In this document: positions 1 through 64,000 of the stretch, in pieces
How positions within the stretch are numbered: the stretch's first letter is position 1
How the letters are laid out: every line of letters starts with the position of its first letter
Assembly: GCA_026195275.1 (NCBI GenBank)
Contig: JAPHQU010000002.1
Location: 5,964-69,963 of the forward strand
Direction of reading: 5' to 3'
Source: Minisyncoccota bacterium
GTDB taxonomy: Bacteria > Patescibacteriota > Minisyncoccia > Phycocordibacterales > JABMNX01
DNA length: 64,000 nt
Notes under the pieces: generated by a model
The model's input: the letters and a program-made list of their open reading frames with translations, nothing else
Databases searched by the model: none
Told to the model about the DNA's origin: nothing
Position numbers and translations under genes: made by a program

Positions 1-150
1 CTCACACGCTCCTCGCTCGAAATTATAATGACGAGGTCGTAGGTTTTGCGCAAGAGCACTTCTTATTTACTAACTCACTAGCTCGTAAGTAAATAAAGTC
101 GAAGACGTCAGGCCCAATCACTCACTTGGAGGTCCGACCCCCAAGCACAC

Positions 151-174
151 AATCATACGATATATCGTATGATT
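151..174. repeat. distal copy of the same palindrome (AATCATACGATATATCGTATGATT, 24-bp perfect)
   Basis: identical 18-bp core to the 51.5-kb array. Confidence 0.85.
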
Positions 175-390
175 GTAATTTGAGAAATACATCTTTTAAA
201 GATACATAAAAATACAAGGACTAAAAACACAAGGACCGCCCTTGTATAGACAAAACAAAGTCGAAGCCGTTTAAAACCCACTCACACCCCAAGCGACCGC
301 GGCCTATTCTACACCCCCACAAATCAATAAATTCTTGACTTTTCTTCGTTAGAGGAGTTTACTGGGTGTAGTCAGAAACAGGAGGGACTA

Positions 391-513
391 ATGAAAGAGC
401 AGCCGTCTGCCCTTGGCTACATCCTCGATGTCATGTTGGGTTTTTTCTTCGAGATTCCGCCGGAAATGTTGAAGCCCAAGAAGAAGTACCTTAGACGCCA
501 GGAGGGCCTCTAA
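391..513 (+). CDS. small hypothetical protein (40 aa, MKEQPSALGYILDVMLGFFFEIPPEMLKPKKKYLRRQEGL)
   Basis: ATG preceded by GGAGGG at 381-386; stop TAA followed directly by GC-rich hairpin plus T-run (521-558). ORF is below the track size cutoff, and I recognise no homology. Confidence 0.3.
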   Translation: MKEQPSALGYILDVMLGFFFEIPPEMLKPKKKYLRRQEGL

Positions 514-520
514 GGCACAC

Positions 521-558
521 GCCGACCGCACCAATTTGGTAGCGGTCGGCATTTTGTT
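521..558 (+). terminator. rho-independent terminator (gccgaccgc-loop-gcggtcggc + attttgtttc)
   Basis: 9-bp perfect stem followed by T-rich tract, located between small ORF and rsmI true start. Confidence 0.5.
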
Positions 559-574
559 TCTGTATGATGATGCT

Positions 575-1249
575 ATGCCAAAACTCTATGTCGTTGGAAC
601 CCCAATCGGGAACCTGAAAGATATCTCCCAGCGAGCGCTCGAAGCACTTGGGTCTGTTGATTTGATCTTGTGCGAGGACACACGAGTGACAAAGAAGCTA
701 CTCGCGCATTACGGGATCGAGAAGCCGATGAAGCGCATGGACGCACATATCGAGGCTTCATCGGCGGGGAAGGTTACTGACCTCTTTGAATCTTACGAAA
801 GAATTGCACTTGTATCTGACGCCGGCACCCCAACACTCTCCGACCCGGGCGATCGGCTCGTGCGCGCTGCGCGTAGTGCTGGTGTTGCTATTGAGGTAGT
901 GCCCGGACCTGCTGCTCTCACTGCGGCACTCTCAGTGTCTGGATTACCCGCGTCCGAGTTCACTTTCCTCGGTTTTGTGCCACATAAAAAAGGAAGAGAG
1001 AAGCTTTTTGCTGAGGTGGCAGAATCCACTCGCACTATAGTGATGTACGAATCTCCACATCGAATCATGAAGACCCTCAGCTCGCTTGTGACACACCTCT
1101 CGTCGGAGCGCACAGTTGTGGTGGCGCGTGAACTCACGAAGCTGTATGAGTCAACTATCTCCGGTACGCCGCAGGAGGTCTTCGACCATTTCACTGCGTA
1201 CGAAGAGGAGCAGCGCGGAGAGTTCGTGGTGATCGTCTCTGGCGTATAG
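575..1249 (+). CDS. rsmI: 16S rRNA (cytidine1402-2'-O)-methyltransferase RsmI (tetrapyrrole/corrin methylase fold)
   Basis: N-term KLYVVGTPIGNLKDISQRALEAL, CEDTRVTKKLL, YESPHR motifs typical of RsmI. The track ORF starts at 536 but overlaps the upstream terminator; Met at 575 fits the family N-terminus. Confidence 0.85.
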   Translation: MPKLYVVGTPIGNLKDISQRALEALGSVDLILCEDTRVTKKLLAHYGIEKPMKRMDAHIEASSAGKVTDLFESYERIALVSDAGTPTLSDPGDRLVRAARSAGVAIEVVPGPAALTAALSVSGLPASEFTFLGFVPHKKGREKLFAEVAESTRTIVMYESPHRIMKTLSSLVTHLSSERTVVVARELTKLYESTISGTPQEVFDHFTAYEEEQRGEFVVIVSGV

Positions 1250-1267
1250 ACGAATATTTGATTTAGG

Positions 1268-1579
1268 ATGCCTGCGCGCGGTATACTAGGGGTATATATG
1301 CAGAGCATGACCAAAAATTCAACCCTCATCTTCCTCGGTGTCCTTGTTGTTTTCTCTTCATTTCTTGGTATTCCCGGTTCATGGAAGATGGTAATTTTCA
1401 ACTTTCTTGGTTTACTCATAATCATTACCGCGGCACTCCTCCGTCGTGATATCACCTCAGGTTCCCTTTGTGCGCATTTAACCGAAGAGAAGCATACCGA
1501 TAGTTACCGTCAGACTGGGGTGTTGCGTCCGGATGACACACATGAGCATGGAGAGAGCACTACAGGAAATCAAGAATAA
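1268..1579 (+). CDS. small hypothetical membrane protein (two predicted TM helices)
   Basis: ORF with two hydrophobic stretches; no recognisable family; overlaps start of next gene by ~45 nt. Confidence 0.25.
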   Translation: MPARGILGVYMQSMTKNSTLIFLGVLVVFSSFLGIPGSWKMVIFNFLGLLIIITAALLRRDITSGSLCAHLTEEKHTDSYRQTGVLRPDDTHEHGESTTGNQE

Positions 1580-2864
1580 TACTCGAGCCTACCTCTTCGG
1601 TGCTCTTTTTGTCGGGCTTCTTTCCGGAGCGTATTTCGGGGTGCCTGTGATATTGCCGGTTTCTTATTCATCACCCGAGGTGGCGGATTCGGCGGCTGTT
1701 GCCTCAGTAGAAGAGGAAAGAAAAGAAAGTATATCGCACGCCTCTCATATTCCGACACCTGAAGCAGTGAAAGCGATCTACATGTCGCAGTGCGTCGTGG
1801 GCACACCTTCTTTCCGAGACTCCCTCATCACACTTATTGAGGAGACCGAGCTCAATTCTGTGGTCATCGACATCAAGGACTACACCGGCAAGATTGCGTT
1901 TGAGACTGAACACCCACTCCTCAAGAGTTTTGTCTCTGACGAGTGTGGTGCCCGTGATATGCGTGGTTTTATAGAGACACTCCACGAGAAGGAGATTTAC
2001 GTTATTGGGCGCATCACTGTTTTCCAAGATCCATTTTACGCGGAGATACACCCCGAATTGGCAGTGCAGAGCGTAAGCGGTTCCGGGACCCCGTGGGTCG
2101 ACTACAAAGGGCTCTCGTTTATCGACGTGAGCTCAAAGCCATTCTGGGAATATATCGTTGCGCTCTCAAAAGAATCATACGAAATCGGTTTTGATGAGCT
2201 TAACTACGATTATATTCGCTATCCGTCTGATGGACCGATGAAGGATGCAAAATTCGTAAACGATAACAAATCAGAAGCGCTTGAGATCTTCTTTAAGTAC
2301 CTCTACGAAGAGGTGCACCCGATTGGTGTGAAGATGTCTGCAGACCTCTTCGGGTATACCGCGATCTTCACCAATGACCTCGGCATTGGTCAGCAGCTTG
2401 AGCGCGCGTTGCCATATTTCGATTACATTGCACCAATGGTCTACCCATCGCACTACAACAAAGGTTTTGCCGGACTCGAAAACCCGAACACTGATCCATA
2501 CAAAGTCGTATTCACCTCAATGGAAGAAGCAGTGCGACGTACTCTTGCAAAAGAGACCGTTGTAGAGACTTTGGATGGGGAAGAAGTGTTCACGAGTGAA
2601 GTAATCCCCGCGCATTATGCTGAGGACGTGGGTTTTGTCGCAACCAGTACGCGTCAGGTAGTGACCGGGTACTACACAAAACCCGTCTATGATATACAGA
2701 AGCTTCGCCCCTGGCTTCAGGACTTCGACTACGGCGGTGACTATGACATTGAGGAGGTTCGCGCGCAGATCCAGGCAACGTACGACACCAGCCTCACCAG
2801 TTGGATGTTGTGGAGTCCGAGCAACCGCTATACACGCGGAGCGCTTGAACCCGCCCAAGAATAG
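1533..2864 (+). CDS. membrane-anchored DUF4015-like putative glycoside hydrolase (TIM-barrel-like)
   Basis: N-terminal TM helix; core AVKAIYMS...LNSVVIDIKDY...HEKEIYVIGRITVFQD...PELAV resembles DUF4015 (putative glycosyl hydrolase) family; exact start (1533/1545) uncertain. Confidence 0.5.
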   Translation: MTHMSMERALQEIKNNTRAYLFGALFVGLLSGAYFGVPVILPVSYSSPEVADSAAVASVEEERKESISHASHIPTPEAVKAIYMSQCVVGTPSFRDSLITLIEETELNSVVIDIKDYTGKIAFETEHPLLKSFVSDECGARDMRGFIETLHEKEIYVIGRITVFQDPFYAEIHPELAVQSVSGSGTPWVDYKGLSFIDVSSKPFWEYIVALSKESYEIGFDELNYDYIRYPSDGPMKDAKFVNDNKSEALEIFFKYLYEEVHPIGVKMSADLFGYTAIFTNDLGIGQQLERALPYFDYIAPMVYPSHYNKGFAGLENPNTDPYKVVFTSMEEAVRRTLAKETVVETLDGEEVFTSEVIPAHYAEDVGFVATSTRQVVTGYYTKPVYDIQKLRPWLQDFDYGGDYDIEEVRAQIQATYDTSLTSWMLWSPSNRYTRGALEPAQE

Positions 2865-3001
2865 GAGTACGATAAAAGTGGTATGGAGGTTATCTCCATG
2901 TCTTTCTCGAAAGGAGGTGAGTCCGTTATCTCCCAGAGAGCCAGCATAGCTGGGGTTACCGCTCTCACACGTGCGGTTTCAATAGGCGAAGGAGGTTTTC
3001 A

Positions 3002-3027
3002 TCAAAGGCGCGCCCACAGGGCGCGCC
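3002..3027. terminator. perfect palindromic hairpin aggcgcgcc-cacag-ggcgcgcct
   Basis: 9-bp GC stem seen directly in sequence in the 260-bp noncoding gap after the DUF4015 gene; weak T-run so terminator function uncertain. Confidence 0.35.
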
Positions 3028-3127
3028 TCTTCATATCCCAAAGAGACACTCATTCTCATTGTATAAATAGGTATTTCTTTGTTTTACTCTTTCAACTTTC
3101 AACTTTTTACTTTACACTTGTTGATAT

Positions 3128-5041
3128 ATGGATGATCTCCAAAAAGTAACCTATATCGGCGCCACAGACGCGCGTGGCAAACGACAGCCTTTCGGTATCA
3201 AAGCGCTTGATCGCGCCAAGCACATGTATGTGATCGGCAAGACCGGTATGGGCAAGTCGACCTTGCTTGAGAATATGGCGATCCAGGACATCCAACATGG
3301 GAATGGCTTGGGCTTCATTGACCCACACGGCTCGACCGCTGAGAAACTCCTTGACTACGTGCCCGAGAATCGCATCAAGGACGTGATCTACTTCGCGCCG
3401 TTTGATATGGATTACCCGATCGCCTTTAACGTCATGGAGGATGTTGGCTACGACAAGCGACACCTCGTTGTCTCGGGACTCATGTCGACCTTTAAGAAGA
3501 TCTGGGTTGATGCGTGGTCGGCGCGTATGGAATACATTCTTACCAACGTGCTCCTTGCGCTCCTTGAGTATCCTGATTCGACACTCCTTGATGTGAATAA
3601 GATGCTCACCAACAAAGCCTTCCGCAAGAAAGTGGTTGAGAATATAACCGACCCCATCGTAAAGGATTTCTGGACGGTTGAGTTCGCAGGCTATACCGAC
3701 CGGTACACCCAAGAGGCAACCCCGGCAATTCAGAATAAGATCGGGCAATTTACCAGCAATCCGCTCATCCGCAACATCGTTGGGCAGCCAAAGTCGAGTT
3801 TTGATATGCGTGAAATCTTGGACTCCAAGAAGATATTCATTGCAAACCTCTCCAAAGGGCGCATGGGGGAGACTAACGCCGCACTTCTTGGAAGTATGCT
3901 TACCACCAAGATCTATCTCTCAGCCATGAGCCGCGCCGACGAGCCAGCTTCAGTTCAAGCGAAGCTCCCGCCTTTTTATTTCTATGTGGATGAGTTCCAA
4001 TCAATCGCGAACGAGTCGTTCGCCGACATTCTCTCTGAGGCCAGGAAGTACAAGCTCGCGCTCACAATCGCACACCAGTACGTCGAGCAGATGGAGGAGA
4101 ATGTGCGCAACGCCGTCTTTGGCAACGTGGGTAGCACGATCGCGTTTCGTGTCGGGCCGTTTGATGCTGAAGTGCTTGAAACCATCTTCCAACCCAAGTT
4201 CATGGCGGAAGACCTGGTCGGGCTCGGCTTTGCACAGATCTATCTCACACTTATGATCGATGGGGTTGGGTCAGCCCCTTTTTCCGCAACCACCCTGCCG
4301 CCAATTGAAGAGCCGGAGATTACCTTTAAGGATGAGGCTATCAAAACATCGCGCAGTGCATATGGTCGGTCGCGCGCCGAGGTTGAGCAAGTTATCTCTG
4401 ACCGCAACAAGGAGGAGCTACCTGAGCCGCCGATGGGTGGCATGAAGAAGAAAGGAGGACAAGGAACTCCACAGAAAAACAGTACTCAACCAAAAGGGCC
4501 GATAGTCCACAGCACAAGCGGAGCACGGAAGGAGAAGACAACTATCCCACTTGCTGCGCTTAAAATGCATCAAAAACCGAATGACAAAGGTCCGAGTCCC
4601 GAACAACGATCAGCACTCAAGGAGGCCCTAATGTCGGCTCAAAAAAAGGGAATCACGGGTGCACCCTCTGCTCCAAAGGAGCCTAAGTCACAAGAGAATC
4701 ATTCACAACCGCAGCGAAGAGGCGCTCCTGAGGGGGCAGTTTTACACACTATGGAACGCGATTCACAACAGCCGGAACCAGCTTCAGAAAAAAAGGAACA
4801 AAGACCTACTCCACCTGAAATAAAGAGAGGACAATCTTCAGCACCCCAGAAGGAAGAGCAAAAGGCGGTTCAACATAAAGAAACCGCCGCACAGAAACCG
4901 CCGCAAGGACCTCCCCAAAAAGAGACACCAGAAGAGGTCTCGACACAAACTCTTTCTCCCGAGCAGAAGATTCAAGCAGAAGGCTCGCCCGGAGAGGTGC
5001 CACTTGATGTGCTCGAAGATATATTAAAGGACGACAAATAA
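3128..5041 (+). CDS. soluble FtsK/HerA-superfamily ATPase of the TraD/TraG/VirD4 'type IV secretion DNA-binding domain' type, with ~200-aa disordered K/E/P/Q-rich C-terminal tail
   Basis: Walker A VIGKTGMGKSTLL, Walker B FYFYVDEFQ, LTIAHQY motif; no N-terminal TM helices; low-complexity tail from ~aa 430 ending DVLEDILKDDK. Confidence 0.65.
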   Translation: MDDLQKVTYIGATDARGKRQPFGIKALDRAKHMYVIGKTGMGKSTLLENMAIQDIQHGNGLGFIDPHGSTAEKLLDYVPENRIKDVIYFAPFDMDYPIAFNVMEDVGYDKRHLVVSGLMSTFKKIWVDAWSARMEYILTNVLLALLEYPDSTLLDVNKMLTNKAFRKKVVENITDPIVKDFWTVEFAGYTDRYTQEATPAIQNKIGQFTSNPLIRNIVGQPKSSFDMREILDSKKIFIANLSKGRMGETNAALLGSMLTTKIYLSAMSRADEPASVQAKLPPFYFYVDEFQSIANESFADILSEARKYKLALTIAHQYVEQMEENVRNAVFGNVGSTIAFRVGPFDAEVLETIFQPKFMAEDLVGLGFAQIYLTLMIDGVGSAPFSATTLPPIEEPEITFKDEAIKTSRSAYGRSRAEVEQVISDRNKEELPEPPMGGMKKKGGQGTPQKNSTQPKGPIVHSTSGARKEKTTIPLAALKMHQKPNDKGPSPEQRSALKEALMSAQKKGITGAPSAPKEPKSQENHSQPQRRGAPEGAVLHTMERDSQQPEPASEKKEQRPTPPEIKRGQSSAPQKEEQKAVQHKETAAQKPPQGPPQKETPEEVSTQTLSPEQKIQAEGSPGEVPLDVLEDILKDDK

Positions 5042-5043
5042 AT

Positions 5044-6468
5044 GTGACACAGCGATACGTCAGAGGAATACTCCTAATATTGTTTTTTTGGAGTCTTCCT
5101 GTGGGTACGCATGCATCGGTGGTGTTCTCTGAGGTCATGTATGATCTTGAAGGGTCCGATGAAAAGAGAGAATGGGTTGAGATATTTAATACTGGAGTTG
5201 TAGCAGTTGATCTAGCCGAGTGGCGTTTTTTTGACGGGTCAAACCATATCTTAAACGAGCCACCCAAGAACGGCAGCTCCGGGTCGCTGATACTTGCTCC
5301 TGGCGAATACATGATACTCGCAAGTGACGCGGGCACTTTTTTGTCGGAGTATCAGGTGTCTGTGTCGGTGATTGATACGGTCATGAGTCTTGGTCAGAAG
5401 AATGATCGAGAGTATACAATTCAACTAATTGATGGCGACGGGGTGGTTGTTGATAGCATGACGTATACGACCGACCAAGGAAGTGAGGGGAACTCGCTCT
5501 CTTATGAAGGTTCTTCTTGGAAGGCGGGTTTTCCAAACCCCGGAGAGGGGGACCTTGCAGCAGATGACGCTTCTTCTGCTGAAGACAATCAGGAGACCAC
5601 TTCAGGGTCGGAGAACCTCAGGGACTTCCCAACAGAACCGCAGATAACTGCCTTCGCGGGCGATAATCGAGTGGTAACCGTTGGTGCTGATGCTGAGTTT
5701 AAAGGAACAGCGGCCGGTCTTCTGGGTGAGCCACTTGCGGGTGCACGCTATTTGTGGAACCTGGGCGACGGGAGCACAAGAGAAGGAGAGTCGGTTCTCT
5801 ATCATTACCAGTACCCCGGAGAATACATTGTCGTGCTCAACGTCTCCTCAGGGGAGTTCAGCGCGACAGATCACATTGTTGTCTCAGCGCTTCCTGCGCT
5901 CGTCTATATCACTGAGGCGACACCTGCGTATGTTGCGCTTACCAATAAGAGTGACCGCACGCTTGATCTCTCATGGTGGATCCTTAAATCAGGAAGTGAC
6001 ACATTTATGCTTCCCGAATACACGAGCATACTGCCTGGGCACACATTGAGGTTTGCCGCGTCAGTCACTGGATTGCGTCCACAGGGCGCCTCGGATACTG
6101 AGCTACAGTACCCAAACGGGCGCGCGGTAACCTTAGATGAATCAGTCGTCTCAGAGAACACCCAGGCATATGGTCGGGTGGGTGCACTGGAGGCAGAGAC
6201 TGTGCGCTCGGGCCGCTCGATTGTCGGCATGACCGTCTCACCGGGAGCTGAACCGGCAGTGAGGGAGACGGTCGAGGTTGTCCAAAGTGACGCCAGAGAA
6301 CCAAAGACACAAGAGCGTGAGGTGCTCACCGCTTCTGTGAGGAGCACTTCTGGGAAAACTAGTTCGTTTTGGTATATTCTCGCCTTGCTTGGCGTTATCG
6401 CGTTCGGTATTTTAAGCACACTCTTTGTCAGGAGGGCATCACAAGACGAAATTACCATACTAGAGTAG
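5044..6468 (+). CDS. secreted, C-terminally membrane-anchored LTD-PKD-LTD protein (lamin-tail-domain surface protein)
   Basis: Signal peptide MTQRYVRGILLILFFWSLPVGTHA; LTD motif VVFSEVMYDLEGSDEKREWVEIFNTGVVAVDLAEWRFFDG; PKD-like ARYLWNLGDGSTREGESVLYHYQYPGEYIVVLNV; second LTD-like segment; C-terminal TM helix; GTG start within TAAATGTG junction with upstream gene. Confidence 0.6.
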   Translation: MTQRYVRGILLILFFWSLPVGTHASVVFSEVMYDLEGSDEKREWVEIFNTGVVAVDLAEWRFFDGSNHILNEPPKNGSSGSLILAPGEYMILASDAGTFLSEYQVSVSVIDTVMSLGQKNDREYTIQLIDGDGVVVDSMTYTTDQGSEGNSLSYEGSSWKAGFPNPGEGDLAADDASSAEDNQETTSGSENLRDFPTEPQITAFAGDNRVVTVGADAEFKGTAAGLLGEPLAGARYLWNLGDGSTREGESVLYHYQYPGEYIVVLNVSSGEFSATDHIVVSALPALVYITEATPAYVALTNKSDRTLDLSWWILKSGSDTFMLPEYTSILPGHTLRFAASVTGLRPQGASDTELQYPNGRAVTLDESVVSENTQAYGRVGALEAETVRSGRSIVGMTVSPGAEPAVRETVEVVQSDAREPKTQEREVLTASVRSTSGKTSSFWYILALLGVIAFGILSTLFVRRASQDEITILE

Positions 6469-6498
6469 GCACCCTTTCTATTGTATAGTTGAGATATT

Positions 6499-7794
6499 AT
6501 GGCTACCGTACGGAAGATAAAGACAGGCACAACCACACCAAAACGAGACAAGACAACGGCTTCGCGCCCCAAGAAGCGCGCGCTCATATTCTCCATGACC
6601 TACCAACCGTTTGTTGGTGGAGCCGAGGTTGCGGTACGTGAGATCACCGACCGGGTCTCGAAAGACGAGATCGAATTTCATATGATAACGCTCAGGTTCG
6701 ACAGTGCACTCCCAGAGGTTGAGCAAATTGGGAATGTGCTCGTGCATCGTATTGGGTTTGCTCGTCCACACCCCTCTCCTGAGGGTCTCAAGCAATTTCC
6801 ACTTCACCTCAACAAGCTCTACTACCAGGTAGCTGCGGCGCTTCGTGCAAGCCTGCTTCACCGGAAATATCACTATGATGCGACCTGGGCGATCATGGCG
6901 CATAGTGCAGGGGTCCCCGCAGCACTCTTTAAGATGAGCCACCCGCAGGTCCCGTATCTCCTCACACTCCAAGAAGGTGATCCGGTTGAGCACATTAAAC
7001 GGGTGATGCTCCCGCTCTACCCGCTCTTTGTTCGTGCATTTAAGCGCGCCGATCAACTCCAGGCAATCTCGACCCACCTCGCTTCGTGGGGGACAGCGAT
7101 GGGTTTCCATGGGAAGCCGGTGGTTATCCCAAACGGCGTTGATATCAATCGCTTCAGCAAGGAGTATCCGCGGCGCGAGCTTGAAGAGCTAAAACAGAAG
7201 CTCGACAAGAAGGTGAACTCAATCTTTTTAGTGACCACCTCACGGCTCGTTGAGAAGAACGGAATTGATACCGTGATACACGCACTTGTGAAGCTGCCGC
7301 CACAGGTATCATTCCTGGTACTCGGCGAGGGGCCCGAAGAAGAGAGGCTCAAAGCGCTCGCGCGCAATCTCGGGGTCATGAGTCGAGTGCGCTTTCTTGG
7401 GCACGTCCCACAAAAGGAGATCCCCAAGTATCTCAAGGTGTCAGAGATATTCATCAGACCTTCGCGTTCAGAGGGTATGGGCAACTCGTTCATCGAAGCA
7501 ATGGCGTCAGGGACACCGGTTATTGCGACACAGGTTGGAGGCATAACCGATTTTATTTTTGACCCTGACCGGAACCCCGACGTAAAGCCGACCGGACTTG
7601 CAGTCGACGTTGACGACTCGGCGGCAGTAGCCGAGCAGGTGCTTCGCTACAGCTCCGATGTGCTTTTGCGGCGGGAGATCACAGACAACGCCCACGCACT
7701 CGTAGAAGCGCGGTATGATTGGAAGCTCATTGTGCGCGCAATGCACGAGAAGGTGTTTACACCGCTTTTCTCGAAAACAACAGCGAGAAAATAA
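6499..7794 (+). CDS. glycosyltransferase family 4 (GT-B, Glycos_transf_1) with basic N-terminal extension
   Basis: ALIFSMTYQPFVGGAEV N-domain, EGMGNSFIEAMASGTPVIATQVGG C-domain motif. Confidence 0.8.
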   Translation: MATVRKIKTGTTTPKRDKTTASRPKKRALIFSMTYQPFVGGAEVAVREITDRVSKDEIEFHMITLRFDSALPEVEQIGNVLVHRIGFARPHPSPEGLKQFPLHLNKLYYQVAAALRASLLHRKYHYDATWAIMAHSAGVPAALFKMSHPQVPYLLTLQEGDPVEHIKRVMLPLYPLFVRAFKRADQLQAISTHLASWGTAMGFHGKPVVIPNGVDINRFSKEYPRRELEELKQKLDKKVNSIFLVTTSRLVEKNGIDTVIHALVKLPPQVSFLVLGEGPEEERLKALARNLGVMSRVRFLGHVPQKEIPKYLKVSEIFIRPSRSEGMGNSFIEAMASGTPVIATQVGGITDFIFDPDRNPDVKPTGLAVDVDDSAAVAEQVLRYSSDVLLRREITDNAHALVEARYDWKLIVRAMHEKVFTPLFSKTTARK

Positions 7795-7795
7795 T

Positions 7796-8941
7796 ATGAA
7801 TACCCAACGTACAATAAACCTCCTCATCGCTACCGGGGCATACCCGCCGGATATTGGTGGCCCGGCGACCTATGTGAAAATTCTCGAAGAAGAGCTTCCT
7901 CAAGAGGGGTTTGTGGTTTCTGCTCTGCCATTCGGGCGTGTACGCCGACTCCCGCGCTTCATTCGTCACGTTGCGTATGGATTCCTACTCTTTAGAGAAG
8001 GTCGCCACGCTGACATAATCTACGCGCTTGACCCGGTGAGTGTTGGGCTTCCCGCGGTGCTCATAGCACGCGCGCTGAGGAAGCGATTTATTGTACGCAT
8101 CGCAGGTGATTATGCATGGGAGCAGGGGGTGCAGCGCTTTAAGGTGAAAGATCATCTCGACGTGTTCTCAAAGAAGAATGATGAGTATCTACTTCCGATA
8201 CTTATACTCAAGTGGATACAGAAGTGGGTCGCGGAGAGTGCTGAGCGCGTCATTGTGCCGAGCGCGTACTTCAAAGGAGTCGTGAGTAATTGGGGGGTTG
8301 ATGAGGATCATATTGTTGTCATCTACACAGTTGTTGATGACATTGCGTCTCAAGGGAGGCGTGACTGGCTCCGCGAGATGGTGAAGTTCGACGGGAAGAT
8401 GCTCGTGAGCGCAGGGCGTCTCGTTCCATGGAAAGGGTTTGAGGCACTAATCGAGCTTGTACCCAAACTCGTCTCTCGCTACCCAGATTTTAAACTTCTT
8501 ATCGCTGGCGATGGCCCCGATTTTCACAAGCTCGATACAATGGTGTCACGGAAGAAACTCGACGAGTATGTAGCGCTCACTGGTTCACTCGAGAAAGCCG
8601 TGCTCTTTAAGTACATTCGCATGGCGGATGTCTTTGTACTAAATACCAATTACGAAGGTCTCTCGCATCAGCTTCTTGAGACCATGGCGATCGGCACACC
8701 TGTTGTCACCACGCGTGTCGGTGGCAACCCGGAGCTTATCAAGCATGAGAAGAACGGCCTTTTAGTTAAGTATAATAATAAGAATCAGCTGTTTGAGGCT
8801 ATTGTACGTTTGCTCGACAATGAAGGGGAGTCACAGCGCTTTGTGCGCAATGCACGCGAGACACTCAAGAAGTTCTCAGTTGAGCAGATGATCCCGAAGC
8901 TAGTAACTATTTTACGAGAAGACCATGGAAAGCAAACCTAA
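7796..8941 (+). CDS. glycosyltransferase family 4
   Basis: LLIATGAYPPDIGGPATYV, EGLSHQLLETMAIGTPVVTTRVGGNPELI; ATG 1 nt after upstream stop. Confidence 0.8.
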   Translation: MNTQRTINLLIATGAYPPDIGGPATYVKILEEELPQEGFVVSALPFGRVRRLPRFIRHVAYGFLLFREGRHADIIYALDPVSVGLPAVLIARALRKRFIVRIAGDYAWEQGVQRFKVKDHLDVFSKKNDEYLLPILILKWIQKWVAESAERVIVPSAYFKGVVSNWGVDEDHIVVIYTVVDDIASQGRRDWLREMVKFDGKMLVSAGRLVPWKGFEALIELVPKLVSRYPDFKLLIAGDGPDFHKLDTMVSRKKLDEYVALTGSLEKAVLFKYIRMADVFVLNTNYEGLSHQLLETMAIGTPVVTTRVGGNPELIKHEKNGLLVKYNNKNQLFEAIVRLLDNEGESQRFVRNARETLKKFSVEQMIPKLVTILREDHGKQT

Positions 8942-9845
8942 GGTACTCATGATAACCGCCGACGGGAATCTTGGCGTTCCCGGCACCGAGGCGAATCAAC
9001 GACTTCTGCTCCAAGAGAAGTATGCCGACATCACGCCGGTGTTTTGGGGACGTGGTGCACTCATACTTCCGTTTAGGGTCGGCGGCGCATTCGACGTGGT
9101 CTCGGTCCAGGATCCGTTCTGGCGCGGATTGGTTGGACTTCTTTTGGCGCGGCGGAAGCAGGCACGACTCAACGTGCAGGTACACACCGATCTTGAGGCG
9201 CAAGGTCCTCTGCGCCACTCGCTCGCGCGTTTTGTGCTCCGCCACGCTGATTCAGTGCGTGTCGTCTCAGAGAAGTTGCGCGAGCAAGCTGAAGAGATGG
9301 GAGTTACCGCACCTATTTCGGTGCTCCCTATCTATATTGACATTGAGCGTTTCTGCTCAATTGAACGCGCGCCAAGAGGAGGAGAACACAAAACAATACT
9401 TTGGGTTGGACGCTTTGAAGAAGAGAAAGACCCGCTGCGCGCGATTGACGTTCTTAACGAAGTTCGTGAAGGAGGGGTTGATGCAAAGCTTGTGATGCTC
9501 GGCACAGGGAGTCTCGAGAACGAACTCAAAAAGCGCGCAGAGGAACTCCCGGTCACATTCGCGGGTTGGCAAGACCCAGCACCGTTTTACGCTTCCGCAG
9601 ACGTACTCCTCAACACCTCGCGCTACGAGGGGTATGGCGTCGCAATGGTCGAGGCGCTTGCCGCAGGGGTGCCGGTTATCGCACCCGACGTTGGTATTGC
9701 GCGAGAGGCCGGCGCCATAGTCGTGGATCGCGACAAGCTCGCAGAAGCGATCACCAACACGCTCCGCTCAGGCACACGTGGCGAACTTCAGTTGCCGCTT
9801 CTCTCACAAGAGGAGTGGGGCAGGCAGTGGTCAAAGACTCTATAA
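8925..9845 (+). CDS. glycosyltransferase family 4 (short form)
   Basis: EGYGVAMVEALAAGVPVIAPDVG motif; overlaps upstream gene by 17 nt. Confidence 0.7.
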   Translation: MESKPKVLMITADGNLGVPGTEANQRLLLQEKYADITPVFWGRGALILPFRVGGAFDVVSVQDPFWRGLVGLLLARRKQARLNVQVHTDLEAQGPLRHSLARFVLRHADSVRVVSEKLREQAEEMGVTAPISVLPIYIDIERFCSIERAPRGGEHKTILWVGRFEEEKDPLRAIDVLNEVREGGVDAKLVMLGTGSLENELKKRAEELPVTFAGWQDPAPFYASADVLLNTSRYEGYGVAMVEALAAGVPVIAPDVGIAREAGAIVVDRDKLAEAITNTLRSGTRGELQLPLLSQEEWGRQWSKTL

Positions 9846-10882
9846 TGAAACTCTTAATTTGTACTCAGAAGATTGATAGGAACGACCCCATACTTGGGTT
9901 CTTTCATCGTTGGGTCAAAGAGTTTGCAAAGCATTCTGGGCAAGTGACGGTCATCTGTCTTGAGAAAGGCGAGTACGATCTTCCACAAAACGTTCGCGTG
10001 CTCTCTCTTGGCAAAGAAGAGGGAAAGGGGCGCCTCACATACCTCTCGCGCTTCTACCGCTACATCTGGCACGAGCGCACAAACTACGACGCGATCTTCG
10101 TGCATATGAATCAGGAATACGTTTTGCTCGGCTGGTTACCGTGGAGGCTTTTGGGTAAAAGGATATTTATGTGGAGAAACCACGCCAAGGGGAGTTGGCT
10201 TACTCGGCTTGCTGTTCTCTTATCCGACAAAGTATTTTGTACCTCACCACAGTCATTCACAGCGAATTTTAAAAAGACAGAGCTCATGTCTGTGGGTGTC
10301 GACACAGATTTCTTCAAACCCGACTCATCAGTTCACAAAAGACCGCACTCAATCCTTTTCTTGGGGCGTATAGCACCGGTTAAACGCGTCGACATGTTCA
10401 TTGAAGCCCTACGAATACTTAAAGATAAAGGGATTGATTTTACAGCGACCATAGCAGGAAATTCATTACCACGGGACGCAGAATACGAAACAATGATTCG
10501 CAATAAAGTTCTTACGCACGGTCTCTCGTCCCAAGTAGTGTTCACGGGTTCTGCGTCGCGCACTCAAGCTCGAGATCTCTATCGAGAGCACGAGCTGTAT
10601 GTGAACCTTACTCCGTCGGGTAGCTTGGACAAGACCATTTTTGAAGCTCTTGCCTCTGGCCTCAAGGTGGTCATCTCAAACAATTTTTTTGAAGGAAAAT
10701 TGCCGAAAAGATGGGTTATCACCGATGATTCCGACGCCCATGTTATAGCAGCCACCCTTGAAGATGTTCTTAGTGAGGGTTCAGAGATAGTAAATGATAT
10801 TGCATCATTCACTAAGAAACACAGTCTCAAGAGTCTAATGGATGTATTGGTGACAGCCATGAATGCATCAAGCGCGAAATAA
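9845..10882 (+). CDS. glycosyltransferase family 4
   Basis: MKLLICTQKIDRNDPILGFFHRWVKEF start at TAATG overlap; ORF track start 9566 is an in-frame TTG extension. Confidence 0.7.
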   Translation: MKLLICTQKIDRNDPILGFFHRWVKEFAKHSGQVTVICLEKGEYDLPQNVRVLSLGKEEGKGRLTYLSRFYRYIWHERTNYDAIFVHMNQEYVLLGWLPWRLLGKRIFMWRNHAKGSWLTRLAVLLSDKVFCTSPQSFTANFKKTELMSVGVDTDFFKPDSSVHKRPHSILFLGRIAPVKRVDMFIEALRILKDKGIDFTATIAGNSLPRDAEYETMIRNKVLTHGLSSQVVFTGSASRTQARDLYREHELYVNLTPSGSLDKTIFEALASGLKVVISNNFFEGKLPKRWVITDDSDAHVIAATLEDVLSEGSEIVNDIASFTKKHSLKSLMDVLVTAMNASSAK

Positions 10883-10887
10883 GTAAT

Positions 10888-11997
10888 ATGAAATTGATCT
10901 ACGTTACCTCTAAGAAATTTCCTTCTGGGAAAGTCGATCCTTTTTACGTACGGTCGATGGCAGAGGCATTCACCGCGCTCCTCGGTCGGGACTTCTTGTT
11001 TCTTGTGAGAGGAAGCGTGCCCGACCAACTGAAACACACGAATGCCACAGCAGTGAGAATACCAAACCGTCTGAGGGTGGTCTACTACTTCTTTTTGATG
11101 CCGGTTCTTACAATGTTGCGCAAATGGAATGATTCAGAAACAATATTTATTTCTTATGACCCATACCTTCTCTCGATACTTATATTCTGGCGAAAGGTAT
11201 TCGGATCTAGATACTTCATCTGCTCTGATTGGCATCAGCTCTTTGATGATTGGAAAGATAAATATGTGTCAACAAATAGTGATTACCTGACATGCACATC
11301 GAAAAGGTTAAAGAGACTTTTGTCATCTGCCTGCGACATTGACCCAAGTAAGATATTGGTTGCGTACGGTGGCGTAGACCCGGATATCTTTATCAAGAAA
11401 TCGGAGATAGGTAAGATGGAATACCGAAAGAGGCTAGGGCTGCCAAGAGGCTCGTTTCTAGTGGGTTATGTGGGCGGCTTTAGGAGTGTCGGTATGGAAA
11501 AAGGTCTTGATACCATGATCAAGGCTCTCCCGTATCTGGATGAAAAGATACTCATGGTGTTTGTTGGCGGGTCTGTGGAACACATCAATGAATACAAGGC
11601 GCTCGCGGAGGAGATTGGCGTTGAAGAGAAATGCATATTCGTAGAGAAACAACCGTTTGAGAAAGTTGTCGAGTACGAATTGGCACTAGATATTCTTACC
11701 ATACCGTATCCGGACAAACATCACTTCAGAGACTACGGCTTTCCGATGAAAGTGTGGGAGTGCATGGCCGCCGGTCGCCCGATAGTATACTCGGATCTCG
11801 ATATCATAGGAGAGGTACTTGAGGGTAGGGCGACCTCTTTTCAACCGGACGATGCGCGAAGTCTCGCAGATACCGTGTTGTCTATCTATCAAGATACGGA
11901 ATCTGCAGAGAAGATTGCAAAACAAAACCCCGTGGATATACAAGCGTATACTTGGAAGGCTCGAGCAAAGAATATTTTAGATTTTATACAAATATAG
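10888..11997 (+). CDS. glycosyltransferase family 4
   Basis: GT-B two-domain architecture, FPMKVWECMAAGRPIVYSDL motif. Confidence 0.7.
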   Translation: MKLIYVTSKKFPSGKVDPFYVRSMAEAFTALLGRDFLFLVRGSVPDQLKHTNATAVRIPNRLRVVYYFFLMPVLTMLRKWNDSETIFISYDPYLLSILIFWRKVFGSRYFICSDWHQLFDDWKDKYVSTNSDYLTCTSKRLKRLLSSACDIDPSKILVAYGGVDPDIFIKKSEIGKMEYRKRLGLPRGSFLVGYVGGFRSVGMEKGLDTMIKALPYLDEKILMVFVGGSVEHINEYKALAEEIGVEEKCIFVEKQPFEKVVEYELALDILTIPYPDKHHFRDYGFPMKVWECMAAGRPIVYSDLDIIGEVLEGRATSFQPDDARSLADTVLSIYQDTESAEKIAKQNPVDIQAYTWKARAKNILDFIQI

Positions 11998-12000
11998 CGT

Positions 12001-13830
12001 ATGTGCGGAATTTCAGGATTTAATTGGAAAGATGAACAGAGAGTAGCTTCAATGGTGACGACGCTTACTCATCGTGGCCCGGACGCACAGGGCGTTTTTG
12101 TTGATGCGGGTATATCACTCGGACACAATCGACTGAGTGTCATTGACTTGTCCTCGGACGCAAATCAACCGATGCACAATAATGATAAGACACTAACCAT
12201 CGTTTTTAATGGAGAGATCTACAATTTTCGAGAATTACGAAAGGAGCTTGAAGGGATGTATGCGTTTCGGACAAAGAGTGACACCGAGGTGATCCTTGCT
12301 GGCTATAAGATGTGGGGGGAGGGTGTGGTCGACAGACTCAATGGTATGTTTGCTTTTGCCATTTGGGATAGACAAAAACAGAAACTCTTTTGTGCACGAG
12401 ATCGTGCGGGCATTAAACCATTCTATTACTTTTGGGATGGGAAACGTTTTATATTTGCTTCAGAGATAAAAGGTATTTTGAAACACGATGTACCACGAAC
12501 GCTCAACATAGAAGCATTCAATCACTATATGAGAGTCTTGTATGTACCAGAGCCAATGACCATGATGCGAGACATATACAAGTTACCGCCTAAACACACA
12601 CTGACTCTTAAAGATGGAGACCTCTCTGTTGCGGAGTATTGCGACGAACCAAGTGAAGTACAGCCGCGTTCGTATAAAGAGGCGGTGAGTATGTTGCGTG
12701 AGAAGGTTATCAGTGCCGTAGGCAGACAGCTTGTATCTGATGTACCTGTCGGGGTATACCTCTCTGGAGGTATAGACTCGAGTGCGGTGTTGTTCTCTAT
12801 GACCCAATTTAATAAGAACGCGGAGACATTTTCTGTAGGTTTTGATCTTGGGACAGGAGAAGAAAGCGAAAAATTCAACAGCGACCTTCGGCTTGCAAAA
12901 CAAACCGCAGAGTTCTTTGGGGTAAAACACAACCAGATACTCATTTCTGCAAAAGATGCGCGTAACCATCTGGAGGAAGTAATTGGAGCATGTGACGATC
13001 CAATATCGAATCCGACATCTGTTGCGATGATGCTTTTGGCACGGTTTGCAAAAGATAAGGTGAGCGTGGTCCTGACCGGAAGTGGAGGGGACGAGCTTTT
13101 TGGCGGTTATGACCGATATCGCGCAGCACTTGCTGCATATTATTACAAAAAATTGCCCGGAGCTCTGCGTTCTCTCGGGGATATCCATCCAAAGGTAGCT
13201 AAGCTAGACTACCAAAGTGGCAGCGACTTCCTTGCGCGGGTCATGTTCGAGAAGGACCCGAGACTCTCCAAAGTATTGTCACCGTCTGTGTTTAAAGATG
13301 ACTCATTCAGCAAGCAATATTTTGAGGAGCGGTATATCTCACAATGTTCTGGAGACTTAGCGGATTGCCTCATGGAGACCGATCAGAAGAGTTGGCTACC
13401 GGACCATTTCTTCATGCTTTCTGATAAGATGTCTATGTCGAGTGCTCTCGAAGAACGAGTGCCGTTGACAGACAACGAGCTCATCGCTTTCTCACAGTCA
13501 CTGCCACGATCATATAAGCTAGATCTATTTAGGACGAAGAAGATACTCAAAGATGCCTTCCGAGATGACCTGCCAGGATTCCTCTTTGATCAACCGAAGC
13601 GAGGTTGGTTTTCACCGGGAGCAAAATGGCTACGAAACAAGGAGTTTGCAGGTTTTGCGAAAGAAGTATTGTCAAAGGATTACTATAAGGGCACCAAAGA
13701 TCTTTTTAATTGGATGGAAGTAGAAGATATGCTTGAAAAACATGTCAGCAAAGATGCCTACAACCTGACTATTCTTTGGGCGATACTTACTTTCCAGGTA
13801 TGGGCACGTACGTATGAGATAGAAATATGA
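12001..13830 (+). CDS. asnB: asparagine synthetase (glutamine-hydrolysing)-type amidotransferase
   Basis: MCGISGF N-terminal Cys nucleophile, Ntn glutaminase domain, SGGIDSS PP-loop. Confidence 0.85.
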   Translation: MCGISGFNWKDEQRVASMVTTLTHRGPDAQGVFVDAGISLGHNRLSVIDLSSDANQPMHNNDKTLTIVFNGEIYNFRELRKELEGMYAFRTKSDTEVILAGYKMWGEGVVDRLNGMFAFAIWDRQKQKLFCARDRAGIKPFYYFWDGKRFIFASEIKGILKHDVPRTLNIEAFNHYMRVLYVPEPMTMMRDIYKLPPKHTLTLKDGDLSVAEYCDEPSEVQPRSYKEAVSMLREKVISAVGRQLVSDVPVGVYLSGGIDSSAVLFSMTQFNKNAETFSVGFDLGTGEESEKFNSDLRLAKQTAEFFGVKHNQILISAKDARNHLEEVIGACDDPISNPTSVAMMLLARFAKDKVSVVLTGSGGDELFGGYDRYRAALAAYYYKKLPGALRSLGDIHPKVAKLDYQSGSDFLARVMFEKDPRLSKVLSPSVFKDDSFSKQYFEERYISQCSGDLADCLMETDQKSWLPDHFFMLSDKMSMSSALEERVPLTDNELIAFSQSLPRSYKLDLFRTKKILKDAFRDDLPGFLFDQPKRGWFSPGAKWLRNKEFAGFAKEVLSKDYYKGTKDLFNWMEVEDMLEKHVSKDAYNLTILWAILTFQVWARTYEIEI

Positions 13831-14780
13831 GCACAAATAATACACAACACGATTTGATCGAACGGTTTGCAACCTATGTTTCAGCATACAAACATTCAAT
13901 GCAGTACGCGAGAGAAGAAAGAAGTGCAATTAAAAGAGTCCTCTACGGATTGCAGACATTTGGTTGTTCGTACATTTTTTACAATCTTGCGCGGTTCAAG
14001 ATACTGCCTCCTTGGGGTAGTGTGCGCAACAGATTCTTTTTTGGTAAGAATATGGTCTTACCGATGAGGGACCTCGGCACACATGTATTCTCCATGTACC
14101 AAATCGCACAAGACAAGAGCGAGATACGGTTAACATTGTGGATGCTCAAAAACCTTAGGGACACAGATATCGTATACGATGTTGGTGTTCATTTGGGGTA
14201 CTATACGGCACTTGCAGAGAAGGTTGCCACCGGTGGGGAGGTGCATGCGTTTGAAGCAAATAAGCGACTCTGTCATTATTTACATAAGAATTTCTCTAAT
14301 TCAGGGAGGGTCTTTATCACATGCAAAGCTGTCGCGGGATCTTCAGGAAAGGTCGAGTTTTATGATGCAACTGATGCCGAAGACAGTTCTACGAGCTCAC
14401 GTTTTAATCTGTCAAAATCAGACACAAAGCCGTCGAGTATTCCTAGTGTTAGTCTTGATGCATACACACGAGCAGGGCATAAGATCCCAACAGTGATAAA
14501 ATTAGACATAGAAGGCGGAGAGTACGATGCAATTGTAGGCGCGTCGAAATTGCTAGAGGATCATCGTCCGCGCGTTGTTATGGAAGTGTGGGGTGGAGAA
14601 ATGGGAAAGCAGTACTCTCAAAAGGCAGTCGAGAAACTTCAGAGTCTTGGATATCGCGCTTTCGCCATAGAAAGCGACGGGTCTATTTCTCAAGATCATA
14701 TAGTTGACCCGGTTGCACATATCTCAGGACATTCTCAAAATAATCCCCGAGATAATTTTTTGTTTATAAAAGGTTCATAA
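13827..14780 (+). CDS. FkbM-family methyltransferase
   Basis: VGVHLGYYT, IKLDIEGGEYDAI motif typical of Methyltransf_21/FkbM. Confidence 0.7.
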   Translation: MSTNNTQHDLIERFATYVSAYKHSMQYAREERSAIKRVLYGLQTFGCSYIFYNLARFKILPPWGSVRNRFFFGKNMVLPMRDLGTHVFSMYQIAQDKSEIRLTLWMLKNLRDTDIVYDVGVHLGYYTALAEKVATGGEVHAFEANKRLCHYLHKNFSNSGRVFITCKAVAGSSGKVEFYDATDAEDSSTSSRFNLSKSDTKPSSIPSVSLDAYTRAGHKIPTVIKLDIEGGEYDAIVGASKLLEDHRPRVVMEVWGGEMGKQYSQKAVEKLQSLGYRAFAIESDGSISQDHIVDPVAHISGHSQNNPRDNFLFIKGS

Positions 14781-14784
14781 AAGG

Positions 14785-15888
14785 ATGAAGAAAATTACCT
14801 ATATAGCAAATATCCGCATTCCAACTGAGAAAGCTCACGGTGTGCAGATCATGAAGATGTGCGAGGCATTTGGAAAGGAAGGGCACAATGTAACACTTGT
14901 CGCACCATGGCGATTTAATCCAGTGAAGGCGGATCCATTTGAATACTACGGAGTTGAGCGCAATTTCTCGATTACCAAACTCCCGTCGCTTGATCTGGTG
15001 CGATTTGGCCGGATTGGGTTTTTGATACAGCTCGCAACATTTAGCTTCTCGGCCTTCATCTACACCCTTATCAAAGATGTGGGAGTTATATACTCACGAG
15101 ACGACCTTGTATTGTGGCCAATAAGTTTTTTTAAGAAAAATGTCGTGTGGGAGGCGCATATGCCGCGCGATAATTACATCGCAAAGTCGCTTACAAAAAA
15201 GTTAAAGAAACTGATTGTCATATCACAGGGTCTGAAGGACTTCTTTGTGAATACTGGGATCTCTCCAGAAAATATTCTCGTTGCGCATGATGCTGTTGAC
15301 CTCGAAGACTTCTCTGTACAGGCTGACAAGAAGGAGACGCGAGAAAGGCTGGGTTTGCCACAAGACAAATCAATCGTGATGTATCTCGGGCGGCTTGACC
15401 CGTGGAAGGGGGTTGAGACTCTTCTTGAGACTTCACATATGCTTCCCGAAGACGCTCAGGTTGTTATAGTAGGAGAGGGAAGCGAGCTTGAGCGATATAA
15501 GCAAGAATATCCAAGCGTCATTTTCACAGGCCCGCTTCCGTATCGCGATCTGCCACAAAATCAGCAGGCGGCGGACGTTCTCGTGATTCCAAACTCAGGA
15601 AAGAGCGATGTCTCGCGTCTCTATACATCACCACTTAAGGTGTTTGCACATATGGCATCCGGTGTTCCTATTGTTGCGTCAGACCTGCCGAGTATGCGCG
15701 AAGTGCTCTCAGAGGAGACCGCGACGTTTGCTACCCCGGACGACTCTGACTCGTTTGCAGATGTGATCACTGGGGTGCTCGAGCAGCACGACGAATCTGT
15801 AAGCAAGGCGCGTCGAGCAGTTGGGGTAGTGCGGTCGCATACATGGCACAATAGAGCAAAAGATATTGTTGAATTTATAAAAACATAA
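14785..15888 (+). CDS. glycosyltransferase family 4
   Basis: GT-B fold, KVFAHMASGVPIVASDLPSMREV motif. Confidence 0.75.
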   Translation: MKKITYIANIRIPTEKAHGVQIMKMCEAFGKEGHNVTLVAPWRFNPVKADPFEYYGVERNFSITKLPSLDLVRFGRIGFLIQLATFSFSAFIYTLIKDVGVIYSRDDLVLWPISFFKKNVVWEAHMPRDNYIAKSLTKKLKKLIVISQGLKDFFVNTGISPENILVAHDAVDLEDFSVQADKKETRERLGLPQDKSIVMYLGRLDPWKGVETLLETSHMLPEDAQVVIVGEGSELERYKQEYPSVIFTGPLPYRDLPQNQQAADVLVIPNSGKSDVSRLYTSPLKVFAHMASGVPIVASDLPSMREVLSEETATFATPDDSDSFADVITGVLEQHDESVSKARRAVGVVRSHTWHNRAKDIVEFIKT

Positions 15889-15891
15889 TAA

Positions 15892-16578
15892 ATGAGTAAT
15901 CATTTACAAAATTTATTAAGCCATACACCTGATCTTCTCAGCAGGAAGGTTTTGGACATTGGATCTGGAAAAGGTGATTTTCTGGTTGAGGTTGCTATTG
16001 AGGGAGGAGAGGCGCAAGGAATAGAGAAACATAGAGAATACATAAAGGAAACTCTAAAGAACGCAAAGAGAAACAATGTGTCTGTGAAAGTTACGGAGGG
16101 TGTTGCTGAGAAGCTGCCGTTTCAGGATAAAGAATTTGGATTCATAAACATCTCAGAAGTTATAGAACATGTAAAAGATCCGAATCTGCTTATAAAAGAA
16201 GCTTACCGTGTTCTAGGGGATGACGGTACTGTGTACATAAGCATTCCAAGCAGGTTTAGTCTTAAGGATCCGCATTTTCATTTGTATTTCGTGAACTGGT
16301 TGCCAAGATTCGTGTCGGACTCATTTATCTCTATATTTGGAAAACATAAAGACTACAGTGGCGATGCGGGGAAACAAAGGTTGGGGGAGATGCACTACTA
16401 CAGATTTTATGACATAAAAAGGGATTTGGTTGAAGAAGGTTTCGAGGTTGTTGATATTAGGGAGGACAAGATTCGAAAGAAGTTTCGAGGTTTGCTAGGG
16501 GTAGTCATTCTGATTCTGTATAGACTATTTCTACGTCCATTTTATCTTGATACTTTTCATATCCTTTTAAGAAAATGA
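15892..16578 (+). CDS. class I SAM-dependent methyltransferase
   Basis: VLDIGSGKGDF (motif I), ISEVIEHVKDP, DDGTVYIS. Confidence 0.75.
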   Translation: MSNHLQNLLSHTPDLLSRKVLDIGSGKGDFLVEVAIEGGEAQGIEKHREYIKETLKNAKRNNVSVKVTEGVAEKLPFQDKEFGFINISEVIEHVKDPNLLIKEAYRVLGDDGTVYISIPSRFSLKDPHFHLYFVNWLPRFVSDSFISIFGKHKDYSGDAGKQRLGEMHYYRFYDIKRDLVEEGFEVVDIREDKIRKKFRGLLGVVILILYRLFLRPFYLDTFHILLRK

Positions 16579-17723
16579 AATTAAAATTGAAAACATTATT
16601 TCTTTTGTTTTTGTGCCTATGCCGATATGTGGTTTTCGGCAAAGCACAAAAGAAGCAGAAGACTTTTAAAAAGATCGCGATATTCCAAGGAGCAAAGTTG
16701 GGGGATATGGTGTGCACCACGCCAATGTTTAGAGCTGTTAAAGAAAAATATCCACAATCTCAACTTGTTGTTATCGGTGACGGTGTGAACAAGCGTCTTC
16801 TAGAGCACAATCCTGATGTAGACAGTTATCGTGTGTACAAGGAAGAGGATATTTTCTCGACCATTAAAGAAATAAAGAAAGAAGGTGTGGATTTTGGCTG
16901 CATCACCGGACCCAGCTTCCTGAATCTTGCTGTTCTTTATCTGGCTGGCATCCCACTGATTGTTGCTCCTGTAATCAAGAGTGGTTGGAGTCCTTGGGAG
17001 ACCATGAGTTATAAGATTCTTCGGAGGTTTGTTGAGACCCAACCGCATCACATGGGACAGTATGCCCCCAGAGAATATTTACGTTTGCTTGAGACCATCC
17101 ACATTTTCACAGATGATACAACAAAACACTTAGTGTTTTCTTCACAAGCTCAGCAAGAGACCAGAGCTTTGCTTGAGCAATACGCCGGTCGATTATTGAT
17201 TGGCATTTCACCTTCAGCGGGCAATAAGATAAAAGAGTGGCCAACCGAGCGTTTTGCTGAGGTTGCTAATTACATCGCGTCTCGATACGATGCAGTTGTG
17301 GTGATTATTGGTGGTCCCGGTGACGGCGAATATGCCAAGAGGATGAAAGCGGGTCTTGATAGAGATGTCGAATATGTTGATACAACGGGGATACTCTCCA
17401 TTGATGAATTAAAGGCATTGATAAGCAAACTCAATCTTTTTATAAGCGTAGATACTGGACCCATCTATATTGCAGAGGCATTCGGTGTTCCTACGATTGA
17501 TATAGTCGGACCAGTGGATGAAAATGAACAGCCACCTGTTGGTGAGAGACACAAGATAGTAGTGTTTGGACGAGATAAGCCAGAACTACATATTATGAAC
17601 TCCAGGATATATAATGAAAAGAAGGCTCGGATGCAAGTCGAGTCAATTAATGTCAAAGATGTTATTTATGAGATTGCAAAATTGGCTGTATTCTTGAAAG
17701 AAAATGAAACCAAAAAATCATAA
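16575..17723 (+). CDS. glycosyltransferase family 9 (heptosyltransferase-like)
   Basis: IAIFQGAKLGDMVCTTPMFRAVKEKYP N-term and C-term ISVDTGPIYIAEAFGVPTIDIVGP typical of GT9. Confidence 0.7.
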   Translation: MKLKLKTLFLLFLCLCRYVVFGKAQKKQKTFKKIAIFQGAKLGDMVCTTPMFRAVKEKYPQSQLVVIGDGVNKRLLEHNPDVDSYRVYKEEDIFSTIKEIKKEGVDFGCITGPSFLNLAVLYLAGIPLIVAPVIKSGWSPWETMSYKILRRFVETQPHHMGQYAPREYLRLLETIHIFTDDTTKHLVFSSQAQQETRALLEQYAGRLLIGISPSAGNKIKEWPTERFAEVANYIASRYDAVVVIIGGPGDGEYAKRMKAGLDRDVEYVDTTGILSIDELKALISKLNLFISVDTGPIYIAEAFGVPTIDIVGPVDENEQPPVGERHKIVVFGRDKPELHIMNSRIYNEKKARMQVESINVKDVIYEIAKLAVFLKENETKKS

Positions 17724-18873
17724 AAAGATTGTCATCGGTGCCGGCTACGGCATGGGGAATCTGGGCGATGAGGCAATCTGCGAGACCATTATTAACGATA
17801 TTCATTCTGTGGACGGATCTGCGTCCATCACAGTTCTCGTCTTTGAGAAGAACCTCTTTCTTGAGTCACATCCTGACCTTATTGACAACAGACGCATTCG
17901 CGTCCTGTCTATGGATTTTCGACGAGGAACTCTGCGTAGACCGAGGAAACTGTTTGATTTATTATTGGGAATAGTTGCTGTGATATATTGCGATATATTT
18001 ATCTGGGGTGGTGGTAACCTAATCAGGGATAGAAAATACTGGCTTAACATTTATATAAAACCGTTACTGTTAGCTCAAGCTCTAAGAAAGAAGATTATTA
18101 TATGGTCAATAGGCATTGATAACATCTCTAAGCCTGAGGTTATAAAACTCGCAAATAAGATAAGAAAGGTTGATGCATTTTCGGTAAGAGACAGAGCGAG
18201 TAAGGATAATTTTTTGAACATATCAAGACACTTCAATACTGGAGAGATTGATGTTATACGCGATCCAGTATTTCATTTCTCTAGCTTGGTCAAAAGGGTG
18301 CCTGCGAAGGATTATTGCACAATCGGGTTTAATATAACTTTTTGGAAGGCAGATTTTTCTAATGAAGACAAGACGGAAGATTTCGCGACTTCGTTTGCAA
18401 AGATCTTAAACAGTTTACACGAGAAGATAAAGTTAAGGTTGGTTTACCTTCCGAGTGCGCCAGAAAGAGATTCCTTAATGTATGAGCTTTTGTTAAAGAA
18501 AATGGACCCGTATATAAATCTAGAGTACCCAAAGATATCAACCCCATTGCAGTATGTAGAACATACCTCTGAACTCGATTTATTTATCGGTATGAGGATG
18601 CATTCCATCATTATGTCTTCAAATGTGACTCGTCTGCCTACCCTTGGAATTATCTATGACGAAAAAGTTCAAGCTTTGAGTGAAGAGGAAGGGTTGGGGG
18701 ACAACTTCTTTTCTATTGAGGATGTTATAGAGTATCCAGACAAAGTAGAAAGGAAAATATATGATTCCATAGATGATAAGTTACCGGCAATTGATTTTAA
18801 TAATGTAAGACAGGATTCATTAAAAATGATAGACGTAATAAAACCTATTATTTTCCACAAAGATACTGAATAA
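17704..18873 (+). CDS. polysaccharide pyruvyl transferase family protein
   Basis: IGAGYGMGNLGDEAI, IWGGGNLIRD, MRMHSIIMS motifs of PS_pyruv_trans (CsaB/WcaK-like). Confidence 0.65.
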   Translation: MKPKNHKKIVIGAGYGMGNLGDEAICETIINDIHSVDGSASITVLVFEKNLFLESHPDLIDNRRIRVLSMDFRRGTLRRPRKLFDLLLGIVAVIYCDIFIWGGGNLIRDRKYWLNIYIKPLLLAQALRKKIIIWSIGIDNISKPEVIKLANKIRKVDAFSVRDRASKDNFLNISRHFNTGEIDVIRDPVFHFSSLVKRVPAKDYCTIGFNITFWKADFSNEDKTEDFATSFAKILNSLHEKIKLRLVYLPSAPERDSLMYELLLKKMDPYINLEYPKISTPLQYVEHTSELDLFIGMRMHSIIMSSNVTRLPTLGIIYDEKVQALSEEEGLGDNFFSIEDVIEYPDKVERKIYDSIDDKLPAIDFNNVRQDSLKMIDVIKPIIFHKDTE

Positions 18874-18876
18874 ATT

Positions 18877-19623
18877 ATGAACAAAATATTGTTTACAACT
18901 AGTTGGGATGATGGTTCTGTACTGGACTTGAAGATCGCCGATTTATTATCGCATTATGGTATGAAAGGTACATTCTATATTCCAAAGAGCTTTGATGGAA
19001 AAAATGATAAGCATTCTGCTTATAACCGCCGACTCACAGAGAACGAGATTTGTTCTATTGCTACCTCTCATGAGGTGGGAGGACACTCGCTTACTCATCG
19101 CAGGCTTACCAACATCTCCTTGGAGGAGGCGAGAGGCGAGATCTTCGCATGTAAGGATTTTTTGGATAAAGTTACCGGTTCTCCAACCAAAGCGTTTGCT
19201 TACCCCGGTGGCGAGTTTGACAGGCAGATTACAGGAATAGTTAAAGAGGCAGGGTTTAAAGTTGCCCGAACGACCCAGAAGCTCACCATCCAGATGACTA
19301 AAGGACAGTTTCTAATGAGTCCGACTATTATATGTCAGCCATTTCCCTTCCGTAAATTAGACGCAAATCGATACTATTTTGGGAGGATTCTCGACCCTGT
19401 GAATGCTTATACACCAAAGCAATTTGTGCCCTCGTGGCAGTCGCTAGCAAGGAAGTGGTTTAAGAAATCTCTTGTTGAAGGCAGCTATTTTCATCTATAT
19501 GGCCATTCTTGGGAGCTTGAGAAATATGGTATGTGGCAAGAACTTGAATCCTTCTTGAAATTTGTTAAAGAGTATGGCGACGTTATTTATTTGTCCAACA
19601 GCGAAGTTATGGAACAGGTATAG
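18877..19623 (+). CDS. polysaccharide deacetylase (CE4/NodB-like)
   Basis: TSWDDG and GGHSLTHRRL motifs. Confidence 0.7.
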   Translation: MNKILFTTSWDDGSVLDLKIADLLSHYGMKGTFYIPKSFDGKNDKHSAYNRRLTENEICSIATSHEVGGHSLTHRRLTNISLEEARGEIFACKDFLDKVTGSPTKAFAYPGGEFDRQITGIVKEAGFKVARTTQKLTIQMTKGQFLMSPTIICQPFPFRKLDANRYYFGRILDPVNAYTPKQFVPSWQSLARKWFKKSLVEGSYFHLYGHSWELEKYGMWQELESFLKFVKEYGDVIYLSNSEVMEQV

Positions 19624-19669
19624 AGTCCGACTTTCTTGATGATACATTTCATATTAAACTTAAGATAAG

Positions 19670-20269
19670 ATGAAGCCACAGATGACACCAAAAGAAATTG
19701 AGATGATGGAAGAAATACTGTCATCGTATGGTCCACACATCGATGTCTTAGAGTGGGGTAGTGGCGGTAGTACAGTGTACTTCACGCGGTTCCTCCATAG
19801 TAAAGATATCTCGTACACATGGACAAGTATTGAATATAACAAGCTCTGGTATGACAAAATATCGGAGGCGGTGAGTAATGACGAAGATGTTGCGCTGAAA
19901 CTTTTTGATGTTGGAAATACTGAATTAAAACAACCTTATACACAAATGGATGAGTATGTCGCGTACCCTAGGACGCTCGGAAAGAAATACGACGTTATTC
20001 TTGTTGACGGAAGGAAGCGACACAGATGCTTGCTTGAAGCAAGTAAGTTATTAAGACCTGGTGGCACCGCGATTCTTCACGATGCGCGAAGGACGTATTA
20101 CCACGGCGCTTTTTCTGCGTACCCAAACAGTCGCATGCTTTTATGGACGGGTCTCTGGCAAGGAAAGCTGGAAGACCCAGGTTTGATTTGTAGAGCTATA
20201 AACTTTATGAGATATTGGTGTTTCCGTGCGTATACATTTTCGTTTCGCTTACGTCCAAGATCCTCATGA
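19670..20269 (+). CDS. class I SAM-dependent methyltransferase (Methyltransf_24-like)
   Basis: VLEWGSGGST, ILVDGRKRHRC; stop overlaps next start (ATGA). Confidence 0.6.
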   Translation: MKPQMTPKEIEMMEEILSSYGPHIDVLEWGSGGSTVYFTRFLHSKDISYTWTSIEYNKLWYDKISEAVSNDEDVALKLFDVGNTELKQPYTQMDEYVAYPRTLGKKYDVILVDGRKRHRCLLEASKLLRPGGTAILHDARRTYYHGAFSAYPNSRMLLWTGLWQGKLEDPGLICRAINFMRYWCFRAYTFSFRLRPRSS

Positions 20270-21519
20270 AGATAATACTTTTACATGACAGTTTCCCCCC
20301 ATATAGTTTTGGGGGCGGTGGGATTTCTGTCCAAGGAATTGCCGCTGTTTTGAAAAAAATCGGTCACGATGTCTCCGTTATTACCACGTGCAGGAAAGAA
20401 AGCGAGGAAGGAGTTTTCGACTGCGAGGGCATTAGGGTATTTAGGATAGCAAGTGACTACAGTGAAAGATGGCGTGCGTATCGAAGTCTGTATAACAATA
20501 AGGTTGTCCATAAGGTAGAGGAGATATTTAAGAAGATAGGTCCAGATGTTGTACATATCAATAGCATACATCACCACCTTTCATATCACTGCCTAAAGCT
20601 TGCTAGACAACAATCAGAAGTCGTTATATTTACCGCTCGTGATGTCATGCTATTTAATTTTGGTAAATTGCAGACGAGTAAGTATCTAAGAAATTTTGAT
20701 TATCGCACAACTTGGCATGACCATATTAAACAAGCAAGGAAGCGATGGAACCCTTTTCGTAATTTTATTATTAAGAGATACCTTAGGTATGCGGATAAGG
20801 TCTTTGCGATAAGTAAGTCATTAAGGGATGCTCTTAACCAGAATGATATAGAACACGTTGAGGTTATATACAATGGGATTGATGTTAGTGAGTGGCTTGT
20901 TGACCAAAGGATAGTTGTCGATTTTCAGACTAAGTATAGTCTGCAGGGTAGAAGAGTGATTTTATTCGGAGGAAGGTTGAGTGCAGCAAAGGGGGCAGAG
21001 AAAACACTTGAAGCACTTGTTAAAATAGTTAAGGAGATACCGAATGCAACACTGCTGGTCATGGGTAAGATTGATTGGTATGCGCAGGTAATGAAAGGGT
21101 ACGCTCGAGACCTAGATATAGAGGAACATCTTGTTTTTACTGGGTGGATTAAGGGAGATGAAATAAGGGCTGCATATGCGGCCTCTAATGTGGTATTAAT
21201 GCCATCAATTTGTTTTGATTCTTTTGGCAGGATTAATATAGAAGCGATGGCTTCCAAGAAGCCCGTTATTGGAACTTGTTACGGAGGAACCCCGGAGATT
21301 GTAGATGATGGAGTGACGGGTTATATAGTAAACCCCATGTATCCAGAAGAGATTGCCGAAAAGACCTTAGATTTACTCAAAAATCCAGAAAGAGCGGATA
21401 GGTTTGGTAAAGCTGGTTACGAGAGAGTAAAGAGTCATTTTAACCTGGAAGACAAGGTAAAAGAATACATTGCTGTATACGAAGCATTGTTAGAGGAAAA
21501 GAAAAGTGGGCCAATGTAA
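20266..21519 (+). CDS. glycosyltransferase family 4
   Basis: MKIILLHDSFPPYSFGGGG..., EAMASKKPVIGTCYGGTPEIVDDGVTGYIV; track start 20215 is an upstream extension. Confidence 0.8.
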   Translation: MKIILLHDSFPPYSFGGGGISVQGIAAVLKKIGHDVSVITTCRKESEEGVFDCEGIRVFRIASDYSERWRAYRSLYNNKVVHKVEEIFKKIGPDVVHINSIHHHLSYHCLKLARQQSEVVIFTARDVMLFNFGKLQTSKYLRNFDYRTTWHDHIKQARKRWNPFRNFIIKRYLRYADKVFAISKSLRDALNQNDIEHVEVIYNGIDVSEWLVDQRIVVDFQTKYSLQGRRVILFGGRLSAAKGAEKTLEALVKIVKEIPNATLLVMGKIDWYAQVMKGYARDLDIEEHLVFTGWIKGDEIRAAYAASNVVLMPSICFDSFGRINIEAMASKKPVIGTCYGGTPEIVDDGVTGYIVNPMYPEEIAEKTLDLLKNPERADRFGKAGYERVKSHFNLEDKVKEYIAVYEALLEEKKSGPM

Positions 21520-21531
21520 TCTATTAAAACC

Positions 21532-23307
21532 ATGACCACATTAAAACCCAAAGAGAGAATACTTGTTGTTTGCGGCAAGGATTTTCCTACCACACGCAGA
21601 ATTAAACACAAGTTTAATATAATCGTAGCAGATAAGATATTTCAAAAGGATGTAGAGACTCTAGGTTGCAGATTTATAGAACTCGGAATGTTTGTTGATC
21701 CAGGAAGCGTTTACAAAGCGGGCTCTTTCCTTGAAGAACTCTCTATATTGACCCTCCCGGATGGTTCCCGTCTTTCAAGGCGCTTTATATATAAAGGTTA
21801 TGAATTATGGTGGATACATTACAATAGTCTTTTTACTTATTTCTCTTTACCATACACTCAATATAAGAGGCTGCTTGAATATCTGAGGGATTTTCAGAGA
21901 GTGTCCTTTTATCAGCCTTCATTCAAGAGCCTTTTCTCTTGTTATCTACGTGCGTATGGGTGTGAAGTAAGTACTCTCCATGGGAGACATTTAAAATTTC
22001 CATCATTCCTTCCATTTGGTGTCTTATTTCAGATAATCCTTACCCTATTAAGTCTGCCTATTCTCACCATAAAGAAGTCGCCTGCGATGCTATTCACCGG
22101 AGACAAGTTTGAAGAAGACAAAGACTATGATTTTAGGATGAAATTTATTTATGAGGAGCTACGACAAAGAAATATCCGTTTTGTTGAATTTATCCGTAGT
22201 TTGGAATCGTGGAAGACTGTACTAAAGCATGCACTTAAACGAAGGAGACCTGTGATTTATTCAGACAGTATAGTTTTTATTGGACGGTTTATAAGCATAA
22301 TATCAGGTGGGCGACGTCGCGCTGAGCAGAAATTTGGCACTCATAAACTTATTTCTGAGACGGATCCTGAGAACCGGTTCAAATATCTGGTGGCTACCCA
22401 ATACCTCCTTACGGTGTACGATGACGTTTGGGCAATACGGATTATGGAATGGATTTTACACGCGATTGGTATCAGGGTAGCGCTGGTTATAAGTGCATCA
22501 GAACGCAGTTTTCACACTGTCTTAGGGTGTAAATTGAATTCCATACCAACAGTTGGAATCATGCACGGTGTTGCATCACGCTACGGAACTCCTTGTGACT
22601 TTATGATTGGCTTTGATGGCAAGAAGATGCTTTCGGTTGACAATTATGGTGTTTGGAGTGATTGGTGGAAGGTGCACTATATGAGGAATAGTCAATCGTA
22701 CAAACCTGAACAGATTCATGTGTCTGGTCCCATGCGTCCGCTTATGTTGGTGGAGGAACAGAATACAACCTCGACATCACAAGATGAACGAATGAGGGTG
22801 CTTTTTATCGCCGAGCAAACAGCTGATCCTAGTGAAGTGATGCTATATCTCCATAAGCTTTTACATTGCACGGATATAAGGTTGACGATAAAGTTCCGTC
22901 CATATCGCGACGGTTTTGAAATATGGCTTTTAGAGAACGAACCCCAGATCTTAAAACTCCCGCATATAAAGGTTGTTAAGGGAGGTATGCAAGAAGCAAT
23001 TCAAAATGTCGATGTTGTCGTTGGTTGTCATAGCACCGCTGTACTTGAAGCACTACTTCAGTTAAAAGTTCCCATCTTCCTTCGCACACAAAAGTGGGGT
23101 GACTACTACAGCATGACTCAATCAGATAAAACCCGACACCTAATCGCCGAGAATCCAGGAGAGCTCATTGAGCAGATTCAGCACGCAGGCACCATCACCC
23201 CAAGTCTTTTAACAGAGTTGCGCGAGCAATACTTTGGTGATCCGCATAAAAACGGGAGCAAGTGGGTGGTGGATCAGGTAGAAGAGATCCTGCAGAAGAC
23301 AAACTAA
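21532..23307 (+). CDS. hypothetical GT-B-fold protein, weakly TagB/TagF glycerophosphotransferase- or capsule-biosynthesis (KpsC/KpsS)-like
   Basis: C-terminal VVGCHSTAVLEALLQLKVPIFL resembles donor-binding strand of TagF/KpsC-type enzymes; otherwise no clear motifs. Confidence 0.35.
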   Translation: MTTLKPKERILVVCGKDFPTTRRIKHKFNIIVADKIFQKDVETLGCRFIELGMFVDPGSVYKAGSFLEELSILTLPDGSRLSRRFIYKGYELWWIHYNSLFTYFSLPYTQYKRLLEYLRDFQRVSFYQPSFKSLFSCYLRAYGCEVSTLHGRHLKFPSFLPFGVLFQIILTLLSLPILTIKKSPAMLFTGDKFEEDKDYDFRMKFIYEELRQRNIRFVEFIRSLESWKTVLKHALKRRRPVIYSDSIVFIGRFISIISGGRRRAEQKFGTHKLISETDPENRFKYLVATQYLLTVYDDVWAIRIMEWILHAIGIRVALVISASERSFHTVLGCKLNSIPTVGIMHGVASRYGTPCDFMIGFDGKKMLSVDNYGVWSDWWKVHYMRNSQSYKPEQIHVSGPMRPLMLVEEQNTTSTSQDERMRVLFIAEQTADPSEVMLYLHKLLHCTDIRLTIKFRPYRDGFEIWLLENEPQILKLPHIKVVKGGMQEAIQNVDVVVGCHSTAVLEALLQLKVPIFLRTQKWGDYYSMTQSDKTRHLIAENPGELIEQIQHAGTITPSLLTELREQYFGDPHKNGSKWVVDQVEEILQKTN

Positions 23308-24569
23308 GTATTTGTGTTTCTTCTCCACATACCAATACCAATCAATAGTGCTATCAGAGAATTGGATACATTTGCTATCACAAGTCCAAGTACTCCTCCC
23401 CAGATTCCTAGAATCACATAAAGTGTGACGAGTATGACACTTTGAATTATGCTTCTGATGAAAATGAGACGAGATAATTTCTGTGATTCAAAAAGGAGGC
23501 TGACATAGCGGTTGGGCATTGCAAAGATAAAACCTAACGCTAATATCTGCGAGTAGACAACCCCCTCTATATACTGAGGTAGTAGGTATTTGAATAAATA
23601 TGGCGAGATAAGTATATATGTGACCGCTATAAGCGTACCGATGAACATTCCCTGGAAGATTCTTTTGTAGAAAACAGTATTTATTTCTTCAGGTGTCTTT
23701 GTTGCGAACTTGGGGAATCCTAAGCCGACCCAGTTTTTCATGAATGAGGTTGCTCTGTCTGGTACAGCAAGGGCAAGCCAATACACAGCAAGCTGTGCCG
23801 GACCCCAGAAGTGCGTGAGAATGATCTTGTCTATCTGTCCAGTGATTGGTCCAATGAGTCGTATAAAACTTAGCTTGCGACCATACTTGAGTACGTCTCC
23901 AACATCGCCCTCTAGAGACGGCTTGAACTTTCGCAGGATGACAATATAAAAGAAGAGTGTTGTGGCAAACGTCGTAATAGCATAAGCGGCTATGAGCCAC
24001 ACTATTTCTCCGCTTAACAGGATTGCAGCTAGAATACCGCCCACATATACGAGAGTGGATATGATGTTCGATATGCTAGCGAATTGGAACTTTCTTTTCC
24101 CTTCAAGATAAGCGCCGTATGTATTTAAGGCGAGAGTTGAAGGAACAAAGATACCTAAAATAAGAAAGGATATCGCAAGAAGAGTATTGTCATTTATGAA
24201 ATAGTATCCGCTGAAGGTAAAGAACGCAGTAAGCATCAACAAGTTCCACTTGAGTTGGTATTTGACAGAAACCCTGAGCGCTCCGTCGTGCCCCGCGGCA
24301 ACAGCTCTTGCAACTGCGCTGTTCATGCCGGTGAGCGTGAATATATTCAACACGCCTGCTAAGGCAAGGATGTAGCGGTAGAGACCATAAACATCTTTTG
24401 GTAGCAAGTTAGCAAAAGCCACTATGAGCCCCAACGAGAGAATGCTCGTGATGGTTTGTCCAAATGTCACCCAAAAGCCGCCTTTGGCGAGGTAGAGCAT
24501 GTCGGTTTTTGTGTACTTTTCGCTCCAACGGAGGAGGCGATAGAGCTTGTTTCTGGCTTTGGGTATCAT
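23304..24569 (-). CDS. wzx: oligosaccharide flippase (Wzx / polysaccharide biosynthesis protein, MOP superfamily)
   Basis: ~12 predicted TM helices, length 421 aa, typical N-terminal KGGFWVTFGQ... of Wzx family; only large minus-strand gene in cluster. Confidence 0.7.
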   Translation of the reverse strand: MIPKARNKLYRLLRWSEKYTKTDMLYLAKGGFWVTFGQTITSILSLGLIVAFANLLPKDVYGLYRYILALAGVLNIFTLTGMNSAVARAVAAGHDGALRVSVKYQLKWNLLMLTAFFTFSGYYFINDNTLLAISFLILGIFVPSTLALNTYGAYLEGKRKFQFASISNIISTLVYVGGILAAILLSGEIVWLIAAYAITTFATTLFFYIVILRKFKPSLEGDVGDVLKYGRKLSFIRLIGPITGQIDKIILTHFWGPAQLAVYWLALAVPDRATSFMKNWVGLGFPKFATKTPEEINTVFYKRIFQGMFIGTLIAVTYILISPYLFKYLLPQYIEGVVYSQILALGFIFAMPNRYVSLLFESQKLSRLIFIRSIIQSVILVTLYVILGIWGGVLGLVIANVSNSLIALLIGIGMWRRNTNT

Positions 24570-24638
24570 GGTATGTATCTTAATCTATTGCGTGCGGTCG
24601 AGCTAGCACCACAGGGCGCAGGGTGGTATAGTTTTTCT

Positions 24639-26825
24639 ATGAAAGTTGAGAATATTCTGAGAAAAGTGGTCCTTGCGGGGATCTTTTTGATTCCATTTAT
24701 TCCGTTCATCGTTTCCTCAAGTCTCTTTTTCCCGTTCATTACCGGGAAAAACTTTGCATTCCGTATCATAGTTGAGATCATCTTTGGCGGCTGGCTCGGG
24801 CTTATGCTCTACAATCCGGCGTATCGGCCGCGTTTCTCGTGGCTTCTTGCGGCAATCGCCTCGTTCGTCGGCATCATTGCCCTTGCTGACATTTTTGGCG
24901 AGAACCCGCTTAAGAGCATCTGGAGCAACTTTGAGCGCATGGAAGGTCTGGTGACGCTCGTGCATCTCTTTATGTACTTCCTCGTAGTTGGAACTGTCCT
25001 TAATACGGAAAAGTTGTGGACACGATTCTTGAATACATCTGTTGCGGTCTCCGGCTTGCTCGGCATCTACGGTCTCTTCCAGCTTTGGGGATTCATCACC
25101 ATCAACCAAGGTGGTGTGCGACTTGATGCAACATTCGGCAACGCGACGTATCTCGCAATCTACATGCTTTTCCATGTATTCATCACTGCACTGCTTTTGA
25201 TGCGTTTTAAAGGGGATCGAATCGTGCGACACCTCTATATAGGAATCATGGCGCTACAGGTGATGATGATCTACTTCACTGCGACACGTGGTGCGATTCT
25301 CGGTCTTCTCGGCGGAGTGATTTTCGCCGGATTGCTCGTTGCTATTTTTGAACGAGAACAAAAGACACTTCGCAAGACCGCAATCGGTGCGGTAGTCGCG
25401 GTGCTTCTTGTTGTTGGCGGGTTCTTCGCTATCAAGAACACTGAGTTTGCAAAGGGGAGCCCGGTGCTTGGTCGTTTCACCAACCTCTCACTCTCAAGCG
25501 GTACGGTTGACGCGCGCTTCCAGATTTGGGGCCTAGCTATTGAAGGGGTCAAAGAACGACCACTTCTCGGTTGGGGGCAGGAGAATTTTAACTTTGTCTT
25601 TAATAAGTACTACAAGCCGGAGCTCTACAAGCAGGAGCAGTGGTTTGACCGCACGCACAACATTGTCTTCGACTGGCTGATTGCCGGTGGCATCCTCGGT
25701 TTCCTCGCGTACCTTGCTATAGCACTCGCGACACTCTTCTACCTGTGGCGGCCGCGTAATACCTTCTTGTCTATTCCTGAGAAGAGTGTCATCACCGGTT
25801 TGCTCGCGGGTTACGGCTTCCACAACCTCTTTGTATTCGACAATATCATAAGCTACATTCTCTACTTCACGGTGATGGCGTTCGTGTGCTTCTCGTATCG
25901 GGAGAGCATCAAGCCTGAAGTGGGTGAGGTAGAAACAAAGACTCTCGGTACCGACATAACCTCCCGTGTGTATGTGCCAATTATTGTTGTGATTACCATT
26001 ATGGCGCTGTATCTAGTGAACGGGAAGCCGATACTCACCGCGCACGCGCTCCTTCGCGCAATTGCGACACAGCCGGGGAGCGCAGAGCAGATTGAGTCGT
26101 TCAAGAAAGCGTTTTCGTACGACACATTTGGCAACCAGGAAGCAGCAGAGCAGCTTGCGCAGATCTCGACACGCATCGCAGCGAATCGTTTTGATATTGA
26201 GGTAAAGCAGCAATACCTCTCGCTTACCGAGACGGAGATGCAGAAGGTTGTCGACCGGGTACCAAACGACGCACGCACACAGCTTTTCTTCGGGACAGTA
26301 TTTGACTCGTTCAGTCAGTACGCAAAGGCGCAGCCGCACCTTGTGCGCGCGAACGAGCTCTCACCCAAAAAACCAACCATCCTCTATCAGCTTGGTTTTA
26401 ATGCATTCAATCGAGGTGATACAGCGGGCGGACTTGGGATCTTTAAGGAAGCATATGAACTTGCTCCAGAATCGAAGGACGGAGCGATTTACTACGCGGT
26501 TGGTGCGGTGAATTCAGGCGACCGAGCTCTCCTTGAGGATATCCTTATCCCAACGTTTGGTTCCATCATTGTCGATAGCGACCACTTGGTGCAGGCGTAC
26601 TTTAATAATGGGATGCTCCATGAGGTGCTTGCGGTATGGAGATTGCGCGTCGAAGAAGACCCAAACAATCCACAGAAACGCCTTGGGCTCGCCGCTGCGT
26701 ATCTTGAGCTTGGTCAACGCCAGAATACGATAGCTGAGCTTGAGAAGATGATCGAGCTTGATCCAAACTATAAAGCGCAAGGAGAGTACCTTATCCGTGA
26801 GATTCGTGCCGGAAGGAATCCGTAA
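24639..26825 (+). CDS. O-antigen ligase/polymerase-family membrane protein (Wzy_C) with C-terminal TPR repeats
   Basis: Polytopic N-terminal domain with FTATRGAILGL (Wzy_C-like) then soluble TPR-like C-terminus (NPQKRLGLAAAYLELGQRQNTIAELEKMIELDPN); start chosen at Met before first TM helix, divergent from wzx. Confidence 0.65.
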   Translation: MKVENILRKVVLAGIFLIPFIPFIVSSSLFFPFITGKNFAFRIIVEIIFGGWLGLMLYNPAYRPRFSWLLAAIASFVGIIALADIFGENPLKSIWSNFERMEGLVTLVHLFMYFLVVGTVLNTEKLWTRFLNTSVAVSGLLGIYGLFQLWGFITINQGGVRLDATFGNATYLAIYMLFHVFITALLLMRFKGDRIVRHLYIGIMALQVMMIYFTATRGAILGLLGGVIFAGLLVAIFEREQKTLRKTAIGAVVAVLLVVGGFFAIKNTEFAKGSPVLGRFTNLSLSSGTVDARFQIWGLAIEGVKERPLLGWGQENFNFVFNKYYKPELYKQEQWFDRTHNIVFDWLIAGGILGFLAYLAIALATLFYLWRPRNTFLSIPEKSVITGLLAGYGFHNLFVFDNIISYILYFTVMAFVCFSYRESIKPEVGEVETKTLGTDITSRVYVPIIVVITIMALYLVNGKPILTAHALLRAIATQPGSAEQIESFKKAFSYDTFGNQEAAEQLAQISTRIAANRFDIEVKQQYLSLTETEMQKVVDRVPNDARTQLFFGTVFDSFSQYAKAQPHLVRANELSPKKPTILYQLGFNAFNRGDTAGGLGIFKEAYELAPESKDGAIYYAVGAVNSGDRALLEDILIPTFGSIIVDSDHLVQAYFNNGMLHEVLAVWRLRVEEDPNNPQKRLGLAAAYLELGQRQNTIAELEKMIELDPNYKAQGEYLIREIRAGRNP

Positions 26826-26837
26826 TTAGAGTAGAGG

Positions 26838-26865
26838 TTGCATTTTTTTGAGAATGTGCTATATT
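26838..26865 (+). promoter_or_regulatory. sigma70-like promoter TTGCAT-16-TGcTATATT (extended -10)
   Basis: Read directly: TTGCAT 26838-26843, TG at 26857-26858, TATATT 26860-26865. Confidence 0.5.
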
Positions 26866-26871
26866 ATATTC

Positions 26872-27170
26872 GTGAGTGTCACATTCGTGTGGCTCTAACG
26901 AAAATCTGCGTAAGTCCCGCCCTCGTGGCGGGTTTTACGTTTCTGAAGAAATACCCATTTAAATATACATTTAAATGGGTATTTCTTTTAGGTTGCACAG
27001 TGCATTGTGAAGCGCGTATACTAAGTGGGTGCGGCGATCCTCCCAAGGTACGGGGGACGGCGGCACTCACATTAGATCTTCGTTTTGGAGCTCGCACCCG
27101 TTCCCCATATCTCGGTGGGATCGCTTGCAGAAAAAACAAAACCGATACACATGTATCGGTTTTGTTTTTT
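26872..27170 (+). ncRNA. candidate small structured RNA: short attenuator-like hairpin+U-run (26908-26936), 17-bp perfect inverted repeat (26946-26983), GC-rich segment, strong terminator (27126-27168)
   Basis: Promoter upstream, no ORF, multiple perfect hairpins, terminal aaaaccgatacacatgtatcggttttgttttttt; does not match RNase P, tmRNA or SRP conserved motifs by eye. Confidence 0.35.
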
Positions 27171-27432
27171 TAAAAAGTACATGAACACAACAACAGTATT
27201 AATAACGTCATTAATGCTGTCGGTGATAAACATTTAACTAAAAAGATCTAACGTTACAGATTTTTTATTTTTTGAATTATTTTTTGTTATCCACAAAAAC
27301 TTTTTAACTTTTTATTGTGTTTGCACGTTGTACGTTCGATAATATAAGTAACTTCTCTAACGCGTTACAACGTTTTCTTTTGTACAAAAGAGGAGGGGTC
27401 GACATTACTAAGAAGATCATTCATTAGACATC

Positions 27433-27675
27433 ATGCCAGCACGAAAACGAAAAGCAGCTAAGAAGACAACACGTCGCAAGGTTGCTAAGAAAGCAGCTAA
27501 GAAGACGACGCGTCGCAAGACAACTCGTCGTAAGGTTGCTAAGAAAGCAGCTAAGAAGACGACGCGTCGCAAGACAACTCGTCGTAAGGTTGCTAAGAAA
27601 GCAGCTAAGAAGACAACTCGTCGTAAGGTTGCTAAGAAAGCAGCAAAAAAGACTACCCGTCGACGAAAGCGATAG
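27433..27675 (+). CDS. histone H1-like / Hc1-like highly basic repeat protein (KKAAKKTTRRK repeats), likely nucleoid-associated DNA-binding protein
   Basis: 80-aa ORF that is ~50% Lys/Arg with tandem repeats; underlying DNA is an imperfect tandem repeat; followed by strong terminator. Confidence 0.6.
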   Translation: MPARKRKAAKKTTRRKVAKKAAKKTTRRKTTRRKVAKKAAKKTTRRKTTRRKVAKKAAKKTTRRKVAKKAAKKTTRRRKR

Positions 27676-27703
27676 TAGCCTCTTTGCAGGACTATTTCTA
27701 ACA

Positions 27704-27746
27704 AAATCCCCCGGAGAGGTCAATGACCACCTCCGGGGGATTTTGT
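27704..27746 (+). terminator. rho-independent terminator (13-bp stem aaatcccccggag / ctccgggggattt)
   Basis: Perfect inverted repeat with 14-nt loop and T-run, immediately 3' of the histone-like gene and ~15 nt before secA. Confidence 0.7.
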
Positions 27747-27762
27747 GCTACTATAGGTGCGT

Positions 27763-30249
27763 ATGATTACTGCTTTTAAGAAGCTATTTGGTGACGAGCA
27801 TGCCACGGCACTCAAGAAACTGAACCCCATCGTCGCGAAGATAAACGAGCTTGAGCAGGCTACTGCGCCACTCTCTGATGATGACCTTCGTGCGCGGACG
27901 GCTGAATTCCGCACTCGACTCAAAGAGGGGGAGACTCTCGACGATCTTCTACCAGAGGCGTTTGCTGTCGTGCGTGAAGCGGCGAAGCGAACACTCGATC
28001 AGCGCCACTACGACGAGCAGCTTCTCGGCGGCATCGCGCTTCACCAAGGCGACATCGCAGAGATGCGCACTGGAGAAGGGAAGACTTTAGTTGCAACACT
28101 TCCGGTGTACCTCAATGCGCTTCCCGGGAAGGGTGCGCATGTGGTGACAGTAAACGACTACCTCTCACGGCGTGATGGTGTGTGGATGGGGCAAGTCTAC
28201 GCATTCCTCGGTCTCTCAGTCGGTGTCATAAATCAAGGACAATCATTCCTCTATGACCAGTCTCATACAAATAAAGGAGAAGACGAGGAGCGTGATGAGC
28301 TTGGTTCGTTTAAGGTAATCCACGAATTCTTACGCCCATGTAGCCGAAAAGAGGCATACGAGGCAGACATTACGTACGGGACAAACAACGAGTTTGGGTT
28401 TGATTACCTTCGCGACAATATTGAATACGAGAAAGAGAAGCTCCGCCAACGTGAGTATTATTTCGCTATTGTTGATGAGGTAGACTCGATTCTTATTGAT
28501 GAGTCGCGCACACCGCTTATCATCTCGGCGCCGACAGTCGAGTCGGAAGATCTCTACACAACATTTGCGGACATTGCGCGGCGATTTGTGAAAGATACCG
28601 ATTTCTCTGTCGATGAAAAGCAGAAAGCAATCACACTAAGCGATGAGGGTATCGAGAAAGCGGAGAAAATTCTCGGTGTCGAGAATATCTATACTGAAGG
28701 TGGTATTAAGTATGTGCATCATCTCGAGACCGCCGTGCGCGCAAAGGCACTTTTTGAAAAGGACAAAGAATATGTTGTGAAGGATGGGGAGGTGGTTGTT
28801 GTTGATGAATTCACCGGACGTCTCCAGCCAGGGCGACGGTGGTCGGAAGGACTCCATCAGGCAATTGAGGCAAAGGAGGGTGTCGAGATCCAACGTGAGT
28901 CGCGCACCTTTGCGTCAATCACATTTCAAAACTATTTCAGGCTCTACGATAAGCTCGCGGGTATGACGGGAACCGCAGAGACATCCTCGGAAGAGTTCTA
29001 TAAAGTGTATGGACTCAATGTACTCCCTATCCCGACCCATGTGCAACCGCAGCGTATTGACCGCGACGACCTCATCTACCAGAGCGAACTCGGCAAGTTT
29101 AAAGCTGTTGCGCGAAAGGTGGGTGAGCTTCACGAGAAGGGACAACCAGTTTTGATTGGCACGGTTTCTATTGAGAAAAACGAGCTCTTAAGTGCCTACC
29201 TCAAGCAAGCAGGTGTTCCACACCAAGTGCTTAATGCCAAGAACCACGAGCACGAGGGCGAGATCATTGCACAGGCCGGAAAGCGCGGAAATGTGACTAT
29301 TGCGACTAACATGGCTGGTCGCGGTGTCGACATTAAGCTCGGTGGTAACCCCGGGACTGAAGGTGAGTATGAAGCGGTTAAAGCACTCGGCGGACTCTTT
29401 GTTTTGGGTACCGAGCGACACGAAGCACGCCGTATCGACAACCAGCTCCGTGGACGCTCGGGTCGCCAAGGGGATCCAGGTGAGACACAGTTCTTTGTCT
29501 CTCTTGAGGACTCGCTTATGCGTGTCTTTGCATCCGACATGATTAAAAACATGATGGGGCGTTTTGGTATTCCTGAGGATCAGCCTATTGAAAACAAGAT
29601 GATCACACGTTCACTTGAGTCGGCACAGACCAAGATAGAAGGATTCCATTTTGATGCCCGCAAACACGTGCTTCAGTACGACGATGTGCTCAATCAACAG
29701 CGTTCGTCGGTGTATCGAGACCGTCACGCAATACTTGTTGGTCAAGATGATGACGTTCTGCAGCGACTCGATGGGATCATCTCCGGTGATGCGAGATTGA
29801 TCAAGGTTATTACCGAGAAAAAAGAAGAGCTTGGCAAAGATGCGTTTGTAACCACGGTACGCAGGATGTTGCTCCAAATTATTGACATGTTGTGGGTGGA
29901 GCATCTCGAGATGATGGATTATCTACGCGGCAGTGTGAACCTGCGAGCATACGGTCAGCGCGATCCACTCGTTGAGTATAAGAAAGAAGGTTTGCGTATG
30001 TTCAAGGATATGGAGGGTTCATTTGCACATCATGTGCGTGAAGCACTCCCAAAGATAGGTGCCACTGCATTCTCACAGGAAGAACAAAAGATGAAAGAAG
30101 TGCACGAGAGTGCACGGCTCATTGGTGGTGATGTTGCACCGGGAAGCGTAGCGAAACAGGTGCCCGTCTCGGGAGTAAAAAAAGTCGGACGTAACGACCC
30201 ATGTCCGTGCGGATCAGGGAAGAAGTATAAACATTGCCATGGAAAGTAA
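27763..30249 (+). CDS. secA: preprotein translocase ATPase SecA
   Basis: DEAD-like motor motifs (MRTGEGKTLVATLP, VDEVDSILIDE), C-terminal zinc-binding CPCGSGKKYKHCHG; alternative GTG start at 27757. Confidence 0.9.
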   Translation: MITAFKKLFGDEHATALKKLNPIVAKINELEQATAPLSDDDLRARTAEFRTRLKEGETLDDLLPEAFAVVREAAKRTLDQRHYDEQLLGGIALHQGDIAEMRTGEGKTLVATLPVYLNALPGKGAHVVTVNDYLSRRDGVWMGQVYAFLGLSVGVINQGQSFLYDQSHTNKGEDEERDELGSFKVIHEFLRPCSRKEAYEADITYGTNNEFGFDYLRDNIEYEKEKLRQREYYFAIVDEVDSILIDESRTPLIISAPTVESEDLYTTFADIARRFVKDTDFSVDEKQKAITLSDEGIEKAEKILGVENIYTEGGIKYVHHLETAVRAKALFEKDKEYVVKDGEVVVVDEFTGRLQPGRRWSEGLHQAIEAKEGVEIQRESRTFASITFQNYFRLYDKLAGMTGTAETSSEEFYKVYGLNVLPIPTHVQPQRIDRDDLIYQSELGKFKAVARKVGELHEKGQPVLIGTVSIEKNELLSAYLKQAGVPHQVLNAKNHEHEGEIIAQAGKRGNVTIATNMAGRGVDIKLGGNPGTEGEYEAVKALGGLFVLGTERHEARRIDNQLRGRSGRQGDPGETQFFVSLEDSLMRVFASDMIKNMMGRFGIPEDQPIENKMITRSLESAQTKIEGFHFDARKHVLQYDDVLNQQRSSVYRDRHAILVGQDDDVLQRLDGIISGDARLIKVITEKKEELGKDAFVTTVRRMLLQIIDMLWVEHLEMMDYLRGSVNLRAYGQRDPLVEYKKEGLRMFKDMEGSFAHHVREALPKIGATAFSQEEQKMKEVHESARLIGGDVAPGSVAKQVPVSGVKKVGRNDPCPCGSGKKYKHCHGK

Positions 30250-30457
30250 TATCAAAACAGGGAAGTATCGGCATTATAAAGGCGGCGAGTACGAGGTCAT
30301 CGGTGTTGGGAAGCACTCCGAGACACTTGAAGACTTTGTTATTTATCGGCATCGAGACAATGAACTCTCCGAGCTCTGGGTGCGGCCGCTCGGAATGTTT
30401 CTTGAGACCGTCGAAGTGGACGGCAGAGAAGTGCCACGGTTTGCATATATTGGTTAG
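30239..30457 (+). CDS. DUF1653 domain protein
   Basis: YRHYKGGEYEVIG motif; overlaps secA 3' end by 11 nt. Confidence 0.6.
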   Translation: MESNIKTGKYRHYKGGEYEVIGVGKHSETLEDFVIYRHRDNELSELWVRPLGMFLETVEVDGREVPRFAYIG

Positions 30458-30466
30458 TAATTCAAC

Positions 30467-30506
30467 GCCCAATCATATAATGTGGCGTTGATTTTGATAA
30501 TGGAAA
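30467..30506 (+). terminator. putative terminator hairpin (tcaacgcc...ggcgttga + tttt)
   Basis: 8-bp stem with long loop followed by TTTT. Confidence 0.35.
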
Positions 30507-30524
30507 AGGTATCATAAGGAGTGT

Positions 30525-30860
30525 ATGGGACTCATCACAAAACTCCTTCTTACCGTCCTCACGCTTCTTTTGGTGTCGCGCTACATTCCCGGAATCGAGG
30601 TGTCCGGGTTCTACATCGCGCTTATTGTTGCGGTGGTGCTTGGCCTCATCAACCTCATTATCAAGCCGATTCTGGTGCTTCTCACACTTCCAATTAACCT
30701 CCTCACACTTGGCCTCTTCACATTTGTTATAAACGCCGGCCTCTTCTGGTTTGTATCCACTTTCGTTGAAGGATTCACTGTCGATGGGTTCATCCCGGCG
30801 TTCATTGGTGCGCTTTCGATTGTGGTAGTGCACTGGCTCGCCGAGAAGATTGTTGACTAA
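30525..30860 (+). CDS. phage-holin-family 4-TMS membrane protein (Phage_holin_4_2 / DUF360-like)
   Basis: 111 aa, four TM segments, pattern LLVSRYIPGIEVSGF...LINLIIKPILVLLTLPINLLTLGLF typical of this family. Confidence 0.6.
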   Translation: MGLITKLLLTVLTLLLVSRYIPGIEVSGFYIALIVAVVLGLINLIIKPILVLLTLPINLLTLGLFTFVINAGLFWFVSTFVEGFTVDGFIPAFIGALSIVVVHWLAEKIVD

Positions 30861-30927
30861 GGTTGCGTATGTTGTACTCCTTAAGACTTCATTGCGTATC
30901 AGTACGGGTTTGTTATAGTTCTCAGGC

Positions 30928-31902
30928 ATGAAATTCATAGACGAAATAACTTTGTTTGCAACGGCGGGCACCGGTGGCGATGGTGTGGTTCGCTGGATCC
31001 AAGCGCGCGGTATGCCGCGCGGTGGTCCTGGCGGTGGCGATGGCGGCAGAGGTGGTGACGTATACGCGCGCGCGATACGTGACATTGCGAAGCTTGCACA
31101 GTATCGGAGTGATCCGAAGTTTCGTGCAGAGGACGGCGAGCCAGGTCAGAATCATCGCAAACACGGCAAAGATGGTGAGTCAATCTACATCGAGCTTCCT
31201 ATCGGTTCGCGTGTGACAAATAAGACAACTGAAGAATCCTTCGAGCTTCTTCATGAGGGAGAAGAGGTGTTGGTCTTGCGCGGTGGTCCTGGAGGGTTTG
31301 GTAACGAGCACTTCAAGAGTTCACGCAACGTAAAGCCAACAAAAGCAACAAAAGGAAAGGAGGGCGAAGAAGCAGAGTTGTATGTAGAGCTTTCTCTGAT
31401 AGCTGATGCGGGACTCATCGGGCTCCCAAATGCTGGTAAATCGAGTTTGCTCAACGAGCTCACCAGCGCCAAGGCAAAAGTGGGGAGCTACCAATTCACC
31501 ACACTCGACCCCAACCTCGGTGATTTTTATGGATTCATACTTGCTGATATACCCGGTCTCATTGAGGGTGCCTCTGAAGGGAAGGGGCTTGGTCACAAAT
31601 TTCTCAAGCATATTACTCGCACAAAACTCCTCCTCCATTGTGTCTCGCTTGAGAGCAGTGATCCACTTGCTGACTATCGCACGATCAGGAAAGAGTTAAC
31701 CGCGTACAACGAAGCACTCGGCGAGCTTCCTGAGATTGTTGTGCTTACCAAGACCGATCTGGTCCCAGAAGAAGAACAAAGTCGTCTGAAAGATCTCTTT
31801 AGAGAGGAGATAGGGGAGGACGTATTTACCGTGTCGATACTCGATAACGAATCAATCAAGAGTTTCTCCGACTCACTCGCGAGTATCCTCGCGTCTGCTT
31901 AG
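30928..31902 (+). CDS. obg: GTPase Obg/CgtA
   Basis: Obg fold N-term with Gly-rich GGxGGxGG repeats, G1 GLPNAGKSSL, G3 DIPGLIEGA. Confidence 0.9.
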   Translation: MKFIDEITLFATAGTGGDGVVRWIQARGMPRGGPGGGDGGRGGDVYARAIRDIAKLAQYRSDPKFRAEDGEPGQNHRKHGKDGESIYIELPIGSRVTNKTTEESFELLHEGEEVLVLRGGPGGFGNEHFKSSRNVKPTKATKGKEGEEAELYVELSLIADAGLIGLPNAGKSSLLNELTSAKAKVGSYQFTTLDPNLGDFYGFILADIPGLIEGASEGKGLGHKFLKHITRTKLLLHCVSLESSDPLADYRTIRKELTAYNEALGELPEIVVLTKTDLVPEEEQSRLKDLFREEIGEDVFTVSILDNESIKSFSDSLASILASA

Positions 31903-32047
31903 TGGTTGCCGAAGTTATTTGAACACAGCCTTGAGGGCAAACACAAAGACAAACCTAGCGATATGTCGCCAAGTCTGCGTGGTTGATATTATATGATCCC
32001 CCTTCTCTTTCAGTGGGGGAGGAGATTTGCTATAGTAACGAGTACTT

Positions 32048-33463
32048 ATGGAATACACGCCTACAATTGGTCTAGAGATTCACGCAGAATTAAAGACCAA
32101 GACAAAGATGTTCTGCGACTCCAAGAACGACCCAAACGAACGTGAACCCAACGTGAACATATGCTCTGTGTGTATGGCGCACCCGGGGGCGCTTCCGGTC
32201 ATCAATAGGGAGGCGGTGAAGCATGTACTTCGAGTCGGACTCGCGCTTGGTGGAGAGCTTGCCGACTTCACTGAGTTTGATCGCAAGAATTATTTTTATC
32301 CCGACATCCCCAAAGGTTATCAGATCAGCCAATACAAACACCCGCTTATCTCCGGTGGAAGCCTTAACGGAATTGAATTAACTCGAATTCACCTGGAAGA
32401 AGATACCGCACGCTCTACTCATGACAAAGGCGAGAGAAGTCTAGTTGATTTTAATCGTGCGGGGATTCCACTCATGGAACTCGTAACAGAACCGGTTATT
32501 AGTAACGCAATTGATGCAGGTAACTTTGCGCGTGAACTACAACTACTCCTTCGTTATCTTAAAGCGAGTGATGCAAACATGGAGAAAGGTGAGATGCGTG
32601 TTGAAGCAAATATCTCAGTGAGTAAGACAGGCGAGAAAGGAACCAAGGTAGAGGTGAAGAACCTCAATTCGTTCCGTTCTGTCGAGCGAGCTATTGCATA
32701 CGAGACCAGGCGACAGATTGAAGTGCTTGAGAGTGGCGGGACAGTCGTTCAAGAGACACGTGGATGGGATGAGAATAAACAAGAGACATTCTCTCAGCGT
32801 ATGAAAGAAGAATCGCACGATTATCGCTATATGCCTGACCCTGACCTCCCAAAACTACGCATCTCGGAGATTCGAGATTTTGAGAAGAGTGAACTTACAA
32901 AAGAACTTCCCGAACTCCCATGGGAGAACCGAAGACGCTACGTTGAGGAATATGGAATGAAGCCCGAGGATGCAGAACTCTTTGTTCATGACATGGGCGT
33001 GCTAAAGAGGCTCCTTGAAGAGCACGTGATCCCTGCATTCAAAGATGATAAGAAGAGATTTGGCTTAGCGGTTAACTATATCGCCTCGGATATTGTTGGC
33101 ACGCTATCTCGGATGGGCGAGAGCGCACGCGAACTGGGGGAGAATTTTGTAGAACTCATCACCATGGTAGATGAGGGTCTCTTGTCATCTCGAGGTGCAA
33201 AAGACACCCTCGCAACTCTCCTTGTAGAGGGTGGAAGCGCCAAGGAGGTGGCAGAGGATAAAGGGTTACTACAAGAAAGTAACGAAGGAAAGATCGCCCT
33301 GCTTGTCGATGAAATCATTGAAGAGAACCCAGAAGCAGTAAAAGAGTATAAAGAAGGCAAAGAAGCGTCTCTGAAGTTCCTTGTCGGGCAAGGTATGAAG
33401 AAGAGCAGTGGGTCGGCAAACCCTCAGATTCTTTCAAAACTTTTGATAGAAAAGATGTCCTAG
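32048..33463 (+). CDS. gatB: Asp-tRNA(Asn)/Glu-tRNA(Gln) amidotransferase subunit B
   Basis: MEYTPTIGLEIHAELKTKTKMFC, NICSVCMAHPGALPV, GatB/YqeY C-terminal domain. Confidence 0.9.
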   Translation: MEYTPTIGLEIHAELKTKTKMFCDSKNDPNEREPNVNICSVCMAHPGALPVINREAVKHVLRVGLALGGELADFTEFDRKNYFYPDIPKGYQISQYKHPLISGGSLNGIELTRIHLEEDTARSTHDKGERSLVDFNRAGIPLMELVTEPVISNAIDAGNFARELQLLLRYLKASDANMEKGEMRVEANISVSKTGEKGTKVEVKNLNSFRSVERAIAYETRRQIEVLESGGTVVQETRGWDENKQETFSQRMKEESHDYRYMPDPDLPKLRISEIRDFEKSELTKELPELPWENRRRYVEEYGMKPEDAELFVHDMGVLKRLLEEHVIPAFKDDKKRFGLAVNYIASDIVGTLSRMGESARELGENFVELITMVDEGLLSSRGAKDTLATLLVEGGSAKEVAEDKGLLQESNEGKIALLVDEIIEENPEAVKEYKEGKEASLKFLVGQGMKKSSGSANPQILSKLLIEKMS

Positions 33464-33504
33464 AAAATAAAGCTAGTCTGTCTAAACGACATACCTGTTT
33501 TCCA

Positions 33505-33527
33505 ATCCACATGCGTGGATTTTTTTA
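33505..33527 (+). terminator. rho-independent terminator (atccac-atgc-gtggat + TTTTTTT)
   Basis: hairpin followed by 7 T. Confidence 0.55.
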
Positions 33528-33555
33528 TTGCAAAAGGAGCGTATAATTAAAGTAT

Positions 33556-34605
33556 ATGGACAGTCTTACTATCGGAGGGAAAAACCACATCTCGTCAAAA
33601 CGAGCAGCCGAGCTCATGGGCTACACCCAAGACTACATCGGGCAGCTTGCGCGTGCTGGAAAGATTGACGCAAAGCGCGTCAGTGGTGTGTGGTACATCT
33701 CCGAAGATGAATTCTCTGGCAACGATACTGATCAGAGCAACAATACAGATATTGGCGAGACTAATACTGCTGATCGGGTAGCAGGCGGAAAGACTAATAG
33801 TGGCAACGTAAAAGATGAAAGCGAGACAATCATTCTTGAAGGTGATAAATATATCTCGTCAAAACGAGCAGCCGAGCTCATGGGCTACACCCAAGACTAC
33901 ATCGGGCAACTTTGTCGCGCCGGAAAGATTGAAGCACGACAAGTCGGCAGAAGTTGGTATGTACCAATGACACGTATTGAAGGGGAGCAGGAGATACTGC
34001 AGACGCCAACTAGAGAAGTTAACAACGAAGAAGAAGCTCCTTTCAGGGAACCTACTCTAGAACACACACCTGTTACTAATAAAGGTGCTGATATTTTGAT
34101 TCAATCCGCGTATACCTATACAAATGACGAAAAGCCGCTTATTCCGACACCGCAGCGTGTATCGCGGCCACTTCTCCACGAGATACTTGCTGAAGAGCGT
34201 GATTCCGGGGTCTTGCAGACGGTAGATCGTGATACATATCACACAGAAGACTCTCTTGAACCAACTCCGAGTCGGGTACACGGAGTGATTCCGGCGCAAG
34301 AGACTAAGATCAAGAAGACAGAGAGCAATCCAGTAGCGACTCCTTCTAGACTAAGCACAATACTCCGTGTGGGCACAGTTGCTGCCATGATTGTATTTTC
34401 TTCTCTCTCTTTCTCATATGCCCCATATAAGACGGCATACAGCACACGCGGCGTTGTTGAGGGGGATCAAGTAGAGGTTGCTATTCAAGCAGATGTATTG
34501 CAAGCGGGTGTGGGCAGAGTGGGCGTCAGATCGTCTTTCCTTGAGAAAGGTATAGATTTCCTCTTGAAGACGTTTGGATCAGAGCTAGAATACAAGGCAA
34601 AATAA
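33556..34605 (+). CDS. membrane-tethered protein with two tandem HTH_17 (excisionase/MerR-type) DNA-binding domains and one C-terminal TM helix
   Basis: Two copies of SSKRAAELMGYTQDYIGQL(A/C)RAGKI..(V)..(W)Y motif; hydrophobic LSTILRVGTVAAMIVFSSLSF near C-terminus; a 56-bp segment is repeated 100% identically (33589-33644 and 33853-33908). Confidence 0.6.
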   Translation: MDSLTIGGKNHISSKRAAELMGYTQDYIGQLARAGKIDAKRVSGVWYISEDEFSGNDTDQSNNTDIGETNTADRVAGGKTNSGNVKDESETIILEGDKYISSKRAAELMGYTQDYIGQLCRAGKIEARQVGRSWYVPMTRIEGEQEILQTPTREVNNEEEAPFREPTLEHTPVTNKGADILIQSAYTYTNDEKPLIPTPQRVSRPLLHEILAEERDSGVLQTVDRDTYHTEDSLEPTPSRVHGVIPAQETKIKKTESNPVATPSRLSTILRVGTVAAMIVFSSLSFSYAPYKTAYSTRGVVEGDQVEVAIQADVLQAGVGRVGVRSSFLEKGIDFLLKTFGSELEYKAK

Positions 34606-34624
34606 ACCAATAAGTCGTCATCAT

Positions 34625-34657
34625 ACACCATCTCGGCAATACGAGATGGTGTTTTTG
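34625..34657 (+). terminator. rho-independent terminator (acaccatctcg / cgagatggtgt + tttt)
   Basis: 11-bp perfect stem then T-run. Confidence 0.6.
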
Positions 34658-34911
34658 CTTCTTTAACTCATTTATATATCGAAAGAAGATCTTTTCTGGA
34701 GATCTTCGTATCATATTATATGTCCGGACAGCCGACCTGTCTCTTCATTGCGGTGTATTTTCATTATCAATAACAATCGTCACAGAGATATTCTTCCAAG
34801 GAGTTTGAATGTTTTTTAAAAAGACATCTTAAAGGGCGTTTATCCCCACACTAAAGGACAATGTCTTTTAGAAAGTGTTGTAATATATAGATAATTCGTG
34901 TTAGCGACCAT

Positions 34912-37900
34912 ATGCCAGAAGGTATTTTCTTAAATAACAAAAAATATTTCTCTTCTCGAGATGCGGCGAGTTATGCCGGCTATACCAACGACTACGTCTC
35001 CCGGCTCTGTCGCGAGGGAAAGGTGCCTGGGCAGATGATGGGTCGGGTGTGGCATGTCGAGGCGGAGCCGTTTCTTGAATTCATTCTTGGGCAGGAGCAG
35101 AAGAAGGTCGAGCAGTCACAAGCGCTCTCAGAAGGACGAAAGAAGACATACCAAAAGAGTGTTGAAGAAGATGAGATTGAGAAGCTCACGAGTCTCAGTA
35201 TTCCGCGTGTCGCACTCCCAGTGCCCGCCATCTCCCGAGAGTTGATCGAGAAGTCTGTCGCACTCAGCTTTGCGGTCTTTCTTGTGTTTGGTTCGTACTT
35301 GGCAAAAGATTCTGAATTTGTTCGTGCGACACCTGCGGCGATTGTGTCGTACGCGACAGAGGTGCGCAACAACACACTCGGCATGGTCGAGGGTGTTCGT
35401 GAGGGTGTAGAACTTTCTTCAGTACAAACACGATCCCTTATCTCGAGTGTCGCAAGCGGTGCTTACACAGATGAAATAAAAGAACAGTTCTCTCTTAAAA
35501 ATATCTCTCTTGCGGCTTCCAACTTCGGGGGGCGCATTCTTGATGTAATCGAGCGTGGTATGAAAGGATACCTTTCATTAGTTGTCCTAGCTGGCGAAGG
35601 TGTTGTTTCGGTAAGTGATGCAATCGCTAAACTCCCTGTTGTTGCACGCGAGGCATCAGTCGCAGACATTGTCGCGTACAGCACGCAAAAGGTACAAGAT
35701 GTTGCGGCTAGCACTTCAGGCGGACTGGGCAACGCACGCGAATATTTTTTGGTCTCGATTGCTCGTGGTGTAGATGGGGCGAAGCAGATTTTCCAGAATT
35801 CTCACACAACACTCGCCGCGGTGAATGTTCCTGATTTCTTTGGGAGTCTTTCAAGCAGTATTCGTTTTGGCATCATCGACTGGCTCGACATCCAATCAGA
35901 AGGAGTGGTCACTACTCCTTCCTTTGTAGAGGAGCCACAGGCAGTTATTGAACATCCAGTGATTGAGCGGGTCGTGGAGACGAGGGAGACGATCGTGCGT
36001 AGCGGTATCACCGAAGAGTATGTGCTTGCCAAACTCGAGGAACTTAACAATAAACTATCTTCAAAGATATACGATCTCACTGCTAGCAATGCATCAAGTA
36101 TCGCTAGTAACTTCAATACAATCGCAAAGACGAATATCATTAACAAACTCAAGTCAGTAACGATCACAAGCTCAACGATCACTGATTCGACGATCAATGG
36201 CAATTCAACATTCTCCGGAACGACTGGTTCATTCAGCGGAGCGGTCGATGTCGGGTCGCTCACAGTGGGTGGTGAGGTAATCACTGGCGGGCTTACTGTC
36301 GGTACCGACGGGATTGTCTTTGTGAGTAGTTCCGGCAATGTAGGTATTGGTACCACCTCACCATACGCAAAACTCTCTGTGGTAGGAGAGGTGGTTGCCG
36401 CTAACTTCACCGCCACCTCAACGAGCGCGACCTCAACTTTCAATGGCGCACTTCTCGCAACACGCGCACCAACGCTTCCACATACATTTTCAGTTTGGTC
36501 ACCTGGCGCCAGTGGCTCCAATTATGCTGACGCTTCTCTCGTGATTAATCCAGCTTCATCCGTTGCCGATGGAAACCTGATCACCGCCTCTGTAGGTGGG
36601 TCGGTTAAATTCATTGTTGACGCCGAGGGAGGTGTGTTTACTAACTCACTTACCTCAGTTGGTGGCGTGACGCTCTCGACCACTACTGCGGCAACGTTCA
36701 CAGTTGAAGGCAACACTACGTTGGGTGACTCTGTCTCTGATGTAACCACAATCAACGGTACACTCACTGTAACTGGACAGACGTCTGTCTCAACAGTTGA
36801 TGGTAACTTCGGCGTGGGCACCACGTCTCCATGGGCACGTCTCTCGGTTGCGGGGGTGTCGAATGGTACCGACCCACTCTTTACAATCTCCACCTCAACC
36901 GCATCAGCAACCTCAACTGCGGTGTTAGTTGATGCAAACGGCAACTTTGGTATCGGTACTACATCACCATCTGCAACTTTTGCGGTTGAAGGTGACGCGT
37001 ATATTAACGGGGTGATCACCACCGACCTCACTACTTCAGGGATCGTCGACTTCAGTGGTACGGGTACCACAACCTTTGGAGGTGACATAGAAGTACAGGG
37101 TCTTTCTGCAATCAATTACCTTGAGACACCATTCATCTATGCGACCTCTACCACTGCCACGTCGACATTCGCCGGCGGTCTTGCAATAGAGACCACCGGA
37201 CTGGTGTATGACTATTCGACGAATAGAGTGGGAATTGGGACGGCATCACCAAGTCAGTCGCTTGATGTGTACGGAAAGATAGCACAAAACGGATTGCAGA
37301 TGTTGTACAACGCTAACGCAGGCGGCTACACAGGGTCGCTATTCTTTGGTAGTGGTGGAGGAAGCCTTTCCCATACATCAGGAAGTGAAGGATATTATAA
37401 TACAGCGGTTGGATATGATACCCTGCTTTCAAATACAACCGGAAGTTATAACTCAGCACTTGGATACAAAGCGCTCTACTCAAATACCACGGGAGACAGC
37501 AACACTGCTGTAGGGAAGGACGCGCTTCGGTATAATACGACCGGGTTTCAGAATACCGCCATAGGACTCGACGCGCTTCAAGCTAATACCGAGGGGTATA
37601 ACAACTCCGCCCTAGGATTCGATGCTCTTTACTCAAATACCACAGGATACACCAACATTGCTGTAGGGATGAGCGCGCTCTACCGCAATACCGAGGGGTT
37701 CGATAACGTCGCAGTGGGATACGAGGCACTCCATGATAACACCATCGGAGATGGAAGTGTTGCTTTAGGTCTCGGTGCCCTCTACAACAACACTACCGGG
37801 GGTTGGAATGTCGCTTTGGGGCCTCACGCCGGCAGGTACGTCACTGGTAGTGTCGCGAATGAGTCTTCTGAGTACTCAGTGTACATTGGTGCGAACACAA

Positions 37901-38544
37901 AAGGGTTTGCAGACGGTGATTCAAACGAGATTGTTATCGGCTACAACGCCACCGGTATAGGATCCAATACGGTAACTCTCGGAAACGACTCTATTGTTAC
38001 CACAGCACTTAAGGGAAATGTCGGCATCGGTACCACAACCCCGTGGGGCAAGCTCTCCATTGAGATGGATACAACCGATCCGTCCTTTGTCGTCTCCAAC
38101 CAGGGCTCATCAACCCCTGCACTCTATGTCTCGGGTGTAAACCAGGACGGCGTCGTGGGTATTGGTACGACCGGTGGCACCGGTCGCAGACTCGATGTCT
38201 TTGACGCGGGCAATCCGCAGTTGCGTCTCTCGCAGACGAGCAGTATCTACACGAACTTCCAAGTTGCAGCAAGCACTGGAGACCTCACGATCGACCTCAA
38301 CCCGAACACAAGCGCGACAAACATTTACCTTACACAAACAGGCGGTTCGACCGGTGCAAACCTGCGTGTGTGTGAAGGTTCGGCCTGCCCGAGTGTGACG
38401 ATCTCAAGCGGTGGTAATGTGCTCGCCGAGAACGGTTTCTACTTCGGCAACGGCTACAAGCTCGACCAGGTCGCTGGCACCACGACCGAGATTGCGGTGT
38501 ATGACACCAGTGCGACTGCGATCATCATCTTCGATGAGTTCTAA
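34912..38544 (+). CDS. giant (1210 aa) surface protein: N-terminal HTH_17-like domain, single TM helix, then tail-fibre-like extracellular region with NVGIGTTSP motifs and seven or eight 17-aa xxNxAxGxxALxxNTxG repeats
   Basis: N-term FSSRDAASYAGYTNDYVSRLCREGKVPGQMMGRVWHV paralogous to upstream gene; TM SVALSFAVFLVFGSYLAK; repeats read directly in translation; stop 5 nt before tatC start. Confidence 0.6.
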   Translation: MPEGIFLNNKKYFSSRDAASYAGYTNDYVSRLCREGKVPGQMMGRVWHVEAEPFLEFILGQEQKKVEQSQALSEGRKKTYQKSVEEDEIEKLTSLSIPRVALPVPAISRELIEKSVALSFAVFLVFGSYLAKDSEFVRATPAAIVSYATEVRNNTLGMVEGVREGVELSSVQTRSLISSVASGAYTDEIKEQFSLKNISLAASNFGGRILDVIERGMKGYLSLVVLAGEGVVSVSDAIAKLPVVAREASVADIVAYSTQKVQDVAASTSGGLGNAREYFLVSIARGVDGAKQIFQNSHTTLAAVNVPDFFGSLSSSIRFGIIDWLDIQSEGVVTTPSFVEEPQAVIEHPVIERVVETRETIVRSGITEEYVLAKLEELNNKLSSKIYDLTASNASSIASNFNTIAKTNIINKLKSVTITSSTITDSTINGNSTFSGTTGSFSGAVDVGSLTVGGEVITGGLTVGTDGIVFVSSSGNVGIGTTSPYAKLSVVGEVVAANFTATSTSATSTFNGALLATRAPTLPHTFSVWSPGASGSNYADASLVINPASSVADGNLITASVGGSVKFIVDAEGGVFTNSLTSVGGVTLSTTTAATFTVEGNTTLGDSVSDVTTINGTLTVTGQTSVSTVDGNFGVGTTSPWARLSVAGVSNGTDPLFTISTSTASATSTAVLVDANGNFGIGTTSPSATFAVEGDAYINGVITTDLTTSGIVDFSGTGTTTFGGDIEVQGLSAINYLETPFIYATSTTATSTFAGGLAIETTGLVYDYSTNRVGIGTASPSQSLDVYGKIAQNGLQMLYNANAGGYTGSLFFGSGGGSLSHTSGSEGYYNTAVGYDTLLSNTTGSYNSALGYKALYSNTTGDSNTAVGKDALRYNTTGFQNTAIGLDALQANTEGYNNSALGFDALYSNTTGYTNIAVGMSALYRNTEGFDNVAVGYEALHDNTIGDGSVALGLGALYNNTTGGWNVALGPHAGRYVTGSVANESSEYSVYIGANTKGFADGDSNEIVIGYNATGIGSNTVTLGNDSIVTTALKGNVGIGTTTPWGKLSIEMDTTDPSFVVSNQGSSTPALYVSGVNQDGVVGIGTTGGTGRRLDVFDAGNPQLRLSQTSSIYTNFQVAASTGDLTIDLNPNTSATNIYLTQTGGSTGANLRVCEGSACPSVTISSGGNVLAENGFYFGNGYKLDQVAGTTTEIAVYDTSATAIIIFDEF

Positions 38545-38549
38545 TATAT

Positions 38550-39347
38550 ATGAGCAACTTTCTTTCAACATATTTTGATGAAGCAAGATTATTTTTCCGC
38601 AATTTCACGGAGTGGTTTTTGCTTTTACTTATTTTCACGATTTTCTTCTTTCTGTTTGGTCTCAAAGAGGTCGTGTTCTTTGAGCGCGTCTTCATGCTTC
38701 CACTTCCAACAAACCCATCGTTTGCTGCAGATTTCTTTAATCAGATGGTCGTGGATCTTGTGCCGCATGAGGTGTTGCTCGTGGTGACGGGTCCACTCGC
38801 GGCATTCATTGCACAGATCAAGATCGCGCTTCTCCTGGCGTTTGTCTTTACGCTTCCGGTCTTCTTGTATCGCTTTGTGCACTACCTCTCACCCGCGCTT
38901 CGTGGGCGCGAGAAGCGAACAATCTTTGCTGTTGCGTTCCTGTCGGCGCTCCTCTTTGCTCTCGGCGGACTCTTCTCGTACCTCGTCTTAATTCCACCAA
39001 CGTTTGACATTCTTTACGTATACACCGGTGCAATTGATGCGGCTCCGTTCTTCACTGTAAATGAGTTTGTCGGGCTTGTACTCTCATTTGTACTCGCGAC
39101 CGGTATTCTCTTCCTACTGCCGGTTGTGCAAGTGCTTCTCACGCGTCTCGGAATCGTTTCTCCACAATTTTGGCGTCAGCAATGGCGCTATGCATTGGTA
39201 GTTTTCCTTGTGGTCTCTGCTATAATTACACCAGATGGCAGTGGGGTGACGATGGTGTTTCTCTCACTCCCTATGACAGGTCTCTACCTCATCGGTAGCG
39301 CTGTGGCGCAACCGATGAGGAGTGGAAAGTGGAAAGTGGAAAGTTGA
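38550..39347 (+). CDS. tatC: twin-arginine translocase subunit TatC
   Basis: six TM helices, conserved TatC pattern incl. LPLPTNPSF... and ITPDGSGVTM. Confidence 0.85.
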   Translation: MSNFLSTYFDEARLFFRNFTEWFLLLLIFTIFFFLFGLKEVVFFERVFMLPLPTNPSFAADFFNQMVVDLVPHEVLLVVTGPLAAFIAQIKIALLLAFVFTLPVFLYRFVHYLSPALRGREKRTIFAVAFLSALLFALGGLFSYLVLIPPTFDILYVYTGAIDAAPFFTVNEFVGLVLSFVLATGILFLLPVVQVLLTRLGIVSPQFWRQQWRYALVVFLVVSAIITPDGSGVTMVFLSLPMTGLYLIGSAVAQPMRSGKWKVES

Positions 39348-39375
39348 AAGTATGAAAATAACTTTTAACCTTACA

Positions 39376-39414
39376 AACCTAATACCTAATTACTAAAACC
39401 TAACACCTAATAAT
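39376..39414. repeat. short tandem ACCTAAT-like repeats (5 copies) in tatC-tatA spacer
   Basis: aaccttacaaacctaatacctaattactaaaacctaacacctaataat read directly. Confidence 0.5.
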
Positions 39415-39687
39415 ATGTTTGGACTCGGAATATCAGAAATAATAATTATCTTGCTTGCCGTGGGGATTCTTCTCTTTGGAAGCAATAAGATCGTTGATCT
39501 TGCGCGCTCAATGGGCCGCTTCACTGGAGAATTCAAAAAAGGAAAGCGCGACATTGAGAACGAGATCACCAAAGCAGAGCAGGAGAACATGGGAGGTGCG
39601 CCAGTATCAGAGAATGATCAGGCGTTGACTCAAGAAGATTCATCAACTGAAGAGGTGGGTGATACCCAAGATAAGAGTCGCTCATAA
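39415..39687 (+). CDS. tatA: twin-arginine translocase subunit TatA/E
   Basis: N-terminal TM then FG hinge and amphipathic helix (MFGLGISEIIIILLAVGILLFGSNKIVDLARSMG). Confidence 0.85.
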   Translation: MFGLGISEIIIILLAVGILLFGSNKIVDLARSMGRFTGEFKKGKRDIENEITKAEQENMGGAPVSENDQALTQEDSSTEEVGDTQDKSRS

Positions 39688-39690
39688 TCC

Positions 39691-39981
39691 TTGACGCGTA
39701 ACTTGCAAACATCCATGCCTATGTCTGAGAAAGAGGAAAATACATTTGAGAAATTCAACAAGAACCGCCGACAATTCCTTGTCGTTGGCGGTGCGAGTGT
39801 AGCTTCGTTTTTCTTGGGAAAGATCTTTGGTCCGAGCATCAATCTCTTCTCGCAAGATATCCCGATTAGCGAGAGAGATTTTAAGGATTTTCGCATCGTG
39901 GAGACCAACAAGGAGATGAAGCTCTACGATCGTAAGGGCAACGAGCTCTTCATCGTTGACAAGGAAAGCTTCCGCGAATAA
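39691..39981 (+). CDS. small protein with twin-arginine signal/anchor (NRRQFLVVGGASVASFFLG)
   Basis: Tat motif read in translation; TTG start at 39691 or ATG at 39715; stop lies inside a perfect 13-bp hairpin (39972-40000). Confidence 0.45.
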   Translation: MTRNLQTSMPMSEKEENTFEKFNKNRRQFLVVGGASVASFFLGKIFGPSINLFSQDIPISERDFKDFRIVETNKEMKLYDRKGNELFIVDKESFRE

Positions 39982-40011
39982 AGGCAAAGCCTTTATTCGC
40001 GAAAACTTTCC

Positions 40012-40037
40012 AGTTGAAAGTTATAAAGTTCATAAAG
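40012..40037. repeat. left inverted repeat flanking Avd/IVS-like gene (agttgaaagttataaagttcataaag)
   Basis: matches reverse complement of 40400-40424 at 22/25 positions. Confidence 0.7.
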
Positions 40038-40054
40038 TTAGAAAGTGTGCGACG

Positions 40055-40399
40055 ATGAAGATAGAAAAATTTGAAGATATCCTCGCGTGGCAGAAAGCTC
40101 AAAAACTGACTCTTTTTGTCTACAAAACATTTCGTAACAATAAGGATTTTGGCTTTAAAAATCAGATAGAGAGAGCGGCGGTCTCAGTGATGAATAATAT
40201 AGCCGAAGGATTTGAGCGCCAGACAAACAAGGAGCTGACAAACTTCCTGTTTATCGCAAAAGGTTCTTGTGGAGAGGTTAGGTCTATGCTCTATGTTGCT
40301 CTTGAGTTAAAATGTATTACAAAAGCAGACTTTGACGAAATGTATAAAATGTCGGTGGAGATATCAAAGATGCTTTCGGGATTGATCAAGACTTTATAA
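40055..40399 (+). CDS. four-helix-bundle protein of the 23S rRNA intervening-sequence protein / Avd-like family
   Basis: kvWQKAqkL...KNQIERAAVSVMNNIAEGFERQT..FLFIAKGSCGEV..L pattern matches the IVS-protein family consensus; track ORF start 39956 is an upstream extension. Confidence 0.7.
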   Translation: MKIEKFEDILAWQKAQKLTLFVYKTFRNNKDFGFKNQIERAAVSVMNNIAEGFERQTNKELTNFLFIAKGSCGEVRSMLYVALELKCITKADFDEMYKMSVEISKMLSGLIKTL

Positions 40400-40424
40400 C
40401 TTTACAAACTTTTAACTTTCAACT
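40400..40424. repeat. right inverted repeat flanking Avd/IVS-like gene (ctttacaaacttttaactttcaact)
   Basis: reverse complement matches 40012-40037. Confidence 0.7.
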
Positions 40425-40433
40425 CGTTTCTCT

Positions 40434-40829
40434 ATGACAATGCGCATCTCAGCAACCCGAATAGACATGGACGACAAGACGCTCCAGAAGCCGGTCCTCA
40501 AGGACTATGGCGAGACAGTGAACGCGCTTGGCTCCGGAGGCGGCACGCGAGATGTCGACCTCACACTCGGCAACGTGGTGACCTGCACAGTCTCTACAAG
40601 CACCAACACATTCACATTCTCGAATCCGTCTGCATCAGGCACCGCCTGCAGCTTCACGCTCATCCTCACCAACGGCGGTTCACAGACCGTCAATTGGCCC
40701 GCGTCTGTTGGCTGGGCAGGCGGTACCGGACCGACCTTGACCAGCTCAGGTGTCGACGTCATCACCTTTGTCACAATCGACGCCGGCACGACATGGTATG
40801 GTTTTGCTGCCGGTCTGGCTATGGCGTAG
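40434..40829 (+). CDS. hypothetical protein (Thr/Ser/Gly-rich, 131 aa)
   Basis: ORF with RBS-less ATG after the inverted repeat; no recognised family; shares short TxSTxNxF motif with next gene. Confidence 0.4.
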   Translation: MTMRISATRIDMDDKTLQKPVLKDYGETVNALGSGGGTRDVDLTLGNVVTCTVSTSTNTFTFSNPSASGTACSFTLILTNGGSQTVNWPASVGWAGGTGPTLTSSGVDVITFVTIDAGTTWYGFAAGLAMA

Positions 40830-40880
40830 TCTATTGTGCTGTGCTCTGTAGGATTTTTGTCTTAGATTCTTATTTCTCTT

Positions 40881-41735
40881 ATGCCCTTCGGAACTTCATT
40901 CAGAACACTTCTTGCGAGCGCGAGTAACGGAAGTGGCGGCGGTTTTAATCTGACAGTTTCTTCCACGACTAACAAGTTCAACCTGTACAATGCGCTTATC
41001 GCAGACGGGTGGAACGGGACTGATGTCGTCGAAGCCACGGTCACCGTGGACACCGGGGTAGTTGTCTATTCGGATACCACGGCGACCGCAGCATTTGATG
41101 CGACAGGGCTTCCGGCTGGGTCCACCTTATCGCTGATCAACCTTGGCTATCTGTACGGTAAGGGGGGAAACGGCGGCGCTGGCGGCTGGAGAGGTGGAGA
41201 TAATTATCCGACCAATGGTGCCGCAGGTTCGGCAGGCGGAACCTCCTTCAAGACAGACAGTAATTGCACTGTCGAAATAACCAACGCCAATGGCTACATT
41301 TATGGTGGAGGCGGAGGCGGTGGCGGAGGCGGTGGCGGGTACTTAATCGGAGGTCACGATTGCGGCATAACCGGTGGTGGCGGCGGAGGCGGTGGTGCAG
41401 GGTATTCTGGCGGTGGCGGCGGAAGCGGCGGAAATATGTCAGGCTCCGGCTGTACTATCGGAAAATGTAGTGGCACTGCCGGATCAACAGGATCATCCTC
41501 TTCCGGAGGTGGTCCGGGTAGTGGCTGTACGGTTAACATCTGCGTTAGCGGCAACGGCGGCGGGGGTGGCGGTCTAGGTGCTGGCGGAAGTTCTGGTAGC
41601 AATGCGTCGTCCTGTAATTCTATGAACAAATCTGGTGGAGGTGGCGGCGCAGCCGGTAAATCCGTCGAAGGCAACACCTACGTCACTTTCTTGTCTGGTG
41701 ACGATTCGACACACGTAAAAGGACCAAAAGTATAA
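40881..41735 (+). CDS. glycine-rich, Cys-containing hypothetical protein (long poly-Gly tracts)
   Basis: GGGGGGGGGGGG tracts, seven Cys in C-terminal half; alternate-frame ORFs across the G-rich DNA are artefacts. Confidence 0.45.
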   Translation: MPFGTSFRTLLASASNGSGGGFNLTVSSTTNKFNLYNALIADGWNGTDVVEATVTVDTGVVVYSDTTATAAFDATGLPAGSTLSLINLGYLYGKGGNGGAGGWRGGDNYPTNGAAGSAGGTSFKTDSNCTVEITNANGYIYGGGGGGGGGGGGYLIGGHDCGITGGGGGGGGAGYSGGGGGSGGNMSGSGCTIGKCSGTAGSTGSSSSGGGPGSGCTVNICVSGNGGGGGGLGAGGSSGSNASSCNSMNKSGGGGGAAGKSVEGNTYVTFLSGDDSTHVKGPKV

Positions 41736-41737
41736 TT

Positions 41738-42613
41738 ATGACAAAAAAGTACGACTTCAAAATTATGAGACTGGATCGTGATAACAAAACCATCGAAATT
41801 GAGTGGGATAACAAGCTCGTTCTTTCATATGACATACCATTTGATGATAATGGGATACCACTAAAGGACCAGTATTTTTTGGATTGGGTTGCCCGCAATG
41901 TCCCTGAGGATGATTTGAGAAAGAAAGAGAGAGTGAATCTGCTCACAGATGCTGATGTCAATATTTTGAATGGACTCAGCGGTACCGTTGAACCTCTCTC
42001 AGGTAAGAATTCTTGTGGGCTTCCTGGAGAATGTAGTGTCGAAAGTGCGATGAAGGAGCTTGTGTGGATTGCGAGTTTCCCAAAGTCCGGTAATACGTGG
42101 TTTCGGGTCATGTTATACGAGACTCTTTTTGGAAAGTTGGTAAACAAAGATTTAGATGATTTATTACCTAACAGTCTGGGGGATCTTCGCGTACATCGAA
42201 ATACACAGTTCATAAGGACCCACGACCTGCCACTTATGCACAAGTGTCCAGCAAAGGCGATATACCTAAAACGCGATTGGTCGGGAGTGATGCAATCCGC
42301 CGACAACCATCAAGAGTTTGCAGGATACAACGTCCTCAAGACCGTGGGTGCCTCTCATGGCGAGCATATTGCCGCATGGGAGAGCCGGAGCGATTGTCCG
42401 GTTCATGTGATTCGCTACGAAGAGATGTGCAAAGACCCGGTTGGTATATTTGTCAAAGCCGCAGAGTTTCTCGGCTTGGATGCTGTTGTGGCTGCGCAAG
42501 TGGCAGCACGAGTGAACAAGGCTTACATGCGGAAGCTCGAGGACGCAGGGCTTCTTGGCATGCACGTTAATTCAGCCCCGGGATTCGGGGGAAAGACCCG
42601 GTTCATTAGATAA
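41738..42613 (+). CDS. sulfotransferase-family protein (PAPS-dependent) with ~100-aa N-terminal extension
   Basis: 5'-PSB motif SFPKSGNTW; start 3 nt after upstream stop. Confidence 0.6.
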   Translation: MTKKYDFKIMRLDRDNKTIEIEWDNKLVLSYDIPFDDNGIPLKDQYFLDWVARNVPEDDLRKKERVNLLTDADVNILNGLSGTVEPLSGKNSCGLPGECSVESAMKELVWIASFPKSGNTWFRVMLYETLFGKLVNKDLDDLLPNSLGDLRVHRNTQFIRTHDLPLMHKCPAKAIYLKRDWSGVMQSADNHQEFAGYNVLKTVGASHGEHIAAWESRSDCPVHVIRYEEMCKDPVGIFVKAAEFLGLDAVVAAQVAARVNKAYMRKLEDAGLLGMHVNSAPGFGGKTRFIR

Positions 42614-42787
42614 ACACTGTTACGTATCGCATTCGGGGGAACACCCGCCTAAGGCTAAAGGTGTAATATAAAATGATTACGGACACCGTGACATATACCC
42701 TAATTTGTTGAGAGCTGTGTGTTTTTGTGTACAAATGGGCTGTTTGGAGGGTAGAAATACTGATACAATGATTAGAATCGGAACCAT

Positions 42788-44206
42788 ATGTTTCAAAGAC
42801 TCGTACACTTCATTAAGTATCATAACGCGCTCCCTATAGCGATATCTATTGTTGTTGCGGGATCCGGTGCTGCATTTGCCGCTACGAATGATGCGGTGCG
42901 CGATCAGGTTGTCTCAAAGGAGGTGGTCATGCAATCGGTTGATAATAGCTACGTTCTCTCAGTTGATCTTGCGGCGTTTAACCCAGGACTCCAGGTGACG
43001 GCTGTTGAAGAAGACGAAGAGTTTTATTATGTCACCTATGCATACCGTACGATTGCGATTGATGATTATGCATGGAAGGACAGATATATTGAAGAGACAC
43101 TTGCGGTCTCCAAAGAGGTGCTTGGCGAGCGCGACCTCGGTAGCTACGTAGCTGAAGAACTCGGACAGACTGTTGAGGCGAGGATGGCATATCTTAAAGA
43201 TGTGCAGTCTATTGAGAAGAGAAACGGGGTGACCAAGAAGGTTGCGACTGTGACGTACTCAGGGCTTGTCGGCAAATTCCTTGAGCCAAAACAAGAATTC
43301 TTTGAGGGATATACCCCAGTCAAAGAGGAACCAAAACCGTACGTTGCATCGGTTGAAGAGTCGAAAGCAAGTGCGGCGATTGCGGCCGCAAACGCGGTTT
43401 CAAACCAGATTGCGGCGGCTATCCCAAGCAAAGAGGAGGTCGAGCGTATTATCGAACGAAAAGTTGCCGAGCTTCTTAAAGAAGGCAAACTCACAGCGTC
43501 AGCTGCCGGGGCTGACACCACAAATGAGACAGGCGCAACAAGTCCGACAGACACTTCTGGCGGTGTCTCAGGAGATACGGAAGCACCAGTTATCACTGTT
43601 CTTGGTAACAACCCCGCGGAGATTGAAGTTGGCGCAAGTTACGTGGATCTTGGCGCGACTGTAGAGGACAACGTTGACAATAACCTCGGTATTCATTACG
43701 CAGTTGATGGTGCTGAGGTTGGTGCTATAGCGATCGACACTTCAACGGACCGCACGTATACCATAACCTACAGCGCGACAGACCAAGCGGGTAACACCGG
43801 TACCGCGGAGCGTGTGGTGATCGTTGGTACCGGAGAGTACACGGAGCCAGAAAGTGAAGAACCTGTTGAGGAAGAAACACCCGTTGAGGAGCCTGCTCAA
43901 CCTGAAGACATCACCGCGCCAATCATTACTCTCATCGGAGATTCGGAGATTACACTCACAGAAGGCGACACATACACTGAAGCGGGCGCGACAGCAACAG
44001 ATGAGATCGATGGCGACATTACAGACAGTATTGTGATTGAAGGTACTGTTGACACAGCGACTCCCGGAGAATACACACTCAGCTATAATGTCTCCGATGC
44101 TGCAGGTAATGGGGCGGTGGAGGTTGTGAGGGTGGTGATCATTGAGGCTGCACCCGAGCAAACCCCAGAAGACAATGAGACCGCGACGAGTACCCCAAGT
44201 GAATAG
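42788..44206 (+). CDS. secreted/anchored protein with two bacterial Ig-like DUF5011-type domains and acidic linkers
   Basis: N-terminal signal-anchor, APVITVLGNNPAEIEVGASYVDLGATVEDN and APIITLIGDSEITLTEGDTYTEAGATATDEIDGD repeats. Confidence 0.5.
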   Translation: MFQRLVHFIKYHNALPIAISIVVAGSGAAFAATNDAVRDQVVSKEVVMQSVDNSYVLSVDLAAFNPGLQVTAVEEDEEFYYVTYAYRTIAIDDYAWKDRYIEETLAVSKEVLGERDLGSYVAEELGQTVEARMAYLKDVQSIEKRNGVTKKVATVTYSGLVGKFLEPKQEFFEGYTPVKEEPKPYVASVEESKASAAIAAANAVSNQIAAAIPSKEEVERIIERKVAELLKEGKLTASAAGADTTNETGATSPTDTSGGVSGDTEAPVITVLGNNPAEIEVGASYVDLGATVEDNVDNNLGIHYAVDGAEVGAIAIDTSTDRTYTITYSATDQAGNTGTAERVVIVGTGEYTEPESEEPVEEETPVEEPAQPEDITAPIITLIGDSEITLTEGDTYTEAGATATDEIDGDITDSIVIEGTVDTATPGEYTLSYNVSDAAGNGAVEVVRVVIIEAAPEQTPEDNETATSTPSE

Positions 44207-44257
44207 TATGGGCGCACTTGGTGGTCGTCTGCAACTTTTTAATACCCCTAATATAGA

Positions 44258-45286
44258 ATGAGAAAGAAACGAGTAGCAATCAACGGGTTTGGACGTATCG
44301 GACGGGCGTTCTTTAAGCTTGCTGAGGCGGACGAATCGTTTGAGGTGGCAGCCATCAACGATCTTGGTGATCTTGAGAACCTCGCGTACCTTCTTAAATA
44401 TGATTCCGCGTATGGGATCAGTGATTTGAATATTGACACCAAGGACGGCGCGCTTGTGGTGGATGGTCGCAAGATTACTTTCATGAGCGAACGTGATCCA
44501 CTCAACCTCCCGTGGGGCAAGATGGAGATCGACCTGGTCCTTGAGTCAACCGGGGTGTTTACGAGCTATGAGAAGTCGCGTGTACACCTAGAGACCGGCG
44601 CAAAACGTGTAGTCATCTCAGCTCCGGTAAAAGACGAGCCGCCAGCGGGTGTTGCTGGTGCCACTGTGCTTATTGGTGTCAACGAAGAGAAGCTCAGGGT
44701 GTGTGACATAAGCTCAAACGCATCGTGCACCACGAACGCATCGAGCCCGGTGATACAGATTCTTGATGAGGTTGTGGGCATTGAGAAAGCACTCCTTAAT
44801 ACGGTTCACGGGTACACTGCCTCACAGAGCCTTGTTGACGGACCAAACAAGAAAGATTTCCGCAAAGGTCGCGCAGCAGCAGAGAATATTATTCCCTCAA
44901 CCACTGGCGCGGCGATCGCGGTCACAAAAGCCATACCGTCGCTTGAAGGGAAGTTTGACGGTATCGCGATGCGTGTACCGATTATTACCGGCTCTCTTGT
45001 CGACATCACTTTTGTCGCAAAACGGGAGGTGACGACTGAGGAGATTAACGGTGCACTCGCGCGTGCGGCGGGAGATGACCAGTGGAAACGCGTATTTTCC
45101 GTTACGAAAGAGCCGATTGTCTCAAGTGATATTGTCGGGAGCCCGTTTGCATCAATTGCCGACCTTTCTTTCACGCGAGTGGTTGGCGGCAACCTCGTGA
45201 AGGTGCTCGCGTGGTATGACAACGAGGCGGGGTATACGCACGCACTCCTTGAGCATGTTAAGCGTTCACTTAGACATATATCATAA
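44258..45286 (+). CDS. gap: type I glyceraldehyde-3-phosphate dehydrogenase
   Basis: VAINGFGRIGR NAD-binding, ASCTTN active site. Confidence 0.9.
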   Translation: MRKKRVAINGFGRIGRAFFKLAEADESFEVAAINDLGDLENLAYLLKYDSAYGISDLNIDTKDGALVVDGRKITFMSERDPLNLPWGKMEIDLVLESTGVFTSYEKSRVHLETGAKRVVISAPVKDEPPAGVAGATVLIGVNEEKLRVCDISSNASCTTNASSPVIQILDEVVGIEKALLNTVHGYTASQSLVDGPNKKDFRKGRAAAENIIPSTTGAAIAVTKAIPSLEGKFDGIAMRVPIITGSLVDITFVAKREVTTEEINGALARAAGDDQWKRVFSVTKEPIVSSDIVGSPFASIADLSFTRVVGGNLVKVLAWYDNEAGYTHALLEHVKRSLRHIS

Positions 45287-45298
45287 GGACGTACGATT

Positions 45299-45742
45299 AT
45301 GAAAATATACATCGCGACAGATCATGCCGGTTTTGAGCTTAAAGGGAGACTCATGCCGCTTTTGCGTGAACTCGGACACGAGGTTGTTGACTGTGGTGCC
45401 GAGACATATGACGAAAGCGATGACTACCCGGACTTTATCGCAAAAGCGGCAGAAGCGGTCTCTGAGAACCCCGAGTGTCGAGGGGTTATCCTTGGCGGGT
45501 CAGGGCAAGGTGAAGCGATCGTCGCAAACCGTTATCCTCGTGTGCGCACGGCTGTGTACTATGGCGGTCCAATCGACATTGTATCGCTTGCGCGCGAACA
45601 CAATGACGCAAACATACTCTCGCTTGGCGCACGCTTTCTTTCTGATGAAGAAGCACAAGAGGCTGTGCGAGTATTTCTTGCGACACCTTTTAGTGATGAC
45701 GAGCGGCATGTACGCCGCATCGCAAAGATAGACAAGTCATGA
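45299..45742 (+). CDS. rpiB: ribose-5-phosphate isomerase B (RpiB/LacAB family)
   Basis: MKIYIATDHAGFELK, GVILGGSGQGEAIVANR. Confidence 0.85.
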   Translation: MKIYIATDHAGFELKGRLMPLLRELGHEVVDCGAETYDESDDYPDFIAKAAEAVSENPECRGVILGGSGQGEAIVANRYPRVRTAVYYGGPIDIVSLAREHNDANILSLGARFLSDEEAQEAVRVFLATPFSDDERHVRRIAKIDKS

Positions 45743-46422
45743 GTGAACGCGCGATTGAGGTCATCCCGGCAATCATGCCAGAGAGCGTTGCTGACCTTAC
45801 GGAGAAGGTGCGCAAGATAGTGGGTTTAGTGAGAACCGTCCAGATCGATATCATGGACGGTGTTTTCGTTCCTGAGAAGACGTGGCCGTATATTGACGAT
45901 GAAACACGTCCCGAAGAACTTCCATATTGGGATGAGGTAGCATACGAGGTTGATCTTATGGTCAAAGAGCCGGAGGAGATCATTGACACGTGGCTTGGAT
46001 TTGAGGTTGCGCGAATTATTATTCATATTGAGAGCACAGAGAAGTTGCAGAGTATTATGCGGCATATAGAAGCGTATGACGAGCGTACGCTCGTCACCTC
46101 ACCGACTGAGATAGGGATCTCGCTTAATGTAGAAACACCGAATGACGCTATTGCACCGTATGAGTATGATGTCGATTTCGTCCAGTGTATGGGTATCGCG
46201 AGGATCGGATACCAGGGAGAGCCTTTTGATGAGCGTGTGATTGAGAAGATCCGTGATTTGCGACGTAAGTACCCGCACCTTATAATAAGTGTTGACGGGG
46301 GTGTCTCACTTGAGAGCGCACCGAAACTTATTGAAGCGGGGGCAGAGCGGCTCGTTTCCGGCTCATCGGTGTTTGAGAGCCCCGACATACAAGCGACCAT
46401 AGAAAAGCTTAAGCAGAAATAA
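45739..46422 (+). CDS. rpe: ribulose-phosphate 3-epimerase
   Basis: IMPESVADL..VQIDIMDGVFVP, ISVDGGVSL. Confidence 0.85.
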   Translation: MSERAIEVIPAIMPESVADLTEKVRKIVGLVRTVQIDIMDGVFVPEKTWPYIDDETRPEELPYWDEVAYEVDLMVKEPEEIIDTWLGFEVARIIIHIESTEKLQSIMRHIEAYDERTLVTSPTEIGISLNVETPNDAIAPYEYDVDFVQCMGIARIGYQGEPFDERVIEKIRDLRRKYPHLIISVDGGVSLESAPKLIEAGAERLVSGSSVFESPDIQATIEKLKQK

Positions 46423-46431
46423 TCAGAGACC

Positions 46432-47292
46432 ATGACAAGCATTCGAGACACACGAGTACAAGAACTTGAAATTCGGGCGAATCAGATTCGGCAGACAACC
46501 ATTGAGATGTTGGTAGCGGCCGGCTCAGGGCACACCGCAGGCCCCTTGGGCATGGCGGATATCTTTACTGCATTTTATTTTCATATTCTTAACCACAAAC
46601 CGAGCGATCCTCTGTGGGAAGAGCGTGATCGACTCGTCCTCTCAAATGGACACATCACTCCGGTACGCTACGCGGCGATGGCGCACGCGGGGTATTTCTC
46701 GATTGATGAAGTGATGACACTACGCAAGTTCGGTTCATCTATGCAGGGACACCCAGAGCGCACACGCCTTCCGGAGCTTGAAACTACTTCGGGGCCACTC
46801 GGCTCAGGGCTTGGCGAGGCGGCGGGTATCGCGTATGGCGCGCGTATGGACGGTAGAAAATTCCGCGTGTATTGCCTTATGTCAGACGGCGAGCACCAGG
46901 CGGGAAATCTGTGGGAGTCAATCATGTTTGCGGGGAAAAACAAACTCGCAAACCTCACTGGTGTGATTGACCGTAATAATATTCAGATCAATGGGGCAAC
47001 CGAGGATGTGATGCCACTTGAGCCGCTTCGTGAAAAATATGAGGCATTCGGTTGGCACGTTATAGAGGTCGATGGACACAATATTGAAGCGTTTGTGGAT
47101 GTGATTGAAGAGGCAAAAGCAATCCAAGAGAAACCGACTGTTATTATTGCGAACACGATTGCCGGCAAGGGAGTCTCTTCAATCGAGGGTGATTACATGT
47201 GGCATGGCAAGCCGCCGACCCCTGAAGAGGGAGAACAATTTTTAGCAGAGCTTCGTAAGTGTGGTGATGAACTCGCAGGTAACGCAGCATAA
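46432..47292 (+). CDS. tkt: transketolase, N-terminal (TPP-binding) subunit
   Basis: GSGHTAGPLGMADI, split-transketolase architecture with next gene. Confidence 0.85.
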   Translation: MTSIRDTRVQELEIRANQIRQTTIEMLVAAGSGHTAGPLGMADIFTAFYFHILNHKPSDPLWEERDRLVLSNGHITPVRYAAMAHAGYFSIDEVMTLRKFGSSMQGHPERTRLPELETTSGPLGSGLGEAAGIAYGARMDGRKFRVYCLMSDGEHQAGNLWESIMFAGKNKLANLTGVIDRNNIQINGATEDVMPLEPLREKYEAFGWHVIEVDGHNIEAFVDVIEEAKAIQEKPTVIIANTIAGKGVSSIEGDYMWHGKPPTPEEGEQFLAELRKCGDELAGNAA

Positions 47293-47298
47293 AGGGAT

Positions 47299-48294
47299 AT
47301 GATCAATAAAAACGCACATCTGGTAGAAAATATTTTCGATCTTGAGTCGCTTGAGCAGGGTTCAACGCGCGATGGATACGGCAAAGGAGTTGTTGAAGCT
47401 GGTGAGCAAGATGAGCGCGTCATGGTGCTGTGTGCTGACCTTGCTGAATCAACACGTTCGCACTGGTTTCAGGAAAAGTTCCCGGAGCGCTATGTTGAGA
47501 TGGGAGTCGCTGAGCAGAACCTCGCAACGATTGCCTCGGGTCTTGCAAACTATGGAAAGATACCGTTCATTGCGAGTTACGCCGCATTCTCTCCCGGCCG
47601 TAACAACGAGCAGATCCGTACCACAATCTCGCTGAGTGAGCTTCCGGTAAAGGTGTGTGGTATGCACGCAGGTGTCTCGGTAGGGCCGGACGGCGCAACA
47701 CACCAGATGCTCGAGGACATAGCGCTTATGCGCGCACAACCAAACATGACTGTTGTATATCCGTGTGACGTTGAGGAGGCGCGTAAGGCAACACTTGCCG
47801 CAGCACAAACAAACACGCCAATCTACCTGCGCTTTGCACGCTCAAACACGCCAATATTTACCACCAAAGATACGCCGTTTGAGATTGGTAAGAGCTACGA
47901 ACTCTGGCGCTCTGATAAACCACAGGTTGCTATTGTTGCGACCGGTGCACTTACTCACAAAGCACTTCTTGCCGCACATGAGTTGGATGCTGAAGGTGTG
48001 CAAACAGTAGTGCTTAACCTGCACACGATCAAGCCGCTGGATAAAGATGCACTTCTTGCAATCGCGAAAGAGTGTGGTGCTCTGGTGACCGTGGAGGAGC
48101 ATCAGGTTGCGTGTGGTATGGGAAGCGCTGTGGCAGAATTTCTTGCACAGAATCACCCGACCCCGATCGAGTTCATTGGAGTTCATGACCAATTTGGACA
48201 ATCAGGAGAACCTGACGAGCTTGTTGAGTATTACGGTATGGGGGTTGAATCGATCAAAGAAGCAGCGAAGAGGGTATTTGATAGAAAAAGTTAA
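47299..48294 (+). CDS. tkt: transketolase, C-terminal (pyrimidine-binding) subunit
   Basis: MGVAEQNL, GMHAGVSVGPDGATHQ. Confidence 0.85.
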   Translation: MINKNAHLVENIFDLESLEQGSTRDGYGKGVVEAGEQDERVMVLCADLAESTRSHWFQEKFPERYVEMGVAEQNLATIASGLANYGKIPFIASYAAFSPGRNNEQIRTTISLSELPVKVCGMHAGVSVGPDGATHQMLEDIALMRAQPNMTVVYPCDVEEARKATLAAAQTNTPIYLRFARSNTPIFTTKDTPFEIGKSYELWRSDKPQVAIVATGALTHKALLAAHELDAEGVQTVVLNLHTIKPLDKDALLAIAKECGALVTVEEHQVACGMGSAVAEFLAQNHPTPIEFIGVHDQFGQSGEPDELVEYYGMGVESIKEAAKRVFDRKS

Positions 48295-48303
48295 GGTGGT
48301 TTT

Positions 48304-49413
48304 ATGAAAAGTGAAGAGAAAGGGAAGGAGCTGCTTGCGCATGCGGGCATTGAGGTGGGTGGCAATAAGCCGTGGGACATTCAGGTTAAAGACCCTCGGT
48401 TCTTTCGTCGTGTGCTCGCTGAGGGGCCGCTCGCGCTTGGCGAGAGCTACATGGACGGTTGGTGGGATGCTGAGTCACTTGATATGTTCTTTGATAAGGT
48501 GCTCTCCGCTGAACTTGAGAAAAAGATCATTACACCATCCCTAATGCTACACATATTGCGCGCCAAGTTTGTGAACTTACAGAGTCCGAAACGCGCCTTT
48601 AAGGTGGGGGAGGAGCATTACGACGTTGGGAATGATTTATATCGACGCATGCTTGATTCACGCATGGTCTATACGTGTGGATACTGGAGAGATGCGAACA
48701 CCCTTGATGAAGCGCAGGAAGCAAAGCTTGACCTTGTGTGTCGTAAATTAGGCCTTATGAAAGGGCAGCGTATTTTGGATATTGGTTGTGGATGGGGAAG
48801 TTTTGCGAAGTTTGCCGCCGAGCGTTACGGTGTCGAGGTGGTCGGGATCACTATCTCTAAAGAACAGAAGAACCTTGCTGAGGAGAGTGTGAAGGGTCTC
48901 CCGGTCGAGATCCGGCTTCAGGATTACCGAGAGATGAATGAGCAATTTGACCACATTGTTTCGATCGGTATGTTTGAACACGTAGGGCGTAAGAATTATC
49001 GCGAGTACATGGAGGTTGCACACCGAAACCTTAAAGATGGTGGCATGTTCTTGCTCCACACTATCGGCGGGAACAGGTCGGCGCACACAACCGATCCATG
49101 GATCGAGAAGTATATCTTTCCTGGTGGCATGTTGCCGTCCATTACGCAGATCGGGGAGTCGATTGAGGGACTTTTTGTTATGGAAGATTGGCATAATTTT
49201 GGTACAGATTATGACACAACTCTCATGCATTGGTTCAAAAATTTTGACGCGCATTGGAGTGATATTAAAGACCACTATGGCGAACGTTTTTATCGTATGT
49301 GGAAATATTACCTTATGATGTCAGCCGGATCGTTTCGTTCGCGCAAGAACCAGCTTTGGCAGATCACGCTCTCCAAAGGAGGAGTTCGTGGTGGGTATCA
49401 GTCGGTACGCTAA
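48304..49413 (+). CDS. cfa: cyclopropane-fatty-acyl-phospholipid synthase family methyltransferase
   Basis: LDIGCGWGSFAKFAAERYG, YRMWKYYLMMSAGSFRSRKNQLWQ. Confidence 0.8.
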   Translation: MKSEEKGKELLAHAGIEVGGNKPWDIQVKDPRFFRRVLAEGPLALGESYMDGWWDAESLDMFFDKVLSAELEKKIITPSLMLHILRAKFVNLQSPKRAFKVGEEHYDVGNDLYRRMLDSRMVYTCGYWRDANTLDEAQEAKLDLVCRKLGLMKGQRILDIGCGWGSFAKFAAERYGVEVVGITISKEQKNLAEESVKGLPVEIRLQDYREMNEQFDHIVSIGMFEHVGRKNYREYMEVAHRNLKDGGMFLLHTIGGNRSAHTTDPWIEKYIFPGGMLPSITQIGESIEGLFVMEDWHNFGTDYDTTLMHWFKNFDAHWSDIKDHYGERFYRMWKYYLMMSAGSFRSRKNQLWQITLSKGGVRGGYQSVR

Positions 49414-49442
49414 CGAGGAGGAAGAATTAAACAGGAAACATT

Positions 49443-49490
49443 AAACGCCAACCTCTGGTTGGCGTTTAATACGGCTCTACAGAGCCGTAT
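49443..49490. terminator. two adjacent hairpins between convergent cfa and pfkB genes (bidirectional terminator region)
   Basis: aaacgccaacc-tctg-ggttggcgttt and atacggctct-ac-agagccgtat read directly. Confidence 0.6.
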
Positions 49491-50491
49491 TAGAGCTTAG
49501 TGACCACATAATCAACCGGTGCATTGGCGAGGTGGCGCTCAATCTCATCTCGTGAGAGGAGCCCCGCCTGCGCGCCGATCTGCTGGACGACTGACATGGA
49601 GTTGATTGGACCGCGCGCGAGCGCCTCAGGGAGCGACATCCCCGCAGCAAGCATCGCAGTGACCGTTGAAGAGAATGAGTCACCAGCGCCGGTGCGGTCA
49701 ACCGGCGGGGCCGGGTCAGGGTACATTGGCATCTTCCAGCTCTCCGTGCCATCAGAAGCAAACGCTCCTTTAGGACCGTCAGTGACAACGGCGATCTTTG
49801 GGCCAAGTGTGCGAATACCTTCGAGGAGCTCCTCTATATCTTCAGAATCCGTCTGAAGTATCTTTTGTGCTTCTTGTTTGTTGCAGAAGAAGAGCGCAGA
49901 TACTTCGTAGATGTCCTTGAGTGTATCGGCACCGAGCTTAATCTGGAAAGTGCCTGGCTGGAAGGCGAGATTCACTTCGGGGTGGTCTTTCACATACTTT
50001 GCGATCTCATGATGGTAGGGGATAGAGTTTTCACCGAGCGAGGAGAGGTAGATCCATCGTGGTGGAGTCTTGAACTCAGGGAGTTTGTATTGATACTCAT
50101 GGTGCTTTACCAGGATCGTACGTTCTGCATCGTACAGAAGAACATAGTGGTAGTTTGATTCCACACCTTTCTCGACGGTTATAAATTCATCGCTCACCCC
50201 TTCTTTTTTGAGTTGTGCGAGCATCTCCTCGCCATTTCTGTCATCTCCGAGAGAGGTGATGAGAGCAGAGCGGAGACCGAGTCTATGCGCGCTGACGGCT
50301 GCATTTGGGGAGTTTCCAACGGCGGGCACTATTGTTGCTGATTCGTACGGGATCTTTGAACCAAAGTCCATACAGAGCTGACACGCATCTTCATCTATTG
50401 TGCAATTCACGCGCGCGTCCTCTAGGCGTATAAAGGCGTCGGTGGTGATGTCTCCAAGACCGACGAAGTCGAGTTGCTCAGTATTTTCCAT
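49490..50491 (-). CDS. PfkB-family carbohydrate kinase (ribokinase-like)
   Basis: N-term GLGDITTD, C-term DRTGAGDSF (anion hole/ATP motif); start taken at Met7 of track ORF. Confidence 0.75.
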   Translation of the reverse strand: MENTEQLDFVGLGDITTDAFIRLEDARVNCTIDEDACQLCMDFGSKIPYESATIVPAVGNSPNAAVSAHRLGLRSALITSLGDDRNGEEMLAQLKKEGVSDEFITVEKGVESNYHYVLLYDAERTILVKHHEYQYKLPEFKTPPRWIYLSSLGENSIPYHHEIAKYVKDHPEVNLAFQPGTFQIKLGADTLKDIYEVSALFFCNKQEAQKILQTDSEDIEELLEGIRTLGPKIAVVTDGPKGAFASDGTESWKMPMYPDPAPPVDRTGAGDSFSSTVTAMLAAGMSLPEALARGPINSMSVVQQIGAQAGLLSRDEIERHLANAPVDYVVTKL

Positions 50492-50542
50492 ATGCACACA
50501 TAGTATCATACGCGACTTCCCCTGTGTGGTACCATGGTGTGT

Positions 50543-51406
50543 ATGAAAACACTACGAGAGTGCATAGCAGACGCTGAGACGAAGAAGGTCGCTCTCGGGC
50601 ATTTCAACGTTTCTGACACCGAACAACTCCACGCAATCGTCAGGGCAGCGCGTGAGCTCGATGTGCCGGTCATTATTGGGACATCTGAGGGCGAGCGTGA
50701 TTTTGTTGGGGTGCGCCAGGCGGCAGTACTTGTTAAGAGTATGCGGGAAGAATTTGACCACCCTATTTTTCTCAATGCTGACCACACCTACTCATTTGAA
50801 CGATGTAAGGAAGCGATCGACGCGGGGTATGACGCGGTCATATTTGACGGGGTGAAGCTCTCTCTTGAGGAGAATATTGCTGAGACCAGGAGGGTGGTCG
50901 AATACGCGCGAAGCGTGAACCCTGAGATAATAGTCGAGGGTGAGATCGGTTATATCGGCACTTCGTCAAAGATGCTCGACGAGCTCCCCGAGGGAGTTGA
51001 TCCGGAGGGCGCGGTGACAACAGAAGAAGAGATCGGGCGATACGTTGCAGAGACAGGGGTTGATCTTGTGGCACCGGCTGTTGGCAATCTTCACGGTATG
51101 CTCAAGAGCGGGAAAAATCCGGAACTCAACATCGAGCAGATCACAAAGCTGCACGAAGCGGGTGGTGTACCGTTGGTGCTTCATGGTGGCTCAGGTATCT
51201 CGGACGAAGACTTTGTCGCGGCAATCGAAGCGGGTATCTCGACCGTACACATCAACACTGAGATCCGCGTTGCATATCGAAAGGGAATCGAGGCGGGCCT
51301 TAAAGAAAATCCTGGTGAGATCGCGCCATATCGCTTTATGAAGCAGGGTGTTGAAGGTGTTCGAGAGGTGGTTGAGCAACGCCTCAAACTCTTTAACCGA
51401 ATGTAG
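50543..51406 (+). CDS. fba: class II fructose-bisphosphate aldolase (FbaA/tagatose-bisphosphate aldolase family)
   Basis: ALGHFNVSD, LNADHT, VLHGGSGISDE zinc/ substrate motifs. Confidence 0.85.
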   Translation: MKTLRECIADAETKKVALGHFNVSDTEQLHAIVRAARELDVPVIIGTSEGERDFVGVRQAAVLVKSMREEFDHPIFLNADHTYSFERCKEAIDAGYDAVIFDGVKLSLEENIAETRRVVEYARSVNPEIIVEGEIGYIGTSSKMLDELPEGVDPEGAVTTEEEIGRYVAETGVDLVAPAVGNLHGMLKSGKNPELNIEQITKLHEAGGVPLVLHGGSGISDEDFVAAIEAGISTVHINTEIRVAYRKGIEAGLKENPGEIAPYRFMKQGVEGVREVVEQRLKLFNRM

Positions 51407-51493
51407 GTTCCTTCCGCAACAATGCAGTGTTTCCAATAACACAGCATCACCACTTCACTTTCCACCCGCACTTTCCACCCTCATTCCCTCATT

Positions 51494-51675
51494 CATACGA
51501 TATATCGTATGACCCCACCTTCACTCCACCCCCACTCCCTCATTCATACGATATATCGTATGACCCCATCTTCACTCCACCCCCACTTCTTCATTCATAC
51601 GATATATCGTATGAGAATTGTTATACACATTACGCATTGATTGCCCACTGAAGATTTCATACGATATATCGTATA
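51494..51675. repeat. array of four copies (~54-bp spacing) of perfect 18-bp palindrome CATACGATATATCGTATG with C-rich spacers, immediately upstream of trpR-like gene
   Basis: copies at 51494-51511, 51545-51562, 51596-51613, 51658-51675 (last 17/18); spacers are near-identical (not CRISPR-like). Confidence 0.85.
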
Positions 51676-51683
51676 CTTTGTGT

Positions 51684-52085
51684 ATGCCGCATGTGTCAAA
51701 GAAAGACATCGACGAGCGCATCACACAAAAGCTCGATCAACATTTTACACACCTGCTTCGCAATAGCGGGTCACGTACTCGTGTCGATATATTCAACGAA
51801 CTCTTAACGGAGACCGAACGCACCATGCTTGCAAAGCGTCTCGGGATGCTCTTGTTGATACGAAAAGGGTATTCCTCATACAAAATATCGCAGGTGCTTG
51901 GCGTGAGCCCTTCAACAGCAGAGCGATTCTCACTTTTAGAAGAAATTGGCAAGTATAAGCACACATCCAATTGGATGTGGAAGCAGAGTAGAGAAGGGTC
52001 TCTTGAAGCGCTTTTTGAATCTCTCGTCAATCTCACGTTTACTGGACGCACACGCTCGTTCAAGAAGTCTGTTGATGAATACTGA
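51684..52085 (+). CDS. TrpR-like YerC/YecD-family HTH transcriptional regulator
   Basis: LLTETERTMLAKRLGMLLLIRKGYSSYKISQVLGVSPSTAERFS matches the family pattern; track ORF 51618 start lies in repeats. Confidence 0.6.
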   Translation: MPHVSKKDIDERITQKLDQHFTHLLRNSGSRTRVDIFNELLTETERTMLAKRLGMLLLIRKGYSSYKISQVLGVSPSTAERFSLLEEIGKYKHTSNWMWKQSREGSLEALFESLVNLTFTGRTRSFKKSVDEY

Positions 52086-52156
52086 CTTCAGTTTATTCAC
52101 AGAAGAGACCAGTGCTCTACAACATAGAAGCATAAAGCATCACAGAGCTCGTTTTT

Positions 52157-52182
52157 CATTCATACGATATATCGTATGAATG
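52157..52182. repeat. 26-bp perfect palindrome CATTCATACGATATATCGTATGAATG (fifth local copy) downstream of trpR-like gene
   Basis: read directly. Confidence 0.85.
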
Positions 52183-52266
52183 GTATGTGATTCACAAGTG
52201 TGCTGTGGGGTTGGTTATTGTATGAATGGTATGTGATTTACAAGTGTGCCGTATGGTTGGTAAGAT
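52175..52266. repeat. tandem direct repeat, 2 x 46 bp (tatgaatggtatgtgatt[c/t]acaagtgtgc...)
   Basis: two adjacent near-identical units just upstream of the dehydrogenase gene. Confidence 0.8.
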
Positions 52267-52280
52267 AAATAATAATAACA

Positions 52281-53252
52281 ATGACAATGAAGGTATTTGT
52301 AACAAGAAGGATTCCTGAAGCGGGTATTACACTTCTCAGAGAGGCAGGGTATGAGGTTTTGGTAAGCGAGAAAGACGGTGTCTTGACCCGTAATGAGCTC
52401 ATTGCAGCGCTCAAGGCAGACGAGTATGACGCAGTGCTTTCGCTCCTCACCGACACGATCGACGCTGAGGTCTTTGATGCAGCACCCGGGGTGAAGATCT
52501 TTGCGAACTACGCGGTTGGCTACAACAACATCGACCTCGACGAGGCAAAAAAACGCGACATTACGGTCACCAACACCCCCGGCGTACTCTCTGACACAGT
52601 TGCCGAGCACACAATCGCACTCATGCTCTCGATCACCTCGCGTATTGCTGAGGGAGACCGGTTCGTGCGTGCCGGCAAGTATGACAGCTGGGCACCAATG
52701 CTGCTCCTCGGGACAGACCTTAAAGGCAAAACGCTTGGTGTTATGGGTGCGGGGCGTATTGGCACGCGCGTTGCACACTTTGCGTCACGCGGACTTGATA
52801 TGAATGTTATCTACTACGATATCAAACGAAATGAAAATATTGAGAAGGAGTATGGTGCGGTATTCAAAGAAACGCCTGAGGAGCTTCTCAAAGAAGCGGA
52901 CGTGGTCACGGTGCATGTGCCCCTTCTTGAGTCGACCGAGCACCTTATAAACAAGGAGCGTCTCGATATGATGAAGCGAAGTGCGTACCTGGTAAACTCC
53001 TCACGCGGACCGGTTATTGATGAGAGTGCGCTCGTTGAGGCACTTAAAGGCGGAGTTATCAAAGGAGCGGCACTTGATGTGTTTGAGAATGAGCCCACGC
53101 TTGCGCCTGGCTTGGCAGAGCTTGAGAATGTGGTCCTCACACCACATATTGCCTCGGCTACCGAGGAGACCCGCGGTGCAATGTCTGAGATGGCTGCGCG
53201 GAGCATTATTGACTTTCTTTCAGGGAAGACCCCGGAGCATATTGTTGTGTAA
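52281..53252 (+). CDS. D-isomer-specific 2-hydroxyacid dehydrogenase (glyoxylate/hydroxypyruvate reductase-like)
   Basis: GVMGAGRIGTRVA NAD motif, catalytic R/E/H arrangement. Confidence 0.8.
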   Translation: MTMKVFVTRRIPEAGITLLREAGYEVLVSEKDGVLTRNELIAALKADEYDAVLSLLTDTIDAEVFDAAPGVKIFANYAVGYNNIDLDEAKKRDITVTNTPGVLSDTVAEHTIALMLSITSRIAEGDRFVRAGKYDSWAPMLLLGTDLKGKTLGVMGAGRIGTRVAHFASRGLDMNVIYYDIKRNENIEKEYGAVFKETPEELLKEADVVTVHVPLLESTEHLINKERLDMMKRSAYLVNSSRGPVIDESALVEALKGGVIKGAALDVFENEPTLAPGLAELENVVLTPHIASATEETRGAMSEMAARSIIDFLSGKTPEHIVV

Positions 53253-53301
53253 GTGCCTTCAGCGCTTGATTTTCTATACAGAATCCGTATACTAGAGCCT
53301 C

Positions 53302-53943
53302 ATGACAGAGACACTACAAGTCCGAGTGCGAGAGGGGAAGAAAAGCCTCAAAGAACTCCGTGGCGGCAAGGAAATGCCCGCGGTCTTTTATGGTCCCAAG
53401 GAGGAGGCAACACCGATTGCACTTGAGGTGGATGCGTTCAAGAAACTTTGGAAAGAAGCAGGAGAATCAACCGTCATTGAACTGAAAGGTGATGGAATTG
53501 ATAAAGAGGTGCTCATTCAGGACGTTGATTTTCATCCGGTAACTGGTGAGCCACGCCACGCAGATTTTTATGTAATGGAGAAGGGTAAGAAAGTGACAGT
53601 GAAGGTGCCGATCGAGTTCGTTGGTGTTGCACCAGCAGTGAAGGAGCTCGGTGGTATTTTGGTGAAGGTGCTTCATGAGATCGAGATTGAGGTTATGCCA
53701 AAAGACCTTCCGCAGCATATCGAGGTTGATGTTGAGGTACTCAAAGACTTTGAGAGTCATATTCTTGCAAAGGACGTTGCTATACCCGAGAGCGCAACGC
53801 TTATAACCAACGAAGAGGAGGCTGTTGCTCTGGTGAACGAGGCGAAGGAGGAGAAAGAAGAGGAAACTTCCGAGGCATCTATTGAAGATATTGAGGTGGA
53901 GCGGAAAGGAAAGAAAGAAGAGGAAGAAACACCTACTGAATAA
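53302..53943 (+). CDS. rplY: 50S ribosomal protein L25 / general stress protein Ctc
   Basis: L25 N-domain plus Ctc C-domain and acidic tail. Confidence 0.8.
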   Translation: MTETLQVRVREGKKSLKELRGGKEMPAVFYGPKEEATPIALEVDAFKKLWKEAGESTVIELKGDGIDKEVLIQDVDFHPVTGEPRHADFYVMEKGKKVTVKVPIEFVGVAPAVKELGGILVKVLHEIEIEVMPKDLPQHIEVDVEVLKDFESHILAKDVAIPESATLITNEEEAVALVNEAKEEKEEETSEASIEDIEVERKGKKEEEETPTE

Positions 53944-54011
53944 TCATATATCTCCACGCATCCCCGACGCGCACCTTACTCCACTGTGCGCGTTTTGCTA
54001 TACTAAAGTCA

Positions 54012-55391
54012 ATGAGAGTCACATCACTGCGGTTTGCATTCATACTCCTTGTGGCATTGATGAGCACATTGGTGTTTGTCGGTGTTACCACCGTGCTCCC
54101 ACTTTTTGCGCAGACTGCTGATGAACAGGTTGCCGCGCGGCGCGCACAACTCGAAGCGGAGCTTGCCGGTATTGAAAAAGAGATCGCCGACCAACAAGTA
54201 CTCCTTGATGATAAGAGGCAAGAGCGTACTTCTCTTGAGCGTGATGTCGCAATTCTTGATGCACAGATACAAAAGGCTCGACTCTCAATACGGGCGCGCG
54301 ATCTTGAGATTAAGCGGATCACACAGGATATCTATGGGAAAGAAGAGACTATCGGAGGTCTCAATAAAAAGCTTGAGCGCCAGAAAGAGTCGCTCGCGCA
54401 GCTCTTAAGAAAGACAAACGAGATTGATGACTATTCTCTTGCTGAAGTGGTGCTGGGGAACGGGAACGTCTCGGATTTCTTTGAGGACATCGACAACTTT
54501 GAGTCAATCAAGGCGGGGCTCAGTGTCTCATTTGACGAGATTGCGCTGACAAAAGAAGATACCCAGGCGCAGAAGGAAATACTTATTGATCGGCGCGCTT
54601 CTGAAGAAGAGCTTCGCAAGATTCAGGTATTTGAGAAGCAGAAGATAGAGATGCGCGAAGCCGAACGTCAGAGAATCCTCGATATCACCAAGGGTGAAGA
54701 GGCGGCATACCAACAACTGATCACCAGTAAACGCCGGACTGCGGGTGAGATTCGAGCTGAACTCTTTACACTTCGAGGTAGCGCGCCAATCCCGTTTGCT
54801 GAGGCGTACCAATATGCACTCGAGGCTTCAAACATCACCGGTGTGCGACCGGCACTGATACTCGGCATCTTGGCGCAAGAGACGAATCTTGGCGAGAATG
54901 TAGGGCAGTGTCTCTTGACCAACGACCCCAACAAAGGAGACGGCAAAGGGGTTAACACCGGTCGGTACTTTAAGCACGTTATGCATCCAAGTCGCGACGT
55001 AGATCCTTTCTTTGCAATCACCGGTGAGTTGGGTATCAATCCTTACGGGCAGGTGGTCTCGTGTCCACCATCGTATGGGTACGGTGGTGCTATGGGGCCG
55101 GCACAGTTTATTCCATCGACGTGGAATCTCTATAAGAAACGCATTGCACGCGCAAGTGGTGAAAACCCAGCCAACCCATGGAATCCACGGACTGCGTTCA
55201 TAGCCTCAGCGCTTTTGATGAGCGACAATGGCGCGGACAAAGGGACGTACGCCGCTGAGCGCCTTGCTGCACTTCGCTACTTCGCCGGCTGGACAAATGC
55301 CAAGAACCCGCGATATGGCTTTTACGGAGATGGGGTGATGGAGCTTGCGCAGAAGTATCAAGGACTGATCGATGTGCTCGAGAGTTCGTAG
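54012..55391 (+). CDS. secreted coiled-coil protein with C-terminal lytic murein transglycosylase (MltB/Slt family 3-like) domain
   Basis: signal/TM, ~250-aa coiled coil, then GAMGPAQFIPSTW motif. Confidence 0.65.
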   Translation: MRVTSLRFAFILLVALMSTLVFVGVTTVLPLFAQTADEQVAARRAQLEAELAGIEKEIADQQVLLDDKRQERTSLERDVAILDAQIQKARLSIRARDLEIKRITQDIYGKEETIGGLNKKLERQKESLAQLLRKTNEIDDYSLAEVVLGNGNVSDFFEDIDNFESIKAGLSVSFDEIALTKEDTQAQKEILIDRRASEEELRKIQVFEKQKIEMREAERQRILDITKGEEAAYQQLITSKRRTAGEIRAELFTLRGSAPIPFAEAYQYALEASNITGVRPALILGILAQETNLGENVGQCLLTNDPNKGDGKGVNTGRYFKHVMHPSRDVDPFFAITGELGINPYGQVVSCPPSYGYGGAMGPAQFIPSTWNLYKKRIARASGENPANPWNPRTAFIASALLMSDNGADKGTYAAERLAALRYFAGWTNAKNPRYGFYGDGVMELAQKYQGLIDVLESS

Positions 55392-55400
55392 TAGAAAAAT

Positions 55401-55425
55401 AACACCCCGCGCAATGCGCGGGGTG
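55401..55425. terminator. bidirectional terminator hairpin (acaccccgcgc-aat-gcgcggggtgt)
   Basis: 11-bp stem; A-run upstream/T-run on minus strand side. Confidence 0.6.
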
Positions 55426-55430
55426 TTGCC

Positions 55431-55676
55431 TTAGGAGTACTCCAGGAATTCGCGGGGCACTTCGATGGTCTCGTTTCTGTTTGTGTCAGGGTTGAATATG
55501 CTGACACGAACTTGCCAGCTATTTGTGAACCCAGTCACAACCCCTGTCTTGCCTTTGGCGAACGAGAAGTTGTCGTCACAGAAATCCTCGGTGAGGGCGA
55601 CTTTGTTACCCGCAACAAATGCCGGTGCGGTAGCTTCGATAGGTCCCATAGGCATATCTCCCTGGCTAAAATCCAA
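55431..55676 (-). CDS. small hypothetical protein (81 aa)
   Basis: ORF bounded by terminator; no family recognised. Confidence 0.35.
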   Translation of the reverse strand: MDFSQGDMPMGPIEATAPAFVAGNKVALTEDFCDDNFSFAKGKTGVVTGFTNSWQVRVSIFNPDTNRNETIEVPREFLEYS

Positions 55677-55744
55677 GATCTTGACACCTTGTCAAGATAT
55701 TAGATGATTGAATCTCGTCCCACTATGCACGAGAATTAGCCTCG

Positions 55745-55773
55745 TTGCAACTCCTTAGTACATCTGGTATAGT
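55745..55773 (+). promoter_or_regulatory. sigma70-like promoter TTGCAA-17-TATAGT upstream of rpmE
   Basis: hexamers read directly. Confidence 0.45.
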
Positions 55774-55780
55774 GCCCTCT

Positions 55781-56044
55781 ATGAAAAAGGATATCCATCC
55801 GGAACAGTATCGAAAAGTCATCTTCGCTGACAGCTCAAGCGGGGAGCGGTTTCTTATTGGTTCAACCGTAGCCACTGATGCAACTGATACGTGGACTGAT
55901 GGAAAGGAATATCCACTCTGCACGGTAGAGATCTCAAGTGCCTCACACCCATTCTACACTGGAAAAGAAAAGGTTATGGATACTGCGGGGCGAGTCGAGA
56001 AGTTTAAAGCACGAGCTGCTGCGGCTCAGGGTTCGAAGAAATAA
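55781..56044 (+). CDS. rpmE: 50S ribosomal protein L31
   Basis: [10 protein letters not shown]... HPFYTG. Confidence 0.85.
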
Positions 56045-56061
56045 CTCAGTCAAATGAATGT

Positions 56062-56090
56062 GCGTCTCGTCTAACGACAGACGCATTTTT
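56062..56090 (+). terminator. terminator hairpin gcgtct...agacgc + TTTTT after rpmE
   Basis: 6-bp stem and T-run. Confidence 0.45.
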
Positions 56091-56098
56091 GTATTAGA

Positions 56099-57076
56099 AT
56101 GAATACCATGCTCGACGAAGCAAAACTCACTGAATATCGCACAAACCACAAGACTGCATTTTTGGTTGATCAATACGATCGACTTGAGCGGGAGCTTTTG
56201 AGTGTGCGTGACATGGCACAAGATCCGTCGTACGCGCCACTCGCGGAAGAGGAGGTTGCGTCTATCCAGAAACAGCAACAAGATCTCATCCTTGAGATGG
56301 AAAAGATCACAAAAGCTGAGGAAGAGGAAGAGCAATTCCCGAATGAGGTGATTCTTGAAGTTCGTGCAGGTGCCGGCGGGGAGGAGGCCGCTCTCTTTGC
56401 GGAGGAGTTGGTGATGATGTATGAGCGTTTTGCGGAGAAGGAGGGCTGGCAATATCGCGCGCTCGATGAATCGAAGAGCTCGCTCGGTGGCTACAAAGAG
56501 GCGTCTGTTGAGATCAAAGGGAAAGACGTGTACCGTGTTCTCCGATTTGAGACCGGTGTGCACCGTGTGCAACGTATCCCGGCTACCGAGAAGCAGGGGC
56601 GCATTCATACCTCAACAGCCTCGGTTATGATCCTGCCGGTGCGCAAGAAGAAACATGTTGAGATCAATCCGGCGGATATTGAGATGGAGTTCTCGCGCTC
56701 CGGTGGTGCCGGCGGGCAGAATGTGAACAAGGTCGAAACAGCAGTGCGGCTCATTCACAAACCGACCGGTATTGACGTCCGCTGTACTTCAGAGCGTTCA
56801 CAGGCACAGAACCGCGAGAAAGCACTCGGAATACTTCAAGCAAAGCTTGAACAAAAAATGGAAGAAGAGGCAGCGGGGGAAGCTGCAAAAGAGAGAAGAG
56901 AGCAGGTGAAAACAGCTGACCGTTCAGAGAAGGTGCGCACATACAACTTCCCGCAGGACCGTATCACCGACCATCGCCTCAAGAAGTCGTGGTCAAACAT
57001 CGGCGCCATCCTTAATGGCGATCTTTCAGGGATTGTTGCGGCTTTTCAGGATGAGTCGGCAGAAGAGGTGGAGTAA
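56099..57076 (+). CDS. prfA: peptide chain release factor 1
   Basis: PAT tripeptide (RF1-specific), GGQ motif ([11 protein letters not shown]). Confidence 0.9.
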
Positions 57077-57173
57077 GAGTAGTTTTTGTTTATTCAAGGA
57101 CCGAGTTAAGAATATATTTGCGAAATCAACCCGTTTTTGCTAGACTCTTGTGGTACAAAACGTGACCATATAT

Positions 57174-57896
57174 ATGGATACTGTAACAACAAAAGAAAAT
57201 AACACTATCGAGCAAATGTTTGAAGCAGGTGCTCATTTCGCATACAGCAAGACGCGGCGCCACCCCACGGCGAGCCCATACATCTTTGGTGCAAAAGACA
57301 TGGTTGAGATATTTGACCTTGAGAAGACTAAAGGGCTTCTCGATGATGCGCGTACCTTTGTGGCTTCACTCGCGCGCGAAGGGAAGCAGGTCCTCTTTGT
57401 TGCGGGTAAGAATGAGGCCCGTGGAGTTGTCTCAGCTACTGCACTTTCTCTTGATATGCCGTATGTCACTAGCCGTTGGATCGGCGGAACGCTCACGAAC
57501 TTCAGTGAGATCAAGAAGCGCATTGAACGCCTCGAGACACTCGCTTCAGAGAAGGAGAGCGGGGAGCTTGCAAAGAAATACACGAAGCGTGAGCAACTCC
57601 TCCTCACTCGTGAGATCGAGTCGCTTTCCGAGACCTTTGGTGGTCTGACCCCAATGAAGACACTCCCCGCAGCACTCTTTGTTGTCGACACAGAACGCGA
57701 ATCTATTGCAGTCGAGGAGGCAAAGAAGGCAGGTATTCCGATCATCGCCCTCATGAATTCAGACTGTGATGTTGCTGACGCGACATATCCGATTCTCGCA
57801 AATGACGGCTCAGTGAAGAGCATTACTTTCTTTGTGGAGAGTATTGCGGCGGCGTACCGCGAGAACAAGGGGGTCATCAAAAAGACTGAGGAATAA
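57174..57896 (+). CDS. rpsB: 30S ribosomal protein S2
   Basis: MFEAGAHFAYSKTRRHP, VDTERE; alternative GTG start 57150. Confidence 0.9.
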   Translation: MDTVTTKENNTIEQMFEAGAHFAYSKTRRHPTASPYIFGAKDMVEIFDLEKTKGLLDDARTFVASLAREGKQVLFVAGKNEARGVVSATALSLDMPYVTSRWIGGTLTNFSEIKKRIERLETLASEKESGELAKKYTKREQLLLTREIESLSETFGGLTPMKTLPAALFVVDTERESIAVEEAKKAGIPIIALMNSDCDVADATYPILANDGSVKSITFFVESIAAAYRENKGVIKKTEE

Positions 57897-57926
57897 TATT
57901 ATTCATATTCAAAGAAATAAAAAACA

Positions 57927-58511
57927 ATGAGTACTATCACTACTGAACAGATCAAGGAACTTCGTGACCTTACCGGTGTTTCGGTTATGCAGTGCAAGAA
58001 GGCGCTTGAGGAAGCAGGTGGTGATATGGAAAAGGCGAAGGTTCTTTTACGTAAGAAAAGTGGTGATATCGCAGCCAAGAAATCTGGACGAGAACTCGGG
58101 TCCGGCGTAGTTGAGTCGTATATTCACAACACAAAACAGGTTGGCACGCTTATCGTGCTCTCGTGCGAGACAGACTTCGTGGCGAAGAACGAGGAGTTTG
58201 TTCAGCTTGCACGCGATATCGCTATGCAGATTGCGGCAAGCGCTCCAGAGTTTAAGGTTCGTGACGAGGTGACCCCCGCGGCAACCGCTGCCGCCGAGGA
58301 GGTGTTTCGTAAAGAGGTTGCTGACAAACCGGCCGAAATGCAAGAGAAGATCCTCTCAGGCAAGATTGACGCATATCTTAAAGAGAAGATATTGCTTGAG
58401 CAGGACTTTATCAAGGATCCGAGTGTTACGATTAAGGGGCTTATTGAGTCTGCGACCCAGAAGTTTGGTGAGCGTATTGAGGTCTCCGACTTTACCCGGT
58501 ACAGTATATAG
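57927..58511 (+). CDS. tsf: elongation factor Ts (short form, 194 aa)
   Basis: IKELRDLTGVSVMQCKKALEEAGGDMEKA, TDFVAKN. Confidence 0.9.
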   Translation: MSTITTEQIKELRDLTGVSVMQCKKALEEAGGDMEKAKVLLRKKSGDIAAKKSGRELGSGVVESYIHNTKQVGTLIVLSCETDFVAKNEEFVQLARDIAMQIAASAPEFKVRDEVTPAATAAAEEVFRKEVADKPAEMQEKILSGKIDAYLKEKILLEQDFIKDPSVTIKGLIESATQKFGERIEVSDFTRYSI

Positions 58512-58516
58512 TACAT

Positions 58517-58912
58517 ATGGCGATAAGTATCAGCATCTTCTTTGCCTCATTCGCAGGCATCGTTCTCCTTGTGGCATTTCGGCTCTGGGAGTTGCAACGC
58601 GGTGCGCGAGTCGCTCAGCGAGTACGTGCCCATGTTGATGAATGGGTGGATGCGACCGGAAGATCTGTTCGAGCTCGTATTCCAACACTTGATCATTCCT
58701 CCATCGCGCGGGTGTTCCATGTTCTTATGCACTATAGCGCACTCATCTTACTCGCGCTTCTTAAGATGCTCGAGAAAAAGATATTCAGAGTGCTTGAGTA
58801 TGTTCGGGGGAGACGGAAAGTCTCGCGTGGCGTGACGAACTCTGACTTTCTTAAGAGTGTATCGGCGCATAAGCAGAGCCTTGGAAAAGAAAGAGGGAAT
58901 AGTGTAGAATAG
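58517..58912 (+). CDS. hypothetical membrane protein
   Basis: two hydrophobic helices, no family recognised. Confidence 0.35.
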   Translation: MAISISIFFASFAGIVLLVAFRLWELQRGARVAQRVRAHVDEWVDATGRSVRARIPTLDHSSIARVFHVLMHYSALILLALLKMLEKKIFRVLEYVRGRRKVSRGVTNSDFLKSVSAHKQSLGKERGNSVE

Positions 58913-58946
58913 CCAGGTTAGTTTGAAGGTTCATCAAGTAAGACTT

Positions 58947-59016
58947 GCCACCTTAGCCCAGTTGGGGAGTTCAAACAGAGCCAAAACTCTGTTTGAAAGT
59001 TTTGTACAAAACCGTT
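58947..59016 (+). pseudogene. degenerate tRNA-Thr-like remnant (5' half duplicate with 28-nt hairpin insertion)
   Basis: GCCACCTTAGCCCAGTTGG identical to tRNA 5' end except 1 nt, GTTTTGTA[C]AAACCGT similar to anticodon arm; no T-arm/acceptor 3' half. Confidence 0.4.
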
Positions 59017-59073
59017 GCTCCTCCTTGGTCTGATGTGATATACATTGTCTGTGTAAAGGCAATATCAAGATTT

Positions 59074-59146
59074 GCCACCTTAGCTCAGTTGGTAGAGCAA
59101 CGGTTTTGTAAACCGTAGGTCGTCAGTTCGAATCTGACAGGTGGCT
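59074..59146 (+). tRNA. tRNA-Thr (anticodon TGT)
   Basis: cloverleaf read by eye: acceptor GCCACCT/AGGTGGC, D arm GCTCAGTTGGTAGAGC, anticodon stem ACGGT-TTTGTAA-ACCGT, T arm GGTTCGAATCT region; no encoded CCA. Confidence 0.8.
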
Positions 59147-59154
59147 CCGATTTT

Positions 59155-60705
59155 ATGAAAGACACAAGTCTATATCTCCCCGAGGACCTTCATGTGGGGC
59201 GTGCGAGCGAGCTTCACGGAAGGGACCGACTACTCTATCGCGCACTTGAGATCTTGCCCGGGACACTCTCGTGGTTGACCCTTATCGGGGTGGTCTTCCT
59301 CTCATTTTTTGCTCCAGTTGCCGCGGCATATCTTATCATCGCATTCTCGCTCTTTTGGCTTCTAAAGACGATCTACCTTTCGCTCCATGTTCGGCATAAC
59401 TGGCGTCGACTGAAGCGCAATATGAATATGGACTGGGAGAAGATGCTTGAGCACTTCTCGTATGGGCATTTGCGGCACCTGATCTTGCTTCCGTATTATC
59501 AAGAAGATTATGCAACAGTCTCAGCGACTGTTGCCAAACTCGCTGAGACCAGTGGTGATAAGAAGAAGATATATGTGGTGCTTGCTCCTGAGGAGCGGGC
59601 GGGGAAGAGTGCGCAAGAGATAGCTGAGCGTGTCGTGTCTGAGTATGGGTCGGTATTTGGATATATTGGCGTTAGTGTGCACCCGAAAGATGTGCCTGGA
59701 GAGATGGCGGGAAAGGGGTCAAATATCGCACATGCCGCACAGTGGGCGCGGACACACGTGCTCGACCCGCAAGGTATCTCCTACAAGGATGTCATTGTCT
59801 CCGCGTTTGATATTGATACAGTTGTCTACCCACAGTACTTTCTTTGTCTCAACTGGTATTTCCTTACCACTGAGCGTCCTGATTACGCGTCTTTCCAGCC
59901 GGTGCCGCTTTATAACAACAACATCTGGGAGGCACCGTCATTCTCGCGTGTGGCGGCAACCTCAGGTACCTTTTGGCAGATGATCCAACAGGAACGACCA
60001 GAGAAGCTCGCGACATTCTCCTCGCACGCGGTAAGCTTCGCGGCACTTCACCGAGTGGGTTACTGGCAGAAGAATATGGTAAGCGAGGACTCGCGCATTT
60101 TCTGGAATATGTTTTTTGCGCACAACGGTGATTATCGGGTAGTACCAATCTCGTATCCGGTTTCTATGGACGCAAATCTCGCAGTGAGCACGTGGCAGAC
60201 GTTTAAGAATATCTATAAGCAAAATCGACGGTGGACATACGGCGTCGAGAATGTGCCGTATATTATCTATCATGCGATACGGAACAAGCGGTTTTCTCTC
60301 TTCGATCGACTCCGCATGGTATGGGTTCAGATCGAGGGGTTCTGGTCGCTTGCCACACATCCGCTCATACTATTCTCGCTCGGCTGGTTGCCACTGCTTG
60401 TTGGTGGGCGTGAATTTAGTACCACAATCCTCTCGTACAACCTTCCAATCGTCGCGCGCACCTTCCTCACGCTTGCTATGGGCGGCTTGATCGTCTCCGC
60501 GATCATCTCGACCTCACTTCTACCGGAGCGTCCACAACATTGCTCTCGATCGAAATATATTGGTATGACCTTGCAGTGGATCTTGGTGCCGGTAACGATG
60601 ATCGTCTTTAGTGCGATACCGGGACTTGATGCGCAGACACGTCTTATGTTCGGTCGGTACATGGGCTTTTGGGTTACGCCAAAGCGCGCCACTCGTTCGA
60701 CTTAA
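59155..60705 (+). CDS. membrane glycosyltransferase family 2 (processive, cellulose-synthase-like)
   Basis: N-terminal TM helices, SAFDIDT (DxD-like), QNRRW (QxxRW) motif, C-terminal TM helices. Confidence 0.6.
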   Translation: MKDTSLYLPEDLHVGRASELHGRDRLLYRALEILPGTLSWLTLIGVVFLSFFAPVAAAYLIIAFSLFWLLKTIYLSLHVRHNWRRLKRNMNMDWEKMLEHFSYGHLRHLILLPYYQEDYATVSATVAKLAETSGDKKKIYVVLAPEERAGKSAQEIAERVVSEYGSVFGYIGVSVHPKDVPGEMAGKGSNIAHAAQWARTHVLDPQGISYKDVIVSAFDIDTVVYPQYFLCLNWYFLTTERPDYASFQPVPLYNNNIWEAPSFSRVAATSGTFWQMIQQERPEKLATFSSHAVSFAALHRVGYWQKNMVSEDSRIFWNMFFAHNGDYRVVPISYPVSMDANLAVSTWQTFKNIYKQNRRWTYGVENVPYIIYHAIRNKRFSLFDRLRMVWVQIEGFWSLATHPLILFSLGWLPLLVGGREFSTTILSYNLPIVARTFLTLAMGGLIVSAIISTSLLPERPQHCSRSKYIGMTLQWILVPVTMIVFSAIPGLDAQTRLMFGRYMGFWVTPKRATRST

Positions 60706-60731
60706 GGGAGATTCCAGGTATAGTAGTGGGT

Positions 60732-61586
60732 ATGCAGCCACTTCCGAGAAAAACACGACGTATTTACTTGGCACTCCTGGTGCTTGTTTTTGTTGTGTTG
60801 GTTCCGGCAACCGTCCTCTATTCTACCGGGTATCGTCTCGGTGAGGGATTCTCTTTGGTAAAGACCGGGGGTATTTATATCGGGGTCGGTGAGTCGGGCG
60901 CGGAACTTCTCCTTGATGGAAGAGTACGGAAGAAAGTCGGGATTCTTAAGAACGGCTTCTTTGTGCAAGACCTTACCCCACGCGTGTATTACGTGCGAGT
61001 GGAGAAGGAAGGATATCGACCATGGGAGAAGATCCTCGAAGTAAATCCACAGCGCGTCTCTGAAGCAGCAGCGTTTATCCTCCCTGAGCACATTCCGTAT
61101 GTCGAAGTGCTTCCGTCAGATTCAAAGTACGAAGACCTGCTTGATCTCTTTGCAACATCAACCGCAACAACACTCCAAACAGACGAGTACCCGGATGAGC
61201 TTGCCACCTCAACACACGGAGTGGTGCGTGAGGTGAAGCGCAAAGGAGATGTTGTCCTTTGGCAAGAAGAAGATGGGGTCTACGCACGCTGGGTCAATAG
61301 TGTGGGGCGCGCACCATCGTATTTCTGTGAGGAGCGGGTGTGCAACAAAGTCATACACGTAAAAGATCAGACTGTTGATTTCTTTGATTTTCATCCGCAG
61401 TCAAATGAGCTCCTCATCACTGTTTCAGATGGAGTGGCATATATGACCGAGATCGATCCACGAATTCCACGCAACACCCAGACACTTTTTGATGCGACTG
61501 GTATGATGGTCCGTACCAAGGGAGCGAGTATTTATTTCAAAGAACCAACAGGCACCGGATTTAAGATATTCGAGTACGAGTTGTAA
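60732..61586 (+). CDS. membrane-anchored PEGA-domain-like protein
   Basis: N-terminal TM; YYVRVEKEGYRPWEKILEV resembles PEGA motif. Confidence 0.4.
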   Translation: MQPLPRKTRRIYLALLVLVFVVLVPATVLYSTGYRLGEGFSLVKTGGIYIGVGESGAELLLDGRVRKKVGILKNGFFVQDLTPRVYYVRVEKEGYRPWEKILEVNPQRVSEAAAFILPEHIPYVEVLPSDSKYEDLLDLFATSTATTLQTDEYPDELATSTHGVVREVKRKGDVVLWQEEDGVYARWVNSVGRAPSYFCEERVCNKVIHVKDQTVDFFDFHPQSNELLITVSDGVAYMTEIDPRIPRNTQTLFDATGMMVRTKGASIYFKEPTGTGFKIFEYEL

Positions 61587-61686
61587 GAAGGGTAAAGAAA
61601 CAATGTTAATACCAAGGTCTTGAACCCGGTGATATATCATTAGATTCGAAGGTTCCACTCTTCGGCTTTCCGGGTCTGGAGACGTA

Positions 61687-62454
61687 ATGCTCCAAAGGCA
61701 CTTTTTTGGTATACTCAGGCGTATGACTGCTGAACATACAGCACACATACACCCCATCACGCGCATGATCCGCGAAATAAACGCGATTTTTGGCGAGATG
61801 GGTTTTACCTTTGCAGAAGGTCCTGAGATCGAGACCGAGCACTACAACTTTGACGCACTCAATGTGCCGGCTAATCACCCCGCGCGTGATATGTGGGATA
61901 CTTTCTGGCTTAAACCACTTAACGCAAAGAAACTCCTCCGCACCCACACCTCACCCGTCCAGGTGCGCTATATGGAAGCGCACAAGGACGATCTCCCGAT
62001 CCGGATTATTGCGCCGGGCAAGGTCTATCGACATGAGGCGACTGACATGACACATGAAGCGCAGTTTTACCAAGTCGAGGGGCTTATGATTGGGAAAGAT
62101 GTGACCTTAGCGCACCTCAAGGGGGTACTCACCACCTTTTTTGAGAAGTTCTTCGGCGCGGATGTCGAGGTCAGGCTTCGTCCGAGCTATTTCCCGTTTG
62201 TGGAGCCGGGGGTTGAGATTGATATGCGCTTGGTGGGGGAGAATGTACCCGAGCGGCTCGCGGGGAAGTGGATTGAGATTATGGGCGCCGGCATGGTCCA
62301 TCCGAAGGTGCTTGAGAGCTCAGGTATTGACCCGCGAGAATGGCAGGGTTTTGCGTTCGGTACCGGTGTTGAGCGGCTCGGCATGCTTAAGTACGGCATT
62401 GATGACACGCGCCTCTTTCACACAGGCGACCTCAGGTTCGTCAATCAGTTCTAA
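61687..62454 (+). CDS. pheS: phenylalanine--tRNA ligase alpha subunit (short form lacking N-terminal domain)
   Basis: HPITR motif 1, class II motifs 2/3 (FRPSYFPFVEPGVEID, GFAFGTGVERLGMLKYG); possible start at Met13 (61723). Confidence 0.85.
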   Translation: MLQRHFFGILRRMTAEHTAHIHPITRMIREINAIFGEMGFTFAEGPEIETEHYNFDALNVPANHPARDMWDTFWLKPLNAKKLLRTHTSPVQVRYMEAHKDDLPIRIIAPGKVYRHEATDMTHEAQFYQVEGLMIGKDVTLAHLKGVLTTFFEKFFGADVEVRLRPSYFPFVEPGVEIDMRLVGENVPERLAGKWIEIMGAGMVHPKVLESSGIDPREWQGFAFGTGVERLGMLKYGIDDTRLFHTGDLRFVNQF

Positions 62455-62494
62455 ATTGGAGAGTAGAAAATGGGAGGTAGAAGATAGATACAAT

Positions 62495-62851
62495 ATGTCA
62501 AAAAGTTATGAAAATTTGGATATATGGAAAAATGGAACAGACTTTGCAACTCTGGTCTATAAAGTTACGTTGGATTTTCCAAAATCTGAACAGTTTGGTA
62601 TCACATCTCAATTGCGCCGCGCGGTAGTTTCCGCCCCTTTGAACATTGCCGAGGGATCAAGTCGTACTTCTAAGAAAGATTATGCTCGATTCATAGAGAT
62701 AGCCATAGGTTCTCTGAATGAGGTGGTAAGTTTACTCGTTATATCCAAGAATCTTGACTATCTAACAGTACAAAAGTATGAAGAAATGAAGGAAGCAGCC
62801 TTGGGTATCGGTCGGTCGCTTGGCGCTTTCAAGAAATATCTATTAAAATAG
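62495..62851 (+). CDS. second four-helix-bundle 23S-rRNA-IVS-protein / Avd-like family protein
   Basis: YENLDIWKNGTDFATLVYKVTLDFPKSEQFGITSQLRRAVVSAPLNIAEGSSRTSKKDY...IGSLNEV matches family consensus; sits between pheS and pheT. Confidence 0.7.
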   Translation: MSKSYENLDIWKNGTDFATLVYKVTLDFPKSEQFGITSQLRRAVVSAPLNIAEGSSRTSKKDYARFIEIAIGSLNEVVSLLVISKNLDYLTVQKYEEMKEAALGIGRSLGAFKKYLLK

Positions 62852-62878
62852 CTAACTACATTCTACTTTCTACCTTCT

Positions 62879-64000
62879 ATGCTCATATCTTACAACTGGC
62901 TCCAGACATATTTTGATACAAAGCTCCCAACTCCCGACGAGCTTGCTGAGAAGCTCACTTTCCATTCGTTTGAGATTGAGGGGGTCGAGAAGACAGAGAA
63001 CGACACAGTGATCGATGTAGATGTCTTGCCAAACCGTGCACACGATTGTCTCTCGCATCGTGGCATCGCGAAAGAACTCTCGGTTCTCTTTGAGATACCG
63101 CTTAATCGTGATGTGCTTCGTGAAGACGAGCCGGAGTTCTCTGAGTCGAAGCTTCTCTCGGTTGATATCGAGGACTCTCTTTTGTGCCGCAGGTATAGCG
63201 CTGCGGTTATTCGCGGGGTAAAAGTCGCACCATCACCCGAGTGGCTCAAAGCGCGTCTCGAGGCGCTTGGACAGCGCTCGATAAACAACATTGTGGACGC
63301 GACCAACTACGTCATGTTTGGGCTTGGACAGCCACTTCACGCATTTGACATGAAGAAGCTTGAGGAGCGGGACGGTGCGTATCGTATTAACGTGCGTTCA
63401 GCACATGACGGGGAGAGTATCACGACACTCACTGGTGAAGGGTATGAACTCACACCTCAGACGCTCCTCATTACCGACGGTAATAGTGACGCACCGATCG
63501 GGATTGCGGGCATTAAAGGTGGGAAGATAGCCGAGGTTGATCAAGAAACGACCGACATTGTGCTTGAGTCTGCGAATTTCAACCCGGCACACACGCGCAA
63601 AAGCTCGCAGATACTCAAGCTTCGCACTGATGCGTCGACTCGTTTTGAGAATGAACTTGCGCCGGAGTATGCGCCATACGGCCTTCGTGAAGTGGTTGCG
63701 CTCATCCTCGATATCGCCGGCGGCGAAGCTGAGGGGTATGTTGATATATTTCCACGACAGCAGAGTATTCCATACATAACAGGAGTATCACTTGAGGAGA
63801 TCAACAGTCTTTTAGGCACTTCTGTGAAGGAACAGGATGTCGAGCAAATACTCGATCGTTTTGGATTCGTGTTTGAGAGGGTGTCGCCGATTGACCGGGT
63901 CCTTGAAGAAGCTCGGAAACACGAGGGTGTGTCGTATAAGTATGGAGCAAGTATTCGGTTTGACGCACCCAAGGCATTCGATTGCTCGTCGTTTGTCTCA
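62879..64000 (+). CDS. pheT: phenylalanine--tRNA ligase beta subunit (5' part, continues beyond window)
   Basis: MLISYNWLQTYFDTKLPTPDELAEKLTFHSFEIEGVE (tRNA-binding domain), B3/4 domain. Confidence 0.85.
   Translation, partial: MLISYNWLQTYFDTKLPTPDELAEKLTFHSFEIEGVEKTENDTVIDVDVLPNRAHDCLSHRGIAKELSVLFEIPLNRDVLREDEPEFSESKLLSVDIEDSLLCRRYSAAVIRGVKVAPSPEWLKARLEALGQRSINNIVDATNYVMFGLGQPLHAFDMKKLEERDGAYRINVRSAHDGESITTLTGEGYELTPQTLLITDGNSDAPIGIAGIKGGKIAEVDQETTDIVLESANFNPAHTRKSSQILKLRTDASTRFENELAPEYAPYGLREVVALILDIAGGEAEGYVDIFPRQQSIPYITGVSLEEINSLLGTSVKEQDVEQILDRFGFVFERVSPIDRVLEEARKHEGVSYKYGASIRFDAPKAFDCSSFVS

Follow-up and report, generated by a model that had tools for sequence, protein, structure and literature searches.

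Type IV coupling proteins (TrwB of R388, VirD4, TraD, Cag-beta, DotL) combine a RecA-like domain and an inserted all-alpha domain with Walker A and B motifs and a TraG-D_C region. Their homologues are numerous in the Patescibacteria: a 2025 survey counted 5,713 VirD4-type homologues in 2,918 of 3,035 genomes, 148 of them near virB4, and noted a possible exaptation of such T4CP homologues (Quinonero-Coronel et al. 2025, PMC12102498). In DNA uptake, the membrane-tethered, extracellular ComEA serves as the cell-surface receptor that captures extracellular DNA, and the DEAD-box helicase ComFA acts beside the ComEC channel. Lamin tail domains (LTDs), in turn, are found fused to extracellular nucleases and proteins of extracellular DNA (eDNA) metabolism (PMC6085458, PMC5118699, PMC8289736). 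ExeM, Xds-like proteins and Hvo_1477 are secreted or membrane-associated, carry an N-terminal LTD and are linked to the use of extracellular DNA; the LTD of ExeM is dispensable for DNA degradation in vivo (PMC6085458).

The locus described here lies in a window of 64 kb (i.e., the whole stretch of DNA that was analysed) from a tiny-genome bacterium of the Patescibacteria, in which a gene for a soluble ATPase of the coupling-protein type is followed by that of an LTD-containing surface protein. Both ORFs, which an earlier note had delineated from the sequence, were recovered in place. With high confidence, they constitute a chromosomal gene pair typical of the class Paceibacteria. The features of the ATPase gene are as follows.

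3128..5041, + strand: soluble T4CP-like ATPase gene, 637 aa (ORF with ATG start; PF10412, PF12696 and PF02534 above cut-off)
3128..4417, + strand: folded ATPase core, aa 1-430 (RecA-like nucleotide-binding domain plus helical insert)
3236..3259, + strand: Walker A P-loop GKTGMGKS, aa 37-44, aligned with the TrwB P-loop
3449..3823, + strand: all-alpha insertion, aa 108-232, at the place that the all-alpha domain occupies in coupling proteins
3974..4000, + strand: Walker B region FYFYVDEFQ, aa 283-291, aligned with the TrwB Walker B
4061..4078, + strand: LTIAHQ strand with sensor-like glutamine motif, aa 312-317, in model strand 310-316
4418..5038, + strand: disordered P/K/E/Q-rich C-terminal tail, aa 431-637 (composition, low pLDDT)
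4589..4648, + strand: conserved short tail helix GPSPEQRSALKEALMSAQKK, aa 488-507 (alignable block, L497 invariant)
4991..5038, + strand: conserved C-terminal motif GEVPLDVLEDILKDDK, aa 622-637 (E623 and L629 at least 90% conserved)

The ATPase belongs to the FtsK-HerA superfamily and, within it, to the TraD/VirD4/TrwB type. It matches the Pfam families PF10412 TrwB_AAD_bind (28.6 bits, cut-off 20.5, over aa 30-340), PF12696 TraG-D_C (25.6 bits, cut-off 22) and PF02534 (20.9 bits, cut-off 20.1), all with scores that barely exceed the curated cut-offs, and TrwB is its sole sequence-level match in the PDB. Since the coupling-protein families pass and TrwB is the only such match, the protein is not placed in an unrelated P-loop family, and the TraD/TraG/VirD4-like identity proposed in the earlier note is borne out, together with the three motifs quoted there (VIGKTGMGKSTLL at aa 35-47, FYFYVDEFQ and LTIAHQ). 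The nearest full-length NCBIfam match is the VirD4-like family CD1115 (442 positions, E 1e-8), and the scores against CD1115 and TraD fall far under the cut-offs of these two families. The exact sequence is present in NCBI, labelled "T4SS DNA-binding domain-containing protein".

The modelled core (pLDDT 95) finds TrwB as its best Foldseek match and belongs to the VirB4/VirD4/HerA fold group, with intact Walker A and B motifs and an all-alpha insert, for which the model gives eight helices between strand 86-89 and strand 236-240. Walker A residues G37, G40, G42 and K43 are invariant in alignments of both 26 and 97 sequences, and K38, T39, M41 and S44 are likewise invariant in the former. In Walker B, F285-Q291 are invariant in close relatives, and Y286, D288, E289, F290 and Q291 are at least 90% conserved over 97 diverse relatives, as is the nearly invariant Q317. 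Judged by its motifs, the enzyme can be predicted with high confidence to be catalytically intact. The HerA, VirB4 and DptH ATPases are more distant: Foldseek as well as Pfam point to the branch of the coupling proteins, Pfam DUF87/HerA gave no match at E<=0.01, the VirB4 N-terminal domain is absent, and a NurA, Sir2 or Dnd partner is lacking. With high confidence, the ATPase descends from VirD4/TraD/TrwB-type coupling proteins as they occur in the conjugation systems of monoderms.

Unlike coupling proteins, to which it shows only 14-16% identity in the case of TrwB, the window ATPase is chromosomal, is conserved at 57-87% identity throughout the bacterial class, bears a C-terminal disordered tail of some 200 aa and lacks an N-terminal membrane anchor. 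On this last point the earlier note was right: no membrane helix was detected, the best 19-residue Kyte-Doolittle window reaching 1.5 at aa 363, within the folded core, and Walker A begins as early as aa 37. The note's statement that T4SS, pilus and relaxase genes are missing nearby holds for the 37 of about 50 large ORFs in the 64-kb window that the Pfam scan covered (7715-11997 and several smaller ORFs beyond 45.7 kb were left out). These scanned ORFs also contain no ComEC, integrase, other defence genes or repeats.

The ATPase could be a true coupling protein of a chromosomal Patescibacteria T4SS, encoded far from virB4 and delivering substrates, in which case its neighbour may be a T4SS-associated adhesin. 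Monoderm T4SSs typically include surface adhesins. The Pfam membership and fold group are those of coupling proteins, and an Embleya plasmid encodes a 29%-identical homologue inside a true monoderm T4SS cluster (PrgI, VirB4-like ATPase, T4CP, replication-relaxation and NlpC-P60 genes). Moreover, CD1115 is so short that it may represent anchorless VirD4-like proteins, and T4SSs are widespread in Patescibacteria, with t4cp often remote from virB4 (PMC12102498). Nevertheless, we consider this reading unlikely. Besides the missing anchor and the lack of T4SS genes among the scanned ORFs, the subthreshold NCBIfam scores and the few homologues near virB4 (148 of 5,713) argue against it; homologues occur in 2,918 genomes as against 2,407 for the VirB4 clade, a homologue is non-essential where the T4SS is essential (PMC12102498), and the core is conserved far beyond what is usual for coupling proteins.

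The window ATPase and the surveyed homologues away from virB4 almost certainly represent the same gene population (PMC12102498). The designation "orphan" in the earlier note has to be qualified: it extends to the scanned ORFs of the 64-kb window, the genome may encode a T4SS elsewhere, and VirD4-type homologues remote from virB4 had already been counted. Such ATPases had thus been catalogued, and it is the pairing with an LTD/HhH surface protein that appears to be undescribed: a text search of PMC12102498 found no mention of ComEA or lamin tail domains, and no description of short forms versus long forms bearing DUF8128. The present description adds the partner gene, the exchange of LTD and ComEA heads, and the syntenic block. 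The long-form Patescibacteria relatives consist of an N-terminal membrane helix, a DUF8128 (PF26449) region of roughly 380 aa and the same ATPase core (45-55% identical), many with a disordered tail as well. The window protein has neither of the first two elements, and no DUF8128 was found in the window or in 80 related loci. Long forms adjoin either a paralogue in tandem or a Sigma70_r4 protein, and neither LTD nor ComEA genes lie beside them.

The window ATPase has more than 8000 homologues at the cluster level, and its family is both very extensive and strongly conserved among Patescibacteria; these homologues and the exact NCBI records of both proteins speak against chance ORFs. Membership in a mobile element or anti-phage defence system was also considered, as the ATPase matches PADLOC mad8 (E 7e-13; HerA matches are weak) and PHROG 5156 (E 8e-54), has 19-27% identical homologues in large Bacillus phages, and has a Bradyrhizobium homologue amid CHAT/TPR genes. 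We regard this as highly improbable: the context is one of housekeeping genes, syntenic over hundreds of species, the family is almost universal and exceptionally conserved (PMC12102498), neither an integrase nor other defence genes or repeats turned up in the scanned ORFs, and the partner has no match in PADLOC or PHROG.

The tail of about 200 aa described in the earlier note measures 207 aa and is rich in P (14%), K (13%) and, at 11% each, E and Q, with a pLDDT below 50 over most of its length in the first AF2 model. Its sequence and length differ among relatives. The block GPSPEQRSALKEALMSAQKK, modelled as a helix at 491-507, occurs at similar frequency in species with and without the partner, and an ending resembling EVPE..L..(L/I)LK is present in most of 84 loci, including most partnerless ones (as judged by eye; not counted).

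The junction and the partner gene comprise the following features.

5026..5046, + strand: gene junction, with an AAAGGA Shine-Dalgarno-like site (5026-5031), TAA (5039-5041), a 2-nt spacer and GTG (5044)
5044..6468, + strand: membrane-anchored surface protein gene, 474 aa (ORF with GTG start; Pfam)
5044..5115, + strand: signal peptide, aa 1-24, ending in PVGTHA before S (read from sequence)
5110..5469, + strand: N-terminal LTD "head", aa 23-142, an exchangeable module (Pfam LTD)
5644..5883, + strand: PKD Ig-like domain, aa 201-280 (Pfam PKD_4, PKD)
5923..6126, + strand: second LTD, aa about 294-361 (Pfam; a family-specific HMM gives aa 294-361)
6373..6429, + strand: C-terminal transmembrane anchor, aa about 444-462 (19-residue Kyte-Doolittle value 2.45 at aa 444)
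6430..6465, + strand: short cytoplasmic tail RRASQDEITILE, 12 residues

The ATPase stop codon is not fused to the GTG, as had been claimed, since 2 nt separate the two. Over 56 loci the median spacer is about 5 nt (with rough start-picking), and in most loci it is very short or the genes overlap. The partner start is itself uncertain because the exact sequence in NCBI ("lamin tail domain-containing protein", 462 aa) begins 12 codons later, which would correspond to the TTG at 5080. The LTD-PKD-LTD architecture with signal peptide and C-terminal anchor, in contrast, is supported by the Pfam domains (LTD twice, 84.2 bits; PKD_4, 40.7; PKD, 29.7) and the hydrophobicity profile. At the N-terminus, MTQRYVRGILLILFFWSLPVGTHA resembles a signal peptide, and nearly all of the 62 orthologues have a basic-then-hydrophobic N-terminus, some ORF starts having been picked upstream of the signal peptide. 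The PKD domain was found in 55 of these orthologues and the C-terminal membrane helix in 54 by a crude hydrophobicity filter; several of the other eight are truncated by the end of a contig or possess a helix that the filter overlooked. An acidic-hydrophobic ending is common (EWDIIEE, EEFDIE, DFTIIDE), and one subgroup terminates directly at the membrane helix. Unlike ExeM, Xds-like proteins and Hvo_1477, the window partner contains no nuclease or phosphatase domain, nor do the 62 scanned orthologues.

About a quarter of the orthologous partners (15 of 62) carry a ComEA-type HHH_3 domain in place of the N-terminal LTD, with scores of 48-83 bits in ten partners scanned individually; 12 of the 15 show an HhH-PKD-LTD architecture. 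The best PDB matches of this head are the EEPD1 HhH and ComEA. HhH-headed forms occur in at least three ATPase clusters, interleaved with LTD-headed ones. We conclude with high confidence that the partner carries its exchangeable head at the N-terminus, on a PKD-LTD stalk that stays constant. Exchange for a known DNA-binding domain hints at a role in DNA uptake, without being proof of it. The window partner itself differs from ComEA in having no HhH domain, a C-terminal rather than an N-terminal anchor, and additional PKD and LTD modules. Its LTD head is not what one would expect of a DNA binder: it is strongly acidic (net charge -14; orthologue median -10, pI 4.1), and the LTD is dispensable in ExeM.

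The co-occurrence of the two genes was confirmed in related genomes, the partner lying directly 3' of the ATPase in 58 of 77 assessable species-level loci; the pair is also kept in two rearranged contexts (L039 and L095). In the remaining 19 species the ATPase is partnerless and glycosyltransferase genes come next, and of four distant homologues of the partner, three lack an ATPase within 5 kb. The whole block of rsmI, DUF4015, ATPase, partner and glycosyltransferases is syntenic, with rsmI/DUF4015 upstream in 52 of 54 loci and GT4/epimerase genes downstream in 51 of 59, also where the partner is missing. Because these flanks are retained more often than the partner, and the ATPase cores of the 80 sampled loci are all close (69-77% identical to that of the window), neighbourhood conservation is weak evidence for a functional link.

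The same data bear on the view that a frozen syntenic block holds two genes of unrelated function, with the ATPase having some other core cytoplasmic role (e.g., DNA or protein handling) and the surface protein being an independent ComEA-like receptor or adhesin, working with type IV pili and ComEC or in host attachment. The more persistent flanks, the occurrence of each gene alone, the different neighbours of the long forms and the near-universality of the ATPase family (PMC12102498) all agree with this view, as do the partner-independent tail motifs and the very different rates of change (69-87% identity across loci for the ATPase core versus 15-40% for the partner). The very short or overlapping spacers and the two rearranged contexts speak against it, and a ComEA-type head beside an ATPase that resembles DNA translocases makes a suggestive functional fit. 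On balance, we deem the frozen block somewhat unlikely.

We tentatively favour a DNA-receptor plus motor module, as a possible explanation that falls short of even probability. The surface protein would be the counterpart of ComEA, and the LTD-headed form may capture DNA directly, or via divalent cations or another ligand. The ATPase might form a ring at the cytoplasmic membrane face and use ATP to draw in or process the incoming DNA strand, perhaps in contact with the partner or with ComEC; its role would be akin to that of ComFA, and the logic of receptor and cytoplasmic ATPase parallels ComEA and ComFA, although the window ATPase is not a DEAD-box helicase. Imported DNA could supply recombination or nucleotide salvage; Patescibacteria are expected to lack de novo nucleotide synthesis (PMC6744442), and for this genome that is likewise an expectation. 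Consistent with such a module are the coupling-protein families, TrwB match and conserved Walker motifs and Q317, the ancestry indicated by the Embleya homologue, the HhH heads, the tight spacing and frequent pairing, the LTD fusions to eDNA proteins, and a C-terminal S1 nucleic-acid-binding domain in one long-form relative. The DNA binding, uptake or export function suggested by the earlier note gains support from the HhH heads but is not established: the better-retained flanks, the genes found alone, the different neighbours of the long forms and the acidic LTD head weigh against it, the tail motifs give no sign of direct contact with the partner, and the ATPase has neither an anchor nor a detectable link to ComEC. 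The genetics of Southlakia epibionticum are also unfavourable, as neither the T4CP homologue nor ComEC is essential there (PMC12102498, PMC12857230).

The only other genes identified among the scanned ORFs of the window are those for RsmI, DUF4015, polysaccharide functions, SecA, Obg, GatB, TatC, GAPDH, transketolase and RF. A surface-polysaccharide cluster starts 30 nt after the pair on the same strand and extends from 6.5 to 26.8 kb, its scanned ORFs being GT4, GT9, pyruvyl transferase, deacetylase and Wzy_C genes and, on the opposite strand, a Polysacc_synt flippase-like gene. No terminator-like site was found between 6468 and 6499. The partner might be a host adhesin or a glycoprotein of the surface or an S-layer-like structure, produced and decorated together with the polysaccharide cluster, with the ATPase serving export or assembly; the GT4/epimerase genes that remain downstream even of partnerless ATPases, the upstream DUF4015 glycosyl-hydrolase-like gene and an acidic Ig-like ectodomain typical of surface layers would fit. 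Such an envelope role is improbable, however. No member of the VirB4/VirD4/HerA group is known to power glycan or glycoprotein export, the ComEA-type head of 15 orthologues indicates nucleic acid rather than glycan, and an ordinary Sec signal peptide requires no dedicated ATPase.

One further feature lies between the DUF4015 gene and the ATPase.

2865..3127, + strand: intergenic region upstream of the ATPase gene (sequence read)

The terminator of the DUF4015 gene probably lies in this region (GGCGCGCC-CACAG-GGCGCGCC at about 3008-3028), as does, probably, the promoter or leader of the gene pair. The region matches no Rfam family, and its conservation is confined to the nearest relative, L001. 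Its predicted folding is more stable than that of 200 of 200 shuffled sequences (z -4.46), and TATACT/TATAAT-like boxes stand closely 5' of the ATPase start in several relatives.

The two genes lie side by side on the forward strand, as the earlier note had described, and ORF calling on the window delimits them as follows:

3128–5041, + strand: P-loop ATPase of the coupling-protein type (VirD4/TraD/TrwB), 637 aa, ATG start
5044–6468, + strand: partner, a membrane-anchored surface protein, 474 aa, GTG start

Contrary to that note, the stop codon of the ATPase gene is not fused to the GTG of the partner; two bases separate them. The NCBI record of the exact partner protein starts 12 codons further on.

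The ATPase exceeds the cut-offs of three Pfam families of coupling proteins, namely TrwB_AAD_bind (PF10412; 28.6 bits, cut-off 20.5), TraG-D_C (PF12696; 25.6 bits, cut-off 22) and T4SS-DNA_transf (PF02534; 20.9 bits, cut-off 20.1). These matches agree with the family assignment made from the sequence, by slight margins of only 0.8–8 bits, and the three motif strings on which it drew are all present. The NCBIfam scores are far below threshold (TraD 45.7, cut-off 366; CD1115 34.5, cut-off 250), so the ATPase belongs to no curated equivalog. Its Walker A (GKTGMGKS, aa 37–44) and Walker B (VDEFQ, aa 287–291) motifs are conserved in 97 relatives and align to those of TrwB, the only PDB entry matched in sequence by a profile of close relatives (E 1.4e-3, via the Walker A and B regions). 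The N-terminal transmembrane anchor of coupling proteins is missing: no membrane-spanning hydrophobic segment occurs in the protein, whose P-loop starts at residue 37 and whose best 19-residue window (1.5) falls inside the core. The tail, residues 431–637, is rich in P, K, E and Q, is predicted to be poorly ordered and has two conserved motifs (aa 488–507 and aa 622–637); the absence of an anchor and the disordered tail had both been read correctly from the sequence. Other branches of the superfamily fit less closely. The ATPase gives no match to DUF87 (PF01935) at E<=0.01 in Pfam, with faint or weak matches in some relatives, and its locus contains no NurA, Sir2 or similar partner gene of the kind that accompanies HerA/DUF87 helicases. 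It likewise lacks the combination of a PF01580 match, a gamma domain and an N-terminal membrane domain that marks FtsK/SpoIIIE DNA pumps. Replacement of FtsK by this ATPase was considered and set aside, as the literature gives no sign of Patescibacteria lacking FtsK, which is mentioned for TM7x.

The structure of the core was predicted as a single chain from an alignment of 97 diverse relatives (pLDDT 95, pTM 0.92 over aa 1–435); a first AF2 model from 26 close relatives had been discarded (pLDDT 60, core residues 289–392 mis-folded). The modelled core is a RecA-like domain into which eight helices are inserted at aa 108–232, i.e., it combines an all-alpha insertion in the nucleotide-binding domain with an overall TrwB-like fold. 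A Foldseek search of the PDB puts TrwB chains at the top (E 5e-14, TM 0.63–0.64), followed by HerA, Cag-beta, DotL, DptH-C and VirB4. These fold comparisons place the modelled ATPase in the VirB4/VirD4/HerA group of ring ATPases, within which the coupling-protein branch fits best overall. Its ancestry can be read from an Embleya plasmid homologue (29% identical), whose neighbours are a PrgI-family gene and genes for a VirB4-like ATPase, a replication-relaxation protein and an NlpC/P60 hydrolase; the position of this homologue inside such a cluster shows descent of the lineage from genuine coupling proteins of monoderm conjugation.

The ATPase family is large. A word-indexed search returned at least 8000 matches, the best 120 of which are 57–81% identical and carry names such as Kaiserbacteria, Paceibacterota and similar; an exhaustive search of 50%-identity representatives gave 5,728 clusters at E<=1e-30, and at least 591 species-level genomes carry the gene. 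Many relatives at 45–55% identity, found in Berkelbacteria and other Patescibacteria, are long forms, composed of an N-terminal membrane helix (KD 2.5–3.1 in three of the four checked), a DUF8128 domain (PF26449) of approximately 380 aa and the same core. The window ATPase is the short, anchorless form, which typifies Paceibacteria. The idea that the DUF8128 or membrane domain had split off was rejected, since neither the window nor the 80 related loci contain a separate DUF8128 gene. The long forms have contexts of their own (loci L085, 3851–9988; L086, 3862–9937; L087 and L088, about 5770–10160). In Berkelbacteria, two tandem DUF8128-ATPase paralogues enclose a gene of 171–175 aa. Two other lineages have a Sigma70_r4 protein of 374–409 aa directly upstream of the long form, and in one long form the C-terminus is an S1 RNA/ssDNA-binding domain. 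Homologues on phages and plasmids were gathered as 31 records (H1–H31; e.g., JN638751.1 91984–93165 and NZ_CP081110.1 99994–101181). Homologues of the core occur in large Bacillus phages (phage G gp156 at 27%; also CP-51, JL and Shanette), and PHROG 5156, of unknown function, matches the ATPase with E 8e-54. Among the 349 plasmid records that match, 283 are typed as non-mobilizable; a Sulfitobacter plasmid carries a lone 395-aa copy which, at 39% identity, is unusually close for a homologue outside Patescibacteria.

The family itself is known and catalogued, and this population is already on record: VirD4-type homologues were reported in 2,918 of 3,035 Patescibacteria genomes (96%), mostly far from any secretion system; only 148 of 5,713 such homologues are close to virB4, and the VirB4 clade was found in 2,407 assemblies (PMC12102498). 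In S. epibionticum the VirD4-type homologue is non-essential and the T4SS essential, and the authors of that survey raise exaptation of the homologues as a possibility (PMC12102498). Among the 37 ORFs scanned with Pfam across the 64-kb window (the ORFs at 7715–11997 and several smaller ones after 45.7 kb lay outside the scan), there is no relaxase, no pilus gene and no secretion gene, T4SS channel genes (VirB4, VirB6, VirB8) included, which agrees with the earlier statement that T4SS, pilus and relaxase genes are absent nearby; by precomputed Pfam annotation, T4SS channel genes and relaxases are equally absent from four related and four long-form loci. These observations bear on the possibility that the ATPase is a remote coupling protein serving a chromosomal T4SS, a role in keeping with its family matches and fold, which we judge unlikely. 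A defence or mobile origin of the ATPase is more improbable still, to the point of being negligible. Its similarity to the PADLOC profile mad8 (E 7e-13) covers 260 profile positions (4–263 of 314) over aa 8–354, short of full length; no companion genes occur among the scanned ORFs, the partner has no match and the neighbours are housekeeping genes. This origin was rejected, the PADLOC and PHROG similarities being family-level only. Our conclusion, held with high confidence, is that the gene encodes an exapted, anchorless coupling-type ATPase beside a modular surface protein.

The partner agrees with its earlier description as a secreted protein with two lamin-tail domains (LTD), a PKD domain and a C-terminal anchor. 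Pfam scores above the curated cut-offs were obtained for LTD (PF00932; 84.2 bits in two stretches), PKD_4 (PF18911; 40.7 bits) and PKD (PF00801; 29.7 bits), and the protein has a typical signal peptide and one C-terminal membrane helix, followed by a 12-residue cytoplasmic tail, RRASQDEITILE; the protein is thus exposed outside the cell and tethered to the membrane. It contains no HHH_3 (PF12836) in Pfam, i.e., it lacks the tandem helix-hairpin-helix (HhH) of ComEA. Orthologues in other loci were compared by their modular composition. Among 62 partners, Pfam identified PKD in 55, LTD in 49 and the ComEA-type HHH_3 in 15, which occupy the same position relative to the ATPase gene, and the architectures are distributed as listed here.

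Domain architectures of the 62 partners (architecture: number of proteins)
LTD-PKD-LTD: 37
HhH-PKD-LTD: 12
Unknown head-PKD-LTD: 6
LTD only: 4
HhH only: 2
HhH-PKD, cut at contig end: 1

The best PDB structure matches of the HhH head are EEPD1 and ComEA, and HhH-headed forms are spread over at least three sequence clusters of the ATPase, intermingled with LTD-headed ones. The partner is thus one orthologous gene whose stalk and anchor stay the same while its N-terminal head is exchanged, and one version of the head, HhH, is a known extracellular dsDNA-binding module. The head swap, of which no mention was found in the literature searched, is the strongest clue to function. Bacterial LTDs occur in fusion with extracellular nucleases and eDNA proteins (PMC6085458, PMC5118699, PMC8289736), and the LTD is dispensable for ExeM activity in vivo (PMC6085458). 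The LTD head is strongly acidic; its net charge of -14 in the window partner argues against simple electrostatic binding of dsDNA, and electrostatic binding is disfavoured across the LTD1 heads generally, whose median net charge is -10. The anchor of B. subtilis ComEA is N-terminal, whereas that of the partner is C-terminal, giving the opposite orientation. In many of the 62 orthologues the membrane helix is followed, in the region that corresponds to 6430–6465 of the window, by a conserved acidic-hydrophobic motif (K.EWDIIEE, EEFDIE, DEITILE), which looks like a putative cytoplasmic docking or sorting signal; in a subgroup made up largely of HhH-headed forms, the protein ends with the helix itself (KSPWTLGLLGV..AG.AFIFL).

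The link between the two genes was assessed in 80 species-level loci, in which ORFs were called and searched with the window proteins and family HMMs. Three loci end too soon to judge the partner, and in 58 of the remaining 77 the ATPase gene is followed directly by that of a signal-peptide, membrane-anchored protein. The spacer between the genes (2 nt in the window) has a median near 5 nt across loci, and in the window an AAAGGA site lies 12 nt upstream at the junction; the two genes are probably co-translated. The pair is also kept in two loci, L039 and L095, whose flanks are unlike the usual block. In the other 19 of the 77 loci the partner is absent, and epimerase and GT4 genes come directly after the ATPase. 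Synteny extends over the whole block in the sampled lineages: 52 of 54 loci have rsmI/DUF4015 upstream and 51 of 59 have GT4/epimerase downstream, frequencies that exceed the 75% of the partner. Neighbourhood conservation was therefore downgraded as functional proof, and the sample is phylogenetically narrow, because all sampled ATPase cores are 69–77% identical to that of the window. Among four distant homologues of the partner, three have no ATPase in their vicinity, and the long-form relatives have unrelated neighbours. Two unrelated genes held in a frozen block, a reading to which the synteny lends weight and against which stand the two loci with other flanks and the head swap, is a somewhat doubtful account but one to be taken seriously. 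An envelope or glycan module tied to the downstream cluster would suit the GT4/epimerase neighbours, and the ComEA-type heads speak for another role; we consider it very improbable. The proposal of partner-specific docking motifs in the ATPase tail is unsupported, as both motifs occur equally often whether the partner is present or absent. This independence of the tail motifs and the acidity of the LTD head also count against a specific link between the two genes.

The mechanism that we tentatively favour, with somewhat less than even confidence, is that the partner would act as a surface receptor equivalent to ComEA and the ATPase as a cytoplasmic DNA motor. It fits the reported dependence on scavenged DNA, the presence of ComEA in only 31% of CPR genomes (PMC6744442) and the higher prevalence of the ATPase family relative to VirB4. 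A broader and more speculative version, to which we give a rather low probability, holds that the near-universal VirD4-like ATPase, detached from the T4SS, might be the missing cytoplasmic motor of DNA import in Patescibacteria, a coupling protein reversed to pull DNA in via ComEC; in Paceibacteria it would have shed its anchor and been joined by a new class of surface DNA receptor with LTD in place of the HhH head of ComEA. If true, this would explain why most nucleotide-auxotrophic Patescibacteria are without a recognisable ComEA. The earlier note is right in its description of the pair; its functional idea, a minimal DNA module, is reasonable but unproven.

Patescibacteria account for a large share of bacterial diversity, and most of them are unable to synthesise nucleotides and are presumed to subsist on scavenged DNA, yet a recognisable ComEA receptor is missing from most (PMC6744442). 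The window offers a clean example of their VirD4-like ATPase, and adds to this picture a short, anchorless form typical of Paceibacteria, its usual, probably translational, coupling to a modular surface protein, and the alternation of the head of that protein, which is LTD in some cases and a genuine ComEA DNA-binding domain in others. The regular pairing of the short form with a surface protein that exchanges LTD and ComEA heads is new here, as is the distinction drawn between short and long forms. Should the link prove functional, it would supply a model of DNA acquisition in Patescibacteria that can be tested directly, and bacterial lamin-tail domains would gain their first pointer to a function; should it not, the partner is still, on account of the head swap, a candidate for an alternative DNA receptor.

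The surroundings of the pair comprise RsmI, a DUF4015 hydrolase-like gene, a surface-polysaccharide cluster reaching to 26.8 kb, SecA, Obg, GatB, TatC and genes of central metabolism. The spacer of 263 nt that separates the DUF4015 gene from the ATPase gene (2865–3127) folds much better than shuffled sequences (z -4.46, 0 of 200 as good) and contains a perfect GC hairpin, GGCGCGCC-CACAG-GGCGCGCC, together with strings resembling AAGGAGGTGA, which turn up again in the spacers of relatives. A known RNA in this spacer was rejected, as it matches no Rfam family and is conserved, and alignable, with the nearest relative only.

The polysaccharide cluster (6499–26825, 20 kb) begins 30 nt after the partner gene, and its scanned genes are all on the partner's strand except for a flippase-like gene (23304–24569). 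It includes GT4 genes, an Asn-synthase-like amidotransferase, methyltransferases, GT9, a pyruvyl transferase, a deacetylase, a Polysacc_synt flippase-like protein and a Wzy_C+TPR protein. The G+C content falls from about 0.50 to 0.39–0.41 between 16 and 22 kb, suggesting horizontal replacement of this segment. ORF 9566–10882 (438 aa, a mechanical call) opens with an Arg-rich stretch that runs over the preceding gene; the true start of the glycosyltransferase is probably close to MKLLICTQKIDRND, at about residue 95.

Further downstream, a 1210-aa ORF (34912–38544), located downstream of an HTH_17 protein and just upstream of tatC, has no Pfam match at E<=1e-4. Two more proteins are candidates for a surface or adhesion role: a 284-aa protein (40881–41735) that adjoins a sulfotransferase and matches the phage tail-fibre adhesin Gp38 family (E 1.8e-7, 31.7 bits, cut-off 25), and a 472-aa protein (42788–44206) with two Bact_surface_Ig-like domains. 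The convincing genes of the window are almost all on the forward strand and the cumulative GC skew climbs nearly steadily from 0 to 2.6, consistent with location of positions 1–64000 in a single replichore with strong gene-strand bias.

Follow-up and report, generated by a model that had tools for sequence, protein, structure and literature searches.

The question raised by this locus is whether a short, repetitive ORF lying directly 5′ of secA is a gene and, if it is, what its product does. The window (the whole stretch of DNA that was analysed, 64 kb) contains one such ORF (Table 1), and no second polybasic ORF (paralogue) was found elsewhere in it. The translated product of 80 residues is MPARKRKAAKKTTRRKVAKKAAKKTTRRKTTRRKVAKKAAKKTTRRKTTRRKVAKKAAKKTTRRKVAKKAAKKTTRRRKR. 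It contains 27 lysines and 18 arginines (56% K+R) and no aspartate or glutamate, giving a net charge of about +45. An earlier note on this DNA had described an extremely basic, low-complexity ORF, encoded by imperfect tandem DNA repeats and preceded by an AT-rich region, and all three descriptions were borne out. Besides the composition just given, a tandem repeat was found at 27463–27627 (period 54, 3.1 copies, 95% identity), with a nested repeat of period 39 (2.4 copies) within the same ORF; the GC content 5′ of the ORF is 0.285–0.30 over 27100–27400 versus about 0.48–0.50 for the window.

Table 1. Features of the small-gene locus and the start of secA (window coordinates).
Feature	Position	Strand	Details
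DnaA-box-like 9-mer TTATCCACA within GTTATCCACA	27287–27295	+	Lone site 5′ of promoter
A/T tract, UP-element-like	27296–27314	+	Between box and −35; consensus tTTTtTttaAAAAaat
Promoter	27315–27343	+	−35 TTGTGT 27315–27320, 17-nt spacer, −10 GATAAT 27338–27343
Structured 5′ leader, ~83 nt	27350–27432	+	Predicted helix P2, palindrome, inner hairpin, invariant GGUCGA
Helix P2 (predicted)	CUUCUCU 27352–27358 / AGAGGAG 27389–27395	+	RNAalifold, six-member window clade
Palindrome TAACGCGTTA	27358–27367	+	In leader
Inner hairpin	27377–27390	+	In leader
Invariant GGUCGA	27397–27402	+	GGUCG core invariant
Polybasic protein gene	27433–27675	+	80 aa, ATG to TAG; built from KTTRRKVAKKAAKKTTRR units
Intrinsic terminator of small gene	27701–27746	+	Perfect 16-bp stem, then U-tract
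secA extended −10 element TGTGCTACTAT	27744–27754	+	8 nt 5′ of secA ATG (27763)
secA	27763–30249	+	Pfam SecA_DEAD 6e-122, further SecA domains matched

Evidence for translation was sought in the substitution pattern. When the three 54-nt copies were compared pairwise, all ten differences (10/10) were synonymous and at the third position; across the family, 178 of the 301 differences between 24 ortholog pairs (59%) are at the third codon position. Compared with the genes of the window, codon choice in the ORF is biased to CGT, GCT, GTT and AAG; arginine is encoded by CGN only, and the composition is limited to six amino acids. The earlier note had named loss of frame conservation across relatives as one possible sign of an untranslated ORF; the frame was kept, and the third-position bias marks the ORF as coding. 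The alternative is that the ORF is untranslated and arises incidentally from a purine-rich tandem repeat in the DNA or from a non-coding RNA. Further frames are indeed open (antisense frame −2 in 122 of 123 loci), no Shine–Dalgarno sequence precedes the AUG, and gene callers omit the ORF, with 20 of 20 members missing from a collection of 15 billion proteins by exact look-up. Shine–Dalgarno sequences are lacking genome-wide, however. The alternative also has to contend with the synonymous, third-position substitutions, with indels that are in frame, with the CGN-only arginines and six-residue composition, and with an ATG, an N-terminal motif and a basic C-terminus that are kept though the nucleotide sequence diverges completely; it is scarcely credible. 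Judged by these patterns, the ORF is a genuine protein-coding, translated gene.

The ORF is a member of an uncatalogued family of tiny polycationic proteins in Paceibacteria (Patescibacteria/CPR). A polybasic ORF was found 5′ of secA in 47 of 61 Patescibacteria SecA loci, versus 0 of 13 loci from other bacteria. Among 120 metagenome loci retrieved by a purely non-coding upstream pattern, 110 carry such an ORF. The recurrence of this type of ORF together with the promoter, leader and terminator in well over 100 independent loci is far beyond chance. Family ORFs are 14–103 residues long (median 31), most of them 14–35. Their composition is 45.5% K, 22.8% A, 12% R, 6.8% T, 6.6% V and 3.8% P, with a mean K+R content of 57%; aspartate or glutamate occurs in only three of 123 members, and hydrophobic residues except alanine and valine make up less than 0.5% in the same set. 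Basic residues recur at lags of 1, 4–5 and 9. The ends of the protein are conserved, with an MAAKKK-like motif, M-[A/P]-x-K-K-K, at the N-terminus and a K/R run at the C-terminus. Constraint on the family concerns charge and composition only, and the interior is turned over by expansion and contraction of short repeats: TTRRK, PAKRK and SSRK versions occur within one clade that has a common leader. Variation in repeat number, which the earlier note had thought likely, is seen both between species (14–103 residues) and between strains, where two loci that are 99.3% identical (L147 and L153) differ by one in-frame 24-nt unit.

Neither the window's 80-residue protein nor its SecA nor its Obg is on record by exact look-up. 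A word-sharing protein search with the 80-residue query gave 8000 candidates, none at E ≤ 1e-3, and phmmer against 1.84 billion representatives returned two weak matches, both within large proteins, and no small-protein match. Sequence-homology searches are uninformative for such proteins because the HMMER composition correction suppresses queries of this kind. No description of the family was found in the literature on H1-like, nucleoid-associated, lysine-rich or small proteins, or on secA-upstream genes, of Patescibacteria, CPR or Parcubacteria. The CPR/Patescibacteria account for a large share of bacterial diversity and have cells that rank with the smallest known. A gene family that occurs in the majority of the loci analysed from a single CPR class, and that looks highly expressed, is absent from protein catalogues, which shows that gene callers systematically overlook short ORFs of low complexity.

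The control region of the small gene was analysed next to that of its relatives. The same −35/−10 promoter is visible in an alignment of the four closest relatives, and 26 genome loci retrieved solely by way of SecA gave the consensus ATTGtaT-17-GATAAT (at least 70% conserved). The consensus of the A/T tract likewise comes from SecA-retrieved genome loci and is free of search-pattern selection; the tract may function as an UP element. Transcription of the small gene would start at about 27350. The 9-mer upstream of the promoter is the sole exact match to TTATCCACA in the 64 kb and is conserved in relatives. Its distance from the −10 element is 38–44 nt in all 123 family loci and 39–41 nt in 111 of them, and 113 of the 123 are without a second box-like 9-mer between −250 and +300. 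By comparison with the universal consensus TTATNCACA, DnaA would bind at this site. The combination of a DnaA box with an AT-rich region was also considered as an origin of replication and rejected: there is one box per locus, GC skew stays positive to either side without a switch, and the genes that flank it lie on the + strand, with no change of orientation. The earlier note had described neither the DnaA-box promoter nor the structured leader, and was silent on the close linkage to secA and on the absence of the family from protein databases.

The leader is predicted to be structured, and an A/U-rich stretch lacking a Shine–Dalgarno sequence runs from GGUCGA to the AUG. In a clade of 21 sequences, seven of 12 predicted pairs show compensatory double changes. 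In 50% of loci, versus 19–22% of controls, the 12 nt that follow GGUCG can pair with the 5′ leader over 7 bp or more, and the sequences involved are varied. The GAGGAG at 27390–27395 was rejected as a ribosome-binding site; it is 35 nt away from the AUG and belongs to the 3′ strand of P2, and genes of this genome almost never use Shine–Dalgarno sequences. No relevant Rfam match was obtained for 26700–27800 at gathering score or E ≤ 1. A covariance model built from one leader clade (R1) was too clade-specific and missed the window-type leader. Two candidate RNA motifs without an Rfam entry were noted, namely the GGUCG leader and a hairpin RNA of about 95 nt.

At the 3′ end, the earlier note had reported a terminator with a perfect 13-bp stem. 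The terminator and the perfect stem were found, but the stem is 16 bp long (arms 27701–27716 and 27731–27746, core UCCCCCGGAG/CUCCGGGGGA), ending in UUUUGUG. The 91-nt terminator region folds with −42.8 kcal/mol (z = −6.9); it was missed by a simple scan for the sole reason that its loop exceeds 8 nt. A terminator-like hairpin begins no more than 70 nt past the stop codon in 113 of 121 family loci. Of 91 evaluable metagenome loci, 85 have secA after the small ORF, a median of 113 nt away; in a few cases the module stands before unrelated genes or 3 kb from secA, and in one (L009) it is on the opposite strand. The motif T(G/A)TGnTAnnAT is conserved 6–20 nt 5′ of secA in relatives, and TGnTAnnAT occurs 3′ of the small gene in 85 of 116 loci versus 15 of 123 control segments. 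From the position of the −10 element, secA mRNA would be leaderless or nearly so. By its layout, with its own promoter, a box at fixed spacing and its own terminator, and with a separate −10 element for secA, the small gene is autonomous and monocistronic, and secA is a conserved 3′ neighbour outside its transcription unit.

This arrangement bears on the proposal that the ORF is a cis-acting leader peptide (uORF) for secA, whose translation would control terminator read-through or secA translation, by sensing Lys/Arg-tRNA charging or by stalling on the polybasic nascent chain, in analogy with secM–secA and attenuators. The likeness to secM–secA is that of a short ORF directly 5′ of secA followed by a stable hairpin. 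The order promoter, leader, short ORF, terminator hairpin and secA is kept in the same 85 of 91 loci, many ORFs have just 14–30 codons, and an outer helix in the window fold joins the stop-codon region to the sequence just before secA. This outer helix is not conserved in relatives and was rejected as a secM-like switch. Unlike a secM-like leader, whose downstream gene would depend on the upstream promoter and have none of its own, the family has the conserved extended −10 before the secA ATG, no arrest motif and no signal, transmembrane or other hydrophobic segment, which a secretion monitor requires, and the module also occurs away from secA or on the other strand. Read-through transcripts would contain an internal AUG without a Shine–Dalgarno sequence. 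The fixed geometry of a tuned attenuator was not found either: the stop codon precedes the stem by about 2 to about 30 nt among relatives, and the ORF varies from 14 to 103 codons. Purifying selection on protein composition exceeds what codon sensing would need. Taken with its supporting points, a leader-peptide role is very unlikely.

The protein was compared with known families of basic proteins. Hmmscan of the 80-residue protein against Pfam (E ≤ 1) matched no family. The winged-helix globular domain of linker histone H1/H5 (PF00538) was not found, the protein being of low complexity throughout. Chlamydial Hc1 (PF07432) gave no Pfam match at E ≤ 1, and no non-basic N-terminal dimerisation domain is present. 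The Hc2 profile (PF07382) likewise gave none at E ≤ 1, a weak negative given the HMMER composition correction. NCBIfam NF038053 (hist_H1_lk_Burk, which includes the BpH1 type) scored 7.4 bits (E = 4.8) against a cut-off of 80. The resemblance to H1, Hc1, Hc2 and BpH1 suggested in the earlier note therefore stands for composition, which is like that of the H1 C-tail and Hc2, but not for family membership, as neither Pfam nor NCBIfam gave a match. In composition and in having no globular domain, the protein and its family fit an H1-tail- or protamine-like nucleic-acid polycation: K+R content is above the 40% expected of this class, and acidic and aromatic residues are all but absent.

The H1 C-terminal domain, sperm protamine-like proteins and protamines are K/A/P/T- or R-rich, acid-free, disordered alone and helical on DNA, and they condense DNA via charge neutralization. 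The CPR protein is similarly K/R-rich and acid-free, and AlphaFold modelled the 80-residue chain as a single helix (pLDDT 90.7, pTM 0.43), an output that is usual for K/A-rich sequences and uninformative on the binding partner. Unlike H1, it is bacterial, with no winged-helix domain and no detectable homology. Most family members (20–35 residues) are nearer to protamine or oligolysine than to H1 in size, the smallest being shorter than protamines, and the 80 residues of the window's protein are atypical. Hc2 (HctB) consists of short units, described as pentamers, that combine two to three basic residues with A, V, T or P and undergo in-frame duplication and deletion; it has strain-level size variants and binds nucleic acid through charge (PMC2848022). 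The family resembles it in having no globular domain in the repeat region, in composition (K/R/A/T/V/P), in the recurrence of basic residues at lags 1 and 4–5 and in in-frame repeat-number polymorphism. The two differ in that Hc2 has 165–237 residues, about 40% of them basic, and a distinct C-terminal domain, whereas the CPR family has 14–103 residues, 57% basic, and differs also in lineage and in its DnaA-box-like site and GGUCG leader. BpH1 size also differs between strains (PMC2848022). BpH1, the Burkholderia H1-like proteins, the C-tails of mycobacterial HupB and Streptomyces HupS and Pseudomonas AlgP are alike as DNA-binding bacterial K/A-rich repeats; they differ in having 180–200 residues or more, or in being tails fused to an HU fold.

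The polybasic protein probably coats nucleic acids. We tentatively favour, at somewhat short of even chances, the reading that the family is an abundant, sequence-nonspecific nucleic-acid polycation, like an H1 tail, Hc2 or protamine, that acts on the nucleoid. The strong promoter (UP-like A/T tract with −35/−10), with its single DnaA box centred near −58, would drive transcription; the single box suggests a coupling of synthesis to DnaA status, i.e. to replication. The leader of about 83 nt, with a hairpin about 2 nt past the presumed start and GGUCG, most likely serves to stabilize the mRNA, as a feedback-control site, or both. The strong terminator ends the small unit, and secA is served by its own extended −10 promoter. 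High expression, DnaA control and a role of the leader may be supposed for the small gene. The peptide would bind nucleic-acid phosphates without sequence specificity, as the H1 C-terminal tail, Hc2 and protamines do, and once bound would neutralize the chromosome of these very small cells and condense it. If so, a protamine-like solution would be added to bacterial chromatin, and the gene would be an example of apparently DnaA-linked expression of a chromatin-type protein. Several points weigh against a nucleoid role. Most members have 14–35 residues, and to our knowledge every characterized H1-like nucleoid protein is much longer; the near-universal adjacency to secA is left unexplained. The major chromatin role that the earlier note had thought possible found no support, and a dedicated condenser is not obviously needed, because Patescibacteria carry HU-family genes (COG0776; PMC12455944). 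A tblastn search with E. coli HU gave no match in the window or in all 200 loci, a result that bears on these regions only.

The main rival to the nucleoid reading, though in itself rather unlikely, is a polycation associated with the ribosome or RNA, which would fill or neutralize rRNA in the reduced CPR ribosome or serve as a general chaperone or counter-ion for RNA; in that case the GGUCG leader would mimic the RNA target of the peptide for autoregulation. The tiny basic ribosomal proteins eL41, bTHX, bS22 and bL37 (24–35 residues) are almost wholly basic, and the size of most members (14–35 residues) and their extreme basicity match such mini ribosomal proteins. Ribosomal-protein genes under autoregulation typically have structured leaders that carry an invariant motif, and the covarying leader found here is of this kind; the monocistronic gene with a strong promoter and a strong terminator also fits. 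In Parcubacteria, uS19 bears an A/K-rich tail, so that A/K-rich segments can be ribosome-associated in this group, and CPR ribosomes miss several proteins and rRNA segments (PMC9297842). The mini ribosomal proteins are, however, fixed in length and sequence, whereas the CPR family has repeat turnover and a seven-fold length range, with interior repeats swapped within a clade and copy number polymorphic between strains, and is ill-suited to a defined rRNA pocket. The DnaA-box-like site at the promoter points to replication and not to ribosome synthesis. No match to ribosomal-protein families was found in Pfam or NCBIfam; length and interior sequence are unconserved in the family.

Adjacency to secA could alternatively signal export, the product being a host-directed polycationic peptide, antimicrobial or cell-penetrating. 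The often episymbiotic life of CPR bacteria suits this idea, as does the membrane activity of peptides like protamine or polylysine. None of the 123 members has a signal peptide or hydrophobic segment, no transporter, immunity or maturation genes are conserved nearby, and DnaA-box control is hard to square with an effector; we regard export as most improbable.

A bolder form of the nucleoid reading, which we consider distinctly unlikely, is that the family is a dedicated, tunable, protamine-like 'oligolysine' counter-ion of Paceibacteria, licensed by DnaA in each round of replication and fed back through the GGUCG leader. It would be a principal neutralizer of chromosomal, and perhaps ribosomal, phosphate in cells too small and metabolically too poor to rely on polyamines. 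Its supply would be a bacterial analogue of S-phase histone supply, with the leader sensing free polycation, and its gene would have been missed by every protein catalogue because it is short and of low complexity. The compact promoter–leader–terminator cassette is potentially useful for CPR genetics.

The polybasic ORF lies exactly where the earlier note had placed it and has the length claimed there. Its product, MPARKRKAAKKTTRRKVAKKAAKKTTRRKTTRRKVAKKAAKKTTRRKTTRRKVAKKAAKKTTRRKVAKKAAKKTTRRRKR, contains 27 lysine and 18 arginine residues; acidic, aromatic and large hydrophobic residues are lacking. The imperfect tandem DNA repeats described in that note were resolved by Tandem Repeats Finder as 3.1 copies of a 54-nt unit, KTTRRKVAKKAAKKTTRR, at 95% identity, with a 39-nt unit nested inside it, and the AT-rich region before the ORF was recovered as a GC content of 0.285–0.30 across 27100–27400 versus approximately 0.48–0.50 elsewhere. 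A terminator with a perfect stem does follow the ORF, but the stem comprises 16 bp and not 13 bp. For the 91-nt terminator region, the predicted folding energy is −42.8 kcal/mol (z = −6.9); a consensus terminator scan missed the stem only because the loop is long. Of 121 loci, 113 have a terminator-like hairpin after the stop codon. Directly past the stop codon in the window, 5' of the main terminator, lies a small hairpin, GUAGCCU-CUUUGC-AGGACUA (27676–27697); the nearest relatives, L002 and L018, have it too, with CCU/AGG versus UCU/AGA as a compensatory change. The features of the locus are given in the table.

Features of the polybasic locus and of the neighbouring hairpin RNA (window coordinates)
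Feature	Position	Strand	Remarks
Promoter-like TGCACA-17-TATACT	26994–27022	+	Before hairpin RNA
Hairpin RNA, ~95–100 nt	27030–27129	+	Without Rfam match
Terminator of hairpin RNA	27130–27172	+	
DnaA-box-like site TTATCCACA	27287–27295	+	Sole exact match in 64 kb
A/T tract between box and −35	27296–27314	+	
−35 TTGTGT	27315–27320	+	
−10 GATAAT	27338–27343	+	17-nt spacer after −35
5' leader, ~83 nt	27350–27432	+	Start inferred
Helix P2, CUUCUCU/AGAGGAG	27352–27358/27389–27395	+	Begins ~2 nt past inferred start
Invariant GGUCGA	27397–27402	+	
A/U-rich stretch	From GGUCGA to AUG	+	
Polybasic ORF	27433–27675	+	ATG to TAG, 80 residues
Terminator, perfect 16-bp stem then U-tract	27701–27716/27731–27746	+	
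secA extended −10-type element TGTGCTACTAT	27744–27754	+	secA ATG at 27763

The DNA upstream of secA was scanned for small polybasic ORFs in 80 loci retrieved through SecA. A small, extremely basic ORF on the same strand was found in 47 of the 61 Patescibacteria loci and in none of the 13 loci from Chloroflexota, Acidobacteriota or Bdellovibrionota; beyond the 47, two further polybasic ORFs of 14 residues were spotted by eye in Patescibacteria SecA loci. Because the non-coding DNA 5' of these ORFs is strikingly conserved among relatives, metagenomes were scanned with a pattern that was non-coding only, GTTATCCACA-N39-44-GATAAT-N30-60-GGTCGA, which returned at least 120 loci. Among the matches listed, a polybasic ORF begins shortly past GGTCGA in 110 of 120 metagenome loci, and secA lies downstream of it in 85 of the 91 listed loci with enough downstream sequence (median gap 113 nt). 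Since the box, the −10 element and GGTCGA are part of the search pattern behind the metagenome loci, statements about these three elements are based on the SecA-retrieved genome loci. The 123 distinct family members are 18–103 residues long (median 31), with 14–15-residue forms also found, which puts the window protein at the long end of the range. Lysine accounts for 45.5% of their residues, alanine for 22.8% and arginine for 12.0%, followed by T (6.8%), V (6.6%), P (3.8%) and S (1.4%); members start with M-[A/P]-x-K-K-K and end in a K/R run, and basic residues recur at lags 1, 4–5 and 9. Leader and both termini are common to the window clade, and the interior repeats differ (TTRRK, PAKRK or SSRK). 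Selection acts on the composition of the protein and not on its sequence. None of 20 members looked up is present in a collection of 15 billion proteins, and phmmer against 1.84 billion cluster representatives gave only two weak matches, both within large proteins.

Substitution patterns indicate that the ORF is translated. The 10 pairwise differences between the three 54-nt copies all fall at third codon positions and are all synonymous. Codon position 3 accounts for 178 of the 301 differences counted in 24 nearest-neighbour ortholog pairs of equal length; the residue exchanges are chiefly A/V, A/T and K/R, plus A/K exchanges (17) that may in part reflect misalignment of the repeat register. 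Repeat-number variation had been predicted and was found as strain-level polymorphism: loci L147 and L153 share 99.3% identity across 3.9 kb and are set apart by one in-frame 24-nt unit (AAPKRRKK). Arginine codons are CGN only (CGT in 10 of 18), lysine is AAG in 20 of 27, alanine is GCT or GCA only and valine is GTT only; this choice differs from that of other window genes, with the repeat copies being non-independent observations. Other frames are often open too (122 of 123 loci have an open antisense frame −2), which may be the reason that gene callers fail on the ORF; that it is a non-translated sequence is so unlikely as to carry almost no weight. The missing Shine–Dalgarno sequence is normal for this genome, in which only about one in 38 window genes has one in a usable position. 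Many window genes begin a few nucleotides past a −10-like element, and leaderless or very short-leader mRNAs are suggested to be widespread. The element, TAnnnT and often preceded by TG, lies 6–15 nt 5' of the ATG in many window genes; examples are the gene starts at 27763, 30928, 32048, 33556, 53302 and 54012.

The gap between the DnaA-box-like site and the −10 element is 38–44 nt in 123 of 123 loci, the metagenome loci among them being pattern-selected, and 113 of the 123 have no second box-like 9-mer nearby. The promoter consensus recurs in 26 genome loci found through SecA only and is thus not an artefact of the search pattern. The universal DnaA-box consensus is TTATNCACA, and by comparison with it DnaA would be expected to bind at 27287–27295. 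The box centre is at about −58 relative to the inferred transcription start (~27350), and the lone box is read as a transcription-factor site. A replication origin was considered and rejected: there is one box only, GC skew is positive across the whole window and the genes on both flanks are on the + strand.

The length of the leader is unusual in a genome otherwise full of short or absent leaders. In it, a hairpin or enclosing helix that varies and covaries between loci surrounds an invariant GGUCG(A). RNAalifold recovers helix P2 for the six members of the window clade, and compensatory double changes occur in seven of 12 predicted leader pairs in a 21-member clade. Helix P1, a pairing of at least 7 bp between the 5' leader and the 12 nt that follow GGUCG, is present in half of all loci versus 19–22% of shuffled or cross-locus control sequences and is formed by dozens of different sequences; it is weak in the window clade, where it would overlap the inferred start. 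The leader gave no Rfam match. We regard it, with its equivalents in the compared loci L001–L200, as a candidate new cis-regulatory RNA motif. The hairpin near the 5' end would stabilize the mRNA, and the invariant GGUCG could, speculatively, be a feedback or processing site. A conserved palindrome is seen near the leader 5' end in two distant clades, (U)AACGCGUU(A), and in a third as AAACGUUU. The leader 5' strand GUGGUGAU of one clade has two possible pairing partners downstream, AUCAC and AUCAUCAC, a hint of alternative structures.

The next gene downstream was identified as secA using Pfam. A conserved T(G/A)TGnTAnnAT element lies 6–20 nt before the secA ATG (85 of 116 loci versus 15 of 123 controls); secA thus has a separate transcript, probably a leaderless mRNA. 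This promoter speaks against a secM-like or attenuator uORF acting on secA, which we consider very unlikely: the geometry is not fixed, the polybasic product has no signal sequence, and the polybasic module fronts unrelated genes in L088, L127, L171 and L175, lies 3 kb away from secA in L177 and is on the opposite strand in L009. Export of the product as an effector is judged most unlikely. The comparisons show an autonomous gene that is under purifying selection for polycationic composition and is apparently built for strong, controlled expression.

By composition and repeat dynamics, the closest known systems are the Hc2 pentamer region, the H1 C-terminal domain and protamines. The Hc2 pentamers combine two or three basic residues with A/V/T/P, and units are gained and lost in frame (PMC2848022). 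Of the resemblances proposed in the earlier note, those to H1 tails and Hc2 hold in these two respects, but none extends to profile membership: the protein was not recognized by the H1 (PF00538), Hc1 (PF07432) or Hc2 (PF07382) profiles, the result for Hc2 being weakened by composition-corrected scoring, and reached 7.4 bits against a cut-off of 80 for the Burkholderiales H1-like family NF038053. On these profiles it is not a demonstrable member of any of the four families. It shares with the functional class a content of at least 40% basic residues, freedom from acidic residues, the lack of a globular domain and in-frame repeat polymorphism, and by analogy its mode of action is plausibly that of an H1 tail, Hc2 or a protamine. 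From the single sequence, AlphaFold predicts one long helix (residues 4–79, pLDDT 90.7, pTM 0.43), which is the usual outcome for K/A-rich sequences, and this predicted helix is no evidence for a stable fold.

Such a product would bind nucleic-acid phosphates non-specifically, and the lone DnaA box would couple its expression with replication. Since this coupling would fit a chromosome-coating role, a nucleoid polycation is tentatively favoured, at a little short of an even chance. The main rival, a role in the ribosome or on RNA, is rather unlikely: most family members are sized like eL41, bTHX or bS22, Parcubacteria uS19 has an A/K-rich tail in the reduced ribosomes of CPR bacteria (PMC9297842) and autoregulated ribosomal-protein genes typically have structured leaders, but family length varies seven-fold and the interior is freely replaced. 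For the nucleoid polycation, the suggested part as a major chromatin component is not established, because Patescibacteria carry HU-family genes (COG0776; PMC12455944). In full-text literature searches, neither a family of this kind nor such a leader or promoter turned up for CPR bacteria. Polycationic nucleic-acid-binding proteins as such are already known; this family is set apart by its very small size, wide occurrence across Paceibacteria loci, regulatory cassette and absence from protein catalogues (20 of 20 looked up).

The hairpin RNA is a second RNA without an Rfam match. Its apical domain, GGCGGCACUCACAUAAGA...UUUUGGAGCUCGCACCCGC, is invariant and its basal stems covary strongly (22 of 27 pairs with compensatory double changes); the window copy folds with z = −8.4. 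The covariance model of this RNA, R2, found a single copy per locus in 38 Patescibacteria SecA loci and no copy in the 13 non-Patescibacteria loci. Against Rfam, even at E ≤ 10, it is not detectably SRP, 6S or another family. A −10-like TATACT lies ~7 nt before the hairpin base in many loci, and the RNA either has a terminator of its own behind it or runs up to the beginning of a murB-like gene. The usual order is hairpin RNA, (murB), polybasic gene and secA; in L010, L038, L043 and L058 the RNA immediately precedes secA, and these loci lack the polybasic ORF. Matches to the Pseudomonas sRNA P9 below the gathering score of 43 (25.3 and 29.9 bits) occur at window 26860–26936 (+) and L016 2161–2230 (+), ~100–190 nt before the hairpin RNA. 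In the window, the match overlaps with a terminator-like hairpin (26916–26932) just past the Wzy_C/TPR gene and is probably no more than a terminator.

Among 185,579 species genomes, the nearest SecA relatives are Patescibacteria of the class Paceibacteria, with 75–77% identity at best, labelled Kaiserbacteria, Taylorbacteria or Paceibacterota. Many TPA metagenome-assembled genomes among L004–L074 are titled 'uncultured Candidatus Saccharibacteria bacterium'; their SecA is 60–71% identical to that of the window, they also carry the Paceibacteria-type polybasic module and hairpin RNA, and the titles are probably generic misassignments. The gene upstream of the polybasic locus encodes a Wzy_C/TPR protein (Pfam). 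It belongs to a long + strand gene run for cell-envelope polysaccharide synthesis (12001–26825) that holds a GT4 glycosyltransferase, a methyltransferase-like gene, a Polysacc_synt flippase (− strand) and this O-antigen-ligase-like Wzy_C protein fused to TPR repeats. GC content over 12–24 kb is 0.40–0.45, below that of the rest of the window.

Follow-up and report, generated by a model that had tools for sequence, protein, structure and literature searches.

The 64-kb stretch of DNA that we analysed (the window) carries an island that is a conserved surface-fibre locus of Parcubacteria, which are tiny and probably symbiotic bacteria. The island is flanked at one end by secA, obg and gatB and at the other by gap, rpe and tkt. 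All features given below lie on the forward strand, and the open reading frame coordinates of the preliminary description were all correct. No description of this arrangement, an HTH-TM fibre with a Tat cassette, was found in the searchable literature.

Gene A (33556-34605) encodes a 349-residue membrane protein composed of two tandem winged HTH domains, a disordered linker, a single TM helix and a short tail. The protein, which is identical to a 'Candidatus Pacebacteria' MAG protein at NCBI, matches Pfam HTH_17 in two stretches (E = 1.9e-9) and TIGR01764 'excise' (E = 1.7e-8). The HMM scan, hydropathy and an AF2 model agree on two HTH domains followed by one TM helix, as first proposed. Domain 1 (residues 3-54; 33562-33717) fits an HTH profile and has a beta-beta-alpha-alpha-beta-beta order in AF2, and domain 2 (residues 91-149; 33826-34002) is found by Pfam HTH_17, the HTH profile and AF2; both have pLDDT > 90. 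The two domains are also related at the DNA level by a 97-nt direct repeat (33576-33672 versus 33840-33936, 87% identity). The TM helix (residues 265-287; 34348-34416) is seen as a hydropathy peak and an AF2 helix with the family-wide positive-inside bias, and the model has a C-terminal helix at residues 327-340. The linker contains the conserved short motifs Y..D..L.P and IPIR. Homologues of A (1654) are mostly 300-430 residues long and are found in Parcubacteria. Downstream of A lies an intrinsic terminator (34625-34652), an 11-bp stem then a T-run, and its stem ATCTCG..CGAGAT is conserved across orthologous loci. Owing to this strong terminator and the 306 nt between the genes, A and B are not one unit, contrary to the operon-like array originally proposed. 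The linkage of the Tat genes to the fibre is conserved.

Gene B (34912-38544) encodes a 1210-residue protein consisting of a winged HTH, a TM helix and a giant modular fibre. Its cytoplasmic HTH (residues 1-60; 34912-35091), which aligns with those of A, scores only E = 0.025 against TIGR01764 and falls under the Pfam and TIGRFAM family thresholds. Despite this sub-threshold score, direct alignment with the first HTH of A (34% identity) and a BLASTP match to an A homologue of another genome (E = 3e-9) bear out the claim of a third paralogous domain. The TM helix (residues 107-129; 35230-35298; hydropathy score 1.53) is conserved in orthologues. In each of the 10 related Parcubacteria loci that were retrieved the order gatB-A-B is kept, A has two HTHs and B has one, and the B orthologues, of 925 to >8000 residues, begin with the same N-terminus. 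As the HTH-TM-fibre architecture recurs at each of these loci, an assembly or frameshift artefact is excluded, and the paralogous membrane-tethered HTH pair, one member of which has a giant fibre ectodomain, is real and present in independent relatives.

A search with residues 1-160 of B gave 4025 cluster representatives, the listed proteins being 106-7214 residues long with ectodomains of <100 to several thousand residues behind the HTH-TM module. Many surface proteins share this widespread N-terminal module, which is no peculiarity of the A-B pair. With thousands of different surface proteins headed by it, the module resembles a general device for anchoring or sorting more than a set of specific regulators. 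A TM helix follows the HTH in 228 of 256 retrieved family sequences (exactly one in 220), and the 15-residue flanks of the helix have a mean K+R content of 3.3 before and 1.3 after it, a bias that places the HTH in the cytoplasm. Hence A and B are type-II (N-in) membrane proteins having a common excisionase/MerR-type winged HTH on the cytoplasmic side, and of their architecture and topology we are nearly certain. In the suggested structural comparison the best Foldseek match of the A model was TraN of pIP501 (E = 1.2e-3, probability 1.0), which binds dsDNA and consists of two excisionase-like domains in tandem, followed by Xis, a BldC-DNA complex, RdfS and a RacA-DNA complex. The three HTHs of A and B are excisionase-type winged helices. 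The recognition helix hardly varies over 455 domains (D 98%, Y 96%, L 96%, R 98% and W 99%), and the domains are only weakly basic (mean net charge +1.7). We consider it rather probable that the HTHs of A and B bind DNA.

The B ectodomain (about 1080 residues) is made of phage tail-fibre modules. A neck (residues 345-430; 35944-36201; PVIERVVETRE...LEELNNKLSSKIY), conserved as a block in B, B1, B2 and B28, is by its sequence probably a coiled coil. The shaft (residues 431-800; 36202-37311), 44-52% identical to those of orthologues, has GNVGIGTTSP-type motifs at residues 476, 632, 678 and 772; B contains six (N/R/V)(V/F)G(I/V)GT motifs. These motifs and the 17-residue NxAxGxxALxxNTxG repeats had both been noted, although the repeats number nine (residues 827-982; 37390-37857), the ninth degenerate, rather than seven or eight. 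Residues 747-1041 match PHROG 6002, 23837 and 4636 (E = 1.5e-33 to 6e-21), and tblastn against isolated phages found the repeat module to share 39-50% identity with tail-fibre proteins of Pelagibacter, Roseobacter and Flavobacterium phages. The nine-repeat module is absent from B1 and B28. Judged by these matches the repeat block is an inserted phage tail-fibre/tailspike-type module, in keeping with the phage origin first proposed for the ectodomain; the 'Hep_Hag-like' label has no counterpart in Pfam at E <= 0.1. B is likely to be an adhesive fibre. Its C-terminal tip domain (residues 1031-1210; 38002-38544), which ends IIIFDEF, is conserved together with the Tat cassette: it is 72-83% identical in L003, L012 and L028, where A is only 32-39% identical, and each fibre upstream of a cassette tatC ends ..FD(E/Q)xx. 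The orthologues of L001 and L002, which lack the cassette, have a covalent C-terminal extension of about 195 residues instead.

Directly upstream of B is a conserved promoter/operator-like region (34812-34911) detected by cross-genome column identity. Mean column identity is 76% over about 110-115 nt in six genomes, the A proteins of which are 32-39% identical; these ~110 nt are conserved more strongly than the proteins. The region contains the half-sites AAAAGACA (34819) and TAAAGGGC, the box TTATCCCCAC (34840-34849; core invariant in 9/9 loci), the palindrome AAAGGACA-A-TGTCTTTT (34853-34869), a promoter-like TTTAGA-17-GATAAT (34867-34895), the -35 element of which overlaps the palindrome, and TCGTGTTAGCGACCAT directly before the B ATG. 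Three or four AAAGGAC-type half-sites are present, two of which make the palindrome. The palindrome is unique in the window and in four 7-21-kb loci of the same clade; in L029, a fifth locus of that clade, it is imperfect and was spotted by eye alone. It is confined to this one clade, whereas the recognition helix is nearly invariant family-wide. The region matched no Rfam family, and the TTATCCCCAC box shows no enrichment in the rest of the window. As the family-wide box resembles a DnaA box, with a perfect TTATCCACA in L001, it may be a binding site for DnaA or another factor. The region could plausibly serve a ToxR-like regulatory role as a putative operator, and we only tentatively propose regulation at the B promoter.

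The B stop codon lies 5 nt from tatC (38550-39347; Pfam TatC, E = 1.1e-41; six hydrophobic helices), followed by tatA (39415-39687; Pfam TatA_B_E, E = 3.5e-11) and the gene of an RR mini-protein, an order that the preliminary description had given accurately. The mini-protein (39715-39981) has 88 residues from its ATG, a more likely start than the TTG at 39691, and comprises an RR, an h-region, the motif LGKIFGPSINLF and a conserved domain of ~45 residues. Its invariant RR (nt 39766-39771) is part of NRRQFLV followed by 15 uncharged residues, and RR, L at +3 and LGK..GP.I are invariant across six mini-protein sequences. It is the only Tat-like RR-signal open reading frame in the window. No obvious signal-peptidase site is present in the mini-protein, which may remain anchored in the membrane. 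The tatC-tatA-mini order is found in 15 of 16 evaluable loci (in L009 tatA was found by translation only), and thus the linkage of Tat to the fibre is real. The suggestion that a Tat pair is atypical of CPR bacteria is not supported, since reports of TatA and TatC already exist for Paceibacteria, Microgenomatia and Saccharimonadia (PMC9166423).

A 23S-rRNA-IVP four-helix-bundle gene (40055-40399; Pfam 23S_rRNA_IVP, E = 5.6e-34) separates the mini gene from the next cassette gene, p131; in L008 and L010 the IVP gene is instead found upstream of tatC, and L003 has none. p131 (40434-40829; N-terminus MTMRISATRIDM) is a phage tail-fibre terminal domain that lacks a signal and matches PHROG tail-fibre families (E down to 1e-15). 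Many of its 1077 homologues form the C-terminal ends of proteins encoded in phage structural gene clusters. In the AF2 model the first 28 residues are unstructured and the remainder is a phage fibre knob, the beta-sandwich of which matches 194 viral proteins at E <= 1e-3. The cassette-specific N-terminal motif is conserved across loci, and downstream of the mini gene 15 of 16 loci encode a protein that begins M..(R/K)IS..R.DM; L023 lacks a p131 gene. The p131-like proteins of L006-L009 have no hydrophobic N-terminal segment, and reading of the N-terminal sequences from the other loci gave no signal-peptide-like stretch. The p131-type proteins of L008 and L009 have 485-843 residues, which is large for Tat if they are trimers. 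Next is a Gly-rich Gp38-like adhesin of 284 residues without a signal peptide (40881-41735; Pfam GP38, E = 1.8e-7, 31.7 bits with a cut-off of 25), which also matches PHROG 2056 ('tail fiber protein; host specificity'). A sulfotransferase gene (41738-42613; Pfam Sulfotransfer_1, E = 1e-8) possibly belongs to the island; L008, L009 and L024 likewise have transferase genes after the cassette. A second mini gene in the L003 genome (L007) is again paired with a p131-type protein. In L006 and L024 fibres with the same tip domain have a Sec signal peptide in place of HTH-TM, and thus the HTH is not needed for the Tat part. The Tat genes are part of a wider cassette that includes the fibre C-terminal domain and downstream phage-type tip genes, and functional unity of this cassette is very likely.

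In the reading that we favour, the A-B system may be autoregulated in a ToxR-like manner. The HTHs would bind DNA, most likely the operator-like region directly before B, such that fibre synthesis would be controlled from the membrane by the logic of ToxR and CadC, with A as the dedicated regulator or sensor and the HTH of B giving feedback. No sigma or anti-sigma element that would suit the 'anti-sigma-like tether' first considered was found. TatAC would export the mini-protein, on which cytoplasmically folded p131, and perhaps the Gp38-like adhesin, would hitchhike to dock on the fibre C-terminal domain outside the cell. Such hitchhiker export is a tentative proposal.

A somewhat unlikely alternative to regulation is that the cytoplasmic HTH is an anchor or positioner, acting as a stopper or nucleoid tether to keep large surface proteins in the membrane against pulling forces or to set them at a defined site. 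DNA binding would then be non-specific or at non-transcriptional chromosomal sites, as with RacA or Noc, and A would be a scaffold. The ~4000 clusters headed by the module with ectodomains of <100 to several thousand residues, a near-invariant recognition helix, which is easier to reconcile with one common ligand than with many operators, and the presence of RacA, a chromosome anchor, among the structural neighbours are consistent with this, but it leaves unexplained both the regulator-beside-target layout and the conserved operator-like region. Moreover, the HTH domains are only weakly basic, and A, with almost no ectodomain, has nothing to anchor.

The Tat genes could instead neighbour the fibre through a shared mobile island rather than a shared pathway, the mini-protein being a small substrate or accessory subunit of Tat, or the tips acting in the cytoplasm or being released otherwise. 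L001 and L002, which are close orthologous loci, lack the cassette; IVP and Gp49-type genes occur as insertions within or next to it, and the L007 mini/p131-type pair is found in a type IV pilus cluster that contains no tat genes. Cassette identity is also far above that of flanking core genes, which suggests lateral transfer. We nevertheless regard this explanation as unlikely, given that the order of fibre tip domain, tatC, tatA, mini and p131 persists in 15 of 16 evaluable loci at mini identities of 38-71%, that the mini-protein is the sole RR-signal candidate in the window and that the signal-less tip proteins are homologous to extracellular phage fibre knobs.

Less probable still is that the HTHs are protein-protein domains connecting both the fibre and A with a component of the cytoskeleton or of secretion, with DNA not being the ligand. 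The HTH of RodZ binds MreB and that of SepH binds FtsZ; RodZ comprises an HTH, a linker, a TM helix and an extracytoplasmic part, and A shares this architecture at a similar length. Strictly conserved surface residues and the linker motifs of A suggest partners, and the net charge of the HTHs is low. However, the close structural neighbours are all DNA binders, Pfam reports no RodZ family for A or B, and no cytoskeletal gene is linked to A-B in any of the 10 loci. Finally, a prophage remnant or a chimeric B is highly improbable: three genes have clear phage tail-fibre homology and the repeat block is missing from some orthologues, but the flanks are core genes, the only tRNA is 20 kb away, uninterrupted HTH-TM-fibre open reading frames recur in independent assemblies, and no capsid, portal, terminase or integrase was found among the genes scanned with Pfam and PHROGs (the island, the downstream flank and a 10.9-23.3-kb stretch rather than every open reading frame of the window).

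The combined reading, a membrane-tethered DNA-binding adhesin with Tat-exported tips, which brings together the proposed DNA binding, regulation and hitchhiking, has in our view a little less than an even chance of being right as a whole. If true, it would provide an exchangeable phage-style receptor-binding tip for attachment to other cells.

Open reading frame calls returned exactly the gene boundaries of the preliminary description. Gene A (33556-34605) encodes a 349-aa protein with two HTH_17/excisionase-type domains and one hydrophobic helix at about residues 265-287, and gene B (34912-38544) encodes a 1210-aa protein with an HTH domain, one transmembrane (TM) helix at about residues 107-129 and a fibre ectodomain. 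The HTH_17 assignment held for A in HMM scans against Pfam HTH_17 (PF12728; E = 1.9e-9 over two stretches, 38.1 bits, cut-off 27) and TIGR01764 (E = 1.7e-8, 34.6 bits, cut-off 28.8). The expected fold was seen in an AF2 model of A built on an alignment of 28 A-family sequences. Two winged-HTH domains (both pLDDT > 90) are joined by disordered linkers to the TM helix, which is followed by a short tail with one conserved helix. The N-terminal HTH of B fell by itself under the curated thresholds (TIGR01764, E = 0.025). For family-wide counts of TM helices and charges, for residue conservation, for scanning the window and for counting HTHs per locus we used a profile built from the window's own three domains, and the match of B to that profile is circular. 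Independent support for the B domain comes from its direct alignment with both A domains (15 invariant positions), from its match to A homologues of another genome (E = 3e-9) and from a HMMER search with B residues 1-160. The profile found no further family member in the 64-kb window.

In Foldseek searches of the PDB the A model matched best to TraN of pIP501 (E = 1.2e-3), followed in order by a mycobacteriophage Xis, the BldC-DNA complex, RdfS and the RacA-DNA complex. A single A domain superimposed on Xis (4j2n) with an rmsd of 1.7 Å and on BldC (6ama) with 1.5 Å. Because all of these structural neighbors bind DNA, the HTHs of A and B probably do so as well, and the conserved, repeat-bearing block upstream of B (below) is further indirect evidence. 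The domains carry a weak positive charge and their recognition helix is near-invariant across the family. The two HTH-coding segments of A (33576-33672 and 33840-33936) are 87% identical in DNA over 97 nt although the protein domains are 52% identical overall, which suggests recent gene conversion between them.

The orientation of these proteins in the membrane was read from charge. Among 256 retrieved family sequences the 15 residues preceding the TM helix contain on average 3.3 Lys plus Arg, versus 1.3 in those following it, and the HTHs are therefore cytoplasmic by the positive-inside rule rather than external. A hydrophobic helix follows the last HTH in 228 of the 256 sequences (exactly one helix in 220), 199 have two HTHs and 57 have one, and 25 extend more than 500 aa beyond the helix. 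The HTH-TM architecture is thus a family-wide feature, which contradicts its being an assembly or frameshift artifact. The family is large. A is 100% identical to a protein of an NCBI 'Candidatus Pacebacteria' MAG (135,698-bp contig) and has 1654 homologues. The 120 listed are mostly of 300-430 aa, with a few shorter or partial sequences; source names, where given, are Kaiserbacteria, Paceibacterota, Parcubacteria or similar. The exhaustive HMMER search with B residues 1-160 gave 4025 cluster representatives (412 at E < 1e-10), with lengths of 106-7214 aa among the matches listed.

The A-B pair has a fixed position. We compared ten loci from different assemblies, the window and nine related loci (L001-L004 and L028-L032), and found the gene order (secA...)gatB-A-B in all ten, A always having two HTHs and B always one. 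The locus is thus vertically conserved beside gatB. Orthologues of B are 925, 1087, 1316, 1440, >4309 and 8310 aa long. The giants carry the same N-terminal HTH and lie at L004:11439-20936 (called as 8310 aa) and L030:7448-12933 (>4309 aa). In L032 a third HTH paralogue (ORF 3402-5939) lies between gatB and A.

The long ectodomain of B had been described as phage tail-fibre-like, and database searches agreed. Residues 747-1041 match the PHROG families phrog_6002 (1.5e-33), phrog_23837 (2.9e-30) and phrog_4636 (6e-21), and in tblastn searches the repeat block is 39-50% identical to tail-fibre and tailspike proteins of isolated Pelagibacter, Roseobacter, Flavobacterium and cyanobacterial phages. 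The ectodomain contains six GNVGIGTTSP-type motifs and the 17-aa NxAxGxxALxxNTxG repeats, of which there are nine, not the seven or eight first counted. A Hep_Hag-like or YadA_head assignment of these repeats was rejected, since Pfam returned no match for B at E <= 0.1 and the similarity of the repeats is to phage fibre PHROGs. Identity between B and its orthologues is 44-56% in the HTH, the TM helix, a conserved neck (residues 345-430) and the shaft (to about residue 790). The distal parts vary from genome to genome, and the 17-aa repeat block is missing from two orthologues (B1 and B28). The ectodomain is giant, modular and phage-derived.

A and B had been placed in one operon-like array. 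However, a terminator with an 11-bp stem (34625-34652) and 306 nt of DNA separate the two genes, and A is therefore a transcription unit separate from B. The terminator retains the very sequence of its stem (ATCTCG..N6..CGAGAT), and not its structure alone, in L002, L003, L028 and L029, whose A proteins are ~35% identical. An Rfam scan of 33400-40500 gave one sub-threshold chance match, and thus the long A-B spacer holds no known RNA element.

The spacer does contain an operator-like block that occupies the ~110 nt before the start codon of B (34812-34911) and recurs at L001:11096-11203, L002:11236-11341, L003:11440-11525, L028:1912-2015 and L029:9325-9435. Mean column identity of the block in these six genomes is 76%, whereas their A proteins are 32-39% identical, so that the non-coding DNA is more conserved than the proteins that flank it. 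The block contains repeated AAAGGAC-type half-sites spaced ~21 nt apart, followed by a TTATCC(C)CAC box (TTATCCCCAC) and by the palindrome AAARGACA(N0-1)TGTCYTTT (window copy AAAGGACAATGTCTTTT). A promoter-like TTTAGA-17-GATAAT overlaps the palindrome at the putative -35 element, and a conserved TCGTGTTAGCGA directly precedes the ATG of B. Going by these promoter-like elements, the greater part of the block lies upstream of the probable start of transcription. The palindrome has a single copy in the 64-kb window and a single copy in each of L001, L002, L003 and L028, and an imperfect version was seen by eye in L029. In more distant clades it is lost, whereas the box core and a promoter-like TAGTAAA..TAGTAAATTCGT are kept in all nine aligned loci. 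The box resembles a DnaA box (a perfect TTATCCACA in L001). TTATCCCCAC and DnaA-box-like motifs are not enriched across the window, so neither a regulon nor a replication origin is indicated; the window's cumulative GC skew is monotonic.

The layout of regulator-like gene, terminator, conserved operator-like DNA and target is a classical one, and the HTHs of A and B may act at this putative promoter/operator. The best-surviving rival takes the HTH to be a general anchor or nucleoid tether. It gains from the fact that the module heads thousands of unrelated ectodomains, and from the near-invariance of the recognition helix, a feature that counts against the preferred regulatory reading since the palindrome is confined to one clade whereas the helix is conserved family-wide. 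Also against regulation at the B promoter are the weakly positive charge of the HTHs and the likeness of the box to a DnaA box. In its favor are the conservation of the block and the overlap of the palindrome with the putative promoter.

The arrangement reported downstream of B was borne out by Pfam matches and ORF calls. The B stop codon lies 5 nt from tatC (TatC, E = 1.1e-41), tatA follows (TatA_B_E, E = 3.5e-11; both above cut-off) and is followed by a mini gene (39715-39981) for an 88-aa protein. By inspection, the protein reads NRRQFLV, then 15 uncharged residues, then a Lys. The twin arginines and the Leu at +3 are invariant in six orthologues, and the signal is followed by an unusually conserved LGKIFGPSIN segment and a conserved domain of ~45 aa. 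No other ORF with a Tat-like signal was found in the 64-kb window. A 23-nt inverted repeat (39963-40011; 91% complementary, with a loop of 3 nt) runs across the mini stop codon (39979-39981), its start lying 19 nt before that codon and its end 44 nt before a gene of the 23S-rRNA-IVP four-helix-bundle type (40055-40399). The repeat could serve as a terminator, though one lacking a T-run, or mark where the IVP gene was inserted; the position of this gene differs in other cassettes (L008, L010 and L023). A diversity-generating retroelement (Avd) reading of the IVP gene was discarded: its DivGenRetAVD score (E = 0.049) is far below cut-off, no long direct repeat of the TR/VR kind exists in 33400-44300 and no reverse transcriptase was seen among the ORFs scanned.

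With the mini-protein as query against genomes and metagenomes we arrived at 17 distinct loci, including the window and L028 (the latter from the look-up of A homologues); they were annotated by BLAST and translation. In 15 of the 16 loci that could be evaluated, tatC lies directly upstream of the mini gene, and tatA stands between the two in all 15 (in L009 by translation only). The mini gene is followed in 15 of 16 evaluable loci by a gene for a protein starting M..(R/K)IS..R.DM, the window copy being p131 (40434-40829). The gene upstream of the cassette tatC always encodes a fibre ending in ..(I/V)xFD(E/Q)xx. Fibre end, tatC, tatA, mini gene and tip gene thus form a conserved cassette. The last 180 residues of B are 72-83% identical to the fibre ends of L003, L012 and L028, and in the same comparison TatC is 57-63%, the mini-protein 63-71%, p131 58-82% and A 32-39% identical. 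This difference suggests that the whole cassette, together with the 3' end of B, has been exchanged laterally as a unit. The close orthologous loci L001 and L002, which have no cassette, instead carry ~195 extra covalent residues after a related domain. In L006 and L024 the cassette fibre has an ordinary Sec signal peptide in place of the HTH-TM segment, and therefore the HTH-TM and Tat modules are separable; the window, L003 and L028 have both. In the genome of L003 a second mini gene is paired with a gene for a 288-aa protein starting MTVRISKRRVDM, which has the N-terminal motif of the cassette tip proteins. The pair (L007:9974-11134, the same as L016 and L017) belongs to a type IV pilus cluster, where it lies between the genes for the pilin and the prepilin peptidase. 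No tat genes are close by. This setting hints at a link between mini/tip pairs and pili.

The genes following the mini gene are, judging by homology, domesticated phage fibre tips that lack export signals. The N-terminus of p131 is MTMRISATRIDM. The NCBI call of this protein (P0257, 120 aa) starts at Met12 and loses MTMRISATRID, a stretch conserved across loci, and thus the longer ORF is probably correct. p131 matches phage tail-fibre PHROGs down to 1e-15, matches isolated phages in tblastn searches, and has 1077 homologues, many of them 70-86% identical. Three longer homologue contigs were looked up for genomic context. In two of these the p131 domain is the C-terminus of a protein within a phage structural gene cluster, one between tail and lysis genes and the other with a podovirus-type adaptor gene, and in the third it has phage coat and lysozyme genes nearby, probably those of a prophage. 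The AF2 model of p131 (pLDDT 80) is a beta-sandwich following 28 unstructured residues. In BFVD, 194 viral proteins matched it at E <= 1e-3, some of them annotated as fibre proteins, and the highest TM-score was 0.77; Foldseek against the PDB gave weak phage matches only (E >= 5e-3). PDB sequence searches with B and with the A, p131 and mini families returned nothing meaningful.

Next comes a Gly-rich adhesin of the Gp38 type (40881-41735) with poly-Gly runs, which matches Pfam GP38 (PF05268) with 31.7 bits (cut-off 25). In L006-L009 a hydrophobic N-terminal segment is absent from the p131-type proteins and also from the RCC1-like proteins found in place of the Gp38-like one; the tip proteins of the other loci were judged by reading their N-terminal sequences. 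The RCC1-like proteins are signal-less, ~368 aa long and contain WGxNxxGQLG repeats (L006:11028-12131, L008:10781-11887 and L009:9472-10578). They occupy the place of the window's Gp38-like gene, are followed by transferase genes, and resemble the window protein at the N-terminus (MPFGTSFRTLL in the window, MPVGIAFRGMM in L006). The island is closed by a Sec-signal surface protein (42788-44206) with two Bact_surface_Ig-like domains (Pfam, 4.6e-34). A very similar N-terminus occurs after the cassette of L023 (2740-3945), and so this protein may belong to the same island.

Although its parts look phage-derived, a prophage reading of the locus was rejected: a scan of window genes, covering the island, the flank downstream of it and 10.9-23.3 kb, found no gene for phage head, packaging or integration functions, the A-B locus is flanked by housekeeping genes, and it is conserved beside gatB in 10 of 10 loci. 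A polysaccharide-synthesis cluster also lies in the flanks, at ~10000-24000, where GC is 0.39-0.45 versus ~0.49 elsewhere. This cluster encodes GT1, GT4 and GT9 glycosyltransferases, a pyruvyl transferase, a deacetylase, methyltransferases and an asparagine-synthase-like protein, and may be a horizontally acquired glycan island.

The mechanism we propose has two arms. In the first, the HTHs of A and B would bind DNA at the B promoter, with A acting as a membrane-embedded regulator and the HTH of B providing feedback by the logic of ToxR and CadC. In the second, TatAC would export the mini-protein with folded, signal-less tips travelling along as hitchhikers, and the exported tips would then dock on the conserved C-terminal domain of the fibre (B residues 1031-1210). 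What speaks for export of the mini-protein through Tat, with p131 as its putative passenger, is the conserved gene order, and the joint conservation of fibre end, mini domain and tip N-terminus suggests a ternary contact. The alternative, that the Tat genes are merely co-mobile neighbors of the fibre, agrees with the apparent lateral exchange of the cassette. Arguing against the hitchhiker arm are the size of some tip paralogues (485-843 aa) and the mini-protein having no evident signal-peptidase site.

Put together, the two arms would make a parcubacterial surface "tail-fibre organelle", in which a giant fibre is attached to the chromosome, perhaps at its own promoter, through the DNA-binding domain that it carries, while phage-derived tips fold in the cytoplasm, leave through TatAC on a minimal escort and plug onto the fibre's C-terminal domain. 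We consider this complete picture unlikely. The observations of the preliminary description stand; its interpretation is partly supported and considerably extended, with the functional steps still conjectural.

To our knowledge, host recognition and attachment by CPR/Patescibacteria are largely unknown beyond type IV pili. The gatB-A-B locus is a core, vertically conserved candidate for host-cell attachment, and its fixed position makes it easily found. Should the HTHs bind DNA, surface proteins of ~4000 clusters would have a direct connection to the chromosome, and with it a very short route for signalling or feedback in cells that possess few regulators. If the cassette works as proposed, it would explain the retention of Tat in metabolically minimal CPR and show how cells domesticate phage receptor-binding proteins that need folding before export. 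Were the organelle reading true, it would define a new class of membrane-tethered DNA-binding adhesins and a new use of Tat, the escort in trans of domesticated phage proteins.

TatAC has already been reported in Paceibacteria, in a paper whose passages on Tat name neither substrates nor genomic context (PMC9166423). Full-text searching brought up no account of an HTH_17-TM-fibre protein and none of this Tat cassette. Known systems can be compared with each part of the locus. A further rival, that the HTH is a protein-binding domain like that of RodZ, has in its favor that RodZ also has a cytoplasmic HTH, one TM helix, an extracytoplasmic domain and a length near that of A, but the RodZ HTH is of the Xre type and binds MreB, and A and B have no sequence or family match to it.

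Phage fibres with separate tips (T4 gp37/gp38, and branched tailspikes such as CBA120 TSP4) resemble the distal part of the locus: B residues 747-1041, p131 and the Gly-rich protein match fibre, tailspike and Gp38 families, and a shaft with a conserved end is followed by genes for small proteins that could dock on it. In contrast to those systems, the fibre is encoded in a cellular core locus, it is anchored in the cell membrane by an HTH-TM segment or secreted through Sec instead of being attached to a baseplate, and its tips have an 11-residue cassette-specific N-terminus instead of a phage attachment domain. In Tat hitchhiker export, as in HybO/HybC of E. coli hydrogenase-2 and DmsA/DmsB, a signal-less folded protein crosses the membrane bound to a twin-arginine partner. 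The known carriers are full-size redox subunits, whereas the carrier proposed here, a protein of 88 aa, consists of little besides a signal peptide and a 45-aa domain, and its supposed passengers would be fibre proteins of the phage type.

For the cytoplasmic part of A the best structural match is TraN (PDB 4pm3 and 4p0z) of the Enterococcus plasmid pIP501, which binds double-stranded DNA and likewise has two tandem excisionase-like HTHs in one chain. TraN is, however, a small soluble cytoplasmic conjugation protein without linker, TM helix or ectodomain, is 14-17% identical to A, and does not reproduce the relative orientation of the two domains (rmsd 9-11 Å). The likeness to excisionases, BldC and RacA is in the single-domain fold (rmsd 1.5-2.3 Å over 46-54 residues). 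These proteins, which have a MerR-like wHTH and no effector domain, typically bind direct-repeat arrays cooperatively, and such arrays resemble the repeated AAAGGAC half-sites upstream of B. Unlike A and B, all are soluble and none is tethered to a membrane or surface structure.

In the ToxR-type regulators (ToxR, TcpP and CadC) a DNA-binding domain at the cytoplasmic N-terminus is joined by one TM helix to an extracytoplasmic C-terminal part, and the proteins act on DNA while inserted in the membrane. Their DNA-binding domain is an OmpR/PhoB-type winged helix, the periplasmic sensor is ~100-250 aa and the regulator gene adjoins its target. A and B share this topology (a single TM helix after the HTH in 220 of 256 sequences, with the 3.3 versus 1.3 charge bias), as well as a regulator-like gene that adjoins a candidate target, and by analogy the system may work like a ToxR-type membrane-bound regulator. 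A and B are nevertheless outside the ToxR family because their DNA-binding domain is of the excisionase/MerR type, not the OmpR type (their Pfam and NCBIfam match lists contain HTH_17-/excisionase-type families and no Trans_reg_C). This domain is duplicated in A and fused in B to a fibre of ~1000 to >8000 aa. The kinds of component, membrane-tethered DNA-binding proteins, Tat substrates and domesticated phage fibres, are known already, whereas their combination is unusual and widespread.
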